NCBI RefSeq assembly: GCF_031769215.1
Contig: NW_026782185.1
Location: 62,001 to 126,000 of the forward strand
Direction: 5' to 3'
DNA: 64,000 nucleotides
Source: Ylistrum balloti
Taxonomy: Eukaryota
In this document: in pieces, positions 1 to 64,000 of the stretch
How the letters are laid out: every line of letters starts with the position of its first letter
How positions within the stretch are numbered: the stretch's first letter is position 1
The notes under the pieces: generated by a model
Database searches by the model: none
What the model was told of the DNA's origin: nothing
What the model saw: the letters and a program-made list of their open reading frames with translations, nothing else
Translations under genes and position numbers: made by a program

Positions 1-9
1 CTACTGTAC

Positions 10-2979
10 CTTGGCTTCTTCAAAGTACGGAGTAAAGACGCGTGGCCTCATATACATGCCGTTGTGTTTACTTCTGATCCAGGCACAGACCCTTTGTCCC
101 CCTGTAGCCTCGTCTCCCAACATGTGTGAGGGTGGCGTGCTCACCAAACCTCGTTTTATTGCACCACTTAACACTTCACTATTATAAGGAATGATATGAT
201 CCACGCGAATCAGGGGAAGTAACTCTGCTAAGATATCCCGCAATTCAATGTCGTTTAAATCTCTTTTCTTTACACCTTTCTTGCTTATGCTGTGTGTTGT
301 GTGGCTCAGTAAGTTGGGTTCTGAAAAGAAAAGCCAAGTCTCATAATACATGTTTGGTCAACGATAGTGTAGTAACTTCCGAGTTCGAAGAACCAGCCAT
401 TCAAATCTGAGAAATATCCTTCTAACACTTCTAAAAAAAGTGATAGCAACTTTAATCAGTCAAAAACCAAGATGTCTTCCTTTCTTATCTCTCTCCTTCC
501 AGAAATAAGTAAATACAAAACTGAATCAACTCACCTCTCTCCTCTATACGTCTTACTAACTGATGTTCTCCCCATTTCAGAACAGCTGTCAGTACATCTA
601 ACTCCCCTGCCTACAATATACAGAAAAAAATCAAAGAATGAACTTCTGAAAAGACATTTATAAAAATAGAACTAAATCATAAAGTAACTGTCAATCTGGA
701 AAAGTTTAATTTATGTATCACAGAAAATGAATTCAGGTAAAATGCCATGTGTGACAATTACATCCACCTTTAGAATATCAATTAAAACATTATGTAAATA
801 TCTATGTAAATAAGGTTTATCAATATCTGAAACTCACAACATCCTTTAGAAATCTGATAAATATTCAATACTACAATAATTTGGAATCTTATGTGCTGAG
901 TTTTATCACCATGCAAACAGCTGCTCTGGGTCATTATTTAGTGGGCATCTGTTGGCGCAGTTAGTTTAGGTGGCTATGTTACTGAACATTATACAGGAAG
1001 TCCATCCCAACCTATCAATAATTGGGGTGAAGTGTGCTTCCCTCTGACACAACCACTTAACGATCACTGCAGGATGGTTTCATGAGAAACTCAAACCCTC
1101 CAGATCAACCAGTACACACCTCAGATCTTCATCTCATTTGCATAAGCTGATGTTTTAACAATTGCACATATCTCCTTTTTTGCGTGGATCAATTTAAAAT
1201 AACATTGTTATGTAAATTGCACTGTATATAAAATGTCATGCTAGATAACACACTGAATATTACCACTGGAGATTTACCTGTAAGAAATCTGAGCTGAGTG
1301 CCTCTATCAGGTACTCTTTGCTAAGATCCAGAAGTACAGGAGAATGGACAACCTGGAGGAACTCCTCCCTCAGGTAGTGGAGTGCCTGGCGATGGACCCA
1401 CTGTGAACCGTGTGGCTCCGAACTCCAGCTGAGAATGTTGATCAGATTGTCTATACTGATGTGTTCTACAATGATGTCTTCACAACCTGTATAAAAACAC
1501 ATCATAAATGTTGAAAAATATTTCAGTTATCAGTAAGGCAGGTTTTTATTTTTTTTTTCGTCTAAATCCATCCATAAATCCAGCTGAATTTAATAATTGG
1601 TATTTAATTATGTGATTCAACTTTACTGGTATATGGGACAATGATGTGGTTTATGTTTTCTTTTAAAGGGTGTTTGGCTTGTAAAATGTCAATATAGGGA
1701 ACCACTACTGCAAAATATACATGTCATGCAGAGTAGAAATTCACTTTATTTTTTTTTATACATCAAAATCTAAATTTAAAATATTTAATATTACACATCT
1801 ATTCACCATCAGTTACGATGAAGACTTACCCTGTGATAATATTGGGAAGTCCAGGAACTGTCCTATTTGGTAAACTTCCATTGCCTCGTCCACTATTGTC
1901 ATTTGTCCCTTGCCTGCCACGATTGCCTGCGCCTCACTCAAGCTACACATACTTGCACTTCCCCGTAGTATCAACGATAAATCAACAGTATCTTGGTATA
2001 TTGCATTCAGTAACACTCTCGCATATCGCCTGGGAATCACGGATTCATCAAGCACAATTCTAGTAGGTGTATGTAAGGTACGATCAGTGATTTCCTCCCC
2101 TGACCGAGCTCTCCGTAACAGAAGGTTCCTAAAAAATGGTGATCGAGCAGCTAGAATTGCTTTATGGCAGTAGAGTTCATGCTGGGTGGTTTTACAGGTA
2201 AACTCATTGCTAGTGTATGATTCGGTCATAGATGCAGACATTGGATCTGGCATGTCTGCCACTAAGTCACATGAGAACACAAGCACAGCATCCCTATAGT
2301 CACCTGAATCTAGCAAATTCCTTAAATCCTGTTCTAAGGGATTTGGCATTCCGAACTCCTCCACCAATTTTATCAGCACTTTTTTGTGTTCATGCTTTAA
2401 ATCCTCTGTCTTGATTGAATCAGTATAAAGGTAACGAAGAAGTGATGCAAACAAGGTCACATCCACACCCGCTGTTCTGAAATTGATGGGAACCTGCATG
2501 TTGTAATCTGGGTATCTGCTCAACAGATTCCTGAAATAAGGACTCCGCATGGACAGGAGTGCTCGATGGGCTGGGAAACAAGCCCCTCGATATACAAGGT
2601 CAACATCTGATGAGAATTTTTTATCAAACAAGTTAGACAAATCTTGACGAAAAGAACTAGCTGCAGGTCTTGCAAGGTTGGCAGCCAGAGCCAACTCTTT
2701 CAAAGAAGCTAATGCTTCGTACTCCTGAATCAAGGCCTTCACCTCAGCCAGGGACCAGGATGCAGTTAGGTCACGCAACGCCTTCCCATAATCCAGAGAT
2801 CGGCTGTGTCGCCGAGCCCGTGTTAACTTTTTACGTAATGTTGCAAATTTTGATGCTTTCTTTTTCTTCTCACGAACATTTATGTCTGTGTCAGACACTG
2901 TATAAGCATGAGCGAGTCTAGAGAAAGCTGCTCGTGCCACCTGTTGGGAACTCTCCGGAAAGGAGGAGTTAGCTCCCAT
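10..2979 (-). CDS. BTBD7: BTB/POZ domain-containing protein 7, 5' part (4 coding exons; gene continues beyond window start)
   Basis: Coding exons 2979-1830 (MGANSS..., two BTB domains: DVDLVYRGACFPAHRALL, ELYCHKAILAARSPFFRNLL), 1486-1278 (GCEDIIVEH...SDFLQ, BACK-like), 610-535 (AGELDVLTAVLKWGEHQLVRRIEER, not in ORF track) and 320-10 (EPNLLSHT...PYFEEAK). All joins are GT-AG with consistent phases (1,0,1,0). Peptides closely match vertebrate BTBD7. ATG context CACCATGG; MG-start suggests myristoylation. Confidence 0.95.
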
Positions 2980-4800
2980 GGTGAAGCCGTTATGACAACC
3001 ACGTGTATTTATCTGAGCAGTTAGTTACAGATCATCCTGATGGGCAATCAGCCATTCTATTCCTTTCTAGCACAGAAAATGACAGGGTCACTTTACATCT
3101 TGGTCACATGCATGTGTCATTGTATCTGAAATTATAAAAAAGTTCAAGAATTGAACAGTATGAAGAAATGTATTAGAATTTGGTATTTCCATACACTTGA
3201 TAACTTTTGCACAACCTTGATAGGGCTTGGGACTTTTGCGTGCTTAAATCATCAAGCCTCAGAAAAAATTCTTTTCACAACCCGTTTTGAAACCTGGCTG
3301 ACAATTTATAACTTATAAGAGAAACAACATTTTTTGGCAGCTCTTTTCTGAAGGTAACCTATTTTATAAAAAATAATTCAGAAAGTTTACAACTAATTCA
3401 TGTCTTAAACAGGATATCAAAATAGGGAGTGTCCATTTTGATATTTCCGTCCTCATTTTCCAACATAAACATTTATATATTATATATAGTAACAGGAAGT
3501 TGTATACAATTAAAGTGACAAGTGATTTGTTACAGTTTCCATGTTGTTTATATATGCATGTAGCCTCAACTACCAGGTACTTATGTAATTAGCCATGGGC
3601 TGTGACTGACCTGTTATATTAATAACAATATTTATTTAATAATATGTACTTATAAAGGAATAACAAACCATTAACCGCACATATTGGCGTTCTAAAAAAT
3701 TGATGTTATAGCTATTTTGTTGTCCAGTATAGGCATTGCAATCTGGACTTTGGTTAAAGAATTGTATAACAGCTGCTTGGACCTAATTGCCTGGCATTGT
3801 TGACATTGCAGCAAAAAATCTTTATGTGAGTTCAGAGTGTCTTGTACACATAGAAATTTAATGGGAGTCATATACTTTCTAAATTGCTTAAATCTTATAA
3901 TGCGGGACCTATGGTGTTAAGCAATAAAGATGAAAAAGATGCAAGAAAATAAATGGTAGATTGATCAATGCTTTGGTTACATTGATGGTCTGTATACTGG
4001 CTCCCTGGCTTTCCTGGTACCCCGGACTTTGGTCAAAAATTACTGGCTTACATAATTATATTCCCAATCTGGCCTGCAACCTTCAGTTAATGATGAGCTT
4101 AAACATTAACATTCAGATCATGTACTTAGGATCTGAAGCAACACTCAATCAAATTTCTTCTTTCATGATAAAAATAAAGTAGTACAATGTCCATTTATGC
4201 TCAATTTCCAAGCATTCCAAGAACTTGAAGTGAAATTTGGAAGGAAAAATATTTGAATTAAACAAAAAAATATTTCAAGATGGCTGTCATGATTATGAAT
4301 GATGGTCATCTTGAATACTTGACCTATCCTAAAAAACAATATAATCTAATGAAAAAGATCAGTGATGACTCATTATCATGTATGGATTGAGTTAACTACA
4401 ATCACACAAAATCTATATAAAGCTTTATTTTAATGGAGCTGTGTCTATTTCTACCTGGTCTTCATAACAAGTGTAACTATAGTTGGATACACCAACAGAT
4501 ATTTAACTACATACTTAAATATGCAACATAAATTGACTGAGAAGCTCTGGATGAAGAAGAAGGTTAACACATTAACGTGTGTAAAATGATCAGGTACCGC
4601 ATCCAATTTTATTTTGTTCCACTGACTCCGACACAAAATACACTTGCATGGTTGACTTGAATTGCTGGCATATAGATAAAGTCTATCTTTTCTTTTTATC
4701 CCTCTTTTAGGAATTCACAACAACATTAAACAAAAACAGGAAAGTATACATAATATGGCTGTATTTCACCTTAAACTTGTACCTACACAGGTTTAGATTT

Positions 4801-7800
4801 GTGTATCACCTTGTATCTACACCTGTCTGTATCTACACCTTGTATCTGCACCTGTCTGTATCTACACCTTGTATCTACACCTGTCTGTATATCACCTTGT
4901 ATCTACACCTGTCTGTATCTACACCTATCTGTATATCACCTTGTACCTATACCTGTCTGTATATCACCTTGTATCTACACCTGTCTGTATCTACACCTGT
5001 CTGTATCTACACCTGTCTGTATCTACACCTTGTATCTACACCTGTCTGTATATCACCTTGTATCTACACCTGTCGGTATCTACACCTGTCTGTATATCAC
5101 CTTTTATCTACACCTGTCTGTATCTACACCTATCTGTATATCACCTTGTATCTACACCTGTCTGTATCAACACCTGTCTGTATCTACACCTGTCTGTATC
5201 TACACCTGTCTGTATCTACACCTTGTATCTACACCTGTCTGTATATCGCCTTGTATCTACACCTGTCGGTATCTACACCTGTCTGTATATCACCTTGTAT
5301 CTACACCTGTCTGTATCTACCCCTGTCTGTATCTACACCTTGTATCTACACCTGTCTGTATATCACCATGTATCTACACCTGTCTGTATATCAACGTGTA
5401 TCTACACCTGTCTGTATCTACACCTGTCTGTATCTATACCTTGTATCTATACCTGTCTGTATATCACCTTGTATCTACACCTGTCTGTATACACCTGTCT
5501 GTATCTACACCTGTCTGTATCTATACCTTGTATCTACACCTGTCTGTATATCACCTTGTATCTACACCTGTCTGTATATCACCTTGTATCTACACCTGTC
5601 TGTATATCACCTTGTATCTATACCTGTCTGTATCTACACCTATCTGTATATCACCTTGTATCTACACCTTGTATCTACACCTGTCTGTATCTACATCTTG
5701 TATCTACACCTGTCTGTATCTATACCTTGTATCTACACCTGTCTGTATCTATACCGTGTATCTACACCTGTCTGTATCTATACCTTGTATCTACACCTGT
5801 CTGTATCTACACCTGTCTGTATCTACACCGTGTATCTAAACCTGTCTGTATCTACACCTGTCTGTATCTATAACTTGTATCTACACCTGTCTGTATATCA
5901 CCTTGTATCTACACCTGTCTGTATATCACCTTGTATCTATACCTGTCTGTATCTACACCTATCTGTATATCATCTTGTATCTACACCGTGTATCTACACC
6001 TGTCTGTATCTACACCTGTCTGTATCTATACCTTGTATCTACACCTGTCTGTATATCACCTTGCATCTACACCTGTCTGTATCTACACCTTGTATCTACA
6101 CCTGTCTGTATTTACACCTTGTATCTACACCTGTCTGTATCTACACCTTGTATCTATACCTGTCGGTATCTACACCTTGTATCTACACCCGTCTGTATAT
6201 CACCTTGTATCTACACCTTGTATCTACACCTGTCTGTATGTCACCTTGTATCTACACCTGTCTGTATATCACCTTGTATCTACACCTTGTATCTACACCT
6301 GTCTGTATGTCACCTTGTATCTACACCTGGCTGTATATCGCCTTGTATCTACACCTTGTATCTACACCTGTCTGTATACCACCAGGAATCTACACCTGTC
6401 TGTATCTACACCTGTCTGTATATCACCTTGTATCTACACCTGTCTGTATACCACCAGGAATCTACACCTGTCTGTATCTACATCTTGTATCTACACCTGT
6501 CTGTATATCACCTTGTATCTACGCTTTGTATCTACATCTGTCTCTATCTACACCTTGTATCTACACCTGTCTGTATATCACCTTGTATCTACGCTTTGTA
6601 TCTACATCTGTCTCTATCTACACCTTTTATCTACACCTGTCTGTATCTACACCTTTTATCTACACCTTGTATCTACACCTGTCTGTATGTCACCTTGTAT
6701 CTACACCTGGCTGTATATCGCCTTGTATCTACACCTTGTATCAACACCTGTCTGTATACCACCAGGAATCTACACCTGTCTGTATCTACACCTGTCTGTA
6801 TATCACCTTGTATCTACACCTGTCTGTATACCACCAGGAATCTACACCTGTCTGTATCTACATCTTGTATCTACACCTGTCAGTATATCACCGTGTATCT
6901 ACACCTTGTATCTACACCTGTCTGTATCTACACCTTGTATCTACACCTGTCTGTATATCACCTTGTATCTACGCTTTGTATCTACATCTGTCTCTATCTA
7001 CACCTTTTATCTACACCTGTCTGTATCTACACCTTTTATCTACACCTGTCTGTATATCACCTTGTATCTACACCTATCTGTATATCACCTTGTATCTACA
7101 CCTTTCTGTATCTACACCTGTCTGTATCTACACCTGTCTGTTTACCACCTTGAATCTACACCTTTCTGTATCTACACCTTGTATCTACACCTGTCTGTTT
7201 ACCACCTTGTATCTACACCTGTCTGTATCTACACCTTGTATCTACACCTGTCTGTATCTACACCTGTCTGTATACCACCTTGAATCTACACCTTTCTGTA
7301 TCTACACCTTGTATCTACACCTGTCTGTATTTACACCTTGTATCTACACCTGTCTGTATCTACACCCTCGGTATCTACACCTTGTATCTACACCTGTCTG
7401 TATATCACCTTGTATCTACACCTTGTATCTACACCTGTCTGTATGTCACCTTGTATCTACACCTGTCTGTATATCACCTTGTATCTACACCTTGTATCTA
7501 CACCTGTCTGTATGTCACCTTGTATCTACACCTGGCTGTATATCGCCTTGTATCTACACCTTGTATCTACACCTGTCTGTATACCACCAGGAATCTACAC
7601 CTGTCTGTATCTACACCTGTCTGTATATCACCTTGTATCTACACCTGTCTGTATATAAATCTTGTATCTACACCTGTCAGTATATCACCGTGTATCTACA
7701 CCTTGTATCTACACCTGTCTGTATCTACACCTTGTATCTACACCTATCTGTATCTACACCTTGTATCTACACCTGTCTGTATCTACACCTTGTATCTACA

Positions 7801-10800
7801 CCTGTCTGTATCTACACCTGTCTGTATACCACCTTGAATCTACACCTTTCTGTATCTACACCTTGTATCTACACCTGTCTGTTTACCACCTTGTATCTAC
7901 ACCTGTCTGTATCTACACCTTGTATCTACACCTGTCTGTATCTACACCTGTCTGTATATACCACCTTGAATCTACACCTTTCTGTATCTACACCTTGTAT
8001 CTACACCTGTCTGTATTTACACCTTGTATCTACACCTGTCTGTATCTACACCTGTCTGTATCTACACCGTGTATCTAAACCTGTCTGTATCTACACCTGT
8101 CTGTATGTCACCTTGTATCTACACCTGTCTGTATATCACCTTGTATCTACACCTTGTATCTACACCTGTCTGTATGTCACCTTGTATCTACACCTGTCTG
8201 TATATCACCTTGTATCTACACCTTGTATCTACACCTGTCTGTATGTCACCTTGTATCTACACCTGTCTGTATATCACCTTGTATATCACCTTGTATCTAC
8301 ACCTGTCTGTATACCACCAGGAATCTACACCTGTCTGTATCTACCTTGTATCTACACCTGTCTGTATACCACCAGGTATCTACACCTGTCTGTATCTACA
8401 CCTTGTATCTACACCTGTCTGTATATCACCTGTATCTCCTTGTATCTACACCTGTCTGTATCTACACCTTGTATCTACACCTGTCTGTATATCACCTTGT
8501 ATCTACGCTTTGTATCTACACTGTCTCTATCTACACCTTGTATCTACCTGTCTGTATATACCTTGTATCTACACCTGTCTGTATCTACACCTTGTATCTA
8601 CACCTGTCTGTATATCACCTTGTATCTACACCTGTCTGTATACACCTGTGTGTATCTACACCTGTCTGTATCTACACCTGTCTGTACACCTGTCTGTATC
8701 TACACCTGTTGTATCTACACCCTGTACACCTTGTATCTACACCTGTCTGTTTACCACCTTGTATCTACACCTGTCTGTATCTACACCTTGTATCTACATC
8801 TGTATCTACACCTGTCTGTATACCACCTTGAATCTACACCTTTCTGTATCTACACCTTGTATCTACACCTGTCTGTATTTACACCTTGTATCTACACCTG
8901 TCTGTATCTACACCTTGTATCACCTGTCTGTATCTACACCTTGTATCTACACCTGTCTGTATATCACCTTGTATCTACACCTTGTATCTACACCTGTCTG
9001 TATGTCACCTTGTATCTACACCTGTCTGTATATCACCTTGTATCTACACCTTGTATCTACACCTGTCTGTATGTCACCTTGTATCTACACCTGGCTGTAT
9101 ATCGCCTTGTATCTACACCTTGTATCTACACCTGTCTGTATACCACCAGGAATCTACACCTGTCTGTATCTACACCTGTCTGTATATCACCTTGTATCTA
9201 CACCTGTCTGTATACCACCAGGAATCTACACCTGTCTGTATCTACATCTTGTATCTACACCTGTCAGTATATCACCGTGTATCTACACCTTGTATCTACA
9301 CCTGTCTGTATCTACACCTTGTATCTACACCTGTCTGTATCTACACCTTGTATCTACACCTGTCTGTTTACCACCTTGTATCTACACCTGTCTGTATCTA
9401 CACCTTGTATCTACACCTGTCTGTATCTACACCTGTCTGTATACCACCTTGAATCTACACCTTTCTGTATCTACACCTTGTATCTACACCTGTCTGTTTA
9501 CCACCTTGTATCTACACCTGTCTGTATCTACACCTTGTATCTACACCTGTCTGTATCTACACCTGTCTGTATACCACCTTGAATCTACACCTTTCTGTAT
9601 CTACACCTTGTATCTACACCTGTCTGTATTTACACCTTGTATCTACACCTGTCTGTATCTACACCTTGTATCTATACCTGTCGGTATCTACACCTTGTAT
9701 CTACACCCGTCTGTATATCACCTTGTATCTACACCTTGTATCTACACCTGTCTGTATGTCACCTTGTATCTACACCTGTCTGTATATCACCTTGTATCTA
9801 CACCTTGTATCTACACCTGTCTGTATGTCACCTTGTATCTACACCTGGCTGTATATCGCCTTGTATCTACACCTTGTATCTACACCTGTCTGTATACCAC
9901 CAGGAATCTACACCTGTCTGTATCTACACCTGTCTGTATATCACCTTGTATCTACACCTGTCTGTATACCACCAGGAATCTACACCTGTCTGTATCTACA
10001 TCTTGTATCTACACCTGTCAGTATATCACCGTGTATCTACACCTTGTATCTACACCTGTCTGTATCTACACCTTGTATCTACACCTGTCTGTATATCACC
10101 TTGTATCTACGCTTTGTATCTACATCTGTCTCTATCTACACCTTGTATCTACACCTGTCTGTATATCACCTTGTATCTACACCTTTTATCTACACCTGTC
10201 TCTATCTACACCTTTTATCTACACCTGTCTGTATCTACACCTTTTATCTACACCTGTCTGTATATCACCTTGTATCTACACCTATCTGTATATCACCTTG
10301 TATCTACACCTTTCTGTATCTACACCTGTCTGTATCTACACCTGTCTGTTTACCACCTTGAATCTACACCTTTCTGTATCTACACCTTGTATCTACACCT
10401 GTCTGTTTACCACCTTGAATCTACACCTTTCTGTATCTACACCTTGTATCTACATCTGTCTGTATCTACACCTTGTATCTACACCTTGTATCTATACTTG
10501 TCGGTATCTACACCTTGTATCTACACCTGTCTGTATATCACCTTGTATCTACACCTTGTATCTATACCTGTCTGTATGTCACCTTGTATCTACACCTGTC
10601 TGTATCTACATCTTGTATCTACACCTTGTATCTATACCTGTCGGTATCTACACCTTGTATCTACACCTGTCTGTATATCACCTTGTATCTACACCTTGTA
10701 TCTACACCTGTCTGTATCTACACCTGTCTGTATATCACCTTTTATCTACACCTGTCTGTATCTACACCTTTCGGTATATCACCTTGTATCTACACCTGTC

Positions 10801-10877
10801 TGTATCTACACCTGTCTTTATCTACACCTGTCTGTATCTACACCTGTCTGTATATCACCTTGTATCTACACCTGTCT
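4801..10877. repeat. ~6.1-kb complex minisatellite built from 12/13/16-bp units (TGTATATCACCT, TGTATCTACACCT, TGTATCTACACCTGTC) with higher-order blocks
   Basis: Directly visible tandem array. The + strand almost lacks stop codons, which explains the very long low-complexity ORFs in all three + frames. Confidence 0.98.
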
Positions 10878-12707
10878 GGATACAGGTTTCCATGTGTATT
10901 ACCTTATGTTATCAGGGTATCACTTTTTGTCACTCCATCTATATTTAGCTGTCAGGTATATCATTATATAGGTAATTACTTACAAATGTGTAGCTCATGA
11001 TAATGACACATGCATATAAAAAAGTAGAAAAAATAGGAAAGTAAACCAAACAGAAACGCTGAGAAATGAAATCTTCCCACTTACCATTTCACTGACCTAT
11101 CAAAAAATATCCAATCACAGAAACTGTTACATAACGTATTTTCTCTTTACAGATATATGGTACTATTTATAAAACACACATTCAAGTGTCATTATAAATG
11201 TACTACACAATCTAATTTGATTAGGAAACTTTTGGCACGCTGTGTATAGATTGGCCCCTACAGGGCACATGATATCTACAGTTTTAAGCTACAACTTTAA
11301 TGGCATTTTAATCTCCATAGCCATGAATTCGAAGCAGATTTTTTTTGTAAAGACTTGAATTTACATTATATTTATATCTAAGATGCATTTAATTAAGAAT
11401 CAGTTTTCACATAGCATTCCCAGCATTAAGTCAGTATTTAGGTAAATATATATGTCATGATTAAAGCAAACGTGTAAAACAGTATGTTGTAGGAATTGGA
11501 ACGCCTTGGTATTGTATAAATAAGTGTACATTGGAACATCACCCTGGCTTTCCTTGCCAGCCTCAGACTTCAAAGTGCCTGTGGAGATTCTCTGATTTAT
11601 CAGCAAATGGGCTCCACCCCTCTCACAGATATAGACTGGAGACTCCCTTTCACTTCAGTAAAACTAAGACATGACCCAGGCTGCAACTGCTACTGTCTCA
11701 TATTTCTTCAATTTATCAAACATGTCCAGATTAAGCTGGCTCCTGTAAATGATTTGATGGGCAAATTGTACACAACTTCAAAAACTGATGAGAGTGAGAT
11801 TTATCTCAACACCAGAAATTCCATCAAAGTTAACTGTGGATGTTTTACACCAGAAAGCATATGGCTCTTAATTATAGAACATACAATATTGATGAAGATT
11901 TTAGTTTTAGACAAAATACTTGGTAAAGAGTCACCCAAAAAATGGTCTACAAAATTAAAGTAAATCTGGTACAACTGTGCTTTTGCTAGCTAGAGCTGTT
12001 GTACACATCAGCATTCATATACATGCAGGTAAACAGTGTAACATGATAATTTATTTTTTATTGAATTATATATCTAATTTTGAATTTCATTACTTAGCAA
12101 TATTTTCTGTGGATATTGTATGCATTATCAATATGAAGTATGGTGTCTGTTTTGTGCTAATGTAACATTTTAAGATGCTAATTACAAAATGCAAAATTGT
12201 AGAGCTAAAATGTATAGTAAATAAATGTAGATAATAAATCTGTTTATGGAAAGTACAATAATTTCATACAAATTGAGCTGTAGTTTTCATATATCATACC
12301 AATGAGATTTCATTGCCCTGTAAATAAATAGTATATCATCCCCCACCCCCCCCCACCTTTGCCTTCCCATTCCCCCAACCCCTTTGACTCTTGTGAATTT
12401 ATAGGTCTCCTCGGATTCATAATCATGATAATGACTTCCTTCTATTAACGACAAAAACTTAAGGTATTTGGTCACTTGTAAATATACATATAACACCGGT
12501 AAAAACAAAGATGCTATTCTAAACCTTGAATTTTCTACAGCTATGGTCCCAGATCACAGGAATCCTCCAGGATACACTTAAGTTAGCTGTAAATATTCTT
12601 CATGCATGACATTCCATTAATTAGCAGTCTTTTAATAAATCTCTTTATCCCAGTATATTTCCCTTTCAATGGAAGCAAAGAAATATGAATGGTCTATTAC
12701 AATATTA

Positions 12708-13800
12708 AACAAGAGATCCCAGAGGGATCATGGCGCCCACCATTTGAGGATCTGTTTTCAGTTCTTGAAGATTTGTTTATTTTTTTTTGTGTGTTACAGG
12801 TGTTGTAAATGTTCATGAACTGGTCTTCATTGAATGTACTCAATGATGGCACAAGATATTTTTATTAAGCACCTATTAGCAAATATCATTTGAAAAAGAT
12901 CCCAAAGTATTATTAGATAGCAGTCAGTTACAGGTGGATAATGCTGACAATCCAAGATGCTTGTGCCACCTTGATTTGTATCCAAAAAAGGTACAATGCA
13001 CAACTAGGGACCAAGGGAAACCAATATCTATGAAATATCAGAAGGATCCATCCAGTATGGCTAACAAGCCTGGTGCCTGGCCACCAAAAAGATATTGATT
13101 TCATATGAAATAAGTCCAGTAAAGAAATAGCAGATATAATGCACAAAAAAGGTATAAACTAGGGACCAAGGGGAACCTGCATATGAAATTTGAGAAAGAT
13201 CCATCCAGTACTTTCCAAGAAATAGCGATAACAAACTTTTACATCCAAAATCCATGATGGCCACCTGTCGGCCATCTTGAATTCGAATCAGTCCAAAAAA
13301 GGTACAATGCACAACTAGGGACCAAGGGGAACCTGCATATGAAATTTGAGAAAGATCCATCCAGTACTTTCTCCGAAATAGCGGTAACAAACTTTTACTT
13401 CCAAAATCCAAGATGGCCACCTGTCGGCCATCTTGAATTCAAATCAGTCCAAAAAAGGTACAATGCACAACTAGGGACCAAGGGGAAACTGCATATGAAA
13501 TTTGAGAAAGATCCATCTAGTACTTTTCCATAAATAGCGGTAACAAACTTTTACTTCCAAAATCCAAGATGGCCACCTGTCGGCCATCTTGAATGCGAAT
13601 CAGTTCAAAAAAGGTACAATGCACAACTAGGGACCAAGGGGAACCTGCATATGAAATTTGAGAAAGATCCATCCAGAACTTTTCCAGAAATAGCAGTAAC
13701 AAGAATTGTTTACGGACGGACGGACGCCCGGACGGACGGACCACGGACGCAGGGCGATTTGAATAACCCACTATCTATTTGAATAGATGGTGGGCTAAAA
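12708..13800 (-). mobile_element. Non-autonomous Helentron (HINE)-type element carrying ~5 tandem ~156-bp satellite-like units
   Basis: On the - strand: TTTTAGCCCACCATCT...AGATAGTGGG subterminal inverted repeat, (CGTC)n microsatellite (13716-13750), central repeats (GGTACAATGC at 12990, 13301, 13457, 13613; last two spacings 156 bp) and a 3' hairpin GATCCC-TCT-GGGATC ending CTTGTT. Confidence 0.8.
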
Positions 13801-16258
13801 AGCCTTCGATCTGGTTCAGCACAAGGATCTCTTATAGTCACAAACTTTAATGCTAGCTTTGGTATTTGCAGTTCATTATATAGCTTTTATGGTTTGAAGA
13901 TTATCTTCAAAACCAGAAACAAAGAGTTGTTATTAATGGAAAAAGCTCAATTTGGTTTAACATTAATGCTGTGTTCCACAAGGTTCCATACTGGGTCTTC
14001 CTTTGTTTCTCATATTCATAAATGACCTTGTAAGAAATATTAGTTCTATTCCTTTGTTTTCTGAAGATGATTTATTTTTATATCTTTCATTAATACTCTT
14101 CTCATAGGTGTAGACATTTTAAATAGATATCTAAAAAATTCATGAATGATCAATGAAATCATTGGTCAATTTTAACCCGAACAAAACTGCAACCCTATTA
14201 AAAATTCATAATAACTGTTACCCCATATCTCAACCCCGCCTATGAATCTTACTAACATTAATACAGTCACATTCCACAAACATCTTCTTACTCTTATTTC
14301 AAGTATTTGGTGCTGAAAAGACAACGTTATTATTATCTAACGTAAAAAATGCATGGAAGGTAAACAGGACCACAGCACTCATGTTTGCGATAACTCATCC
14401 TATCACTTGTCACACAACTTTGTATAAATTCCATCATTGGCCTCTGTCTGGAACTTCCTACCTGACCAGATAGAGTGTGACCTTAATATAAATACCCACA
14501 CTAAAAAAAGAATTCAAAGGGACTTACTATGAGAGTCAACTGATCTTTCTAATATTTAAAAAGACAAACTCTTTAAAAGAGTGTAGCATTTGCTAACTTG
14601 TGTATGTATACTTAATGAACAAGCTGAAACAAGACATTAACAAGGACCTAAGTAATATTTTCTGCTAGAGTTACCTTCCTTATATGAACATATCACAGAT
14701 GTTGCGGTCGAGATGCAAACCAGCTTCACACATTCATTTCATTAAATCAAGATACAATTACATTCATCTATACAAGAATGTACTTTTCATTAGATAAAAA
14801 AATTACTTTATATAACTTGCATTTGACCAGAATAACAGAGTAAACTTTGCAAGCTGTATGCTGATCATGATAGGGATTTAAATGCTTTCACTACCAAAAT
14901 ACCTAGGTACCTGAGGAACAATTTACAATGCCTTTTTCCCACTCTTGCAGGAGTAGAACAAGATACGTAGCTCTACTTTCTACCTTTCCTTATAACAAAC
15001 GTTATTGAAAACTAAAATTTAAATTTCAGATATCTAAGTGATACTAAATACATGTATATACCAAATCTGTATTTCTCAACATTTTTCCACTCAGTAAGAT
15101 CAGTCATATTATATTCTACATACTAGACTAAGAAAGAGGTGCAGTTCTCTCCAATTTTACTTGTTTCAAAGACAAATACATTGACATCTTATGTGTTCAA
15201 AATTTAATGCTCACTCTTGTACTTGATTAAATGTGAATATTTTTCTGTACTAATGTATATCAGCATGGTTTTCTGTCAACTTTCATTCAACTGAATGAAT
15301 TTTGTGAACACAACTCCAGATTTTCAACATCAAGCTGACAACAAAAATTACTCTTATTGATGTCAAAATATTTCAGTGGTATGCTTGGCAACTTCCCATT
15401 CCCTTTCATTACTACCTTTTCTATGTATACAATTTCGTCATGCCTCGCTCAAACGGTTATGTTTCGTAATGGAGATCGATTTTATGTGCAACACTTGTTT
15501 TTTAATCCAATTTTATCTCTTTTGCGGTAGGCTTATTGTTTATATTTCATAGGAATGAAATAAACTTTATAGTAACAGAATGAGGCATATGCAGTGAATG
15601 AAGAAGATTTTATGTTTCCATGCATTGTCTAACTACAGTAAACAGCTAATATCTTGTCAATGTATACATTTATCCTGCAACTGATACTGCCGTTGTCGGA
15701 ATACATGTACACCTACCACATATATTTTTATTGTATTCAGCAGTGATGGAAAACAGTTGTATTTTAGCATGTGTATTAATTCAATAGAATTACATTCTGA
15801 ATTTACGTTTTGAAATAGAAATAGTTGTTGAAATAAGCGATTTTACATGTTGTAATGAACAAGTTGATGTAGCAGGGGTAGATCACTATATATATGATAT
15901 CTAAATATTGGTAAATATGGTTGAAATGTCCAGAACATATCTAAATCTTTCTCATTATAAATATCAAACTCAGAACCTGTCAAACGTGAATTACGGGTTT
16001 TGGGTACCGGCTATTATACGTTAAACTAGGATCGGACATGAACGGAGAATCGTTTGGAAGCCTTAGTTCTTTTGATCAGCCGACCAAATATACATGAACC
16101 CCGGGTCCGCAATCAATGCAAGACAAACCGTCACCTGTGAGGCTGTGTACACAACCGATAGTTGTTTACTGTTTAGAATGTTGAGAATAACAGCCACTAA
16201 GATACAATTCAACTATCTTCAGTATTAAAGACATAAAATATGTTTTCTAAGAACTCAC

Positions 16259-16400
16259 CATGTCTGTTCTTGGTGGTAATAAAAATGATAAATCGTTGCA
16301 GAAAATGATTACATTCCTTTCACCTTTTCCTTCTCGTTCACATTCACTACAATTTCTCATGACGTTAAAACCGCAGCAAATGACATTAAATAAAATATAC
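16259..16400 (-). other. BTBD7: Candidate non-coding first exon of BTBD7
   Basis: Strong donor GTGAGT at 16258-16253 on the - strand inside a CpG-retaining region. An acceptor (TTTTCTGTGCTAG) lies at 3067, 87 nt upstream of the BTBD7 ATG. The 5' limit is a guess. Confidence 0.4.
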
Positions 16401-16560
16401 CAAAATGATCAATAGCCTAAATATTATCATTATTAATTTTGATATAAAAATCAAAATGAGAGGATAGTTCTATGATTAACATTTAGAAATATGGCGATAA
16501 CTCTATAGATTTTATCATTTTCTGCGGACCGTGTACGGCCGCCATTATACACATTCACGA
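16300..16560. promoter_or_regulatory. Probable bidirectional promoter shared by BTBD7 (-) and COX8 (+)
   Basis: Divergent first exons lie ~300 bp apart in a CpG-retaining stretch (about 15430-17170) flanked by CpG-poor DNA. An ETS/GABP-like CGGAAGT occurs at 16715-16721, just inside COX8 intron 1. Confidence 0.55.
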
Positions 16561-19003
16561 TGGCAGGGGTTATGCGAGGCGTACTAGGCATTGGATCCAA
16601 AGTAGGATCCCCCTTAAAATCACAAGTTAGAGGCATGTTGAACCCTGGCCCTCCAGTAAACCCACTGACCAAGACAGTAAGTAAATGGAAGCTATGAAAT
16701 ATGGTTTATGACGACGGAAGTAAATAATTAGTAATCCTTATTCTGAGCAAATGAAGGGCAAAGAGGGCATATACCGTCTATTTTTTAAATTATGCATCGA
16801 TTATCATGATGCATAAATGGATAATGTACGTGTGGCTAGTGAATGAACTCAAGAAAGATGAGTCCATTCCTCGTATCAATTCACAGAAATAAAACACTTT
16901 TAGACTCATACCGCCAAATTACAACAGAGTGTAAATGGAGAATTCAAACAACAGAATTAATCATGTGTTTACATGTTCAGTTGTCCGAATTATTCTGACG
17001 TTCCAAAGGACCATTGAGCTTATTCGATGTGTGGCATCCATGAACTGCTTGTCCGGAGTCTGGCGTTCATCTGTCAGTTTTTTTCTGATAATTGCTACTA
17101 GTCGTGAACGGCTAGTAATTCTTGACCAAACTTGGTCAGAAGCATCTCTTGGTGAAGCGGAGATCAATTTAGTGTAAATGGTGGGTTTCGGCTCCCTGAG
17201 GTGGGAAGGGAGGGGTCCAATAGGGGAAATAGAAGAAATATTTTGAATTCCTACTTCAGTGATTAGGTTTTGTCCAAATTTGGTCAGAAGAACATTTGAG
17301 TGATCTCATGAAGGGAAATCAATTTCATATAAACGGATCTGATGCATGTTTAGGTGCAGTGAAAACAGTTTTGTATAAATGTTGGGTCTTTGCCCCACTG
17401 GGAAGAAGTGGAAGGGCTCAATATGCAGAAATGGCTTATATCTGCGAAATGGCTTATATCTTTTAAACAGTAGGGATGCCCACCCTATATATTCATATAT
17501 AGCATTGGTGGGCCTCAAGAGTTAAATTTAGTCATGATGTACAAATCAGTCCTGAGCTGTGGCCCTACACCCAGGGACTTAGTTTCTTAGTCATTTCTTT
17601 GAAACAGTCGAGATCCCCACCCAACAACCATATAACATTGTTAAGCATAAAGAAATAAACACATTCATGATGTCATGACTGGCGATGGGGTCTGGCCCCA
17701 TCCCCAGGGACTTAGTTTGATAATAGTTTCCTTGTTATATCTTTGAAGCAATCAAAATCTCTACCCCAATATACATTTAGCAATGCTGGACATAAAGAGT
17801 TCAACACATTCATCATTTAAGTACTGCTCCTTTGGTGTTGCCCCACCCTTTGAACTTAATTTCTAGGTTATATCTTTGAAGCAGTTCAAATATCCACCCC
17901 ATAACTATATCAATTGCTTGGCATCTGATGATCGAAGACATGAACATATTCATGATGTAGGAAATGATCCATGGGTGTAGCACACCTCTAGGGACTTAAT
18001 TTCTTGGTATTATTTTTGAAACAGTTCCAAATCCAATAACCATATAAACTCTTACTGGGCATCAACAGAGAAAGTTATATAAGAATTAACCATTGGTCTT
18101 GCACAACCAAAACACTCAAATGACTTAGCTGTGAGTTTGAAATATTTGAAATACAAAACCCATTATACATGTAACCCATTGCTAGGTTTTAAGATCCAGA
18201 TGAGTGATACAGGCCCTCTGAGCCTCTTGTTTTATGTAGGCCTAGATCTGGAGTTGATAAACAGGAGAATTTCATCCCTTTGAAAGTGAAGGAAATTAGT
18301 AACCCATACATGGGTTGACATTCAAACAATAATGGTGGAAATAAATTGTCATTTTCACATGAATATCACATATGAATCAAATGTTCTTTATATTATTTTC
18401 AAATATGACATGTCTCATAATACTAATACATTCACTGGATTTACATTTCCCCATTTGCAATCATACTCTGTTCTAATTTACGTTTGTGTTAGCCAATCCT
18501 CAACTATAGTCTTCCCCTGAGCAAATGCTTAGGCAATAAATACATTTTGCCCTTGATCTTCCATTTAACTTCTGTGCCATATCCCGTGGCGGCCATCTCC
18601 TGTTGAAGCAGATGATCAACCTCAATATTTGAGAAATGTATGATAATGACATGCTCAAATAGGTCATCGAAACATGAAGTGGAGAGTGTGATGATGATAT
18701 GTAATCTTTGTGACATATTCCAATTTCCTTTTCTCCATTTAAATGAACTTATCAGTAATGTCAGAATGTCCACATGATATATGATAAACATTACAACTGG
18801 TAACATTAATATTCTCTGTTTGAAGTATATGCTTTCATTGACTTATGTGACTGGGCTATAAGTAATTCTAATATTCTTTATCATTTCAGGAGGCCTACTT
18901 AGGAGGGTTTTTGATCCAGGTAATAATCTATGCTGTTCCCACATATTTTCTGTCACAGTACCCAGTGTATGGAAGACATGAATACAGGGAAGACAGATTA
19001 TAA
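16560..19003 (+). CDS. COX8: Cytochrome c oxidase subunit 8-like, 76 aa, 2 exons (16560-16676, 18890-19003)
   Basis: Spliced product MAGVMRGVLGIGSKVGSPLKSQVRGMLNPGPPVNPLTKT|EAYLGGFLIQVIIYAVPTYFLSQYPVYGRHEYREDRL*. It has a basic, acid-free presequence ending VRG, a GPPxNP motif, one hydrophobic helix and PxYFLS (compare COX8 PAGWILS/PAWVLY). Perfect donor ACA|GTAAGT, acceptor TTTCAG, phase-0 intron before E. Candidate AATAAA at 19270-19275. Confidence 0.8.
17030..18231 (+). mobile_element. Degenerate HINE/Helentron-like element in the COX8 intron
   Basis: Internal GACCAAACTTGGTCAGAAGCATC motifs, degenerate internal repeats (GGGGT...GCCCC...AGGGACTT) and a 3' end CAGATGAGTGATACAGGCCCTCTGAGCCTCTTGTT like that of the element at 22047-22956. 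Confidence 0.55.
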
Positions 19004-20372
19004 TCAGCCGAGGTGATAGTGATGTGTTTGTTGTACTGTGATGGATAGAAAACCGAGAGTTGAATTCATTTCAGCAGTGAGCTAATCAGGAAAAGATATA
19101 TCTAGATTTACAGCATGCTTTAAAGACGAAAGGAAATTCCAGACCTATCGAAGTGGGATTGTTACCATGGTTTTAGAGATGGACAAGAAGTGGAGGTTGG
19201 ACATGGACAATTTTCATTTAATTCTGTAGTTTTCTATCCATCTTTAAATGTTACAATAGTATTTGATTGAATAAATTGAAGAAATTGGAATTGATTTGTT
19301 TTATATTTGTATGTCATGGCCGATTTTCATTTTGATTTTAAGGTCACGATACCATCATCAGCCAGAAGGTATGAACACGAAATGTCACTAACATGGCAAG
19401 TTGACGATGTAATGGATTCACCTTGTACATAAAAAGAAGGCCAGGTCAGGCAAATGTATCCCTGTAGAAATATAACAGGGAAATATGACAAATATGACAA
19501 AATTATCAACTAAAAAGTGGTAAAAAAAGAAAAAAATAGCCATATATACATGTGTGAAGTATGAACTAAACACAACTACATATAGATAACTGGTAATGTA
19601 AATGGTAAAGTGTAATGTGGATTTTTTTTTTTTTAGCAACACTGACCTATATTTTGCCATTTATATAAAATTTGTTCAAGATTGTTTAAAAAAGATTTAT
19701 CTGAAAAAATATGACAGTTCTATTTTGAGAAACAGTGACCTTTATTTTGGCATATGATAATCAATAGTGTGTAATAGTGGGAGTATCAAACATTTAAGGT
19801 CATTTCGTTTTAGTGCAGAATTTATTTCTTCTTCAGAAGTTTTCCACATGCCTCAAAAAGATTTTTTGACAGTATGTATATTAGTATGGAATTGTCTCAC
19901 CATCCGTCCACCTTTGATATCTGTAGATCTCGTACTACAGTTTGTTAACTGATCTTTTTCTAACTTGGTAATCTTGATCGCCATGACATGTTTTTCTGAA
20001 CAGCAGTCAGATTCAAAAGTATTCGGAGGAGTTATTGCCCTTTGTTGTTAGAATTGATGATCTCACATCACAACCAGCAGAAGATTAAAGATGACTACAC
20101 GGTCATCTTCATCTGACAAATGAACAGTATGAAGCATGCTTGCACTGACTTACAATGTATGTAGTGTACTACTATGAGATGGTTAGGAATCAACCACTTT
20201 TTTGGGCAGAAGGCAGTACTATAATTTAATGTACAATGAGGTAGAAGAAAGTGTGACAGGATTGAAAAAAATTAGAATAAAGCACACAAGATAACAATGT
20301 ACTGTAGTGGATTCAGCTAAACTCTTAAGGAAATGTCATGTACATATCTTACTTCCATAATGTTAATCTTGT

Positions 20373-20785
20373 GTAATAGGAAGGAGTAATGAAAAACACC
20401 TTGCCACCGCTAGGGTTCGAACTAGTGACCCCTCTGTGTCTAGCTGGACACTCTACCACTCAACGAAAGGGAAATTCTCACTATCTGAGGCTTGCAAGGT
20501 GACCTGTGCTCTCAACTTCTACACTACTCCCTCCTCCACAAAGTCAACAACAATCCATGTTCATTATCTCCAAGGAAACATCTCATTCTCCTGTAGCTTC
20601 TACCCTTGAAGTGGTCAACAGCACCAAATCTGTAATAGGAAGGAGTAATGAAAAACACTCTGCCATCACTGGGGTTGGAAGTAGCAACCCTTCGGTCTAG
20701 CCACCTAGCCGGACTCTCTACTGCTTGACTGAAGGGAAATTCCCACTAGCTGAGGCTAGTAAAGCAACCTGTACCCTCAACTTGT
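20373..20785 (-). mobile_element. Two tandem tRNA-derived SINE-like heads (~258 bp apart)
   Basis: TGTAATAGGAAGGAGTAATGAAAAACAC starts both copies (about 20373 and 20631). The - strand reads GTTGAGTGGTAGAG (A-box-like)...GGTCACTAGTTCGAACCC (B-box-like). Confidence 0.55.
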
Positions 20786-21199
20786 TCACTTGTACAGATT
20801 TCTCATGGTCATCAGTTTTCAACCATTTCTTCCAAACTTGGTATTCTTAATCACCATGACATTTGCATTTTAGTAACAATAGTCTGATTTGCCTGCACTA
20901 GAGTTGGGAAAAGGTACTGCTCATTGTTGTTTTCATAATGTCATGTCCAGTGATCTTCTCTCTCAGTTGTCAAAAAGTCTCTTTGAAGCTTGGTGGGCTT
21001 AATAACAATGCATGAAATTGTGTTCCCTACACAGCAGTTTGATTCAACTACATATGAAGGAGTTTTTTTCCCTTTTGGTTTTGTATTGTTTTCATTTTGT
21101 ATGTACATAACCTTTCCGAAGTTTTCCACCATTTTCTCTGAAATGGTTGGCTTCATAACAATAGCATGCAATTGTGTTTTTCCTAATAACTGTGATTTT

Positions 21200-21830
21200 G
21201 AAATTTTTGAAATTTGTTCTTTTTTTTATAATTATATTCCAACTGGGCACATAGTAACTGGTGATTTCAACATCATTCAAACTATTAAGTTACAAGAGGT
21301 TTTCATGAAGGGTTGAAATTATCATGAAACTTCCTCCATTTATCAGACGATACTTCTGGATTCCATGGAAAATTGTAAGTGATCATTGGATTTACTTTCA
21401 GAGTGAATGTGGGTTAAATCTGTTTGGTCCATCATTCTTAGAGAATAAGCAGCTTGAAATCCAAAATGGATACAAAGCATGAGTCGCTGTTCCTCAAACC
21501 TAATGTTAAAACCACACTTTACATTTAAATTTACATGACAGGTATGCTATATTTATGCCTGCAGATAACTTGATCCTTGTCTGCTGACATTATTAAATTT
21601 GCTGTATACAAAAAGAACTGGGCTTGCTTTATATTGAAGGAAATTCCACCTTCCAAGGAGAAATACTGGCTAATCATGCTTCAGTATTACAACTATTTAG
21701 ATGACCTATTGATGATAAGGATGCGGACATCCCCAGTTTAATTACTCATACCGTGATACTGTTTAATCAAGAATGGGATTAGTGGCATGTGGATTTTAAA
21801 GGACTCAAAAATAGCTTTTGACCAATCTTC
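21200..21830 (+). mobile_element. Decayed Penelope-like retroelement reverse-transcriptase fragment
   Basis: Interrupted frames give YIPTGHIVTGDFNIIQTIKLQEVFMKG and GISGMWILKDSK, motifs I recognise from invertebrate Penelope-like RTs (GHIVTGDLNII...KGPKYRE; MWILKNSK). Many stops and frameshifts. Confidence 0.5.
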
Positions 21831-22046
21831 AATACCCTCTTCTCAAAACAGTTCTTCTAAATGAACATTTGATTTTTCCATTCTGTACAACCCCATGTAT
21901 CATCTGTAAGAAAACCTTCATTTTCTTGCCTTGAGAGTTTTATTTTTCAGTAGAAGTAAATGATGGTACAATATATATACATTATTACCATTCTCTTCCT
22001 ATTTTCAGAGTCTTTGTATACCTTTCTTTTTTCATATTTTGCTCAG

Positions 22047-22956
22047 TTTTTAGCTCATCTGGTCCAAAGTAGAAAAAAATTGACAGACAACAGTCCGGCT
22101 GGTGAGCTTAAGCCATAGCTGTCAAATTTTTCTACAAAGAAAAGACATAAAGAATGAGCAGATTTTGACCTAATATTGGTCCAAAGCATCCTTGGGAGAA
22201 GCAGAGTAAAGTTGGTATAAAGGATGGGTCTTGGTCCCCCTTCGGCCTGAGGGGTGTGACCCAATATGGGAATTAGAGCAAATTCTTTAAAATCCTACTC
22301 GTGTAGGAATCATTTGAATTTGTCCGAATTTTGTCTGAATTATTCTTGGGTGAAGAGGAATCAATTCTGTATTAACAATTTGGCTTATTCCCCTGTGGCA
22401 AGAGAGGTAGGGCCCAACAGGGAAAATAGAACACATTCTTTAAAATCTAACCCCTTCTGTGTGAATGAATGAATTTTGCCCAAATATGATCTGAGACACT
22501 CTTGATTAAACTGAAATCAGTTCTGTCTAAATGGTGGATCTAAATCTATGTTCCTTGGAATGGAAGGGTTAGGGCCCATTTGAGGGGAAATAAACAGATA
22601 AAGAGGATTCTTCCAAAATCTTCGTCTCCTGTAGGCATGATTCAATTTTGCCCAAATTTGTCTAAAGCATTCATGGATGAAGGGGAATTAATTTTGTATA
22701 AATGTTGGATCTCTTGGGGGCAGAAGGGATGGGGCCCAATAAGGGAAATTGGGCAAATTCTTTACATCATACCACAATTTGGTATGAAGAATGAATTGTT
22801 TGGCTGACCCCTTAATGACAGAGGGGTGGGGCCAAATGGGAGAATAGCTATTGTGTGTGTTGTGTGCATAAAAATTTAGTTTTCTTTCCCCTTCAGTTTA
22901 GATGAAGCAATTTTGTCAAACCAGGGTGAGCAATTCAGGTACTATGAGCCTCTTGT
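22047..22956 (+). mobile_element. HINE/Helentron-like non-autonomous element
   Basis: Starts TTTTAGCTCATCTG...GGTGAGCTTA (subterminal inverted repeat), has internal degenerate repeats, and ends GGTGAGCAATTCAGGTACTATGAGCCTCTTGT. Confidence 0.65.
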
Positions 22957-23566
22957 ATAGAATTTGACTTTGAATTGTGATTGTATTCAGATGTTGGTAT
23001 TTTCTTATTTTGTTTTTAATTATTTTTAATTTTTTTCTAGATATATATCCTCCTTCAGGTTTTGACTAATTCTTTGAAACTTGATAGGCTTTCAAAATTC
23101 TTTGGCTTTAAATTCACAAAATGATATTGTCTTCTCAATAACATCATGTTGATACATAATTTTAAAAAGTCATTGCCCTTTGTTCTTTTCAGCATTTCAA
23201 TCTTATCCAGATCTTTTACTGATTTTTCTCCCATCTCTTTTAAAGTTATCATCATCCTGAGCATTTTGGTTATTGCAATATAGTTAATTTTAACACTTGA
23301 TTCCTATGACTTTGAAAATGGGTCAAGGTCATTCATTTGAACAAAGATGGTATCCCTTCATCCCAACATGCTTTTAGCCTGATATCAGTTCCCTTTGCCT
23401 ATTGTTTGAATGGAAAGTTTATGCTTGGCGCACAATGACTGATGAAACTTGAAAAATATCATAAGAAGAGATTGGCACTAAATTCTTATAATATGATAAA
23501 AATATATATGTTAGGAAGTACATAAAAGACTAAACAAATCAGTAATAAAGTGTATTACAAGTATAT

Positions 23567-26500
23567 TTATGTGACATTTTCTTCCAGGGAATTATCCCTT
23601 AAGTTTGTTTTCACTGTTTGTGTCCCTGAACCGGACATGCTAGTCACTGCTCCATCAATGTCTACACCGTCTTTGCTGTTTATGTGATCATCATTACTGT
23701 CTATTATCATTGTGTTGGCAAGATCTGTGATTTCAGGAACAGAAATTTCCTCAGGTTCTTCAGAATCAAAGTATCTCTCTTCTTCATCTTTGTCCAAAAG
23801 ATCTAGGTCATCATAGTCTGTATTATTATCCACTTCACTACAAATAATGAAAGAAGCATATGTTAGCACATTTAAACATGTCCAATCAAGATATAAATTT
23901 AATAACTTGAAATTCTCTTTTGGGACAATTCTTGTTGAAGGAGAACACAGAAATGTACATGTGGGAGGTGTCCTTAAGTGAATTATCTGATAAATTAATT
24001 CTCTGCAAGCCCACTTCTGGTGCATCAGAGTTTACCTTAATTACTGAAACCCAAAAAAGAGTGACAAACCCTTAGTCCATAATTACTGGAATTGTTAAAG
24101 TCTAAAAGGTTTTGACTATCTAAACGAAATTTCATTTTTTACTTGGTTACAATTGATATCACAATGCCCCCCTCTAGAAAAGCAGGAAATTAAAATAACT
24201 AATGTATTGGTCTGGATTTTTTAAAAATCTTTTACAAGTGTACCATGTAATAATAACTGTCCAATTAAACATTTCTGTCTTACAGAAATGTCAAAGCTTT
24301 GACAATTGTAACCTAAATATATCAACTCATCTTTTCCGAAAACTAGACTTTCAAGCACATTAAGAGATGAGATTCCACTAAGCAGGTTTAAAACAACAGA
24401 CAAATTTTATAGTGGCAGTCATTATCATAAAAGCTTGTGAGCCTTAATGGTTGTCTCAGCTCCCCTGGTTTAACTTAAGAAATTGAAAATGTGTTTCCAA
24501 CAAAGTACACATACTGAATTTTGGACCATCTCATGACCATTTCAGGCAAGTTTCAGCTTAATATTACTGATGGAGCTTGAGAAGAAGTTGAAAGATTTGT
24601 GTTGCTCAAAGGAACCTGATGATTGCACAATCATATTACAAAATGGTCAATATGGCTGCCATACTGAACATTCAAAAATGTTGAAAAATAACAACACTTA
24701 GTTGCTTTCCTTTCCTTTATATTCCCACCAATTTTCAGCACACTGATACCAGTGGAACCTGATTAGAAGTTTTCAAGATGGTGGCCATCATGTATTATGG
24801 ACTGACTCAAAAAAATAACATTTGGTTAGGACAATCTCAGAAACATTTCAGGCAAGTTTCAGCTGAATCCCACAGGTGGAATTTAAAAGAAGTTTGAAAT
24901 GTAAAAAGTTTAAACACAGCACATGGTTCACAGCGACAGATGAACTATCATGGCCATAGGTCATATGTATCCTGATCCTTGGGTCCAAATAACCTAACAA
25001 GAGAATCATTGGCCAAACATACTACAGCCAACATATTATTGAGATGAAGTTGTTTGAATGGAAAGTTTATGCACATTGCAAGACAACAAGCAAAACACAA
25101 TGACGATAGGTCATCCTTATCATCCTTTGGGTCAGGGGACCTAAAAATGAGTAATTACATCTATTGAACAGCTGTTAATGACTTTGAAACTTTTAAGTTA
25201 AATAGATAAACGTTTTATTTTTTCATCAAAATAGTATGTATATCTAAATATTAACATTACCTGAATGCCAACCCATGTATGGGTTGAAAAACTTCCTGTT
25301 TAATATAGAAAGCAATTCTTATTTTCTATCACTCCTAAGTCAAAGAATAAAGCTACAGATAGACAGTGAGAAAAGTTTGATCTCAATTCTTTACATTGTG
25401 TACTCTTTTATCTTTAAGGAAAGCAATTTGATTGTTATGCAATCAGAGTGAACAAGGCTGTAATTTTTCAGTAAAAATTATGTACAGATTTGTAAAATTG
25501 TATAAATCTGGGCATTCTTAGTCTAATGAAAGTCCAGAATGTAAGCAAAAAGAGATATCACCTTCATTATCAAACAGGGTATACATTCACTGTAACTTTT
25601 ACCCACCCTTTGTTTATTATTTGGTTGTCATTCAATCGTTACTGCTTGTTATTTGACATTTGGACGTGATGGGAAATTTTAAAATGTGAAAAAAAATTAT
25701 CACGCAAGAGCTAGAGTTAGTTTGTACCTGTAGTCAAACTGATGTTCCTGCCCTGATAGAAATCTCTCCTGCATAATTCTGTACATTTCCTCTCTCAATT
25801 CTAATTTCTTCTCATCTGAAATCTCCTCTTCTTCTTTTTCCATTTCTGTTAGAAATAAGTAATTTTATCAGATTTCAGAAGTGCATGTGGTTAATCAGTC
25901 AAAAACCACCTTTGTGATGGAAATACGGCTATTTCATGATGTTGGTAAAACATTTATTGTGAAATTGAAATGTCATCAACAGAGAAAACATTTATGTAGA
26001 AATGATGGTATGAGGATATGTAACATAGTAATATTGAAAGGCTATAAGAGAAGAATATATTTTGTGGTTACTCTTCATTAATAGTTTTATGTCGGAGATT
26101 TTCATTGTCTCGTCAAAGTTTAGCAGCATTGGTCAATCTAACATACATGTTTCTTTATCTTTTTCTCTCTTTCATTTTTTATGACATATATTTCAAAAAA
26201 AGGATAAAAAAGATCTTCTGGCACATACTATCAAAAGAGTATGTAATGTTTCCACATTGTCTATATAATATGATTACCTTCCTCTTCATCGCTATCTTCA
26301 TCTTCTTCTTCAAACTGAGAGTCCTAAAGAAAAAAATTAAGTCATGAATTCCATTTCAAACTTGACTTTTTATACATATTTTACAGGATCAATACAGTAT
26401 GTTGATATTTATGAAACAACTATAGTAGGCAGCAGGCCACATTGGATATCACCCTCTCTTGGTTGTGTTATTCAAATTATTTTGAACCAAGGACACCTGG

Positions 26501-27419
26501 TTGTGTTCTGCCTCTACTAAATTCAAGTTACTAGTGCCAGTGGCACCTACTTATATATACAGGAAAATCATTGAACTTTTAAACTGGTATCAGCCAGTAA
26601 TTTTTTGTAGGATTTTTTCAGGCGAGTCAAGAACACCAATTCAAAATTATTGATGTGTTCCAAAACCAAGAGATGAAGTGGGTTCTCAAAAGTCCCACAA
26701 AAAGAGCAAAAGTCCAGGAATTGAATTCCTGAAACACAAAAATCAATGCACCACACATTCTTGCTTTTTCTTCTCAAGCCTTTCTCAGGAATGAATTTGG
26801 CACTTTAAATGTAAAGGATTACCTCGGTGTCCTTCTGTAATTTGAACACCTCATTCTCCTCAAGTTGATCCATATGTTTGAGAAGAATGGTTGAGAAACG
26901 GAGGTCAGACTTGTCGACCTGACCTTGAACTTCTTCATCTGTTAAATATTGACCAATCAGCTGCTCATACAGGTAGGGGTCACGATGCTTCATGGAATCT
27001 TCACTAAAATACTCTCCTCTCTCAATCAGCTGCTTCATAGCTTTATAGCGACGATTCTTAACCCTATTAGCAGAATAAGTTGTACTCCTCTCTTTCTTTA
27101 TCTGTTTCAAGTAGAACTGTATTTCATAATCATCAGACTTGTCTCGGAAATATTCCAGATCATCTGCTCCAAGGTAAGCACCAAACCGTGCTAAGAACAA
27201 CGAAGGACTTTTTTCTAGAATACTGATTGCAATCTCCTTCTTGTCTTCACAGGACAGGTCTGCCTCACCTCGTTGCTGGTGCTTAAAATGAGCTTCTGTC
27301 TGAGACAATCTGGTCAACATATTTTCTCTAATCTGGTTGACTGCCGGTTGAAGATCTGTCATTTCATCTGCTTCTGCTCCTAATATGGAGTGTGGATCAT
27401 CCACGTGAACCTCATCCAT
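23567..27419 (-). CDS. CCDC97: Coiled-coil domain-containing protein 97 (DUF2052), 343 aa, 4 coding exons
   Basis: Exons 27419-26823, 26323-26278 (DSQFEEEDEDSDEEE), 25845-25728 (EMEKEEEE...MQERFLSGQEHQFDY) and 23837-23567 (EVDNNTDYDDLD...DEEERYFDSEEPE...*). GT-AG phases 0,1,2 sum to 1032 nt. Motifs KNRRYKAMKQLIERGEYFSEDSMKHRDPYLYEQLIGQYLT and DEEERYFD match CCDC97. Acceptor at 27453 implies a non-coding upstream exon. Confidence 0.93.
24430..25147 (-). mobile_element. Degenerate HINE-like element in CCDC97 intron 3
   Basis: The - strand begins TTTTAGGTCCCCTGACCCAAAGG...GATGACCTAT. Internal unit CATTTCAGGCAAGTTTCAGCT occurs twice (about 24538 and 24844). Left boundary uncertain. Confidence 0.4.
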
Positions 27420-27554
27420 TGAAGAACAAAGTTACTTACTGATATCAAGGACCTGTAGGCAAATAATGAAATGGCAAAATTAATTAAATTTAAGCTCAGA
27501 TTACAGGTGGGTACATTGTCAATCTAGGTCATTAAATATAATATTGAAACATTA

Positions 27555-27922
27555 TCTCTTTGACAACAATTGCAAATTAATATACAGCTTATATTAATTG
27601 CTCTTGTTGGCCTCCATGGAAGTGCATGGGGGTCTTATTGGGGAGGAAACAGGAGTACTCGTGGAAAATCCATGTGGTCGGGCAGGTGACCCCATACCTT
27701 TTCAAGTTCTTACCGGAACCCCCGGACGGCTAGGGTGTAAAAGTAGTGAGTTCATTGTACTTACGCCCTGTTAAATCATTGTGTCTGTCATGTGTTGTCA
27801 GAGTTCTGTTACGTCGCCGCCATGTTTGTTTACTAGGGATATTCCAGTTTGGGGATTCCCTTGGACTTTTATTATTTAGACGGCTCTGAAAGGCTAGTGT
27901 GTTACCACTGCACCATCTGACC
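27555..27922 (-). mobile_element. tRNA-derived SINE with V-domain-like core
   Basis: The - strand head GGTCAGATGGTGCAGTGGTAACAC and core GGTCACCTGCCCGACCACATGGATTTTCCACGAGTACTCCTGTTTCCTCCCAATAAGACC place it in the same family as 48816-49025. Confidence 0.75.
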
Positions 27923-28404
27923 ATCCAATCTAATCTAAGTACATGTAGAAAAAACTATTGCTTTCTATGAATGTTTAATGTTGGTTTTACATGTGTAAAT
28001 ATAGAAAATGTAAACACAAGTATTACATCAACAAAAAAAATCGAACTTTTCGACTCTTTGTGGTAATTGTCTCCGCAAGAAATGGTGAAAATTATTTTTC
28101 TGTTTTTTTTTTTTTTTGTTCTTACTTTTCATTTATAAACTATTGGATTAACTTTAACTTGATAAGAAGGCGATTAGAATGAATAGTATATTCAAAGATT
28201 ACGTACAGCGCTAGCTCGGACTGAAGTATCTACGTAAGCTTATATATCATAAATTTTGCAAAATTGTCGTGTGACATTTGAGGACAGAATGTAAGAATTT
28301 ATGCAAGGGAAATATAAAGGCAAAAACAATACTTGATTCCTGTTTCCGTGTTACAATTACGTTGATGTGCAGGACAAACTGTAATTTGTAGGACTACTTT
28401 ACCG

Positions 28405-28475
28405 TTCATGCGTCCGGAAGTAAACACGGCATTGGAAAATTGAATCCGAATTCGAATTTTCTTTTCCGGAAATAT
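28405..28475 (-). promoter_or_regulatory. Probable CCDC97 promoter with ETS/GABP-type motifs
   Basis: CCGGAAGT at 28414-28421 and TTCCGGAA at about 28464-28471, in CpG-rich DNA ~1 kb upstream of the first coding exon. Confidence 0.4.
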
Positions 28476-29379
28476 GAAACTGATCTGCATGGTTAACAAA
28501 TACGTTAAATATCAAATAAGCTTAAGAGATGAATTATATTGAATAATAAAATGTGTTAGAGGCTGAATATAAATGATATAATGTATCTTTTGTTCACAGG
28601 CTGAAATATTTGTAATGTAATAGCATTTTTTTCCCATCGTTTATTTAATTTGTGCATAAAAAAAAATCGTTATTTTTAGGGAAGTCAGTAATTGTTGTAT
28701 GGTTCAATATTGTACAAGAGACACACACTATGTAATGTGATAGCACCATTTCATACTTTAGATCGAATTAGATGTAAACAGCTGTTTCATCTTTCTACGA
28801 CTCGTCCATACGGCCATAGATTCGGAAGAAACTTAAAAAAAAACTTTAAAATTTCATATGCGATATTTAGATACTCGTTACCGTCATCATAAGTGCTTTG
28901 GACCCTCAAAAACAAATCAAAATTGGGGATTAAGAATTTTATTTTAATGCCAAATAATGTATTTAACCCAGTTTACATGACGATAGTTGCATATGTGCAA
29001 ATGTTTTGCTTGTATGCGCATACATGTATACAGATAAATTTGCAACTAATCCGGCTAGATGCAACGCATATTTTCACATGTGAAAAAAGATTTGGGAGTA
29101 AAAATGTGTGCAGATTTCGTCATATGAAGTGGCTAGCAAATTTGAATAACTGTGTATTTGTGTCAAGATTGATTTAGATAACAAACATTACAAACAACAC
29201 CAAAGTACGCGGAAGGGATGTAACTCTGCAATACACAAACAGAAATATTATCTGACAGGTAAAGCAGAATTTTCATCACTGAACCAAGAAACAATGAATT
29301 GGGCATATATCTGTTTACTTTAGATATATCTCTGAAACCTGGTGACATAGGGGTTTACGAATATACAATGTCGCCATGA

Positions 29380-29640
29380 ATCTTTTGGTCATATTGGTTG
29401 TCTCCTAGGTCGCTGTCGTCTACATAAACGTCTTTCTCATCGAATTCCCTTCCGAAGTCCTCTCCCCACTCTTCCACGTAATTCTCCAATAGGATTTCAA
29501 AATGTTGAATAACACAGGTGGTAACGACTGTACATGCAAAGTATACTCTATTAACATCGAATCTCTTCTATTCTAAGCATTCCAGCGCCCGTTCAGGTGT
29601 TCAAATTTCCGATAGTTTAGTGTTCTACTTGTCCTATTAG
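29380..29640 (-). mobile_element. Decayed PIF/Harbinger-like transposase C-terminal fragment
   Basis: Broken frames read GRW..CL.*KRFDVNRVYFACTVVTTCVIQHFEILLENYVEEWGED followed by an acidic tail, resembling the DDE_Tnp_4 end (GRWRCL.KRLDV...CC.LHN). Confidence 0.4.
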
Positions 29641-30614
29641 ATTATGACGTCATCAACCACGATTTCGATAGATATGTAGAGTCAACCAGCAAGTCAACTG
29701 GCCCTGACGATTCACCGCCTGGTACAATGTATTATGCACCCGCGCAGGTCAAGCAAACTCATTGTCTCTGCGTTGTCTCTGAAGACATATTGAAATAATA
29801 ATGTCATGTGATGCATCCTGGACAAATGTACGTAGTAGGAATCCGCCTGTTATCTATTGCTCCACCGCAATTAGGAAATCCCCAGCATTCCACCACATAT
29901 CCTTATATGAATTCTAAAATGTCTTCTTTGAAAAAACAACAACATATTCCTTAAGTCGGGTTTTAACAAAAGCTTCACCAACTTTGTGAACACAGACATA
30001 TGGTTGACATTTAAATACCAAATAAGTTACTCATTGTTCTGTATTCAGCATACAGGCAATGCATGGTACCAGCACCAAGCTTTTGGACGTCTATGTAAAA
30101 CATCGTGCGACTCACTAGTGATAGTCTGTATCTTGCAATGTTTCATAGGTAATGTTAAACATTTCTTTTCGCATTTCAATTTTGATTATTTAAACTTAAT
30201 GAGCTACTAAAGATCCACATGAGCAATCAGGCGAATGCCTTCATCGATTTTAATGATTTAGGCATCCTTGTTTTTGTTTTGTTTTTTTACTTTTTCGAAC
30301 GATATTTTCAAGTTATCAACTATTTTGTTTTATTTCTGTTCCTTAAGACAGTATATTTAGATCACATTACGATGTAACCTGGCCAGGCTATCAGATCTTG
30401 ACACTATCTTTACAGTGATGTTATACCACTACCTTGTTTGCTCTGATTACAACGATGACTTCGTTATCTCGAATCATCATCCTGATATTCTACATGTTAC
30501 ATAATGGTAGATAAAGTTATCAAAATCACATACACTCGTATCATCTGTAAATGTTATTTCGTGTCCGGTAGATACAAATTCTTGCATTGATCATTGATAT
30601 ATCAAAACAACAAG

Positions 30615-33600
30615 ATGGCGGATGTTTCCCAACAACAAACAATACCGCATGGTTTCACCGGAGCAGCATACCCGGATGTGTTCAATCTAAATGCAATGCC
30701 AACTCAGTCAAATGAACTTAAGCCCGGTCAGCTTTCAGAAAGCAAGATACGACAGTTCTTTGAAGACGTAAGAGAATATAGATATATTCAATGATACCGA
30801 TAAAGCGTGATATTACAAAGGTAATTAGGGTAGCCGACATATCTACAGGATTGCTGGCAAATCACAAAGGATTCTTCGCAAGTCATTGTTATTATCCTGT
30901 CAAAGCTTTATCAATGATGATATTTTTCTATATTTAGGACTTTCATTGTTAAACTATCAAAATGTATTGATCATGAATGTATGGAATCGGCATATAACGC
31001 CAGAAAATATTTATTCAACTCAAACTCTCCTACTAGAACTATCTTTTTATTATAGGGATACCTAATAGTGGACAACTTTTTCACACGTGAAGAATTGGAC
31101 ACGTGCAGAAACGCCGTCAATGAACAAGTGGAACACTTAGCACAGAAACTCTATAGGGCAGGCAAAATTAAGAGTAAGATTTCTCGTGGTTAAATTATCA
31201 ACCATTCTATAGATATCTGATTTCAATCAAACGTGTGTTCTTCTCATTAATATGGTCCTCGATATTGACTCAGACGAGATATCATATGAAGGACTTCAGT
31301 TTTCGTCTTTTTTTTTCACAGGTTTGTATACCGAGTTTGGATTCTTTGACCGATTGAGTAAATTAGAAGAGGAATTCCCCGGGGCCAATATTATCCTTCA
31401 CAAAGGCGATGGTTTACCAGAGGTTTGTTGATATATAAAATCTTCTCGATTTTCTAATTTTAGGATCTGAAGGCTACGAAACCAATCAAATCCAAATAAA
31501 AACCGATGAAATGAGGTCAAAATATGAAAATGGCGCATCGGGGATGAATTACTGATGATATAAAAAGTATCGAAGGATTGATCATATATAATAATCCCAT
31601 TTCTGCGATGTTGCCGCTTTATATTTAAAATCAAGCAAAACCAGATAATTGGCAAATGCTCAAAGTTATTTTTTAGTGAAACTTGAAATTGAAGTTCCAA
31701 ATTTTGCACATGTTTGCATGGACGTTGCTTGCTATTTCGTTCTATGAAAAACGACAAAAATCTCAATTTCGATATCGTCATAATAAATCTTTTCCTGTTT
31801 AAGGCATTTAGAAATTTGTGGACAAATGTACGCTTACTGAATGTAGTAGAACAGCTAATTGGTCCAGACATAGCCGGACATCCGGTCTGGAACTTGCGCA
31901 CGAAAACACCTCAGAACGAGGCTACCACCGTGCCCTGGCATCAAGGTACACAATGGATATGTTTTGTCTGATATCGTTGGCCACCAACGTCTTGCTATTG
32001 GCAGATGGTCCGTATGATGCATAAATCCCTGATTCTCTGTGGGTTTAGATATCCTTCTTTAAGTTTTGAAGTTGAGTTCATAGATTTTCTCTGATACCTT
32101 CCTTGTGTTTTACCAATGTTATTATCAACATTATAAACATTGATTTTAAACCTTTAGACTCTGCCTACCTTGACAATGATTCCTACCAAGTGCTTCAACC
32201 TACGGCTTGGATCCCCCTTGTGGATGCTAATGAACAAAATGGATGTATGCAGGTAGACTTGAATGAACAATACTTTATGGTTTCCTTAAAATGTCGGCTT
32301 TGTATGATGTATTTTTAAATTTATTCTTTATTTTCCAAAAAATATAATCGAAAACGAAAATTTTAAAAAAATCTCGAAATAACAACATTTTTTTATCGAG
32401 AAACAAGTTTTTTTTTAAAATAATAGAAAACAAACAAGTTTTACAAAATAAATAGAAAATAGAAGATGCCCTTCACTATTGAAAAATCCGTTTGAGTTTC
32501 GGTTGATGGAGGTTTACTCGAAAAGAATCTTAACGTTAACTTTGCATGTTTTCAAGGTTATTCATAGAGGCCACAAAACGGGAATTGTGGGTAACCATCA
32601 ATGTTGCTATGGTGGCACTTGGTATGTCATGCTCGAAGAAAAAGAAATGCTGAAAACTTTGGGTAAACTATAAATTGTATATTCATACTCGATATTGACA
32701 ATTAACGAGTGCAGTTTAACCAATCATTTGGGCTCTACTGCATCTAATTCTGAATTTGTAATCAATAGTTACATACATTTGCGTTTATTTTGTGTAGTTA
32801 TTGAAGCACGTATTTGGAGCTCTCGACTTTTCTTTTGATACATATCTATTAATTATCTTAATAACATAAGTGTTTCATAATGATTTTGCTGCCAGCTTCG
32901 ACTCAATATTGAACTATTTAAGGCATTCTGCTTTATACATGTAATTTGTATCAGATTTACGGTGGTTTAGTGGTTAAGGCGCCTCAACGTCTTTATCACT
33001 GGCCCTCCACCTTTGGGTGGTGAGTTCGAGGGATACATTGGACAATCGCCAGGAACTGGCCGCAAGCTTTCCTCTACCACCCAAACTTAGTATGTTCTGA
33101 GCTGACCCTGGTTGTTGTTAGACGTAAAGGGAAAATTATAGTTGAATTTAAACACCGCATTTAACATTCTATATCTTTCCGTGATTACAATAAGGTAGAT
33201 TTTTCGTGGAATATACAGGTGCAGAGATTCCAGACGACATACGGACATGTCCTGTTCTATATGGCGGCATGCTGCTTCTGAACAATGTAACCCCACATCG
33301 AAGGTACAACATGCCTTTTACTATATTATGATGACTAACTTGCCCTTAAATGACCTATCTTAAGTGATTGGTTCCTGTTCATGATCTTTATTGGAGTAAA
33401 TCCTTAATTATATCAAAGATCTCGGTTTAGGAAATCTACCAAGGATCTCGGTAATGTTAATCCTCAGTTATATGTCAATTATATGGCAACATTTATGTTT
33501 TAGTTTACCAAACATGACACAGGAAATTCGTTGGAGTTTGGATCTTCGTTTCCAAAACCCAAATCTCCCTTTTGGATTTTATGGAATGAAGAAAGGAGTG

Positions 33601-34642
33601 GTCATGCGAAAATCAACCGATCCTGACTACAAGATCCCGTGGCAGGACTTCCTGAGCGTCGATAGACGGGCCAAGCAGAGACAGGCTGTCAAGGACTTGG
33701 TAGAAAATGTCTGTATATACTGTAATATGTTTGGGTTTTTTTTTATATTTCTTTTGATATGTATATGTATTCCTAGGGTTGTATATAAGTTAAAAATGTT
33801 GTCTCTTTACAAGATTGATGTACTTTCTTCTATACAATAAATCATCTTCCGTAGAAAACTAAAATGTATTATTATTATCATTATATTTCTTCAAACATAT
33901 ACACACGTTACATTTTCTAGAATATTTATGAAGAATACTTGAAAGTGATTTCAAAGTCCTTATTTACGTAGAAAAGATTTTTTTGAAAAAAAAATGTATG
34001 CACATATATATCATTGATGTCACCATAACATTAATCCAGGCAGTTGTTACGAATTTTCGAATATGTTTGTAATACATCCGTAGTGTTTTCGTGTGTTTAT
34101 ATCTTATAAAGTGTAACATGGACATTAAATTTGTTAAATTGTATATTGTTTTTTGTTTCCATTCGATTTTATTATGAACTTTCCATCAGGATGAGTAGTT
34201 TTCTCTACGCTAGAAATGACGATATATGTAAATCAAGAATATATGTCATTCCTGAATGATTCTCGTATAGCCGTATTTATCAGTGATTTAGAAACATGCC
34301 GTTTTATCTTGTTTTTTATGCGTAATCAAGTCTCAGTTAATCATCATTTTAATCAGAGTGATCTTCTGTATGTCGAACCCTCGACAATGTTTTGCGTATC
34401 ATGTCATTTCTATTTGTTTGATTATTTCTTCCCTAACAAAAGATGACAAACATTAAACTGAAAGGCAATAAAGAAATAATTTCAGAATCTTATAAATCAA
34501 AATCTTATTCCAGGAATCGGACCAAGAGTTCAGCACCACTTTGGAAGGGCCTTGGATGAGGAAATGGGAAATTGTACACACAAACCAGCACACAAAACGG
34601 GCTGAAATAGAAAATAGCTCGTGGGAGGAATGCAAGGCTTGA
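30615..34642 (+). CDS. PhyH-family (PHYHD1-like) Fe(II)/2-oxoglutarate dioxygenase, paralogue A, 9 exons, ~374-377 aa
   Basis: Exons 30615-30767, 31056-31173, 31322-31422, 31804-31945, 32158-32252, 32557-32662, 33219-33303, 33504-33708 (alternative donor 33699) and 34514-34642. Motifs: VPWHQ|D (HxD), TAWIPLVDANEQNGCM, NNVTPHRS (distal His), IRWSLDLR (2OG-binding RxS). Confidence 0.92.
32961..33085 (+). mobile_element. Truncated tRNA-derived SINE in intron 6 of paralogue A
   Basis: GGTGGTTTAGTGGTTAAGGCG (A-box-like)...GGTGAGTTCGAG (B-box-like)...TTTCCTCTACCAC. Confidence 0.55.
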
Positions 34643-36379
34643 GTTACGTTTGGGTGTATAATAAGCATACTAAGTGCTTGTAATAGAAAGTTTAGTGCTA
34701 ATCACACGTGAAAGTTAATTTTTGATTTTAGTGGTGTGATAAATGAGAATTTCAATGTTTATCACTACTGATAAGCGTTCTACCAGGAGATCGATGTATA
34801 ACTGATAATGATGAGTAACTCTAAATATTTTGCTTGTATCTGATACTGCTGGACTATTTGCTGATGGCAATAACTTTGATAACACAGGTATGGTCAGTCT
34901 CATGTTCGATATCAGTTTGTAGGTGATCTACATTCATCTTATTGTAACAGATTTTTCTTGTGTTGAAATAAGCATCGTTTTTGGATAATATTTATTGCCA
35001 TTGTGTGATGGTGAGATACATCCTCTGACCATCAGTGTCTTTATCGTTTACTGTAAAAATTATATATCTTCATTATAAACCTTATTAAAACAACTGCAGC
35101 TGTTGCGATGGTATTATCTAATGAGAGTTGTAAATATTCAATATCACTGACCTAAATAACACTGTTTTGTAAGATGTCTGTACTGTACTTTTAAGACAAA
35201 TGACACAGAATAAAGTCCAAAATCAATTATGCACAGTCATACATTTTGGTGTGCTTGACATCAAATAATAAGTATATCTCTAATACATAATGTAAAACTA
35301 TTAATTTTCGTGGAGGAATTATTTTTATTAATTTCGTGGAACCTTAATCCAGAATTTTTAATACACTCGAACTGTGAAAATAAGTATACTTATATAGCTA
35401 TATTTATCTAAAATCAAGTGTCCACGAGAAATTGTTTTGTTGCAAACCATGCAAACTGAGCCCCGCGAAAATATGCGGTTTTTCAGAAAGATAAGCACAC
35501 TACAGACATACAAACAATACAGTAATACCAACTAAATCGTAGTGAGAATATCATAATGAAATAAGGTGTGTAAGAATTCTCCAGAATATATACGACACTA
35601 TTACATTGGACGATAAACAATGGGAAAGGTCTTCTGTTTTAGTAACAACTAAGGCCAGGTGGACAATATTTAATTAATGCTGTTTTTAAAATGATCAATT
35701 TTGCTAGTTTTAAGAAAATTCATTCATTCATACTGATGGGTAGGTACTATGTTATCATGTCCCTGCGATGTTCTTCAACGCGGATGATTAATGATCTCTC
35801 GAACTCTCCTATATAAGAATCAGGGCAGGTAGCACATGGGATGTTGTATATCACTCCAACCATGTCCTCCCAGATTTGTCCTTGGGAGATACTAAGCGTT
35901 CCCGTAGACTGTTTCAAGTTTTAAAATGAAAACTGACACCTGGGGATCAGTTTGTTGCCGAAGACTGAATCTCTCTTCTTCTTTGATGAGTTCGTTCAAT
36001 AAAATGTTCCTGCCGAGTGCTGATGTTGGCGTCCTTTATCTTCGTCTGTGTAGTCACTGATGGTTATGTTGGATTTCTGTTGGATTCCTACCACGTCTCG
36101 TTTGTGCTGGAATGGGTTTTGGGAGTCGAATGCTGAGTACCGGTCCGTGTGTGTAGCCTTCCGGTAAAGTGTTGTTTTAACCCAACTGTCTGGTGTCACA
36201 TAAACCTGTACGCTTACATAGGGAGACTGGCATCCAATGACATTCCAAGGTAAACTTAATACGTATGACAACAACTCACTTTAATCGTCAATCTTACCCG
36301 TGCGTAATTGAAACTTACCTGGACACGGGTGTCGCTACCGGACACACGGCTGACTTCACTCAGGTGTGACGACAGCCCG

Positions 36380-36594
36380 AGGCTACTACGTTATAAGGTT
36401 ATTAATTAGCACTGATATTCACCTGCGCGGATCCAAAAGCTGCTACGCTATAGACATTAATTCGTTATGTGAAATTCGTTATATATTTTGATTTTAACAT
36501 ATAAATGATAGGGCGATTGACGGGGAATGAAAATCACTACGTTATAACCATTAATTCGTTGTAAGCGTGTTCGTTATAAAAGTGTTTTACTGTA
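36380..36594. mobile_element. Tc1/mariner-type MITE remnant inserted in the Penelope-like element
   Basis: Right end ...TTCGTTATAAAAGTGTTTTACTGTA (TA-CAGT terminus) with repeated CGTTATAA motifs. Left end not resolved. Confidence 0.45.
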
Positions 36595-36809
36595 GGGGGA
36601 TCCACGTTGTTGATGTGGTCTAAAAATCTACTGATCTCCGACGACAAAACCTTCACAATTTTATCATCTACTTATCTGAACCAGGCAGATGAGGGACCTG
36701 CAGTCTGTTCCTCACGGGCCTCCAGAAGGTTAGCCATCATTGGACAACCAGGTGATCACACGGTAGATCCGTCTTGTTGCTGATGTCCGCATTGAGACAG
36801 AACCCAAAT

Positions 36810-36972
36810 NNNNNNNNNNNNNNNNNNNNNNNNNNNNNNNNNNNNNNNNNNNNNNNNNNNNNNNNNNNNNNNNNNNNNNNNNNNNNNNNNNNNNNNNNNN
36901 NNNNNNNNNNNNNNNNNNNNNNNNNNNNNNNNNNNNNNNNNNNNNNNNNNNNNNNNNNNNNNNNNNNNNNNN
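36810..36972. other. Assembly gap (163 N)
   Basis: Run of N. Confidence 1.
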
Positions 36973-37451
36973 CAAAGTTCGTGAACATCTGATTTTGTTG
37001 ATGATACAGATCAATACATCTTGTGTACTATCGTTAACAGTTCATTGATGTATGAATGTATGGGAAAAGTGTACCTGCGATATCAACGACGACAAATACC
37101 ACAGGAAGATTATTGATTTTGCAATGCAACACAGGTGGAGAAACTACTATCTTTCTGAATTCGACTTTGAATCATTATTGTATTGTTAGTGTCAAATATA
37201 AGTGAATAAAATAAATAAATGAAAAGATATTACATACAGTCTACACTTTCTATATCAATTTATTTACTGTTTGAATACTGTTGAATAAGTTATGCAGCAT
37301 ATGTTTCTCACGCAAACTGACCTCTCCGATAAAGACCCGCGACCACCCGTTGTATGTTATGAAGTGGGCCGGCGTACAGACGATAGTACCTTCGATCCTG
37401 TGTATATACATTGTATGCGTAAAGGGGTCAGCTATTTCCTCACATAGCATC

Positions 37452-37583
37452 ATGGCGGCCTCAGTGAACGACAGAGATAATGGTAATCCAGAAATATTCA
37501 ACATTGATGCTATGCCATCTCCTACTTCAAATAAGAAATTAGGCCAGCTACCAGATGACGTAATTAAGCAGTTTTTTATCAAC
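37452..37583 (+). CDS. Extra PhyH-family first coding exon (alternative first exon of paralogue B, or relic of a fifth copy)
   Basis: ATGGCG start, open 44 codons MAASVNDRDNGNPEIFNIDAMPSPTSNKKLGQLPDDVIKQFFIN homologous to the other exon 1s, and a perfect phase-0 GTAAGT donor. I found no exon 2-9 homologues before the next exon 1 at 40398. Confidence 0.75.
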
Positions 37584-40189
37584 GTAAGTAAGAGGTGTTA
37601 TTGAGTCTTGACCATTTACTACATGCTCGGTATACAAACTACGCACAACGGTCGCTTGAAATTCGTGTGGATGGATGTTATTGAGATAGACAGTGAAAGT
37701 GTTGTTTATACATGTAATGCATAACACCTCCAATCTGTATACCACTTTACATCTTTGTCCATATGTCTATTTCATGTAAATACACGTATGCAAATTTGAT
37801 ACGTACACTCAAACTATTTTCTATGGAGCGTCATAGTTGTCATATATGTTGTATAGCATACGATATGAAATGATATTTTCATTATATCTATATCATTGGG
37901 ATAGGATTCAGTTTTATTATATGATCCTATTTTATCGTTTTACTTCTTTAATTTTATAAAAATAGTTTATTTCATCAGTATTTACATGACGTCACTAATA
38001 TATGATTTGGTTTTACGAATTTATCATTTGGTTGATCGTGATATGATTCGATATTTTTTTTATTAATGTTTAAATCTTGCCGTTATTTGCTGTAACTTTA
38101 GTATGTGCTTTTTCCATCGCATGGTATGGATATGACGTGAAATTCTGCTTTTAAAAGGAAAATGTGCTCTAACCGGAACCGGAAATCTGACTGATTTTTT
38201 TTAATGATAACTTACCTACAAAGATTAGCATTACCTTTAGTTATTCTAATACTGTAACGGCAACAACATATAATATAATAGCGAAGCCGAATGAAAAAAC
38301 CAAGATAACATCAAAGCATGCAATAATGAAATAAAATGATATAACAATGAAAGTTATCAATAGAACAGTAGAAACAAATACCATGTGAACATAGTATGAT
38401 GATATACATTAATATATATTTGATATCAAATTATATTTTGATGTATTTAGATTAAATAATGGCAACATCAAAATCAAATAATGTAATGACAAGATTTATA
38501 AATATACGAAAAAATCAAAAGTTATTGATGAAATCATATTTTGAAATTATCAATTTATACATATTTCTAGCATAAAATGCTTAATGCACATACATATATA
38601 TCACGTATTTATCTTGGAACAAGCAAGTCAATGATAAGAATGTTCTTTTAAACATGAAGTAATACAGTTAACACACGACTATTCATTGAAAAAGCAATGG
38701 ATACCAATATTTCTATTATTTTTGTGAGAATATCTTCATACTGATATTCAGTAGGGACGATATCTTACTTATAAATTATATTTTGTCAGATAGTGGTGCA
38801 AATGCATGGATTTAAGAAGTGACCATTAAATAATAATTTAAATCTATGTCATGAACTGTATATGGAAATTTTTATTATTCTTTTTTAGCCTTAATCTCAA
38901 CTGAAGAATCTGTAATGTTTTGATTTCAGTTTGCAAATATTGAGACCTTGCTACAATATTCTTTTTACATTACATTTTGATTACACTTATTTTAAAAAAT
39001 CAAATTTGCATGCAGAAAATCCACCGAAAATCATACTGGCGTAGACAAAAACTAGTATTCGTAAATTGATTATTATTATAATTACAAGCTAACCGGTAAT
39101 AGCTTAGTTTCACTTGCATCTATGGCATCTATTATTTGTTAAACGGATTTTATGTCCGTTACTATTGCTTCTCGACCTGTCAGCGAAGAGAAGAGAGGAA
39201 ATAGTTTGAATCGACGAGAGTGGGATAAAGAGCTGATGTAGAGTTGAGTAGTCTATACTACATGTCCTTAATTATAATCGTGAAAACGGCCCCCTTGGCC
39301 TAATTATAACTCTAATCTTAACCTTGATTAGGCACGAAGCAGCAAAAAGCCGATGTAGGACATAGAAGATAAAGATAATCCCTCACTGTATTGATTTTGA
39401 TATGTTTATAATATTTTGGAGGGCCGTCAAAATTTCTTGATAATTAGTTACTATAACTAATCTAATCCTAACCTCTGGCCGGCGTTACAACGCCTGCTTT
39501 TTTCGAGAAAAAAAAAACAAAACTAACTAAACACAGATGGATCTTATTGTGCGAGTTGGGACCGCCACTTTAAGTCCCATCCAACGGATAGTGTTGAAAA
39601 TGGTTTTAACTATGGTATTATGTAGAAGCTTATTTTAGAGCAGATGATACTAGTACATTTGCATACTTACACCACTTATTTTAATCAATACATAGAGATA
39701 ATATCAATATCAATCTGAAGGGAATAATAGTATATTCTGGAAATATCTCGACACACTCACACGCATTATCAGTAATTTGATTATATTCGGTATTGAAAAA
39801 CGGTTACTTTCGTTTTGTTAAAGGGAGATAACTTGAAAACGACTGGATATGGAATTTAAATAGCGTATAGTCTGCTCATATAATTCAGTCGAAATGTTCT
39901 CTTGTCAGTTGTTGTTTAGTCGCCACTGTCTTAAATATGCATTCAAATATCATTACTATTAATGATTTTCCAGCTTCGGTCTCACCTTATTGACTAATTT
40001 GCTTCATAATCTGAACATGAATATTGTATGATTTTCACACCTTCTATCTATTTTCCCAGACCACATCTTTATAAAACTTTGAGCTCGAAATACGATTTTA
40101 GATACACATAACGATTACAAAGTGTATAATATGAATTAAAAAAGGTTCAATAAAGGTTCAATAAAAATTGTCAAACCAAACTTACAGGT

Positions 40190-40235
40190 GGCAACATTGA
40201 AAAATCCGAAAGGGACGAAACAGCTGCATGATGCC
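40190..40235 (+). ncRNA. Decayed minimal hammerhead-ribozyme copy
   Basis: GGCAACA-TTGAAAA-ATCC GAAA GGGAC-GAAA-CAGCTGCA-TGATGCC: stems I and II are recognisable, but the core (CTGANGA) and cleavage triplet are mutated. Confidence 0.5.
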
Positions 40236-40397
40236 GTTTCAATTATTGTTGTGCTTTACTGTATCTAGTTTTTAAAGGTGCTATTCACTATTGGCTTTTG
40301 TGTTATCATCGTACAATTGGCCGGAGATAATGTCATGCCTACGTGACAAATGACATGTTATCTTCTATTTTCTCGCATTGGCTTTAAACAACATAAA

Positions 40398-43300
40398 ATG
40401 GCGGACACAGAAAGAAGCATAACGATATTAAATGGCTATACAGGAGAAACACATCCGCATATATATAATTTGGAAGCAAAGCCTCCTTCTTCTAATGTAC
40501 AGAAGCCAGGACAATTACCCGAAGATGAAATCCGCACATTCTTCGAAGATGTATGGATATTATGTTTAATCTCTGATATGTTAACTCAATGTTTTGAAAA
40601 ACATGATTTAGGTGAAGTATGAATTAAGTTTTGTTACAAATGCAAATTGAACATTACAGACACAATACATATGCTTTCCCTTTCTTTAAAATTGTTTTAT
40701 TGTAATCCACATAAACAATTTGATTGAAATTTGTTAACAAAATATGCCATTCATTGTACAATATAAATTTTAGAAAGCGTTTGTGTTATGCGTCATATTC
40801 CTCTATTTTAAAAAAAATAATTGAATTGGAAACATTTCCGGATCATGGCTCTGAATATCAAATCATACTTCTATGTGTGTTTTTTATTTTTCATTTCTTG
40901 TTTTATTTCATAAAATAATGTTTATTTATTTTCATTTACTTTTTTCATTTGTGTTTTTATTGTTATTATCTGGTTGACAAGGCTATGCCAATGCTTAACT
41001 TCCAAATTCGCGTACTACATTTTCCTAACTGTGATAACTTTACATTGAGATTAACCTTACAAATACCTATATTCCGCTTTCACTAAAATGTCAATAATTC
41101 ATGAATATCTCACATGTTAATTCTAAATATATGTCGAAAACGATATCTATATATGTTAAAGATTTCCAAAAGACACAAAAGTTTTTTTTTATGATTTTGA
41201 ACAAAACTGATTTGTTTTTATTTTTATAGGGGTATGTCATCGTAGAAAATTTTTTCAAGCCAGAGGAACTGGATCCATGTAAAACTGCAATAAATGATAT
41301 GTTGGATGAAATGGCACAACAGTTTTTAGCGAAAGGCAAAATTAAAGGTAAGTATGAACTGTTTCACAACTTTTATGATTTTTCCAAACAAAATAAGCAT
41401 TTTCGTTATATTGATTCTGCTATATAATACTCAGTATTGTTATATCTAGTGCGTTGTTAGCTTGTGTAGGTAATTTCTGTCATTTGACTTTTAATTCGTT
41501 CAATTGCTATTTTTTTCTATTTCTGTCAATTTCTTTAGCCTAGCTTATCCCCCTTTATGCATTTACGACCTAGATTAGTATCTCCACTGAATTATCTATA
41601 ACTCGGTTACCTAAATCAATACCCATCGTTAACGTCTCTGTCAGCCATTATCGCTGTCTTTACATATGCATAATCAACTTGATATGAGACGACGTACTCA
41701 TTTCATTTATTCGACTTAATCAGAAAATACAACACGAAATATGAGACATGATTTTTTTGTTGTTTAATTGCATGATAATACTCAACTTTATGAGAAACAC
41801 TGACAGTTATGTAACTATTTAACCTGTTCTGTTTACTTTTATCTGTTATTAAATTACCTTGTGCATAACCTAAATAAATTTCAAGATCATGTTTCCATGT
41901 TATAGGTCTGGTTTTATAGTTTGTAAATACAGTCGAACCTCCTTATCGCGAACTCGTATAATTCGGACCACCCGTTCACTTCGAAGTATATAGTTTGCCA
42001 AACATTTCATCAAACATTCAATATAATCTAAGTCGAATATTCGGATCACTCGAAGTTTTCCAACGGCCTCGCCGATTTCGAAATAACGAAGTTCAATTGT
42101 AGCTTACTCACTTAAAGGTATCTAAACTATGGTCATAAATATGGTTTCTGATAGAAAATGTTGCTCATTAAAACTATACTTACCGTGTAGCATCGCTCTA
42201 CTTTAACTCCTAATATTAGTTAGCTTATTAGCTGTGTAGCAAGGTAAGTCATAAATTCATTGCACCCTCAAATATACCCCTCTAATCCATCCCAAACTAT
42301 CTCATCCATCCCTAAAATATGTGAGCCTCCCTCTGTTTCAATGGTATGTTATATACGCAATTATTCATTGCTCTGCTTTTAATTATGATGATAATTGCAG
42401 GCATGAAAAAAAAGACAAATGTTATGTTAGGAACGCAAACGTTCATATTCAAATGGGCATACCAATATTGAATCTGTATATTTCCATTGACAGAACTGTA
42501 CAAAGAATATGGTTTTTACGAAAGGCTTTCCATGATTGAGCGTGACTTCCCAGGGGCAAATATAGTGTTACATAAGCTTGGCAAACTTCCACAGGTATTT
42601 TAAAATATATGATCTCTCAAATCATTTTAGTTGTTGTCAGCTGATCACTTGTATTTCTTTCTTCTAAATGTTATAAAAGGAGATGTAAATGTGTGGATTT
42701 TCCATTATCTTAACTATAATGTATATTTATATATAATTAATTATTGTATATATTTCCTCATTTTGCCAGACACGCAAAAACTGATTGCATAACTATTCTA
42801 TTCTAGGCTTTTAAAGACTTATGGACAAATGAACGCCTTTTGAACGTGGTTGAACAGTTAATTGGTCCAGATATTGCTGGACATCCGGTTTGGAATCTTC
42901 GAACGAAGACTCCTCAGAACGAAGCAACTACTGTGCCGTGGCATCAAGGTAGACAACTGTCAAAGTTATTTTTAACGACAGAAGATGCCAGCCTATTGGA
43001 TATGATATTCCTCATATCTGTTTACGCTGATTATATCCGCATACTCTCTAGATTCTTCCTATCTGGACATTTTGATGTAAATGATAATGAAACCTTTTTT
43101 CTCTAGATTTTGCCTATCTAGATAATGTTGATGTATGGTGCTAATTTTTCAAACATATTCTTTCTAGATTCTGTCTATCTTTATATAACTGACATGTGTT
43201 GATAAGTATACAAACTAACTCTCTCTAGGTTGGATGATATTTCGACATGCTGATGATTTTACAACCCTACCCTTTCAAGAATCTACTTATCTGGAAAATG

Positions 43301-45545
43301 TTGAAGTATGGTGATAAGAATACAACCCTTCTCACTCTAGATTATGTATATTTGGATAATGCTGATGCATTGTGATGATTATACAAACCTGCTTTCTCTA
43401 GATTCTACCTATCTGAATTACATTGATGCATGATGATGATCATACAAACTTACCCTCCCTAGATTCCGCCTATCTGGATAATGACTCCTACAAGGTGTTA
43501 CAACCAACAGCCTGGATACCTCTTATAGACGCTACAGAGCAAAATGGATGTATGCAGGTATATCTACACACGTGTCCAAAGGGATTTTCTTCAGTTTATA
43601 TATATATACCACTCAATTTGAAATCAATGGGAGAATGGGAGAACAAAATATGCCTTTTAGATGATATAATCATAATAGAGACACTTATTCAGCTCGTTTC
43701 GTTTCTACAAACACACACACGGCGAAAAATCGTCCCCATTGTATCTTTTTTTATCTAAAATAATGTAAAACAATTTCCTGATATCATAACTATAACGCCT
43801 TCAATTAGTGTTTCAGTAACCAGTGTAATTAACAGTATATAGAAAAAATCCTTAAACTCGAGTTTAACGATTTATGCTTGAAATGTAACATTAATTACGT
43901 GGATTTTCAAAGATTAACATGGCGCGTGTCGTCGATAAATTTGACATATACCATCTAGGACATCTGAACTTCTTCTCCCTGCAGGAGTCTCCATGTTAAT
44001 CTTTTTTATTAATATTTTGCCTTAGTTTCATCGAAAATGAATTTTTAAAATGGTGTTTTGATATAATTTCCTATCCTAATCTTTATTAGGTGGCTCATCG
44101 TGGTCACAAAACCGGAAAGGTTGCTACTCACCAGTGTTGCTATGGAGGCACATGGTATGTTATGCTTGAGGAGGACGAAATGGCGAAATCATTAGGTAGG
44201 TATTGATCTATGTCGCTGATTCGTCAGTAGTGATACAGATATGGCGTGTGTGATATACTGTATTTGTCAGATTTCATAAATTTAAATTTCATCTTCCGAA
44301 CGGGTATTCGTAAAACAAATAAATCTAATCTTTTTGGCAGTATTAAATTTAGATAGAACAGTCGTGCTATTATCACGAAAGTCTTGATAATTCGGCAACG
44401 TTATTTGTACATTTTTTTAATTTTCAGATGTAAACATCGAGTCTGATATCAAGACGTGTCCTATTCCATACGGTGGCATGCTACTATTAAACAACATGAT
44501 ACCTCATAGAAGGTAACGCGAGGAATTTTGATATTATTATTTTTTAATACTATTGTATTAAAGACAGTATTTTGGTGACAGTTTTTACTTTAGCGGGTGC
44601 CCTATGAAAATGCCAAGTGTACTCTATTATCTTGTGAAGTATTAATTACAATGCAATTTGTTGTATTTATTTTTATTATGCAGCTTGCCAAATCTTTCTA
44701 AGCAAATTCGATGGAGTTTGGACCTGCGCTGGCAAAAACCTTCGCTTCCGTTTGGATTTTACAACATGAAGGAAGGCATTTTAATGCGAACATCTAAAGA
44801 TCCTAACTACAAAGCCAACTGGGATGCATTTGAAGGTGTCGATCGCCATGATAAACAGAGGGAATCGGTCAAGGACATTCTTGAGGTATAATTATACAGT
44901 CAAATGTTCATTACGTTGTTACATATTGTCATTTAACGAATTTTAGGGTTTATGGAAGCCCAGGTTTCCACTGTAGTACCGTATGTAGAATACACAATCT
45001 CCATTCCTATGTCAAAGTTTGGTGTTCATTTTTCTGTTTTTCGATAGTTTAAGATATAGGTAAGGTATGTAATAGATATTGTATATAAATGCCGACAAAG
45101 AAATTTTATTTATTTACGGTCGTAAAGCTACCGAAATGCACAGTTTACAAAATACTGATATTTTATTAAATAGGCAAGTAAAAGTAAAAGAAAGTAAAAC
45201 CTTCCAAAAAATCAAATTCCAGTGATCAAATACATGAATGCCTTTATAAAATTGAAGGCGGATTTGTTCGGGGTTAAGAACTGCATATATACGTTTGTTC
45301 AAATATTAATGTAGGAATATTTTGGCCTAATATCCTAATTTAACCAGAAAATAATGCATAATGCATTATTCTAGTTCTTGTTTGATAAACCTCTTTTTAT
45401 ATCCTTTCAGCCGTCCAGTGATCCTGATTACGATACCACAATACAAGGACCATGGATGAAGAAATGGGAAATTGTTCACATGAATCAACATACTGCTAAA
45501 TTATCTGACGAGACTCTGAGCACTTGGCATGGCCACAAAGCATAA
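40398..45545 (+). CDS. PhyH-family Fe(II)/2OG dioxygenase, paralogue B, 9 exons, 378 aa
   Basis: Exons 40398-40550, 41230-41347, 42494-42594, 42807-42948, 43463-43557, 44090-44195, 44428-44512, 44684-44885 and 45411-45545. All GT-AG and in frame; HQD, PHRS and RWSLDLR intact. Confidence 0.94.
41928..42101. mobile_element. 174-bp Tc1/mariner-type MITE in intron 2 of paralogue B
   Basis: Termini TACAGTCGAACCTCCTTATCGCGAA ... TTCGAAATAACGAAGTTCAATTGTA form imperfect TIRs with flanking TA. Confidence 0.7.
43035..43480 (+). repeat. Tandem ~61-bp array of duplicated exon-5 splice acceptor units
   Basis: AG ends at 43051, 43106, 43167, 43228, 43279, 43340, 43401 and 43462 (true acceptor). Unit consensus is approximately TACAAACCT-pyrimidines-CTAG|ATTCTGCCTATCTGGATAAT...TGATGA. 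Confidence 0.9.
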
Positions 45546-47150
45546 CAAACACCATATAGTTTCAAATTAATGTTCAGTACACTATAGGCCAAATTTTTAA
45601 AATCGATCCTGAATGATGATATTGAAAATGATAAATTTTGTGATTTAAAGGTGCATACGCTGGTTAATAACAATTATTATTATCATTATTTTAATTCATC
45701 CTGAATGATAATATCTAAGATAATACATTTTGTAATGTAAAGGTGCTTGGGCTGATTTTGTTTAATGTTTTGTATGTACCTGTACCTATTATTGAGAAAG
45801 TATTAAAAATTCGTGAAATCAATGCCGTTGTAGTTATTTCAGATCTAAACAATATATGATAACATAAATAAAACTTTTTCTATGCTTATTTATCTTAGAT
45901 AGTTATGACAAGAAGGTGAAATTCAATGGTAATATCTTCAGTACAGCTGCATATTCACAACGTTAGAACCAGACCACGTTCAATGTTTATGCATTTATCT
46001 AAACACTATTTAGACTACTTCGGGTGTACCCAATATAACATCATCAATTTTTTACTGTTATTTAAAACACAGGGCGCTCAAAACACAAAATATATGAAAT
46101 ATGTATAATTTATTAGTGGTACGCCTTGGTGCATTATCGGAAATATTACCGCTTCTTTGTGTTCGCGCTGTCATCCCATGCTAAAAATTGTAGTTTGTTA
46201 TCCAAATTAATTGTCAATAAAAATGAGAGTAGAAATTATTTGTCTTAAGTTTCCATCTTAATTACGATTTGATTGCTCGAAACAATAAAACAATAAAATT
46301 CTTGAATGCAATTATAGTTATTTTTGTGAATCTTTTCAGACCTACGTCGTTGATATATAACATTGTTTTGATAGAATGTCACAGAAATCAAGGGAATACC
46401 AGCTAGCAACATAATCAAAATTTAAATTTAAAACCGGGGGCAAGTGATATCAAAACAAAGATTAACATGGATAGCCTTGGTGAAGTACGGGGTGAATCAG
46501 ACCAGGTGTATATCAATGTGATTACAACAATGAAGCTACCAGGCATTTTAAGGAAATCGAAATAATGAAAAAAAAATAATCATCGCTTTACAAAATCCTA
46601 TTTCTGTTGTGACGTAATGGCATGTACAAAAAGACACGAAGATATCATCTTGTTTTATTATTGTTTGGTAAACCAAAGCTCCAGTTACAATGAAGCCTGT
46701 GGTTGGTATCTTTAACATTGCTATCTAAATATCTGAGCTTGACCTTGGCAAAGGTGAGCAAACAGTCCACTTAATAGCGTGTCATCTTCTACGGGTATGA
46801 TGGTCGATAGTACATGTTGTCGTTATCAAGAATCTAAGTGAAGCGTTTATATAATAGATAACGCTTTATATAAGCTTTGCAATAATGGGTTTGTTCAAAC
46901 ACGCTAAATATCTAAAATACGTAAACCTGATATCATATAAAAACTGTTAGATATTGCTCCAAAGCAAAAGGTCCTTTTCGCAAATAGAACCTTTACAAAC
47001 AATTTCCATAATCACAATAAGACAAATACTCATTGTTAAGTTCATAATAGATTAAGGAAAGAATTAAAAACATTTTCTTGTTGGGTACAGTTCATATAAA
47101 ATGCAATGATATCAGTTATACAATAAAGGACCAACTTGTTGTACTTGATA

Positions 47151-48660
47151 TACTCAACAAAAAAAGAAAGGTTAACATGTTTCCTTGGCGAATACCTGTC
47201 AATGAGTGAAAACAAAATGACGTTTGTGCAATATTAGAAAATGGTAATGTTTTACATTACAAAATCCAAGAGGGTTACCAAAATCATTCAAGCGTGAAAG
47301 TCTGTATTAGCGAAAGAGCTGCACAAGGTTTTCTGCGACTAACTTGTATCTTCGCTTGAATTTCATAAACATTCAAACTGACAACTGTTCCTTAGATTCT
47401 TAGGACCTAGAAGTCACCGAATCTTGCTATCTATCAACTTTATCATTATGCCCCGGCTGTCACAAGCACAGAGAGAAAGGACTTTAGGCATGATCCAGGC
47501 TGGGGAGTCTCGCCGTCGAGTTGCACGGCATTTTGGTTGCAATGTTCAGACAATTTGCCAGTTGGTAAGTCGTTTAATCAAACTGGGTCAACATGCGATC
47601 GTCCCCGAAGCGGCCGACCCCGTAAAACGACCGCCAGGGATGACCGTCGTATACGATTGATACACTTGCGCAATCGATTCGTAACCGCAGTAGAGACTAC
47701 AAGGACATTGTTTGGGCGTCGTGTGTCTCCCCAAACAGTCCGCAACAGGTTGAGGGCCTACCAATTGAAAGCGCGGCGTCCCTACACTGGACCCAATTTG
47801 TTGCGACGTCACCGTAATAATCGCCGTAACTGGACCTGTGTTCACCATCGTTGGGCCTTACGACAATGGAACAATGTTCTGTTTTCAGATGACTCCAGGT
47901 TTTGTCTGCAACACGGTGACGGAAGGCGCAGAGTGTGGAGGCGACGAAGGGAGCGTTTTGCGAACTGCTGCGTCGCAGAACGGGACCGCTTTGGCGGCGG
48001 AAGTGTAATGGTTTGGGGTGGTATTTGTGGGGGGACTCGTAACAGACTTGTTGTGTTAAATGGCAATTTGACCGGCATTCGATATCGGGACGAAATTTTA
48101 AGACCAGTGGTTCTGCCATTCTTAAGACGCCATGGTATTGGCGCCATTTTTCAACATGATAACGCACCAGCGCACACCAGTCGCGTCAGCAGAACTTTCT
48201 TGCAGCAGAATAACGTACAGGTGTTAGATTGGCCATCTAAATCACCTGATTTGTCACCGATTGAGCATGTCTGGGACGTTCTTGGGCGACGCGTGAGAGA
48301 ACGTCAAAATCAGCCGTCAAACTTGCAGGAGATGGCCCAAGCCTTGATCGCTGAATGGAACAACATCTCTCCTCGAATTATCTGCCGGTTTACGAGTTCC
48401 ATGCGCCGACGCTGCAATGCTGTTTACTTCGCAAACGGTGGCCATACCCGTTACTAATGGTGTTACCTTTGAATTTGACCCCAACGTCCTTTACAGTCGA
48501 ATAAAAACAACTGAACGCAAAGTTTTATAATGAACCATGACTGCAGTATTATCAGAATTGATCAATTACTTTATTCGTACATGATTGGTAAGGATTTATG
48601 AAGGGGTTAATTAATTAATCACAGAATAAAGTAGTGTTACCTTTCTTTTTTTGTTTAGTA
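47151..48660 (+). mobile_element. Tc1 (DD34E) DNA transposon, ~1.5 kb, near-intact
   Basis: TIRs TACTCAACAAAAAAAGAAAGGTTAAC / GTTACCTTTCTTTTTTTGTTTAGTA flanked by TA at 47149-50 and 48661-62, with an internal transposase. Confidence 0.95.
47448..48457 (+). pseudogene. Tc1 transposase with a single -1 frameshift near 47574
   Basis: MPRLSQAQRERTLGMIQAG (HTH) is in one frame; RSGRPRKT, VLFSDDSRF, FQHDNAPAH and WPSKSPDLSPIEHVW (D-34-E) are in the next. Adding one T to CGTTTAAT restores a 336-aa ORF. Confidence 0.9.
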
Positions 48661-48815
48661 TATAATACATATGTATATAGCTATATTACGATACATTCAC
48701 TATTGCGACGATGAAAACTAATGAGAAATGCATATTTTAAACTATGATTGTACTATTTCTCAAACTCACGGTTAAAGTTATATATTTTAATCAGTTGTTT
48801 ATCTCTTATCTGGGT

Positions 48816-49025
48816 GGTCGGGTGGCGAAGTGGTAACGCACTCACCTTTCACCTAGCCGACCGGGGTTCGGTAAAGGGTCACCTGCCCGACTACGTGGGT
48901 TTTCCCCGGGTACTCCGGTTTCCTCCCACAATAAGACCCCTCGCACGCTTACATCCGGGCCAACAAGAGTGATTAGTATAAGTTGACATAACTTGTTTCC
49001 CAATTGTTGTAAAATAAATAAAGTT
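48816..49025 (+). mobile_element. tRNA-derived V-domain SINE
   Basis: Head GGTCGGGTGGCGAAGTGGTAACGC...GGGGTTCG, core GGGTTTTCCCCGGGTACTCCGGTTTCCTCCCACA and A-rich tail. Possible 11-bp TSD TTATCTCTTAT at 48799-48809 and 49030-49040. Confidence 0.8.
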
Positions 49026-49346
49026 TATATTATCTCTTATATCTTATCTAATGCTTATAGATCATTTCAAAACTAATCAACCGAAAGAAATGAGTGATCC
49101 TTAAAATTGAAAAAAAAAATATATATGTCATTTTTTGATGAACCAACTCATGGTAACTCGCCTTGCAATTTGCTCGAAAAAATGGATTTGAAAATCGTTC
49201 ATTATAATATTATTATATATAATTGTTTAATATTTTAGCAGAAATATGTCAGAAGCACACTTATCGCGTACTTTTGATGTAGGTCAAACAACAGATAGCG
49301 CGCTGACCCCACATACATTACAAATATTATGAGATGAAACTCCAAG

Positions 49347-52300
49347 ATGGCAGATGTGGCTGTTACTATACGTCCTATAGAGTACGGACTGGTTGGAGAT
49401 GAACACCCCGAGTTGTTCGACATCCGGGCGATGCCTACTCCCAATAAAGACATGAAACCAGGACAACTTCCTAGTCACATGATCAAGCAGTTCTTTGAAG
49501 ATGTACGCATGTATCAATGTATACCTTACACATTTGTAGTTTTTTTCAATTTTTTTTTTTTTTTCATATTTTAGCAAAATTCGAAATTAGCATACCTTAA
49601 TCATTATCAACAGTAAATATTGTATTTTATGTCATAATGTTACGCTATATGGTATTCAAGTACCGGGGTAAGAAGCTTGATGTAACAAACAAATTATGTA
49701 CACATTATTAGCAATATATGAAAACATTTTTTTATTTATTTCTCAATTTAATTCGCGTATTATGAACAAAAAATCTGTATTAGGGTATTGATAAAGTATA
49801 AGAACATTTGTTTATATTAACAGGGTTATGTCCTTGTAAAGGAATTCTTTTCCTCTTCTGAACTGGACCCCTGTAGAAAGGCTGTTGAAGATCAGGTAGA
49901 GAGGTTAGCTCAAAAACTGTTCCAAGCCGGAAAAATCAAAGGTAAATTAATTTGCACTGTTAGTTTTTTAAATGAAGATGTTTCTGTATCATATTACAGG
50001 TGAAACAATAATCGAAAAAGGATAATAAGTTAACAGTAAGGCATACCTTAATGTATTTCTGATGTAGAACATAAGTCTCGAAGTTGATATCTTTTGCCTT
50101 TTGTCTAGAATTGTTCGCCTTTTGCGAAGACATTGCATTGTCATGCAACAGGTTTTCAATAGCTGAAGAATATCATATAAAAAATTATGAGATGGTTTGC
50201 TGGACACAAGCATTACGAAGAACCCACTTTTGGACAAAAAATAGTATTCTGTTCAATCTTAATGCAAACCAATTACATCAACAGTCAACATGATATCATT
50301 TATATACATATTTCTTAATAGCATCATATCTCATAGTCGTTTCCATGTTAATAGGCGTTTATATTCCCTCAAAAAGTGATACAAACATTAACATACAAAT
50401 GATAAACTTGTATAGGTATAATGTGTGCTGAATCATTTCAGATCTCTACAATGAATATGGCCTTTTTAAAAGATTAACCCATATTGAAAAAGATTTCCCA
50501 GGGGCGAATATCATTTTGCACAAATATCCGGAGCTAACTGAGGTAGGTTTACGCGACAATTGCCAATTTTAGTATCTCGTTATTTACGTATGCAAAGAGT
50601 GTTAAATTCCGTATAGACAAACATATATTCTTTCCTGCATGATGAATGTGAAACAATTTAACAAATACATACAAAAAATTTCAATAGATTATATACATAA
50701 GTCATTATCGTTCGTCACTTTAAAAGTAAAGCAAAAATAACTCATTTTTATGGATTTCCGAATGTATTGTGCATACACATTTTTATAACTTATTGGTCCG
50801 ATTAGCAGTGCACCATATAAAAATTTAATTGATCCTTACAAATTAAAATTAAGATCCTTTTCATTTTCGAGATTTCAAATCAAGTTATCCTTTTTTAATG
50901 AGGAATTTGACAAAAAGACATTTGAAATGTATTTAGGCATTTAAAAACCTTTGGACCAATGAACGTCTCCTGAATGTCGTTGAACAACTCATTGGCCCAG
51001 AAATAGCCGGTCATCCATTATGGAACCTACGTACGAAAACTCCTCAGAACGAGGCTACAACAGTCCCATGGCATCAGGGTAAATGAAAGCAGGATGTTAT
51101 TGTATATGTGTATCTGGTTGAAAGACTCACGACTTCTTTTTTTTAATTTTTAAGCATCCATTTTTTACGTTTCTTTTACAAAATTAACGGCATTAAAGTT
51201 CAATATGATATAGGAAGATTAAAATAGGTGAGACACGTTTAAGTTGGAATGTCACAACAACGTTCCTGCATCCCAAACACGGTGTTTACATATCTTAGTT
51301 GATGGACTAAATGTTCAAGCTCCTGTTCCAAATATTACTTTTTTTTGTGCGTGATGTCGTCAACTGCCAGACAAACACTTAACGCATGGGTTTCAAAAGA
51401 TGCTATAAGTTAACGTAAATCATTGGGAAGTTTTACGGTCGTCATAATGATATCATCGATAGTTATTCTGTATTACCTGTTGGTTCCGAGGTTGTATACC
51501 TTGTTCTCATTTGAGAACGTGACATTTACTTGACCATGGCGATTGTCGTTGGTGAAGCAGAAGACGCATACTCGTGGTCTTCTCCTAATTCTTAATGGAT
51601 CACCGTATATTTTGACCTAGTTTTATTGAATTTGAGTTTAATTATGATAATGTTCACAGGTTGGTATTTTTAGTCCAGTATTTGACTGACAAATAAGCAA
51701 TACATTGATAGCTGTATGGTTTCCTTTACAAAAATAAACCTTCTCTGCCACATACGATGGTTTTCTACATGCTGTGTTTTAACTTTAACAATTTATCACA
51801 TGAATGCATGCTGCGGTAATATTTAAGTTGGATATGTGTTCAATTTTAACGATCAAATCTTAGACTCTGCCTACCTGGACAATAAGTCTTACAAGGTCCT
51901 ACAGCCCACAGCCTGGATACCTTTGTTGGATGCGACGGCTGACAATGGATGTATGCAGGTAAAGAGTAGATTTACTAGCGTACTAGGCATATCTGTGTAC
52001 AAGACATAATAGCGTTTTATTTGAATATCAAAACTCATTGCACAGTTACAGTAAACAACAAATATAGTAACTATAATTATTTACCATACCATTGTTTAAA
52101 TCGTCTTAAAATACCCATCCTCGACAAAGAAATGTATTCACAATTAACAAACTTATCCTACTTGAGCTTATCGATGGAATGTTCCTTTTTTATTATCATA
52201 TTGCTTCAGTTTATTTCTAAATAAACAGGTAATACACCGAGGCCACAGAGCAGGGAAGGTAGCCACTCATCAATGTTGCCATGGAGGCACGTGGTATGTG

Positions 52301-54404
52301 ATGGTGGATGAGGAGGAAATGGAGAAAAGTCTTGGTAAAATTTTGTTTGTCTTTAAGAAGTGTGGGGGTCTTAAAAACTTATTAAAGGTTTTCATAGTGT
52401 TATTCCTCTTATACAAATCAATATGTCGCCAATAGGACAAGTATATCAGAATAAGGATTTGTAAAAGGTGTTTTTCATATCACAAAACAACCCCCATCGC
52501 CAGCGTTGCAGCATTGCGTACATTAATGGTGTTGTGACATTATGTTCGATAGCACTTTGCGAAAACTTTATGATACCATGACGTCATATGCATTCTGACT
52601 CTTCGCAAGTGTCAAACGTATCTGATGAACAGAATCGGACATTCGTTTCCATTCCATATGTCATTAATGAAACATAAGTGTTGTTTTTGTTTTATAGGTA
52701 TGAACCCAGCAACCGATATTGTCACGTGTGAAATACCATATGGTGGAATGTTACTGTTGAACAACATGATACCACACAGAAGGTAAATGTACAAATGCTT
52801 TTGTTTTTACAAAAATACATATCTAGTTAGATACCGTAAAGCTAATCACTGAATAATATTGCATCATACAGCTGTTTTCGAAAGAAATAGAAATGTCAGA
52901 TACTAGATAGGGAGGTGCGCTCAGCCTACTATTCGATAGTTTTCGTAATTTTCATACATATCTGATTATTTCAGGGGGCGTCAAGTACATGTGTATTTTC
53001 TGAATCGTGTCATTTTTCAAATAAATTTAAATTTGACCGATACCCCTTAAGATTTTAACCATTGTAGACATTGATGGTGGTACATATTGATATAAACACT
53101 TACTAAATCTGTTGAGAGATTCATGATATATCCTGTCAGATTTTTCATTTCAAAGGTGGTTTAGTGTCAACCTTAAGCAGTTAATCTAGACTGACTACCA
53201 CCGAAATCTAATGAGGTGTATAATCTGATGATGTGATATCATTGAATGTATAATTCTCTTGAAAGGTTAATGAAATATTACGTACACACTTTCGTTTTAT
53301 TTTAAAAAGTGACAAGTTGGGCATTTGACCCTTTTATCTTGATCGATGACAACACAAAAGCTAATCTTGATTGTATGATATCATGGTGTCATATGGTACA
53401 CAAGATAGGTATAACGGTCGCTCAGACGAGCAAAGCGATTCCAATGTGCCACACTGTATTAAACGGAAATTTGCATGCTAGTTCCTATCTCTGTTGAAAA
53501 GTCAACATTTAGCATCATGTAAGAAACCACCCTTACTAATTCTTCACATTTGCTTACTTCATGAAGCCTACCAAATGTTTCCGGGGATATACGTTGGAGC
53601 CTTGACCTACGCTGGCAGAAACCTGACCTACCTTTTGGCTTTTATGATTTGAAACAAGGCGTTCTCATGAGGACTGCTAAAGATCCTAATTTCAAAATGT
53701 CGTGGGATGTCTTTGATAGTACCGTTCGACATTCGCTTTTGAGGGAGGCGACTGTCGAGGTTAGTAAATAAGACCAGCAATCTGGTCTCAGATGCCATTC
53801 GGATTTCATGTCGTTTAACCTTACTCATGATTATAATCAGTTCATGTTTTACAGTGACAATATTCAATCGTCCATAACTATAGAAAAATTGATCACTAAC
53901 ATTGATTAGTGTATAGATATTTAAGATAGTTGCAACTCGCACTTTGGCTGGAATAAGGAGTGTGATGCGTTTACTTTGAATGTTTGTTCGTTTCAAATAT
54001 ATTGTTTGGTTATATTTTGTTTGAAATGTAAATTATTTGATTTATGTTTAAAGTTATTTTCGTAAATGTGATATTTCTGTATTGCGTTGCTCTACATTGC
54101 AAAACCTCGTTACTGAAATCTTATTGTTTAAGAAAATGGAACGAAAGCAGGGTCAATATCCAAATACAGCTGCTCGTTGTCTGTGATATGACAAAAAAGA
54201 AACAAAAACAAAACAAAGTATAATTTTTTTACCGGATTTTGATCTCTTTCACATGATTTTGTAACTTTTCCTTTTTGTTAGAATACAAATGAGGACGAAT
54301 TCGACACGACTATTCAGGGACCATGGATGAAAAAATGGGAAATTGTGCATGTGAACCGACATGTTGAAAGCTACAGAGAGGATCGCGTTGCAGACAAGTC
54401 CTAA
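49347..54404 (+). CDS. PhyH-family Fe(II)/2OG dioxygenase, paralogue C, 9 exons, 372 aa
   Basis: Exons 49347-49502, 49824-49941, 50442-50542, 50937-51078, 51864-51958, 52229-52334, 52698-52782, 53567-53759 and 54282-54404. In frame; HQD, PHRS and RWSLDLR intact. Confidence 0.94.
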
Positions 54405-55788
54405 CTTTTAAATCACCGACTGAAGACTTGATAGCTTCACTTTGTTTTGCATCATAGAATATTCAGATTTGTCGTCGGAGTTCGTAATTTAAATTTCAAG
54501 AAGTTCTAACTCTAGTTAAGAAAGTTTATTTATAATTGTACATACTTTTTTCAACACTTTTACATTTTTATGCTTGTCATGTTAAGCTCACTTGCGAAAG
54601 TTGTAATAAACATATCAAACTCTCCCTTGTTCTAGTATTAATCACAATGCATACTGTGCGATGCAATTTCTGTTCCCTATAAGAATAGGACAGTATACCA
54701 TACTTATCACAATATGTAAGTAACGTTTAAGTACAAGTGAATGAAAAGTATTAAAAGGAATGATTGATTTTTATACATTTGACTTTGCAACGCAAAGCCT
54801 GAATTTTTCATCTCTCCTCCTGGGCCAATTAGAAATCCATGAGCTTAGCTTTCACCCTGAACACTGGTAGGTGTCACTCGTACACATCAAAAATATACAT
54901 AATGAAAACACGATGGGCTTTATAAAATATACGGAAAATGAAATAAACCCGATATCCTTTCTAAATAGTCAATATAAAATGTAATATTGTAGCAGTGGAA
55001 TGAAGGCGAGTGATGTCAGCAACTTATTGATCAAGGACTTAATCAATGGCTCTCCAACCCCAGCGGCCTCACTGAAAATATGTACATGCTGAATATCAGA
55101 AAATATAGAGATTTGCTGAATAAATAAAAAAAATGTTTATCTTTTACAAAAAGAAAATGTTATAAACCCGACATCAACTTTTAGTTTTGTTACAATAACT
55201 AGTTCAAATTATCCTGTTAAGTATACGTGCAATGATATTACGATATCTCTTGTGTCTGTGATAATCTCCATTATTGTTATATTAAGTAAACGTTATATTT
55301 GAACACATGAAATAGGAGCAAGTCACAACATGTCTTCACATAGTAGGGCTCTCATTTAACACATATCATCTACACTGTCAACAATCGTTCGTACACATAT
55401 CATGATACATATGTACTTCATATACACATGTTCATACACTATAGATCAACCTAATTTAGTATTATATTTAATTTACATAGACACGATTTCCACAACCTTT
55501 TCTCTCACGGTTCTTTTTATAATAGAATTCTACAAAATGACAAAAAGAATATCTTTTCTGATAAAAAAAATTATCAAGGTAAAATAATCTTGCCCTTATA
55601 GGAAACCAGGGAACGAACAAGTTTTCGTAATGTTACATACAGAAAAATACTTATACAGAAAAATATAATATGAATACAGGTAGTCAAGAATAGACTTTTC
55701 TGTTTACACGAGGTGATGTTTCGTCACCGATTCCCCTGTGTATACACTCCGCTATTGCAGCTGATAGGACGAAGGAGAATTAATGAAC

Positions 55789-58700
55789 ATGGCGAATGTG
55801 TTCATCGAGCCTGTCCTTGCGGGGTACACCGGAGAGGAACATGCTGAGGTCTTTGACCTACGAGCAATTCCAAAACCTACAAAAGAACGGAGAGTGGGGC
55901 AACTATCGGAGGACGAAGTGCGGAGGTTCTTTCTAGAGGTGAATACGCTCATTTTGAGTTTCATTTAGTGATTTGTCTTATATATCTTGACTACATCCAA
56001 ATTGATATTGTGTGTGACCGTAATAACAACACTCATCGCTGATTTACGTCAAATCCAAAATATACCATTGTTTGAAATATTCATTGTAAACGGAAAAATG
56101 TCGTCTCATCACAAGAAGGGAGAAAAACAAAAAAAATAAGCTTATTTTTGATATTATAGATGCAGATGGGTGTAGACTAATGTTTACACCTAGTACACTT
56201 ATACCTCACAAGATAAAGACTAGGTTTACACGATGTTTATACTACTGGTAAACTATTTACACAGTAGACCTGGCACAGGTGATGGAGCTATCTCCCCAAA
56301 AAAAGTAATGGACAATAATTTTTACCTGTGTAATATTTAAAGTTCTTACCTGTATAGTATCCTACTGTTATGTCAATGACCTCGTTTTTATTCTTATGTA
56401 ATTTTTGTACAGTATGTGCACACTAGGAGTTGATTAACAATGTTTTACTGATTAGTTATTTGCTCTTTGGTTTGGTAAAGAAGACCAGGTGGTAATTTTT
56501 ACATGTATTTACCTGCATTGTAGTTATTACTATTAATATGAGCTGGTAAAAACAGGACTCCATTTAGGGTTTTGCTGCAAGAAATTGTGGGGGGGGGGAA
56601 GAAGGGGGACGCAAGCAACCGCTGACGCAGGATCCTCCAACGAAATGAAGCATTTGCTGTTAATATTTGAACGTTGAATTACGAGGAGAGAGTGTGAGGA
56701 ATGTGAAAAAGCAAATGATTAATATTAATCTCAAAATATATCTGTTAAACAAATAATCTAACATTCCAAAATAAGCCTGTTTTGCCATCATAAATATTAA
56801 CGACAGTGGACAGTATGTTACATAGACTTTTATTTTTTAAGTCGTATCTTATATAATTAATTGTGATATTTTTATTTTGTCAGTAAAAGGACTTTCATGA
56901 TCATGAATAACATTTTTTAAATTTAAAACATTTACCTTTTATTGTGATTAATATACATCTTTTAATATTTACTGAATACGTTTAATTATATTGTACCAAA
57001 CAGGTAGTATTGTAATATAAGGAATCTCTAGAACCATACAGGTAAAAACCAAACGTTGCCTTGACTTTTTACCTGTGTCTACTCCTAGTTTACATGTAAT
57101 CTGTTTCTTGTAAACTAGAAGTCTTTTTATCGTGCATAACCAATGAAGTAGGGTGTAAAGAGTAGTCTATGTATATCATATTCAATACATGATTCAATCA
57201 ATATTTGTTAATATTTCAAACATCCCCCCTCCCCCTTTCGGTACAGAAATACGTTTGCTAGCTAAATAGGATGTAAGAATACGTTAAATATCAATATAAG
57301 TCAACTTTAATGTAAACCATATTTTGAACAGGGATATGTACTTGTGAAGGATGTCTTCCGAAAAGAAACATTGGAAACCTGCAAAACGGCTATAAATGAA
57401 ATGGTTGATGAACTGGCTCAAAAATTATACAAGGCAGGCAAAATTACAGGTAACGCTACCTTAATGTTTGCCCCTTTCATTCTTTATGTTTTCTATCTCT
57501 CAATTCTAATTTCTGTCAACCGATATTTTAATGATAACGTGCAGAGCGTTTGGGATTTAAGATTTCCATCATGCGTTTGTTCAGTAACAAAATTGTCAGT
57601 TGTGTAATAAGTGCGGAACAACTTTTTCAAATTTATTTTGATTTGAATTTCTTCACTTATGTGTCTTTTGTACAAGCAGATGGTAGACATTGCTTGTGGA
57701 CTTCATGTCCACGAGGATTGTCGTACCATGCATGTTTTAATTCATTCAAATAGTGGCATGGTTCAGAATATACACATATATTTGAAGCTGTTCAAAAATT
57801 TCTAATATATGAAAGTTACGAAATGTATTTTATACTAGGGCTGCTTCACCTCCCCGTCTGGAATTTGACTGTTCATTCGATCACTTTGGATTTCCTTCAG
57901 TCGTCTCCTTGGCTTAGCGTCACTGACGAGTCCTAGAAGGACGAAACAGCCGTATGATGTAGTTTAATTTATTGTTTGGCTCTACATTATTGCATGTCTC
58001 TTGTATAATCTTCTGTAATTGTCCTACGATTACCCATTCAGATCACATTGAAATAAAGTAACTTTTTCATTAACAGATCTATGCACGAACTTTGGATTCT
58101 CCGATAGATTGATCCGTCTGGAAAAGCAGTTTCCGGGAGCAAATGTTCTCTTTATAAAACAAGCGCGATTAACTCAAGTTAGTATGCGTCTTAACATTAT
58201 TTAAGACATGTCGTCAGAGCGGAAAGCAAGAGCAACGAAAAACAAGAAACAAAACAATAAAAATTAATAATAATGATATTAATCGAAAGAAAAGTATGAT
58301 TATTCACGATTACCTAGTATGACTTGAACATTATTAAAAAATATAATAATTTTTTTTCCATTATGCAGATGATTATGAACTGTTTGGATTTTGTGGTCCT
58401 TTCTTGGCACGTCTATACAATTTCTAAAAAGACAAAGCACATCAATATTTTGTCTCAATATATAAATGATTTTGTACATTTTATATCAAACAAACTTCCT
58501 TCTTCCTATTCACATATTTCACAAGGCTTTTAAGGACCTCTGGACAGATGAAGCCTTATTGAACATTATTGAACAGTTGATAGGACCAGATATAGCCGGA
58601 CATCCAGTTTGGAACCTGCGTGCAAAAATACCACGTGATGAGGCTACAACAGTGCCTTGGCATCAAGGTATCGATAGAAAATATTCAAACTATTCCTCCC

Positions 58701-61700
58701 TGATCCAAACTAATCGTTAAAAATATCTGATGTTTTCACTTACTCAGACAAAAAAATAACATAAGATTCATCTTAAATTATAATCGAATATTGTAAGGAT
58801 TTTACGGTCAATTATATCTTTGTAAGCTACATAATTTCATTTAATCCATTTTTGTCTGTTTCTAAAAAGATCTTCAAGTTTATCATTCATAAACAATTCA
58901 CGATCTGCTAGATATACAACATAAAAATATAGCTCAATATCAGATTGCCTGTCTCTATAGTAAACATAGTATGTATGCATCAATTCATCTCCCCGTTTGA
59001 TGTTTCATAAGATCCATATAAGTGATAAAGGTCAGCAAGCACATCAAGAAAATACCAACATGACAACATAATCATAATCCAAACTCAAATTCCATAGAAT
59101 TAGGGCAGAATAGGAACAAAAGTACAAGAAGAATAAGACCAAGTGTTCCGAAAGCGTAAGCGTCTCCTGTTTCACCTACGACACCTGCCATGTAAAACAA
59201 TGGGCATTGGAACTGCATTCCTCATGCTAGACGTTGATAACTATTATATGCAACAATATATATATAACAAGCATTCATTATCTATTTTACTATATTTTCT
59301 ATGAGAAGTTTTTTTATCATACAATCAAACACCTTTACAGTTAAGTTGAATGCCATCCAATAGTGGTTCCTTTTTTAATGTATCTATATTTTCAAAACTC
59401 TAAATTAAAATGATAAAAATCAGTATGATAAAAAATGAGATAAATGTATTGTGTGAAGCAAATGTACATTCTAACAATTATAATTTAAAAAGTGAATATC
59501 CAAGCGACTCTCCTACTTAACCATATCATAATTTACACGAGAACATCATACAGTATAACAATATATAAAGACTTATTTTATATATGCATTTAGTTTCATA
59601 CACAGTAGGGCTATATTGCCATTTTCAAGTCAATATTACGGGCGTGCATTAATATCCGAATGAGTAAACTGATTTTGTTTTATCATATTATTTTATGATA
59701 TAGACAATATTGTTTCTGATCTAAGGGGATTGGTAAGTATGAAGGAGACCATGACATATCATTGCATAACTTTAAGATTAGTAATTAATGTTAATAAAAT
59801 ATTCGATTGAGTTTTATGTCAATTGACCACATCCAACCACCATAGGTGCAAACTCTTAGTATTGACAACAGTGAAAGATTTACTATAACTCTGTTTTTTC
59901 TTGTCTTCATACGTTAAGACAAATTGGTGTACAGCAATGTCGACAAGACATCAATTTCTAAGTATTTTATACATCTATGAATGTTATTTACTAATAATGT
60001 CATCTGTCCTTATAATGCTTTTTCATCCTCGATACTCCAGGGGTTACAATCATTTGCGCCATCTCTGCGCCACTGGAACATTTAATGGCATAATTGAAGG
60101 TTTCTTGTGCGACACCTTATGAACAAGACAAAAAGATTTTTTTTGATCCTTTGATGTACATCAAATGAATCTAGAGGTCGCAAAACAGTGTATTGTGATG
60201 GCTTTGAAGTTGATTGTCGCTCCTTTGTAGTCTTCAAAAGGAATGCATCAGCCTGTAATTGGTCAGTTTGTTATTTCCTGGAACCAATCAGACTACTTTG
60301 CTTGTGCCTTCAATTTTGCCATGACATGTTCCAGGGATGCAAAGAGCCAAAGTGATCATCCTAACTCCTGGAGTATCGAGAGTAAAGTTTTATCGGCAAT
60401 ATTATAAAATTATCATTTTCAAAATCGGCTATATTGATCGACTGAAATTCACCAAGTTGCAATTTTCATTGTAGCTTTGAACACGTGTATTAGAGATGAT
60501 ACGCGCATTTGGACAGCATTATGCATGTAGCCATATAATTTATTTCAAGCATGTTCATGTAAACATAAGTTACTTAACTTAATGTAATATATTTTAACGA
60601 TAATTTGTAGTAACATCCACTCTAGATAGCTGTAAAATGCGTTATATTTAACTTTTCAAAATAAATGTAATGGTTTCAGATAGTGGATACCTAGACACAA
60701 ATAGTTATCGTGTGTTACAACCAACGGCGTGGATTCCGTTTGTGGACGCTACCGAAACTAACGGCTGTTTACAGGTGCGTATATCTACATTCTAAATGGT
60801 CGAAGAAACCGATGGTTGTCATACAGCAACATCTTTAAAAGTAATAATTTCTTTCATATTTCATTACATTTTGTGAAAATTGTTTTTATGTCATCCATAA
60901 AAAAATAGCTTAATATCAAACAGTCTAGTGTTCATATGGTGAGAAATAAATCACATGTTTGTCGTTCAATATTTAGAAAGAAACAGAAAACAGTAGCTTT
61001 ACAGCATGAACTTCTGCTAACTTTGTTGTGAGAAAAGCCAAATAGCATGTACAGGTAGTAATACAAAATGAAGCTTCATGATGTTTAAAGATCTCTCGAC
61101 TCTGATGAAATCATATTGTGACAGAGAAAATGACAAAAAAGTTATAGAAAGAAACAGGACACGAGATTCAAAGTCTCACGGCTCAGAATATACACATGTA
61201 CTTGACATTGTCCGAAAATTATTGGGTATTTGAAAACATGCTATAAATGTGTTCGTCATTTGTACAATTAAGGAGAAATTACTTGTCTCTGTAATTGATA
61301 GATTATGCAAGGCGGTCACAAATCAGGAAAAGTTGCTACTCATCAGTGTTGTCATGGTGGCACGTGGTACGTCATGTTAGAAGAAGACGAGATGGAGAAA
61401 ACACTAGGTAACACAATCCTTTAATAAATACTTGAATTGGTTTGAAATATTTCTTATTCTTTACACAGAAATTGTTTCCTTTTGTCTTTAACGAGGTGTT
61501 TCATGTTAACAAGTCAAATGTTATCATAGCCTTCATCAGACACGGACATATGTCTTTAGAATTGTGACAGGATATTACACGACAATTAAAACTGTTTGAA
61601 TATTTATATATTTGTGATGATCATTGCAGAAGAATTTGTTTTGATACATAAAGGGACATTTTGATGTGTTTAGGTATCAATGTAAAGACAGACATCAGGA

Positions 61701-63437
61701 CGTGCCCAGTTCCGTTAGGGAGTATTATTCTATTCAACAATTTAATTCCTCATAGAAGGTATGTACATGTACGTCACTAAATACATATTCAGTACCTGCT
61801 TGTTTCATTTTGCGTAACATTCTTCGTTTGTAATTATCTTTACAATCGGTAGACGAAAATATTAATTAACATTGTAAGCCTACATTAAATTGCTTAATTT
61901 GAATGGTGCAGTGTTCAGAACTCAATTTATACCTATGTACTTTACGTTCATCTGACATCACCCAACACTGAAACGTATTGAATTACAGGTCAGCTTCACC
62001 TACTCAACGTTAAATCCGGTCAATTTAATTTGCCTTATTTGCCTCCTATGTTTTGGTTCTTAAATTTCCTATCATCATTGACGTATCCTACAAGGACGAA
62101 ACAGCTGTACTGTATCGTATTATAATCATAAATTTGTATTGAACATTGTTATTCATTTGGGTGTCGTTTGTACATTGTTTTGTATATCAATTTGCTGAAG
62201 CATTTTAGGCAAGACCAACTTACTTTGAAATATTTTTTATAGCAAAGTTCGCCCAAGAAATAGTTAACAAATATCAAAGACGGTTGAATTTAATACAAAA
62301 TGTAATGGTAAGGAACGAAATCAGTTTCTTTGCACTGCAAAGATGTCAAAGTCATGTATTTTTCACATTCCCGCAGCTTCCTTTTGCAAACTAAAATTAT
62401 ATAAACAGAGTGTCATAAAATTTGAAGTAAAAAACACTAAACGGATTAAAACAATGTAAGGGAGATAACTTTGAACCGCTCATGTTGTCAAAATTACACT
62501 AAAGTAAAAAAGCATAATTCATTGATTATTTATGTCCCTCTTACGATCTTTCAATTGAAATCCTTATTATTGAGAAGCTAAAAAAGCATAAATATTTGTT
62601 TATATTTTTGTTGTGACAATATCAATGATTCTATATTTTCATTTTGTTCCTAGTGTCCCCAGACGGCTCTTCTCATGTTGAAATGGTATCCAGTTAATTC
62701 TCTTGTTTATTGTGATATTTCTTTTCATTCTATTCCTAATCAAGTTTGAATAACGTATCAGACCATGTCCGGTGGAGTGTTGACCTGCGCTGGCAGAATC
62801 CGGGTTACCCTTATGGGTATTATGACCTCAAAGAAGGGGTCATATTTCGGACAAAGGACAACCCTAACCCCGTGGTGGATTGGGACACGTTTGAAGGGGT
62901 TGATCGGTTCCAGATCAGTGCTGACGCTGTTAAAGAAAAAACGCAGGTGAATATGATTGCTTCTGAAAAAAGAATATTTTGACGGTAAACGAAATAATTT
63001 TTGCTAACGGTAGGTAGTATTTTCACAGTAAATGAAGTTAGATATATTAAGCAGGTAAAGTTGTTTTCCTTTCAATATAATTCACTGAAACAACATCCAC
63101 TGAACAATGTTCATCGGAATACATTTTCGGATTTCGATCGAATTTACCACAGCATGATACATTCTCTGTGCTTCCTTTAGTCTAAAAAACCTATAGGAAC
63201 TTCCATTATTCCGTTTTTTAAAAACTTCATCAGAAAATATTTTCATTGCTGTTTGATAAAATTTATGTTCTTGCTATAAACTGAACCATAGATATTTATA
63301 GATATTGTTTATGTTCGCAGGATGAAGAGGCAGTTGAATTTGATACCTCTATTCAAGGACCTTGGATGAAGAAATGGGAAATCGTCCATATCAATCAGCA
63401 TGTGCTTAAAATGCAGAGTGAAGAAAAATCATCTTAA
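55789..63437 (+). CDS. PhyH-family Fe(II)/2OG dioxygenase, paralogue D, 9 exons, 371 aa (most divergent)
   Basis: Exons 55789-55938 (in-frame ATG also at 55783), 57332-57449, 58077-58177, 58526-58667, 60680-60774, 61302-61407, 61674-61758, 62745-62946 and 63321-63437. HQD, PHRS and RWSVDLR intact. Confidence 0.93.
57917..57960 (+). ncRNA. Minimal type I hammerhead ribozyme with intact catalytic core, in intron 2 of paralogue D (sense)
   Basis: Stem I GCGTCA(57917-22)/TGATGT(57955-60); core CTGACGA (57923-29); stem II GTCCT-AGA-AGGAC (57930-42); GAAA (57943-46); minimal stem III AC-AGCC-GT; GUA cleavage triplet (57952-54). Confidence 0.8.
60028..60380. mobile_element. MITE with ~55-bp imperfect terminal inverted repeats, intron 4 of paralogue D
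   Basis: CTCGATACTCCAGGGGTTA...CACTGGAACA on the left is the inverse of TGTTCCAGGG...TAACTCCTGGAGTATCGAG on the right. Confidence 0.65.
62071..62115 (+). ncRNA. Decayed minimal hammerhead-ribozyme copy, intron 7 of paralogue D
   Basis: CATCA-TTGACGT-ATCCT ACA AGGAC-GAAA-CAGCTGTA: stem II, GAAA, palindromic ACAGCTGT and GUA are kept; core positions and stem I are mutated. Confidence 0.55.
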
Positions 63438-64000
63438 CAGTTCTATTTCTGCTTATTTTATTGACAATTCAAATTTCATAGATTTAAGTCGATCAAATAA
63501 CATTTACAACAGTATTGAAGCCCTGGTAAATACTAGCCACAATATACCACTCGGCTAGACAGAACTTCTCTTAAGCACCAAAGGTCTCGAGTTCCTAGCG
63601 GAGACATTGAAATAAAAGATAACCTCTGTTACAGTAAGAAAATTGTTTAAGAAGTTTACCGCACAAACCACACATTAACCGACTGTAGGATAAGAACAGC
63701 TTCAGAAGCAAGACTGGTTTGTTGTTTTTTAATCTTCGTTGTTTGCAATTCGTTGTTAACTATCTGGATGTTCTACTAAAACTATTGCATGACCATCACC
63801 TACAGCATTGCTTTAGTACGAAGTTCCACGATGGTTGCATTCGTCAGGTAATGTAGATGTTTAAAATTATCCGGTCAATATCTGCATGATTGCAATTAAT
63901 GTTAATTGGCGTATAACTAGCTCTTTTTGTGTAAGTACGGTAATTGTTTTCTAACTTTGATAGATTGCTGTCTGTTTGTTTGTTTGCTTTTTTTTTTTTT

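What the first reader, a model, noticed from the sequence alone, without database searches (positions are those of the whole stretch)
2979..19003. BTBD7 and COX8 head-to-head: possible bilaterian-age microsynteny
BTBD7 (-) and COX8-like (+) diverge from a ~300-bp CpG-retaining interval. From memory, human BTBD7 (14q32) is also on the opposite strand with COX8C a short distance beyond its 5' end (UNC79 starts in between). If orthologous, this pair has stayed linked since the protostome-deuterostome split, implying a conserved shared promoter, and would mark the COX8C locus rather than COX8A as the ancestral COX8 position.
Basis: partly seen in the sequence, partly recalled or inferred. Interest (0 to 1): 0.7.

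Follow-up and report, generated by a model that had tools for sequence, protein, structure and literature searches.

The report
Divergent COX8-like and BTBD7 gene pair
In this bivalve a small two-exon gene, probably a very divergent cytochrome oxidase subunit 8, points away from BTBD7; a clear COX8 holds the same place in a gastropod and Cox8c follows Btbd7 in a map-ordered mouse gene list, so the pairing is old, but a shared promoter and a bilaterian age are not proven.

Summary
BTBD7 is certain. Three minus-strand exons match BTBD7 proteins, and the start codon ends at 2979.

The COX8-like gene (exon 1 16560-16676, exon 2 18890-19003, plus strand) is a clean model. It has a presequence-like N-terminus, a GPP motif, a phase-0 GTAAGT donor, one membrane helix and a poly(A) signal. 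No sequence search calls it COX8.

Its best support is positional. A gastropod contig (L002) carries, upstream of BTBD7 on the other strand, a two-exon gene of the same build, and its exon 2 passes Pfam's COX8 threshold.

The two start codons lie 13.6 kb apart, not 300 bp. A shared promoter is inferred only:
- there is a single CpG island, at the COX8 5' end, in both species;
- a candidate splice acceptor precedes the BTBD7 start codon.

No RNA data exist.

No COX8 was seen within 10 kb upstream of BTBD7 in ten other long loci. These include oyster, blood clam, Lottia, two annelids, a fly and a fish.

A map-ordered mouse gene list ends with Btbd7, Cox8c. COX8A and COX8C lie in paralogous blocks, so "which one is ancestral" is ill-posed.

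COX8 was reported missing from 31 bivalve transcriptomes. This gene may be it.

The scan had noted this gene on this same window (s1-262918), not on other DNA.

The parts
1813..2979 (-). BTBD7 first coding exon (ORF bounds; start codon 2979-2977; homology ends near residue 384)
   Evidence: BTB Pfam E 8.7e-24. 74% identity to the cluster that holds the Tegillarca granosa protein, and named BTBD7 relatives.
1263..1505 (-). BTBD7 second coding exon (within this ORF), BACK domain
   Evidence: Pfam BACK E 1.3e-5. 71% identity to residues 372-443 of the C. virginica BTBD7-like protein.
4..351 (-). BTBD7 third coding exon (within this ORF); the gene runs off the window
   Evidence: 72% identity to residues 467-570 of the C. 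virginica BTBD7-like protein.
3013..3014 (-). Candidate splice acceptor AG, 33 nt upstream of the BTBD7 start codon
   Evidence: Read from the sequence. Relatives L001, L003, L008-L011 show clear acceptors 40-85 nt upstream of their start codons. Not confirmed by RNA.
4800..10882 (.). 6.1-kb satellite (units of 16/28/29 nt) in the presumed BTBD7 first intron
   Evidence: Tandem Repeats Finder, score 5050, about 424 copies. Strong strand skew.
15800..17100 (.). The only CpG-retaining island between the BTBD7 start codon and the end of the COX8-like gene; presumed promoter region
   Evidence: CpG observed/expected is 0.84-1.03 here against 0.06-0.45 in most flanking 500-bp bins (one repeat bin at 13.5 kb reaches 0.70). 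L002 has the same single island at its COX8 5' end.
16253..16259 (-). Candidate end of a non-coding BTBD7 exon 1 (last exon base 16259, donor GTGAGT 16258-16253)
Evidence: Read from the sequence. No RNA support.
16560..16676 (+). COX8-like exon 1: 39 codons, presequence-like, GPP motif, phase-0 donor GTAAGT
   Evidence: Translation. It has no acidic residues and five basic ones. The architecture matches L002 exon 1. Single-copy depth in run X1.
16677..18889 (+). Intron of the COX8-like gene; contains dispersed repeats
   Evidence: Raised contig depth and many repeat joints at 17.1-18.3 kb in X1.
18890..19003 (+). COX8-like exon 2: 37 codons plus stop, one membrane helix with a proline, aromatic and charged tail
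   Evidence: Translation. It is the only hit in the window for the COX8-type motif and the structural scan. No Pfam or PDB match.
19270..19275 (+). AATAAA poly(A) signal, about 270 nt after the stop codon
   Evidence: Read from the sequence.

Best explanation
Shown: the window holds the 5' part of a bivalve BTBD7 gene on the minus strand. 13.6 kb upstream of its start codon, on the plus strand, lies a two-exon gene for a 76-residue protein with a mitochondrial-type presequence and one membrane helix.

Inferred: this gene is most likely the species' very divergent COX8, a small accessory subunit of cytochrome c oxidase.

Inferred: BTBD7 probably starts at a non-coding exon inside the single CpG island at the COX8 5' end. 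The two genes would then be transcribed divergently from one promoter region, and the 6-kb satellite would lie in BTBD7's first intron.

Shown: the same arrangement, with a clear COX8, exists in a gastropod. It therefore dates at least to the bivalve-gastropod ancestor, if the window gene is the orthologue.

Plausible but unproven: the adjacency of Btbd7 and Cox8c in mammals makes a still older, bilaterian origin possible.
For: Identity of BTBD7.

Gene model: a start codon with A at -3 and G at +4, a GTAAGT donor, a TTTCAG acceptor, matching phase 0, a stop codon and AATAAA.

The gastropod locus L002:
- COX8 exon 2 scores E 9.5e-6 and 25.9 bits against a cut-off of 24, on Pfam profile positions 14-43 of 43.
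- Three of its four PDB hits up to E 10 are COX8A or COX8B.
- It lies on the strand opposite BTBD7, 6.8 kb upstream of the real BTBD7 start codon.

Shared features of the two genes: the N-terminus is M-[A/S]-G-V-[M/L]-R, GPP is followed by exactly seven residues before the phase-0 GTAAGT donor, and exon 2 starts with Glu.

The structural scan found an exon 1 plus exon 2 pair only in the window and in L002, across about 0.37 Mb of long loci plus 31 short ones.

Tree and cluster names place the window with bivalves and L002 with gastropods.

Both species have a single CpG island at the COX8 5' end. Relatives have splice acceptors before the BTBD7 start codon.

Mouse gene order runs Btbd7, Cox8c. 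Cattle BTBD7 and UNC79 fall in one 230-kb window.

COX8 was not found in 31 bivalve transcriptomes by homology searches (PMC8136519). This fits a bivalve COX8 too divergent to detect.
Against: - Neither window exon matches Pfam COX8, NCBIfam or any PDB COX8 chain.
- BLASTP finds no alignment between the window exon 2 and the L002 exon 2.
- Global alignment scores are not significant against shuffles: p 0.065 for exon 1 and 0.11 for exon 2.
- Adding the window exon to the L002 profile loses the COX8 hits.
- No homologue turned up in the word search or the 1.84-billion-protein search, although all three were underpowered.
- There is no RNA evidence. The only run is DNA.
- No COX8 lies within 10 kb upstream of BTBD7 in C. 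virginica, T. granosa, another bivalve-clade contig, Lottia, two further mollusc contigs, Owenia, Capitella, Rhagoletis or a fish.
- The two promoter regions share no motifs.
Confidence: 0.6

Rival explanations
1. The plus-strand ORF pair is not a working COX8. It is either a chance pair of short ORFs with good splice signals, or a decayed relic of a COX8 that once sat here.
For: No sequence search supports a COX8 identity. Both ORFs are under 40 codons. The scan criteria were partly designed from this very sequence.
Against: Many independent gene-like features coincide: the start context, position in the only CpG island, a strong donor and acceptor in matching phase, a presequence-like composition, a membrane helix and AATAAA. 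It sits where a true COX8 sits in L002, with the same intron position. The exons are single copy and intact in a second individual, with one conservative Leu/Val difference.
Confidence: 0.15
2. The gene is real and the pairing is molluscan. The adjacency of Btbd7 and Cox8c in mammals arose independently, so there is no bilaterian-age microsynteny.
For: No COX8 was found within 10 kb upstream of BTBD7 in Owenia, Capitella, Rhagoletis, the fish Aldrovandia, or several molluscs. In Lottia the upstream CpG island belongs to a histone-fold gene. No UNC79 is seen in the 45 kb downstream of the COX8-like gene here.
Against: The same two genes are neighbours in the same divergent orientation in two phyla, which is unlikely by chance among roughly 20,000 genes (inference). 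The 10-kb flank limit would have missed even this window's own 13.6-kb spacing. Lottia keeps NRDE2 next to BTBD7, and NRDE2 is on the same human 14q list, so the wider neighbourhood is conserved.
Confidence: 0.3
3. The two genes are neighbours but have separate promoters. BTBD7 would start at an unseen CpG-poor promoter somewhere in 3-15 kb, not in the COX8 island.
For: No transcript data exist. 13.6 kb separates the start codons (6.8 kb in L002). The window's acceptor before the start codon is weaker than in relatives. The two islands share no motifs.
Against: No other CpG island lies upstream of the BTBD7 start codon in either species. Relatives clearly splice into the start-codon exon. A strong minus-strand donor lies inside the island at 16258. 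L002 has ATG|GTAAGT in the matching place, near position 3930.
Confidence: 0.3

Closest known systems
COX8 family (Pfam PF02285; mammalian COX8A, COX8B, COX8C)
   Same: A small protein of about 70 residues with an N-terminal presequence, a PP motif before a single membrane helix, a proline followed by aromatic residues at the helix end, and a short charged tail. The gene has two exons. The L002 gene at the same position is a scored member.
   Different: The window's exons score nothing against the family model or solved COX8 chains. The proline-to-aromatic spacing is one residue shorter, and the tail is longer and more acidic.
Mammalian BTBD7 / UNC79 / COX8C neighbourhood (human 14q32.12, mouse chr 12)
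   Same: BTBD7 and a COX8 gene are neighbours. A mouse list in map order gives Btbd7, Cox8c. COX8C is at 14q32.12 on the plus strand (a retracted paper, so weak support). By recollection the two are on opposite strands.
   Different: In mammals UNC79 starts between them and COX8C lies inside it. The retracted paper's locus length of 374,660 bases fits this, and cattle BTBD7 and UNC79 are adjacent. No UNC79 is in this window. COX8C is testis-enriched (PMC10877148). No human sequence was examined here.
Bidirectional CpG-island promoters of housekeeping and mitochondrial genes
   Same: Divergent genes with a single unmethylated-looking CpG island between them, one partner being a respiratory-chain subunit.
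   Different: The transcription starts are unknown. The definition, starts less than about 1 kb apart, could not be tested.
Ancient conserved microsyntenic gene pairs of metazoans (the kind described by Irimia and colleagues in 2012; cited from memory)
   Same: Two unrelated genes are kept adjacent across phyla, possibly through shared regulatory DNA.
   Different: This pair was not found in the searchable literature. Conservation is shown here for only two mollusc lineages plus literature on mammals.

Membership tests
COX8 (PF02285) | Significant match to the family profile | tested here: not met
Window exon 1 and exon 2, searched separately by reference, gave no family up to E 10. The positional counterpart, L002 exon 2, passes: 25.9 bits against a cut-off of 24.
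COX8 (PF02285) | Similarity to solved COX8 chains | tested here: not met
   phmmer of window exon 2 against the PDB found no COX8. L002 exon 2 has COX8B and COX8A as weak top hits. A joint profile loses them.
COX8 (PF02285) | N-terminal mitochondrial presequence followed by one membrane helix, total length about 70 residues | tested here: met
   Exon 1 has 5 Lys/Arg and no Asp/Glu. Exon 2 has a hydrophobic stretch with mean hydropathy 1.63 over 17 residues. Total length is 76 residues, against 71 in L002.
COX8 (PF02285) | Two-exon gene with a phase-0 intron just before the Glu that opens the helix segment (profile position 13/14) | tested here: met
   In both the window and L002, GPP is followed by 7 residues, then GTAAGT, and exon 2 starts with Glu. 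L002 exon 2 starts at profile position 14.
COX8 (PF02285) | Conserved helix-end motif P-x-x-[W/Y]-[I/V]-L ... [Y/F] | tested here: inconclusive
   The window has P-T-Y-F-L-S-Q-Y-P-V-Y, which fits a loosened pattern with one residue fewer. L002 has P-A-A-W-V-M-M-N-I-K-A-Y.
COX8 (PF02285) | Subunit of assembled cytochrome c oxidase | not testable with these tools
   Needs proteomics or a structure of bivalve complex IV.
Bidirectional promoter pair | Opposite-strand transcription starts within about 1 kb | not testable with these tools
   No RNA run was found; X1 is DNA. There is only a candidate donor at 16258 and a candidate acceptor at 3013-3014.
Bidirectional promoter pair | One CpG island spanning both 5' ends | tested here: inconclusive
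   There is a single island at 15.8-17.1 kb in the window and at 3.2-4.2 kb in L002. Whether BTBD7 starts in it is inferred.
Bilaterian-age microsynteny | The same adjacency in several phyla, including deuterostomes and intermediate lineages | tested here: inconclusive
   Present in the window (bivalve), L002 (gastropod) and mouse by literature. Not seen within 10 kb in ten other long loci. The flank limit is shorter than this window's own 13.6-kb spacing.

The most novel reading that the evidence does not exclude
This gene is the bivalve COX8 that homology searches failed to find in 31 bivalve transcriptomes. It is recognisable only because it has kept its place, head-to-head with BTBD7, since before bivalves and gastropods split. 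That pairing is a bilaterian-age block from which both vertebrate COX8A and COX8C loci descend.
Probability: 0.35. Interest if true: 0.55.

Novelty: new member of a known kind. Interest (0 to 1): 0.4.

Why it matters
First, COX8 was reported as not found in any of 31 bivalve transcriptomes used to study mitonuclear coevolution (PMC8136519). A position-based candidate gives that field a concrete sequence to test. It also suggests that some other 'missing' small respiratory subunits are simply too divergent to detect.

Second, a BTBD7-COX8 pair shared by molluscs and mammals would add a documented case of very old gene adjacency. It would also tie COX8A and COX8C to one pre-duplication locus.

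Both points are modest in scope. Conserved pairs of this kind are already known in the hundreds.

Tried and rejected
Searches that gave nothing:
- Pfam and NCBIfam on each window exon.
- PDB sequence search with exon 2.
- Word-index protein search with the ORF-extended exon 2 (43 aa) and exon 1 (62 aa). The first excludes by length the 76-residue model itself. Both need three shared 5-residue words.
- phmmer of the 37-residue exon 2 against 1.84 billion proteins: no hit at E 0.001. A query this short cannot reach that threshold except for near-identical proteins.

RNA evidence: the only run holding the region is a DNA run from another individual.

Scans of other loci:
- tblastn and a two-sequence HMM against all fetched loci gave only self hits and one chance hit at 11667-11777. 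In one search the two short exon-2 peptides printed were written into the local script.
- 31 metagenome BTBD7 loci have short flanks and no COX8.
- A k-mer comparison of the two promoter islands found nothing above chance.
- The CpG-rich stretch upstream of BTBD7 in Tegillarca overlaps a 111-residue ORF that I read as transposon-like; this was not tested, and I did not take the stretch as a promoter.

Left out:
- The joined 76-residue spliced model was not sent to any search tool, by operators' rule. Exons were searched one by one, by reference.
- No human sequence was fetched or compared.
- The N run at 36810-36972 was left as it is.
Full report
WHAT IS THERE

The low end of the window carries three minus-strand coding exons of BTBD7.
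- The first is the ORF 1813-2979 (388 residues, starting MGANSS). It has a BTB domain (Pfam E 8.7e-24). In the word-index search its best named relatives are BTB/POZ domain-containing protein 7.
- The ORFs 1263-1505 and 4-351 match residues 372-443 and 467-570 of the 804-residue Crassostrea virginica BTBD7-like protein at 71-72% identity.

A tree of 120 homologues places the window in a clade (support 97) together with the clusters that contain Tegillarca granosa and C. virginica proteins. The window therefore comes from a bivalve whose own proteins are not in the database; the top identity is 74-75%.

THE COX8-LIKE MODEL

On the plus strand a start codon at 16560 (A at -3, G at +4) opens 39 codons that end at ACA|GTAAGT (16676/16677). 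After a 2.2-kb intron, TTTCAG is followed at 18890 by 37 codons and a stop at 19001-19003. AATAAA lies at 19270.

Exon 1 has five basic and no acidic residues and ends with a GPP motif plus seven residues. Exon 2 starts with Glu and holds one hydrophobic helix with a proline, then an aromatic and charged tail. This is the general build of COX8.

Every direct test of that name failed:
- no Pfam or NCBIfam family for either exon;
- no COX8 chain in the PDB search;
- nothing in the word-index search with either ORF-extended exon;
- nothing at E 0.001 among 1.84 billion proteins.

The last three searches had little power for queries of 37-62 residues, so they say little. By operators' rule the joined 76-residue model was not searched; exons were searched one at a time by reference.

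THE GASTROPOD COUNTERPART

I fetched genomic loci around BTBD7 homologues and scanned them with a COX8-type motif. One locus gave a hit: L002, an ENA assembly contig of 458 kb whose BTBD7 exon 1 is 65% identical to the window's.

On the strand opposite BTBD7 it carries a two-exon gene:
- exon 1 at L002 3302-3189 has 38 codons, starts MSGVLR and ends with GPP plus seven residues, then GTAAGT;
- exon 2 at 1309-1208 follows a TTTCAG acceptor, starts with Glu and has 33 codons.

Exon 2 alone passes Pfam's own COX8 threshold (E 9.5e-6, 25.9 bits against a cut-off of 24). It aligns to profile positions 14-43 of 43, which puts the intron at profile position 13/14. Three of its four PDB hits up to E 10 are COX8B or COX8A. 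No sizeable ORF lies between this COX8 and BTBD7. The real BTBD7 start codon in L002 is near 10085, so the start codons are about 6.8 kb apart.

L002's BTBD7 falls in a clade (support 99) with Lottia and with clusters that hold Nucella, Pomacea, Candidula, Bradybaena and Elysia proteins. L002 is therefore a gastropod.

HOW STRONG IS THE LINK BETWEEN THE TWO GENES?

By position and structure it is strong. Both genes have the same side and strand relative to BTBD7, two exons, the same N-terminal M-[A/S]-G-V-[M/L]-R, the same distance from GPP to a phase-0 GTAAGT donor, and a Glu opening exon 2. A structural scan for such an exon pair found it only in the window and in L002. The scan covered about 0.37 Mb of long loci plus 31 short metagenome loci. 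The scan rules were partly drawn from these two sequences, so this is not an independent statistic.

By sequence it is weak:
- BLASTP finds no alignment between the two exon 2 peptides;
- global alignment scores are not better than shuffles (p 0.065 and 0.11);
- a joint profile loses the COX8 hits in the PDB.

I put the chance that the window gene is the COX8 orthologue at about 0.75.

A published survey fits this picture. It reports that COX8 was not found in any of 31 bivalve transcriptomes by HMM and PSI-BLAST annotation (PMC8136519). A bivalve COX8 too divergent to detect is what the window gene would be.

THE PROMOTER CLAIM

The two start codons are 13.6 kb apart. Between them lie a 6.1-kb satellite (4800-10882) and a 156-bp tandem array (13157-13702). 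What the sequence offers:
- a minus-strand ATG|GTGAGT donor at 16258;
- a candidate acceptor 33 nt before the BTBD7 start codon, with clear acceptors 40-85 nt upstream of the start codon in six relatives;
- one CpG-retaining island at 15.8-17.1 kb in an otherwise CpG-depleted 24 kb.

L002 shows the same picture. It has a single island at 3.2-4.2 kb, next to the COX8 start, and none nearer BTBD7. An ATG|GTAAGT donor on the BTBD7 strand lies near 3930.

This supports a shared promoter region but does not prove it. The only public run holding this DNA is a DNA run from another individual. It shows the exons as single copy and intact. The two islands share no motif above chance.

OTHER LINEAGES

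No COX8-type exon pair was found within 10 kb upstream of the BTBD7 start codon in any of these loci:
- L001 (a contig of the bivalve clade), C. virginica and T. granosa;
- Lottia, and two further mollusc-clade contigs (L008, L009);
- the annelids Owenia and Capitella;
- the fly Rhagoletis;
- the fish Aldrovandia.

None of the annotated genomes among them lists a COX8 gene there.

The fetch limit of 10 kb is shorter than this window's own spacing, so these are not proofs of absence. In Lottia the upstream CpG island sits at the 5' end of a divergent histone-fold gene. In Owenia an island lies 2.4-4 kb upstream of BTBD7 with no partner gene seen. The tight pairing is therefore not universal.

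MAMMALS

I did not fetch or compare any human sequence. From papers:
- A mouse chromosome 12 interval is listed in map order and ends '...Itpk1, Moap1, Btbd7, Cox8c' (PMC4519886).
- Cattle BTBD7 and UNC79 share one 230-kb window (PMC9392250).
- One human signal colocalises with expression effects on both BTBD7 and UNC79 (PMC11713753).
- A retracted paper lists COX8C at 14q32.12 on the plus strand within a locus of 374,660 bases, which fits nesting in UNC79 (PMC7537880; weak support).

The window has no UNC79. The next gene downstream is a CCDC97-like gene on the minus strand.

WHICH COX8 LOCUS IS ANCESTRAL?

Pig genes in map order read MACROD1, OTUB1, COX8A, NAA40, RCOR2, MARK2 (PMC12071171). 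The human 14q list that holds COX8C and BTBD7 also holds OTUB2, RCOR1 and MARK3 (PMC6834745). Four paralogue pairs point to paralogous blocks, presumably from the vertebrate genome doublings (inference). Both COX8 loci would then descend from one older locus, and BTBD7 was kept on only one copy. The either/or question is ill-posed.

VERDICT

BTBD7 is certain. The COX8-like gene is probably real and probably COX8. The divergent pairing is shared by a bivalve and a gastropod. A bilaterian age is plausible (about 0.45) but untested in the lineages that matter. The shared promoter is an inference (about 0.55).

I found no paper that reports this pair. The scan had already noted the gene itself on this same window (s1-262918), not on other DNA.

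Noticed in passing
window 4800-10882: A 6.1-kb satellite of about 424 copies of a 16-nt unit (also read as 28/29 nt), strongly strand-skewed. On the BTBD7 sense strand each unit contains CAGGTG. It lies in the presumed first intron of BTBD7 and accounts for much of the 13.6-kb spacing.
   Followed up: partly
window 13157-13702: A 156-bp tandem array (3.5 copies, 94% matches) that generates repeated short ORFs on both strands and a local CpG-rich patch. No Pfam family was found.
   Followed up: partly
window 23570-27419 (-): A CCDC97-like gene (Pfam CCD97-like_C, E 2.7e-21), convergent with the COX8-like gene. No UNC79 is visible downstream.
   Followed up: partly
window 47537-48457 (+): An intact-looking Tc1/mariner-type transposase ORF of 306 residues (DDE_3, HTH_Tnp_Tc3_2) in the most GC- and CpG-rich kilobase of the window.
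   Followed up: partly
window 31.7-32.0, 42.8-43.1 and 58.5-58.7 kb (+): Three near-identical exon ORFs (peptide ...EQLIGPDIAGHPVWNLR...VPWHQ...) point to tandem paralogues. Another note of the scan calls this gene a dioxygenase.
   Followed up: no
L004 (Lottia gigantea KB201299.1): NRDE2 lies just downstream of BTBD7, and NRDE2 is on the same human 14q gene list. A 98-residue histone-fold gene lies divergently upstream at the only CpG island.
   Followed up: partly
window 15.6-15.9 and 18.1-18.3 kb: Contig depth in run X1 rises to about 600x and 290x against a background of 10x. These are dispersed repeats beside the CpG island and inside the COX8-like intron.
   Followed up: no
window 16259 (-) and L002 near 3930 (+): Both candidate BTBD7 first-exon donors read ATG|GTRAGT. 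In the window that ATG would be in frame with the main start codon after splicing (11 codons in between, no stop). In L002 a stop intervenes. Probably coincidence.
   Followed up: partly

What the first reader, a model, noticed from the sequence alone, without database searches (positions are those of the whole stretch)
57917..57960. Intact minimal hammerhead ribozyme on the sense strand of a dioxygenase intron
GCGTCA CTGACGA GTCCT-AGA-AGGAC GAAA C AGCC GTA^TGATGT has every conserved hammerhead core nucleotide (CUGANGA, GAAA, GUH), a perfect 5-bp stem II and a 6-bp stem I (two G-U pairs). Stem III is only 2 bp. This is the minimal type I form known from Penelope-like elements and metazoan retrozymes, which cleave as dimers. 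It lies in intron 2 of paralogue D in the transcribed orientation, so self-cleavage at 57954/57955 could cut the pre-mRNA co-transcriptionally, affect splicing or release a small RNA. The stem III palindrome is imperfect here (ACAGCCGT vs ACAGCTGT in the 62-kb copy), so activity is not assured.
Basis: partly seen in the sequence, partly recalled or inferred. Interest (0 to 1): 0.8.

Follow-up and report, generated by a model that had tools for sequence, protein, structure and literature searches.

The report
Hammerhead ribozyme relic of an intronic retroelement
The hammerhead ribozyme motif is real, but it is one slightly damaged copy among more than 3,400 such motifs carried by a short mobile repeat (a retrozyme, probably moved by Penelope-like elements) that landed in this intron, so it is ordinary for this genome.

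Summary
Window 57917-57960 (+) has every conserved type I hammerhead core base, a 6-bp helix I with two G-U pairs, a 5-bp helix II and a 2-bp helix III. Rfam RF00163 scores it 27.3 bits, below the 34-bit cut-off (E 0.018 for the window).

It is not a lone ribozyme. It sits in a roughly 368-nt copy (about 57645-58012) of a dispersed non-coding repeat with a unit of about 395 nt. That repeat has a fixed 3' end, variable 5' ends and partial-tandem structure.

- The genome (648 Mb; other agents of this scan call it a scallop, which I did not check) holds 3,484 exact matches to the family's ribozyme pattern, against 0 for the reversed control.
- The window copy differs from the family consensus by 15% and has two internal deletions.
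- 8 of 29 sister copies also keep an intact core, and four other relics in the window are broken.
- A T-to-C change breaks the 8-nt helix III palindrome. The consensus folds as a double hammerhead at its energy minimum; this copy does not (+7.6 kcal/mol).

The intron and sense-strand placement is confirmed; the host gene being a dioxygenase is not. This scan had already noted related hammerhead repeats on other pieces of this genome.

Verdict: a known kind of element, most likely a neutral passenger with weak or no cleavage. Low interest.

The parts
57917..57960 (+). Type I hammerhead ribozyme motif. Helix I is 57917-57922 / 57955-57960 (6 bp, 2 G-U). Core CUGACGA is 57923-57929. Helix II is 57930-57942. 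GAA is 57943-57945. Helix III plus loop ACAGCCGU is 57946-57953. A17 is 57954. The predicted cut lies after 57954.
   Evidence: RF00163, 27.3 bits, full-length alignment; helix pair counts
57645..58012 (+). One copy (about 1.05 units) of a roughly 395-nt non-coding hammerhead-bearing repeat (retrozyme-like, non-autonomous). GC is 37.5%. The 5' limit is good to about +/-10 nt. The 3' end lies at the family's fixed end ...AATCTT.
   Evidence: 40 genomic copies were scored (29 fetched and aligned), at 73-79% identity; unit period is 392-397 nt in L038 and L054
57651..57674 (+). A piece of the tail of a preceding unit, joined to the head of the unit with an 11-nt deletion at the junction. This is the partial-tandem signature.
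   Evidence: alignment A2 with the tandem junctions of L038, L050 and L054
57961..58012 (+). 3' tail of the unit downstream of the ribozyme. It carries an internal deletion of about 35 nt relative to sister copies.
57450..58525 (+). Host intron (1,076 nt, GT...AG) of paralogue D, between exon ~57332-57449 and exon 58526-58667.
   Evidence: exon order shared by four paralogues; splice sites
62020..62181 (+). Older related relic in a later intron of the same gene. Its ribozyme at 62070-62109 has a dead core (UUGACGU) and a mismatched helix I, but an intact ACAGCUGU palindrome.
52813..53037 (-). Family relic with a destroyed ribozyme, antisense within paralogue C.
40177..40320 (+). Family relic with a destroyed ribozyme core, just upstream of the first mapped exon of paralogue B.
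28706..28806 (-). Family relic with a destroyed ribozyme core.

Best explanation
The motif is the ribozyme of a retrozyme-type element: a short, non-coding, non-autonomous retroelement. Its unit of about 395 nt carries one canonical metazoan type I hammerhead followed by a tail of about 85 nt.

In the element's own life cycle (inferred from published work on such elements), multimeric transcripts are cut by hammerheads that pair through their palindromic helix III as double hammerheads. The monomers can then be circularised by a host RNA ligase. New copies are made by the reverse transcriptase of Penelope-like elements. This leaves a fixed 3' end, variable 5' ends and partial tandems.

One such copy inserted, in sense orientation, into an intron of paralogue D and has since decayed. 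It shows 15% substitutions, two deletions, two wobble changes in helix I and one change that breaks the helix III palindrome. Its core survives by chance.

As a lone copy with a 2-bp helix III and no good dimer partner, it most likely cleaves the pre-mRNA weakly or not at all. It is probably a neutral passenger of the intron.
For: Shown here:
- Full-length match to RF00163.
- The own-genome DNA search gave 3,400 first-look candidates. All 40 scored were 73-79% identical over window 57700-57985.
- The 29 fetched copies show a sharp common 3' end at ...AATCTT with differing 5' starts, several of which run into the tail and ribozyme of a preceding unit.
- 3,484 exact matches to the family's ribozyme pattern, against 0 for the reversed control.
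- RF00163 finds 27 hits above the cut-off among only 73 scored candidates.
- Window copy against the majority of 29 copies: 15.2% divergence outside the ribozyme and 3/44 inside. The difference is not significant.
- 8 of 29 sister copies keep an intact core. Four other relics in the window are broken.
- The consensus pair has the double hammerhead as its minimum-energy dimer (-33.3 kcal/mol). For the window copy that fold lies 7.6 kcal/mol above its best dimer and above two free monomers. With a consensus partner it lies 2.9 kcal/mol above.
- The monomer's minimum-energy fold pairs core bases CUG with CAG. The active fold is 4.9 kcal/mol higher.
- Penelope-like elements exist in this genome: 72 GIY-YIG matches. 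Several lineages carry a minimal hammerhead about 800 nt downstream on the same strand.

From the literature:
- Mussel retrozymes have 350-390 bp units and about 5,000 hammerheads (PMC7229834).
- A short palindromic helix III means the ribozyme acts as a dimer, and single minimal motifs are inactive in vitro (PMC4209133).
- Penelope-like elements form partial tandems and start reverse transcription at an internal site (PMC11167929).
- About 43% of Xenopus retrozyme copies lie in introns (bioRxiv 10.64898/2026.07.22.740005).
Against: - No autonomous partner sharing this family's ribozyme or tail was identified. One case (L084, tail 85 nt, 82-85% identity, about 730 nt downstream of a GIY-YIG domain on the same strand) is a single locus and may be a chance neighbour.
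- Full tandem multimers of the 395-nt unit were not seen, only partial tandems and 45-nt ribozyme arrays.
- The ribozyme is less diverged than its flanks. The trend is in the direction expected for selection, though not significant.
- Energy models ignore tertiary contacts. A cloned mussel retrozyme repeat did self-cleave during transcription in vitro at about 0.1 per min (PMC7229834), so some cleavage cannot be excluded.
- No convincing target-site duplication.
Confidence: 0.85

Rival explanations
1. The intronic copy is an active, exapted ribozyme. It cuts the pre-mRNA of paralogue D as it is transcribed and so tunes the gene's expression or splicing, or releases a small RNA. This would resemble the conserved intronic hammerheads of amniotes.
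For: The core is intact, the motif is on the sense strand, and H17 is A, a cleavable base. The ribozyme is less diverged than its flanks, 6.8% against 15.2%. Both helix I changes keep pairing as G-U wobbles.
Against: - The divergence difference is not significant, P 0.08-0.17.
- 28% of random sister copies are equally intact.
- The score is below the Rfam cut-off.
- The palindrome is broken, and the active monomer and dimer folds are disfavoured.
- The copy is absent from the homologous introns of paralogues A-C.
- No comparative or RNA data are available.
Confidence: 0.06
2. The copy is cut in trans. Abundant RNAs of the same repeat family would pair with it through helix III and helix I, forming a mixed double hammerhead. 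The family RNA would supply the catalytic strand and the intron copy the substrate strand.
For: By inspection, a consensus 5' strand GCAUCA pairs with the window's UGAUGU in 6 bp (one G-U), and helix III pairs 7 of 8. The mixed double hammerhead (-26.8 kcal/mol) is 1.4 kcal/mol better than the two free monomers (-25.4). Thousands of source loci exist. Mussel retrozyme RNAs reach high levels (PMC7229834).
Against: The mixed double hammerhead lies 2.9 kcal/mol above the best mixed dimer, which buries the core. Expression of the family in this animal is unknown. No case of such trans cleavage of host transcripts is known to me. This is inference only.
Confidence: 0.04
3. The motif is a chance match with no ribozyme ancestry.
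For: The score is below the Rfam gathering threshold and E is only 0.018 for the window.
Against: The motif and 330 nt around it are homologous to thousands of copies whose consensus is a perfect hammerhead.
Confidence: 0.01

Closest known systems
Metazoan non-LTR retrozymes (Cervera and de la Pena 2020, PMC7229834), especially the 350-390 bp repeats of the mussel Mytilus galloprovincialis with about 5,000 type I hammerheads
   Same: Both have a type I hammerhead with a 6-bp helix I, a 4-5 bp helix II and a 2-bp helix III capped by a 4-nt palindromic loop. Both are non-coding units of a few hundred nt (about 395 nt here) with low GC (37.5%) and thousands of copies, in a bivalve-type genome. 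The unit RNA is strongly structured (z = -4.0).
   Different: Here I saw only solo and partial-tandem copies of the unit, plus 45-nt arrays of the ribozyme alone. I did not see long arrays of whole units. Circular RNAs were not tested. The window copy is a decayed solo insertion.
Minimal hammerheads in the pseudo-LTRs of Penelope-like elements (Cervera and de la Pena 2014, PMC4209133)
   Same: Both have a palindromic helix III that implies action as a dimer. Both show partial-tandem copies with a defined 3' end. Such elements are present in this genome with their own minimal hammerheads.
   Different: The Penelope-like copies seen here have 6-nt palindromes (ACAUGU, ACCGGU, ACUAGU), other helix II sequences and a 5-bp helix I. 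The window's family has an 8-nt palindrome and no reverse transcriptase gene. No partner element was tied to it.
Newt satellite 2 and Schistosoma Sm-alpha hammerheads, the double-hammerhead model (Forster et al. 1988, as cited in PMC4209133)
   Same: The architecture and core-plus-helix II sequence (CUGAnGAGUCC...GGACGAAAC) are nearly the same. The consensus is predicted to fold as a double hammerhead.
   Different: It occurs in a different animal group and a different repeat unit. The window copy has lost the perfect palindrome.
[quoted passage not shown]
   Same: Both are type I hammerheads on the sense strand of an intron of a protein-coding gene.
   Different: The amniote motifs are single-copy, stable as monomers and conserved across species. 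This one is a repeat copy with no sign of conservation and a weak helix III.

Membership tests
Hammerhead ribozyme, type I (Rfam RF00163) | Conserved core: C3 U4 G5 A6 N7 G8 A9, G12 A13 A14, the A15.1-U16.1 pair, and H17 not G | tested here: met
   All positions are present at 57923-57929, 57943-57946 and 57953-57954.
Hammerhead ribozyme, type I (Rfam RF00163) | Three helices around the core, with helix I open (type I topology) | tested here: met
   Helix I has 6 bp (2 G-U), helix II has 5 bp, and helix III has 2 bp plus a 4-nt loop.
Hammerhead ribozyme, type I (Rfam RF00163) | Score at or above Rfam's gathering threshold of 34 bits | tested here: not met
   The score is 27.3 bits and there is no hit at the gathering threshold. 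Sister copies in the genome reach 34-41.6 bits.
Hammerhead ribozyme, type I (Rfam RF00163) | Site-specific self-cleavage that leaves 2',3'-cyclic phosphate and 5'-OH ends | not testable with these tools
   Energy models only. The active monomer fold is 4.9 kcal/mol above the minimum-energy fold, and the double hammerhead is 7.6 kcal/mol above the best homodimer.
Metazoan non-LTR retrozyme | Type I hammerhead inside a non-coding repeat unit of about 150-450 nt with low GC | tested here: met
   The unit period is 392-397 nt. GC is 37.5%. No ORF lies in the copy other than a chance 67-codon frame.
Metazoan non-LTR retrozyme | Head-to-tail tandem arrangement of units (dimers to multimers) | tested here: inconclusive
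   Partial tandems of 1.05-1.5 units were seen in the window copy and in L038, L042, L050, L054 and L058. No complete multimers were found among the 29 loci examined.
Metazoan non-LTR retrozyme | [quoted passage not shown] | not testable with these tools
   No RNA data are available.
Penelope-like element (autonomous) or its pseudo-LTR | Adjacent ORF with a reverse transcriptase domain and a GIY-YIG endonuclease domain | tested here: not met
   The copy fills 368 nt of a 1,076-nt intron, and the only neighbouring ORFs are the host exons. The 30 GIY-YIG loci examined carry other hammerhead variants.
Penelope-like element (autonomous) or its pseudo-LTR | Insertion signature: fixed 3' end, variable 5' end, partial tandem | tested here: met
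   The expectation comes from PMC11167929.

The most novel reading that the evidence does not exclude
Sense-oriented intronic copies such as this one may still be cut in vivo, either alone or after pairing with abundant RNAs of the same repeat family. If so, a retrozyme family would act as a dispersed trans-acting and cis-acting brake on host genes that carry its relics, here on one of four tandem paralogues.
Probability: 0.05. Interest if true: 0.55.

Novelty: new member of a known kind. Interest (0 to 1): 0.15.

Why it matters
On its own it matters little. It is one more fossil of a well-described class of ribozyme-bearing mobile repeats, and earlier notes of this scan had already flagged related families on other pieces of this genome.

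It is useful as a caution: an 'intact' hammerhead in an intron of this animal is the expected by-product of thousands of insertions, not a sign of regulation.

The family as a whole may be worth a specialist's look. It includes a roughly 395-nt unit, more than 3,400 perfect ribozymes, ribozyme-only 45-nt arrays, and several Penelope-like lineages with their own minimal hammerheads in one genome. That makes it a possible system for testing how retrozymes depend on Penelope-like elements.

Tried and rejected
1. The Rfam scan at gathering threshold gave nothing. The motif appears only in the permissive scan.
2. A second, upstream ribozyme relic at about 57569-57612 was suggested by eye from alignment A2. 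Local alignments of 57450-57660 against ten family copies scored no better than shuffles (z from -1.7 to 1.6), so I rejected it.
3. A mixed dimer with the 62-kb relic on the same pre-mRNA is rejected by inspection. In a double hammerhead the catalytic strand for the 57954 site would come from the relic, whose core is dead (C3 and A9 changed). The reciprocal helix I pairs poorly.
4. A link to the Penelope-like lineage of L064 and L080-L087 is rejected. The family-like pieces in L081 and L085 lie beyond the point where those copies stop being alike (about 200-270 nt after the GIY-YIG match). They are therefore separate insertions.
5. Rfam does not see the minimal hammerheads of the Penelope-like loci at E up to 0.1. 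They were found by pattern and read by eye.
6. Host gene identity: single exons gave no Pfam family at or near its cut-off (two chance-level matches, E 0.05 and 0.1, on one exon) and no meaningful PDB match. Pfam PhyH finds no match on this contig. Exons were searched one by one by reference. The joined (spliced) protein was not built or searched.
7. Target-site duplication: only a 6-nt TGTAAT at 57603 and 58014, which is not convincing.
9. A literature search for retrozymes in scallops returned only papers on hammerhead sharks.
10. The species was not verified. 'Scallop' comes from other agents' notes.

Full report
**Observation.**
- Helix I is GCGUCA / UGAUGU, 6 bp with two G-U pairs.
- The core is CUGACGA.
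- Helix II is GUCCU-AGA-AGGAC.
- Then come GAA, helix III with its loop (ACAGCCGU, only A-U and C-G paired), and A17.

The predicted cut lies between 57954 and 57955. Rfam's type I hammerhead model RF00163 aligns it over all 45 model positions at 27.3 bits. E is 1.4e-4 for 501 nt and 0.018 for the whole window, both strands. That is below the curated 34 bits, so the default scan is blank. The pattern CUGANGA-N(8-30)-GAAAC occurs three times in the window against 0.55 expected. Only this occurrence has the helices.

**What it sits in.** A DNA search of the window's own genome (G000, 648.5 Mb, 1,372 contigs) with 57700-58100 gave 3,400 first-look candidates. All 40 that were scored matched at 73-79% identity, and nearly all ended at window 57985.

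I re-aligned 29 fetched copies.
- The family runs from about 57645 to 58012 in the window.
- Copies share a fixed 3' end (...ACAAUCUU), about 85 nt downstream of the ribozyme.
- They have differing 5' starts.
- In L038, L042, L050, L054, L058 and L059 the head of the unit is preceded by the tail, and in L038 and L050 also by the ribozyme, of another unit. These are therefore partial tandems.
- The period is 392-397 nt in L038 and L054.

The window copy has the same build. Bases 57651-57674 are the end of a preceding unit's tail, joined to the head with an 11-nt deletion. Its own tail lacks about 35 nt. Similarity further upstream is not better than chance. The copy has no ORF of note, 37.5% GC and a compact predicted fold (z = -4.0).

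**The family's ribozyme.** The majority sequence is GCAUCA CUGACGA GUCC-UAGA-AGGAC GAAAC AGCUGU A UGAUGC. It has a perfect 6-bp helix I and an 8-nt palindrome, ACAGCUGU.
- An exact pattern holding the core, helix II, a 5-nt loop, the palindrome and GUA occurs 3,484 times in the genome (1,822 + 1,662). The reversed control occurs 0 times.
- RF00163 gives 86 matches, 27 above the cut-off, among only 73 scored of about 100,000 rough candidates.
- Many are head-to-tail arrays with a 45-nt period, each unit a whole ribozyme.
- In L049, L058 and L059 such an array replaces the single ribozyme of the family unit.

**State of the window copy.** Against the majority of its 29 relatives it differs at 15.2% of positions outside the ribozyme and at 3 of 44 inside it. 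The three changes are A to G and C to U in helix I, both leaving wobbles, and U to C in the palindrome.
- The difference in divergence is not significant (Fisher P 0.17, binomial P 0.08).
- At 15% divergence, 13 core positions stay untouched with probability about 0.12.
- In fact 8 of 29 relatives keep the core and spacing, about six of them with both helices.
- The window holds other relics of the same or related families at 28.7, 32.7, 40.2, 52.8, 61.2 and 62.1 kb. The four that still have a ribozyme region (28.7, 40.2, 52.8, 62.1 kb) all have broken cores.

An intact motif is therefore what one expects now and then from this repeat.

**Predicted folding.** Alone, both the window RNA and the consensus prefer a fold in which core bases CUG pair with CAG. 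The active fold is 4.9 kcal/mol higher in each. This fits the published view that a 1-2 bp helix III hinders efficient self-cleavage as a monomer (PMC4209133).
- Two consensus molecules have the domain-swapped double hammerhead as their minimum-energy dimer: -33.3 kcal/mol against -27.2 for two monomers.
- Two window molecules do not. The double hammerhead is -20.3, which is 7.6 above their best dimer and above two free monomers (-23.6). The cause is two A-C mismatches in helix III.
- With a consensus partner it is 2.9 above the best dimer.
- These models ignore tertiary contacts.

The 62-kb relic cannot help. Its core is dead and the swapped helix I pairs poorly (inspection).

**Gene context.** tblastn of four ORF pieces of the last gene against the window finds the same pieces, in the same order and on the + strand, in three further places (about 30.6-33.7, 40.4-44.9 and 49.4-53.8 kb). 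There are therefore four tandem paralogues.
- The ribozyme lies between the exon ending at 57449 (CAG|GUAACG) and the exon starting at 58526 (...CACAAG|GCU). This is a 1,076-nt intron, and the motif is on the sense strand.
- Of the homologous introns in the other paralogues, A's is 632 nt, B's about 1,440 and C's about 990. None of them carries the copy.
- I could not confirm that the genes encode dioxygenases.
- I searched exons singly and left out the joined protein. The window's 163 N were left untouched.

**Link to Penelope-like elements.** The genome has 72 GIY-YIG matches, many within long open frames.
- In three lineages a minimal hammerhead sits about 800 nt downstream on the same strand. 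It has a 5-bp helix I, a long helix II and a 6-nt palindrome (ACAUGU, ACCGGU or ACUAGU). Copies stay alike for a further 100-200 nt. This is the same ribozyme-then-tail-then-end layout as in the window's family.
- None of the 30 loci examined carries the family's own ribozyme as part of the element.
- L084 has the family's tail about 730 nt downstream of a GIY-YIG domain, but this is a single case.
- More loci could not be fetched.

**Comparison with the literature.**
- The family matches metazoan non-LTR retrozymes in ribozyme architecture, unit size, GC content and copy number. The nearest published case is the mussel, with 350-390 bp units and about 5,000 ribozymes (PMC7229834).
- The partial tandems and fixed 3' end fit mobilisation by Penelope-like elements (PMC11167929; bioRxiv 10.64898/2026.07.22.740005).
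- In Xenopus about 43% of retrozyme copies lie in introns (same preprint), so an intronic solo copy is not unusual.
- Earlier notes of this scan on other pieces of the same genome describe related hammerhead repeats and a Penelope-like fragment. They also name the animal a scallop, which I did not test.

**Verdict.** The functional reading is unsupported. This is a known kind of element, most likely a neutral, weakened relic.

Noticed in passing
L049:1732-2798 (G000:C16:299451-300387); also C874:485752-486065, C348:515503-516041, C18:513530-513966: There are head-to-tail arrays with a 45-nt period in which every unit is a complete hammerhead ribozyme. In L049, L058 and L059 such an array (up to about 23 units) replaces the single ribozyme of the 395-nt family unit. 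Neighbouring units could pair as double hammerheads in cis. I did not find this layout described in the papers I read.
   Followed up: partly
L068, L070 (ACAUGU); L071, L076, L077, L088 (ACCGGU); L069, L079, L083 (ACUAGU): Three lineages of Penelope-like elements carry minimal hammerheads with 6-nt palindromic helix III about 800 nt downstream of the GIY-YIG domain on the same strand. Rfam RF00163 misses all of them at E up to 0.1.
   Followed up: partly
G000:C422:240415-261997 (L072-L075, L089) and C129:50248 / 67535 (L066, L067): Near-identical copies (95-99.9% identity) of a GIY-YIG-bearing element have open frames of 425-755 codons. On C422 five copies are spaced about 5.3 kb apart in tandem. 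This is observation only.
   Followed up: no
G000:C19:1174834-1175945: The same ribozyme (loop UUGAA) recurs seven times at an exact 180-nt period. This looks like a separate tandem family with a short unit.
   Followed up: no
window 28706-28806 (-), 32710-32796 (+), 40177-40320 (+), 52813-53037 (-), 61166-61236 (+), 62020-62181 (+): Six further fragments of the same or related repeat families lie in and around the four paralogues. All that still have a ribozyme region have broken cores. Four are in sense and two in antisense relative to the genes.
   Followed up: partly
window 48816-48893 (+): There is a weak tRNA-like match (RF00005, 22.9 bits, below the cut-off of 29). It may be a SINE head or a chance hit.
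   Followed up: no
window 59042-59206: Another dispersed repeat, unrelated to the hammerhead family, matches L033, L035, L040 and L052 at 70-87% identity.
   Followed up: no
window 30651-62979 (+): Four tandem paralogues share exon order, but no exon matched Pfam PhyH or any solved structure.
   Followed up: partly
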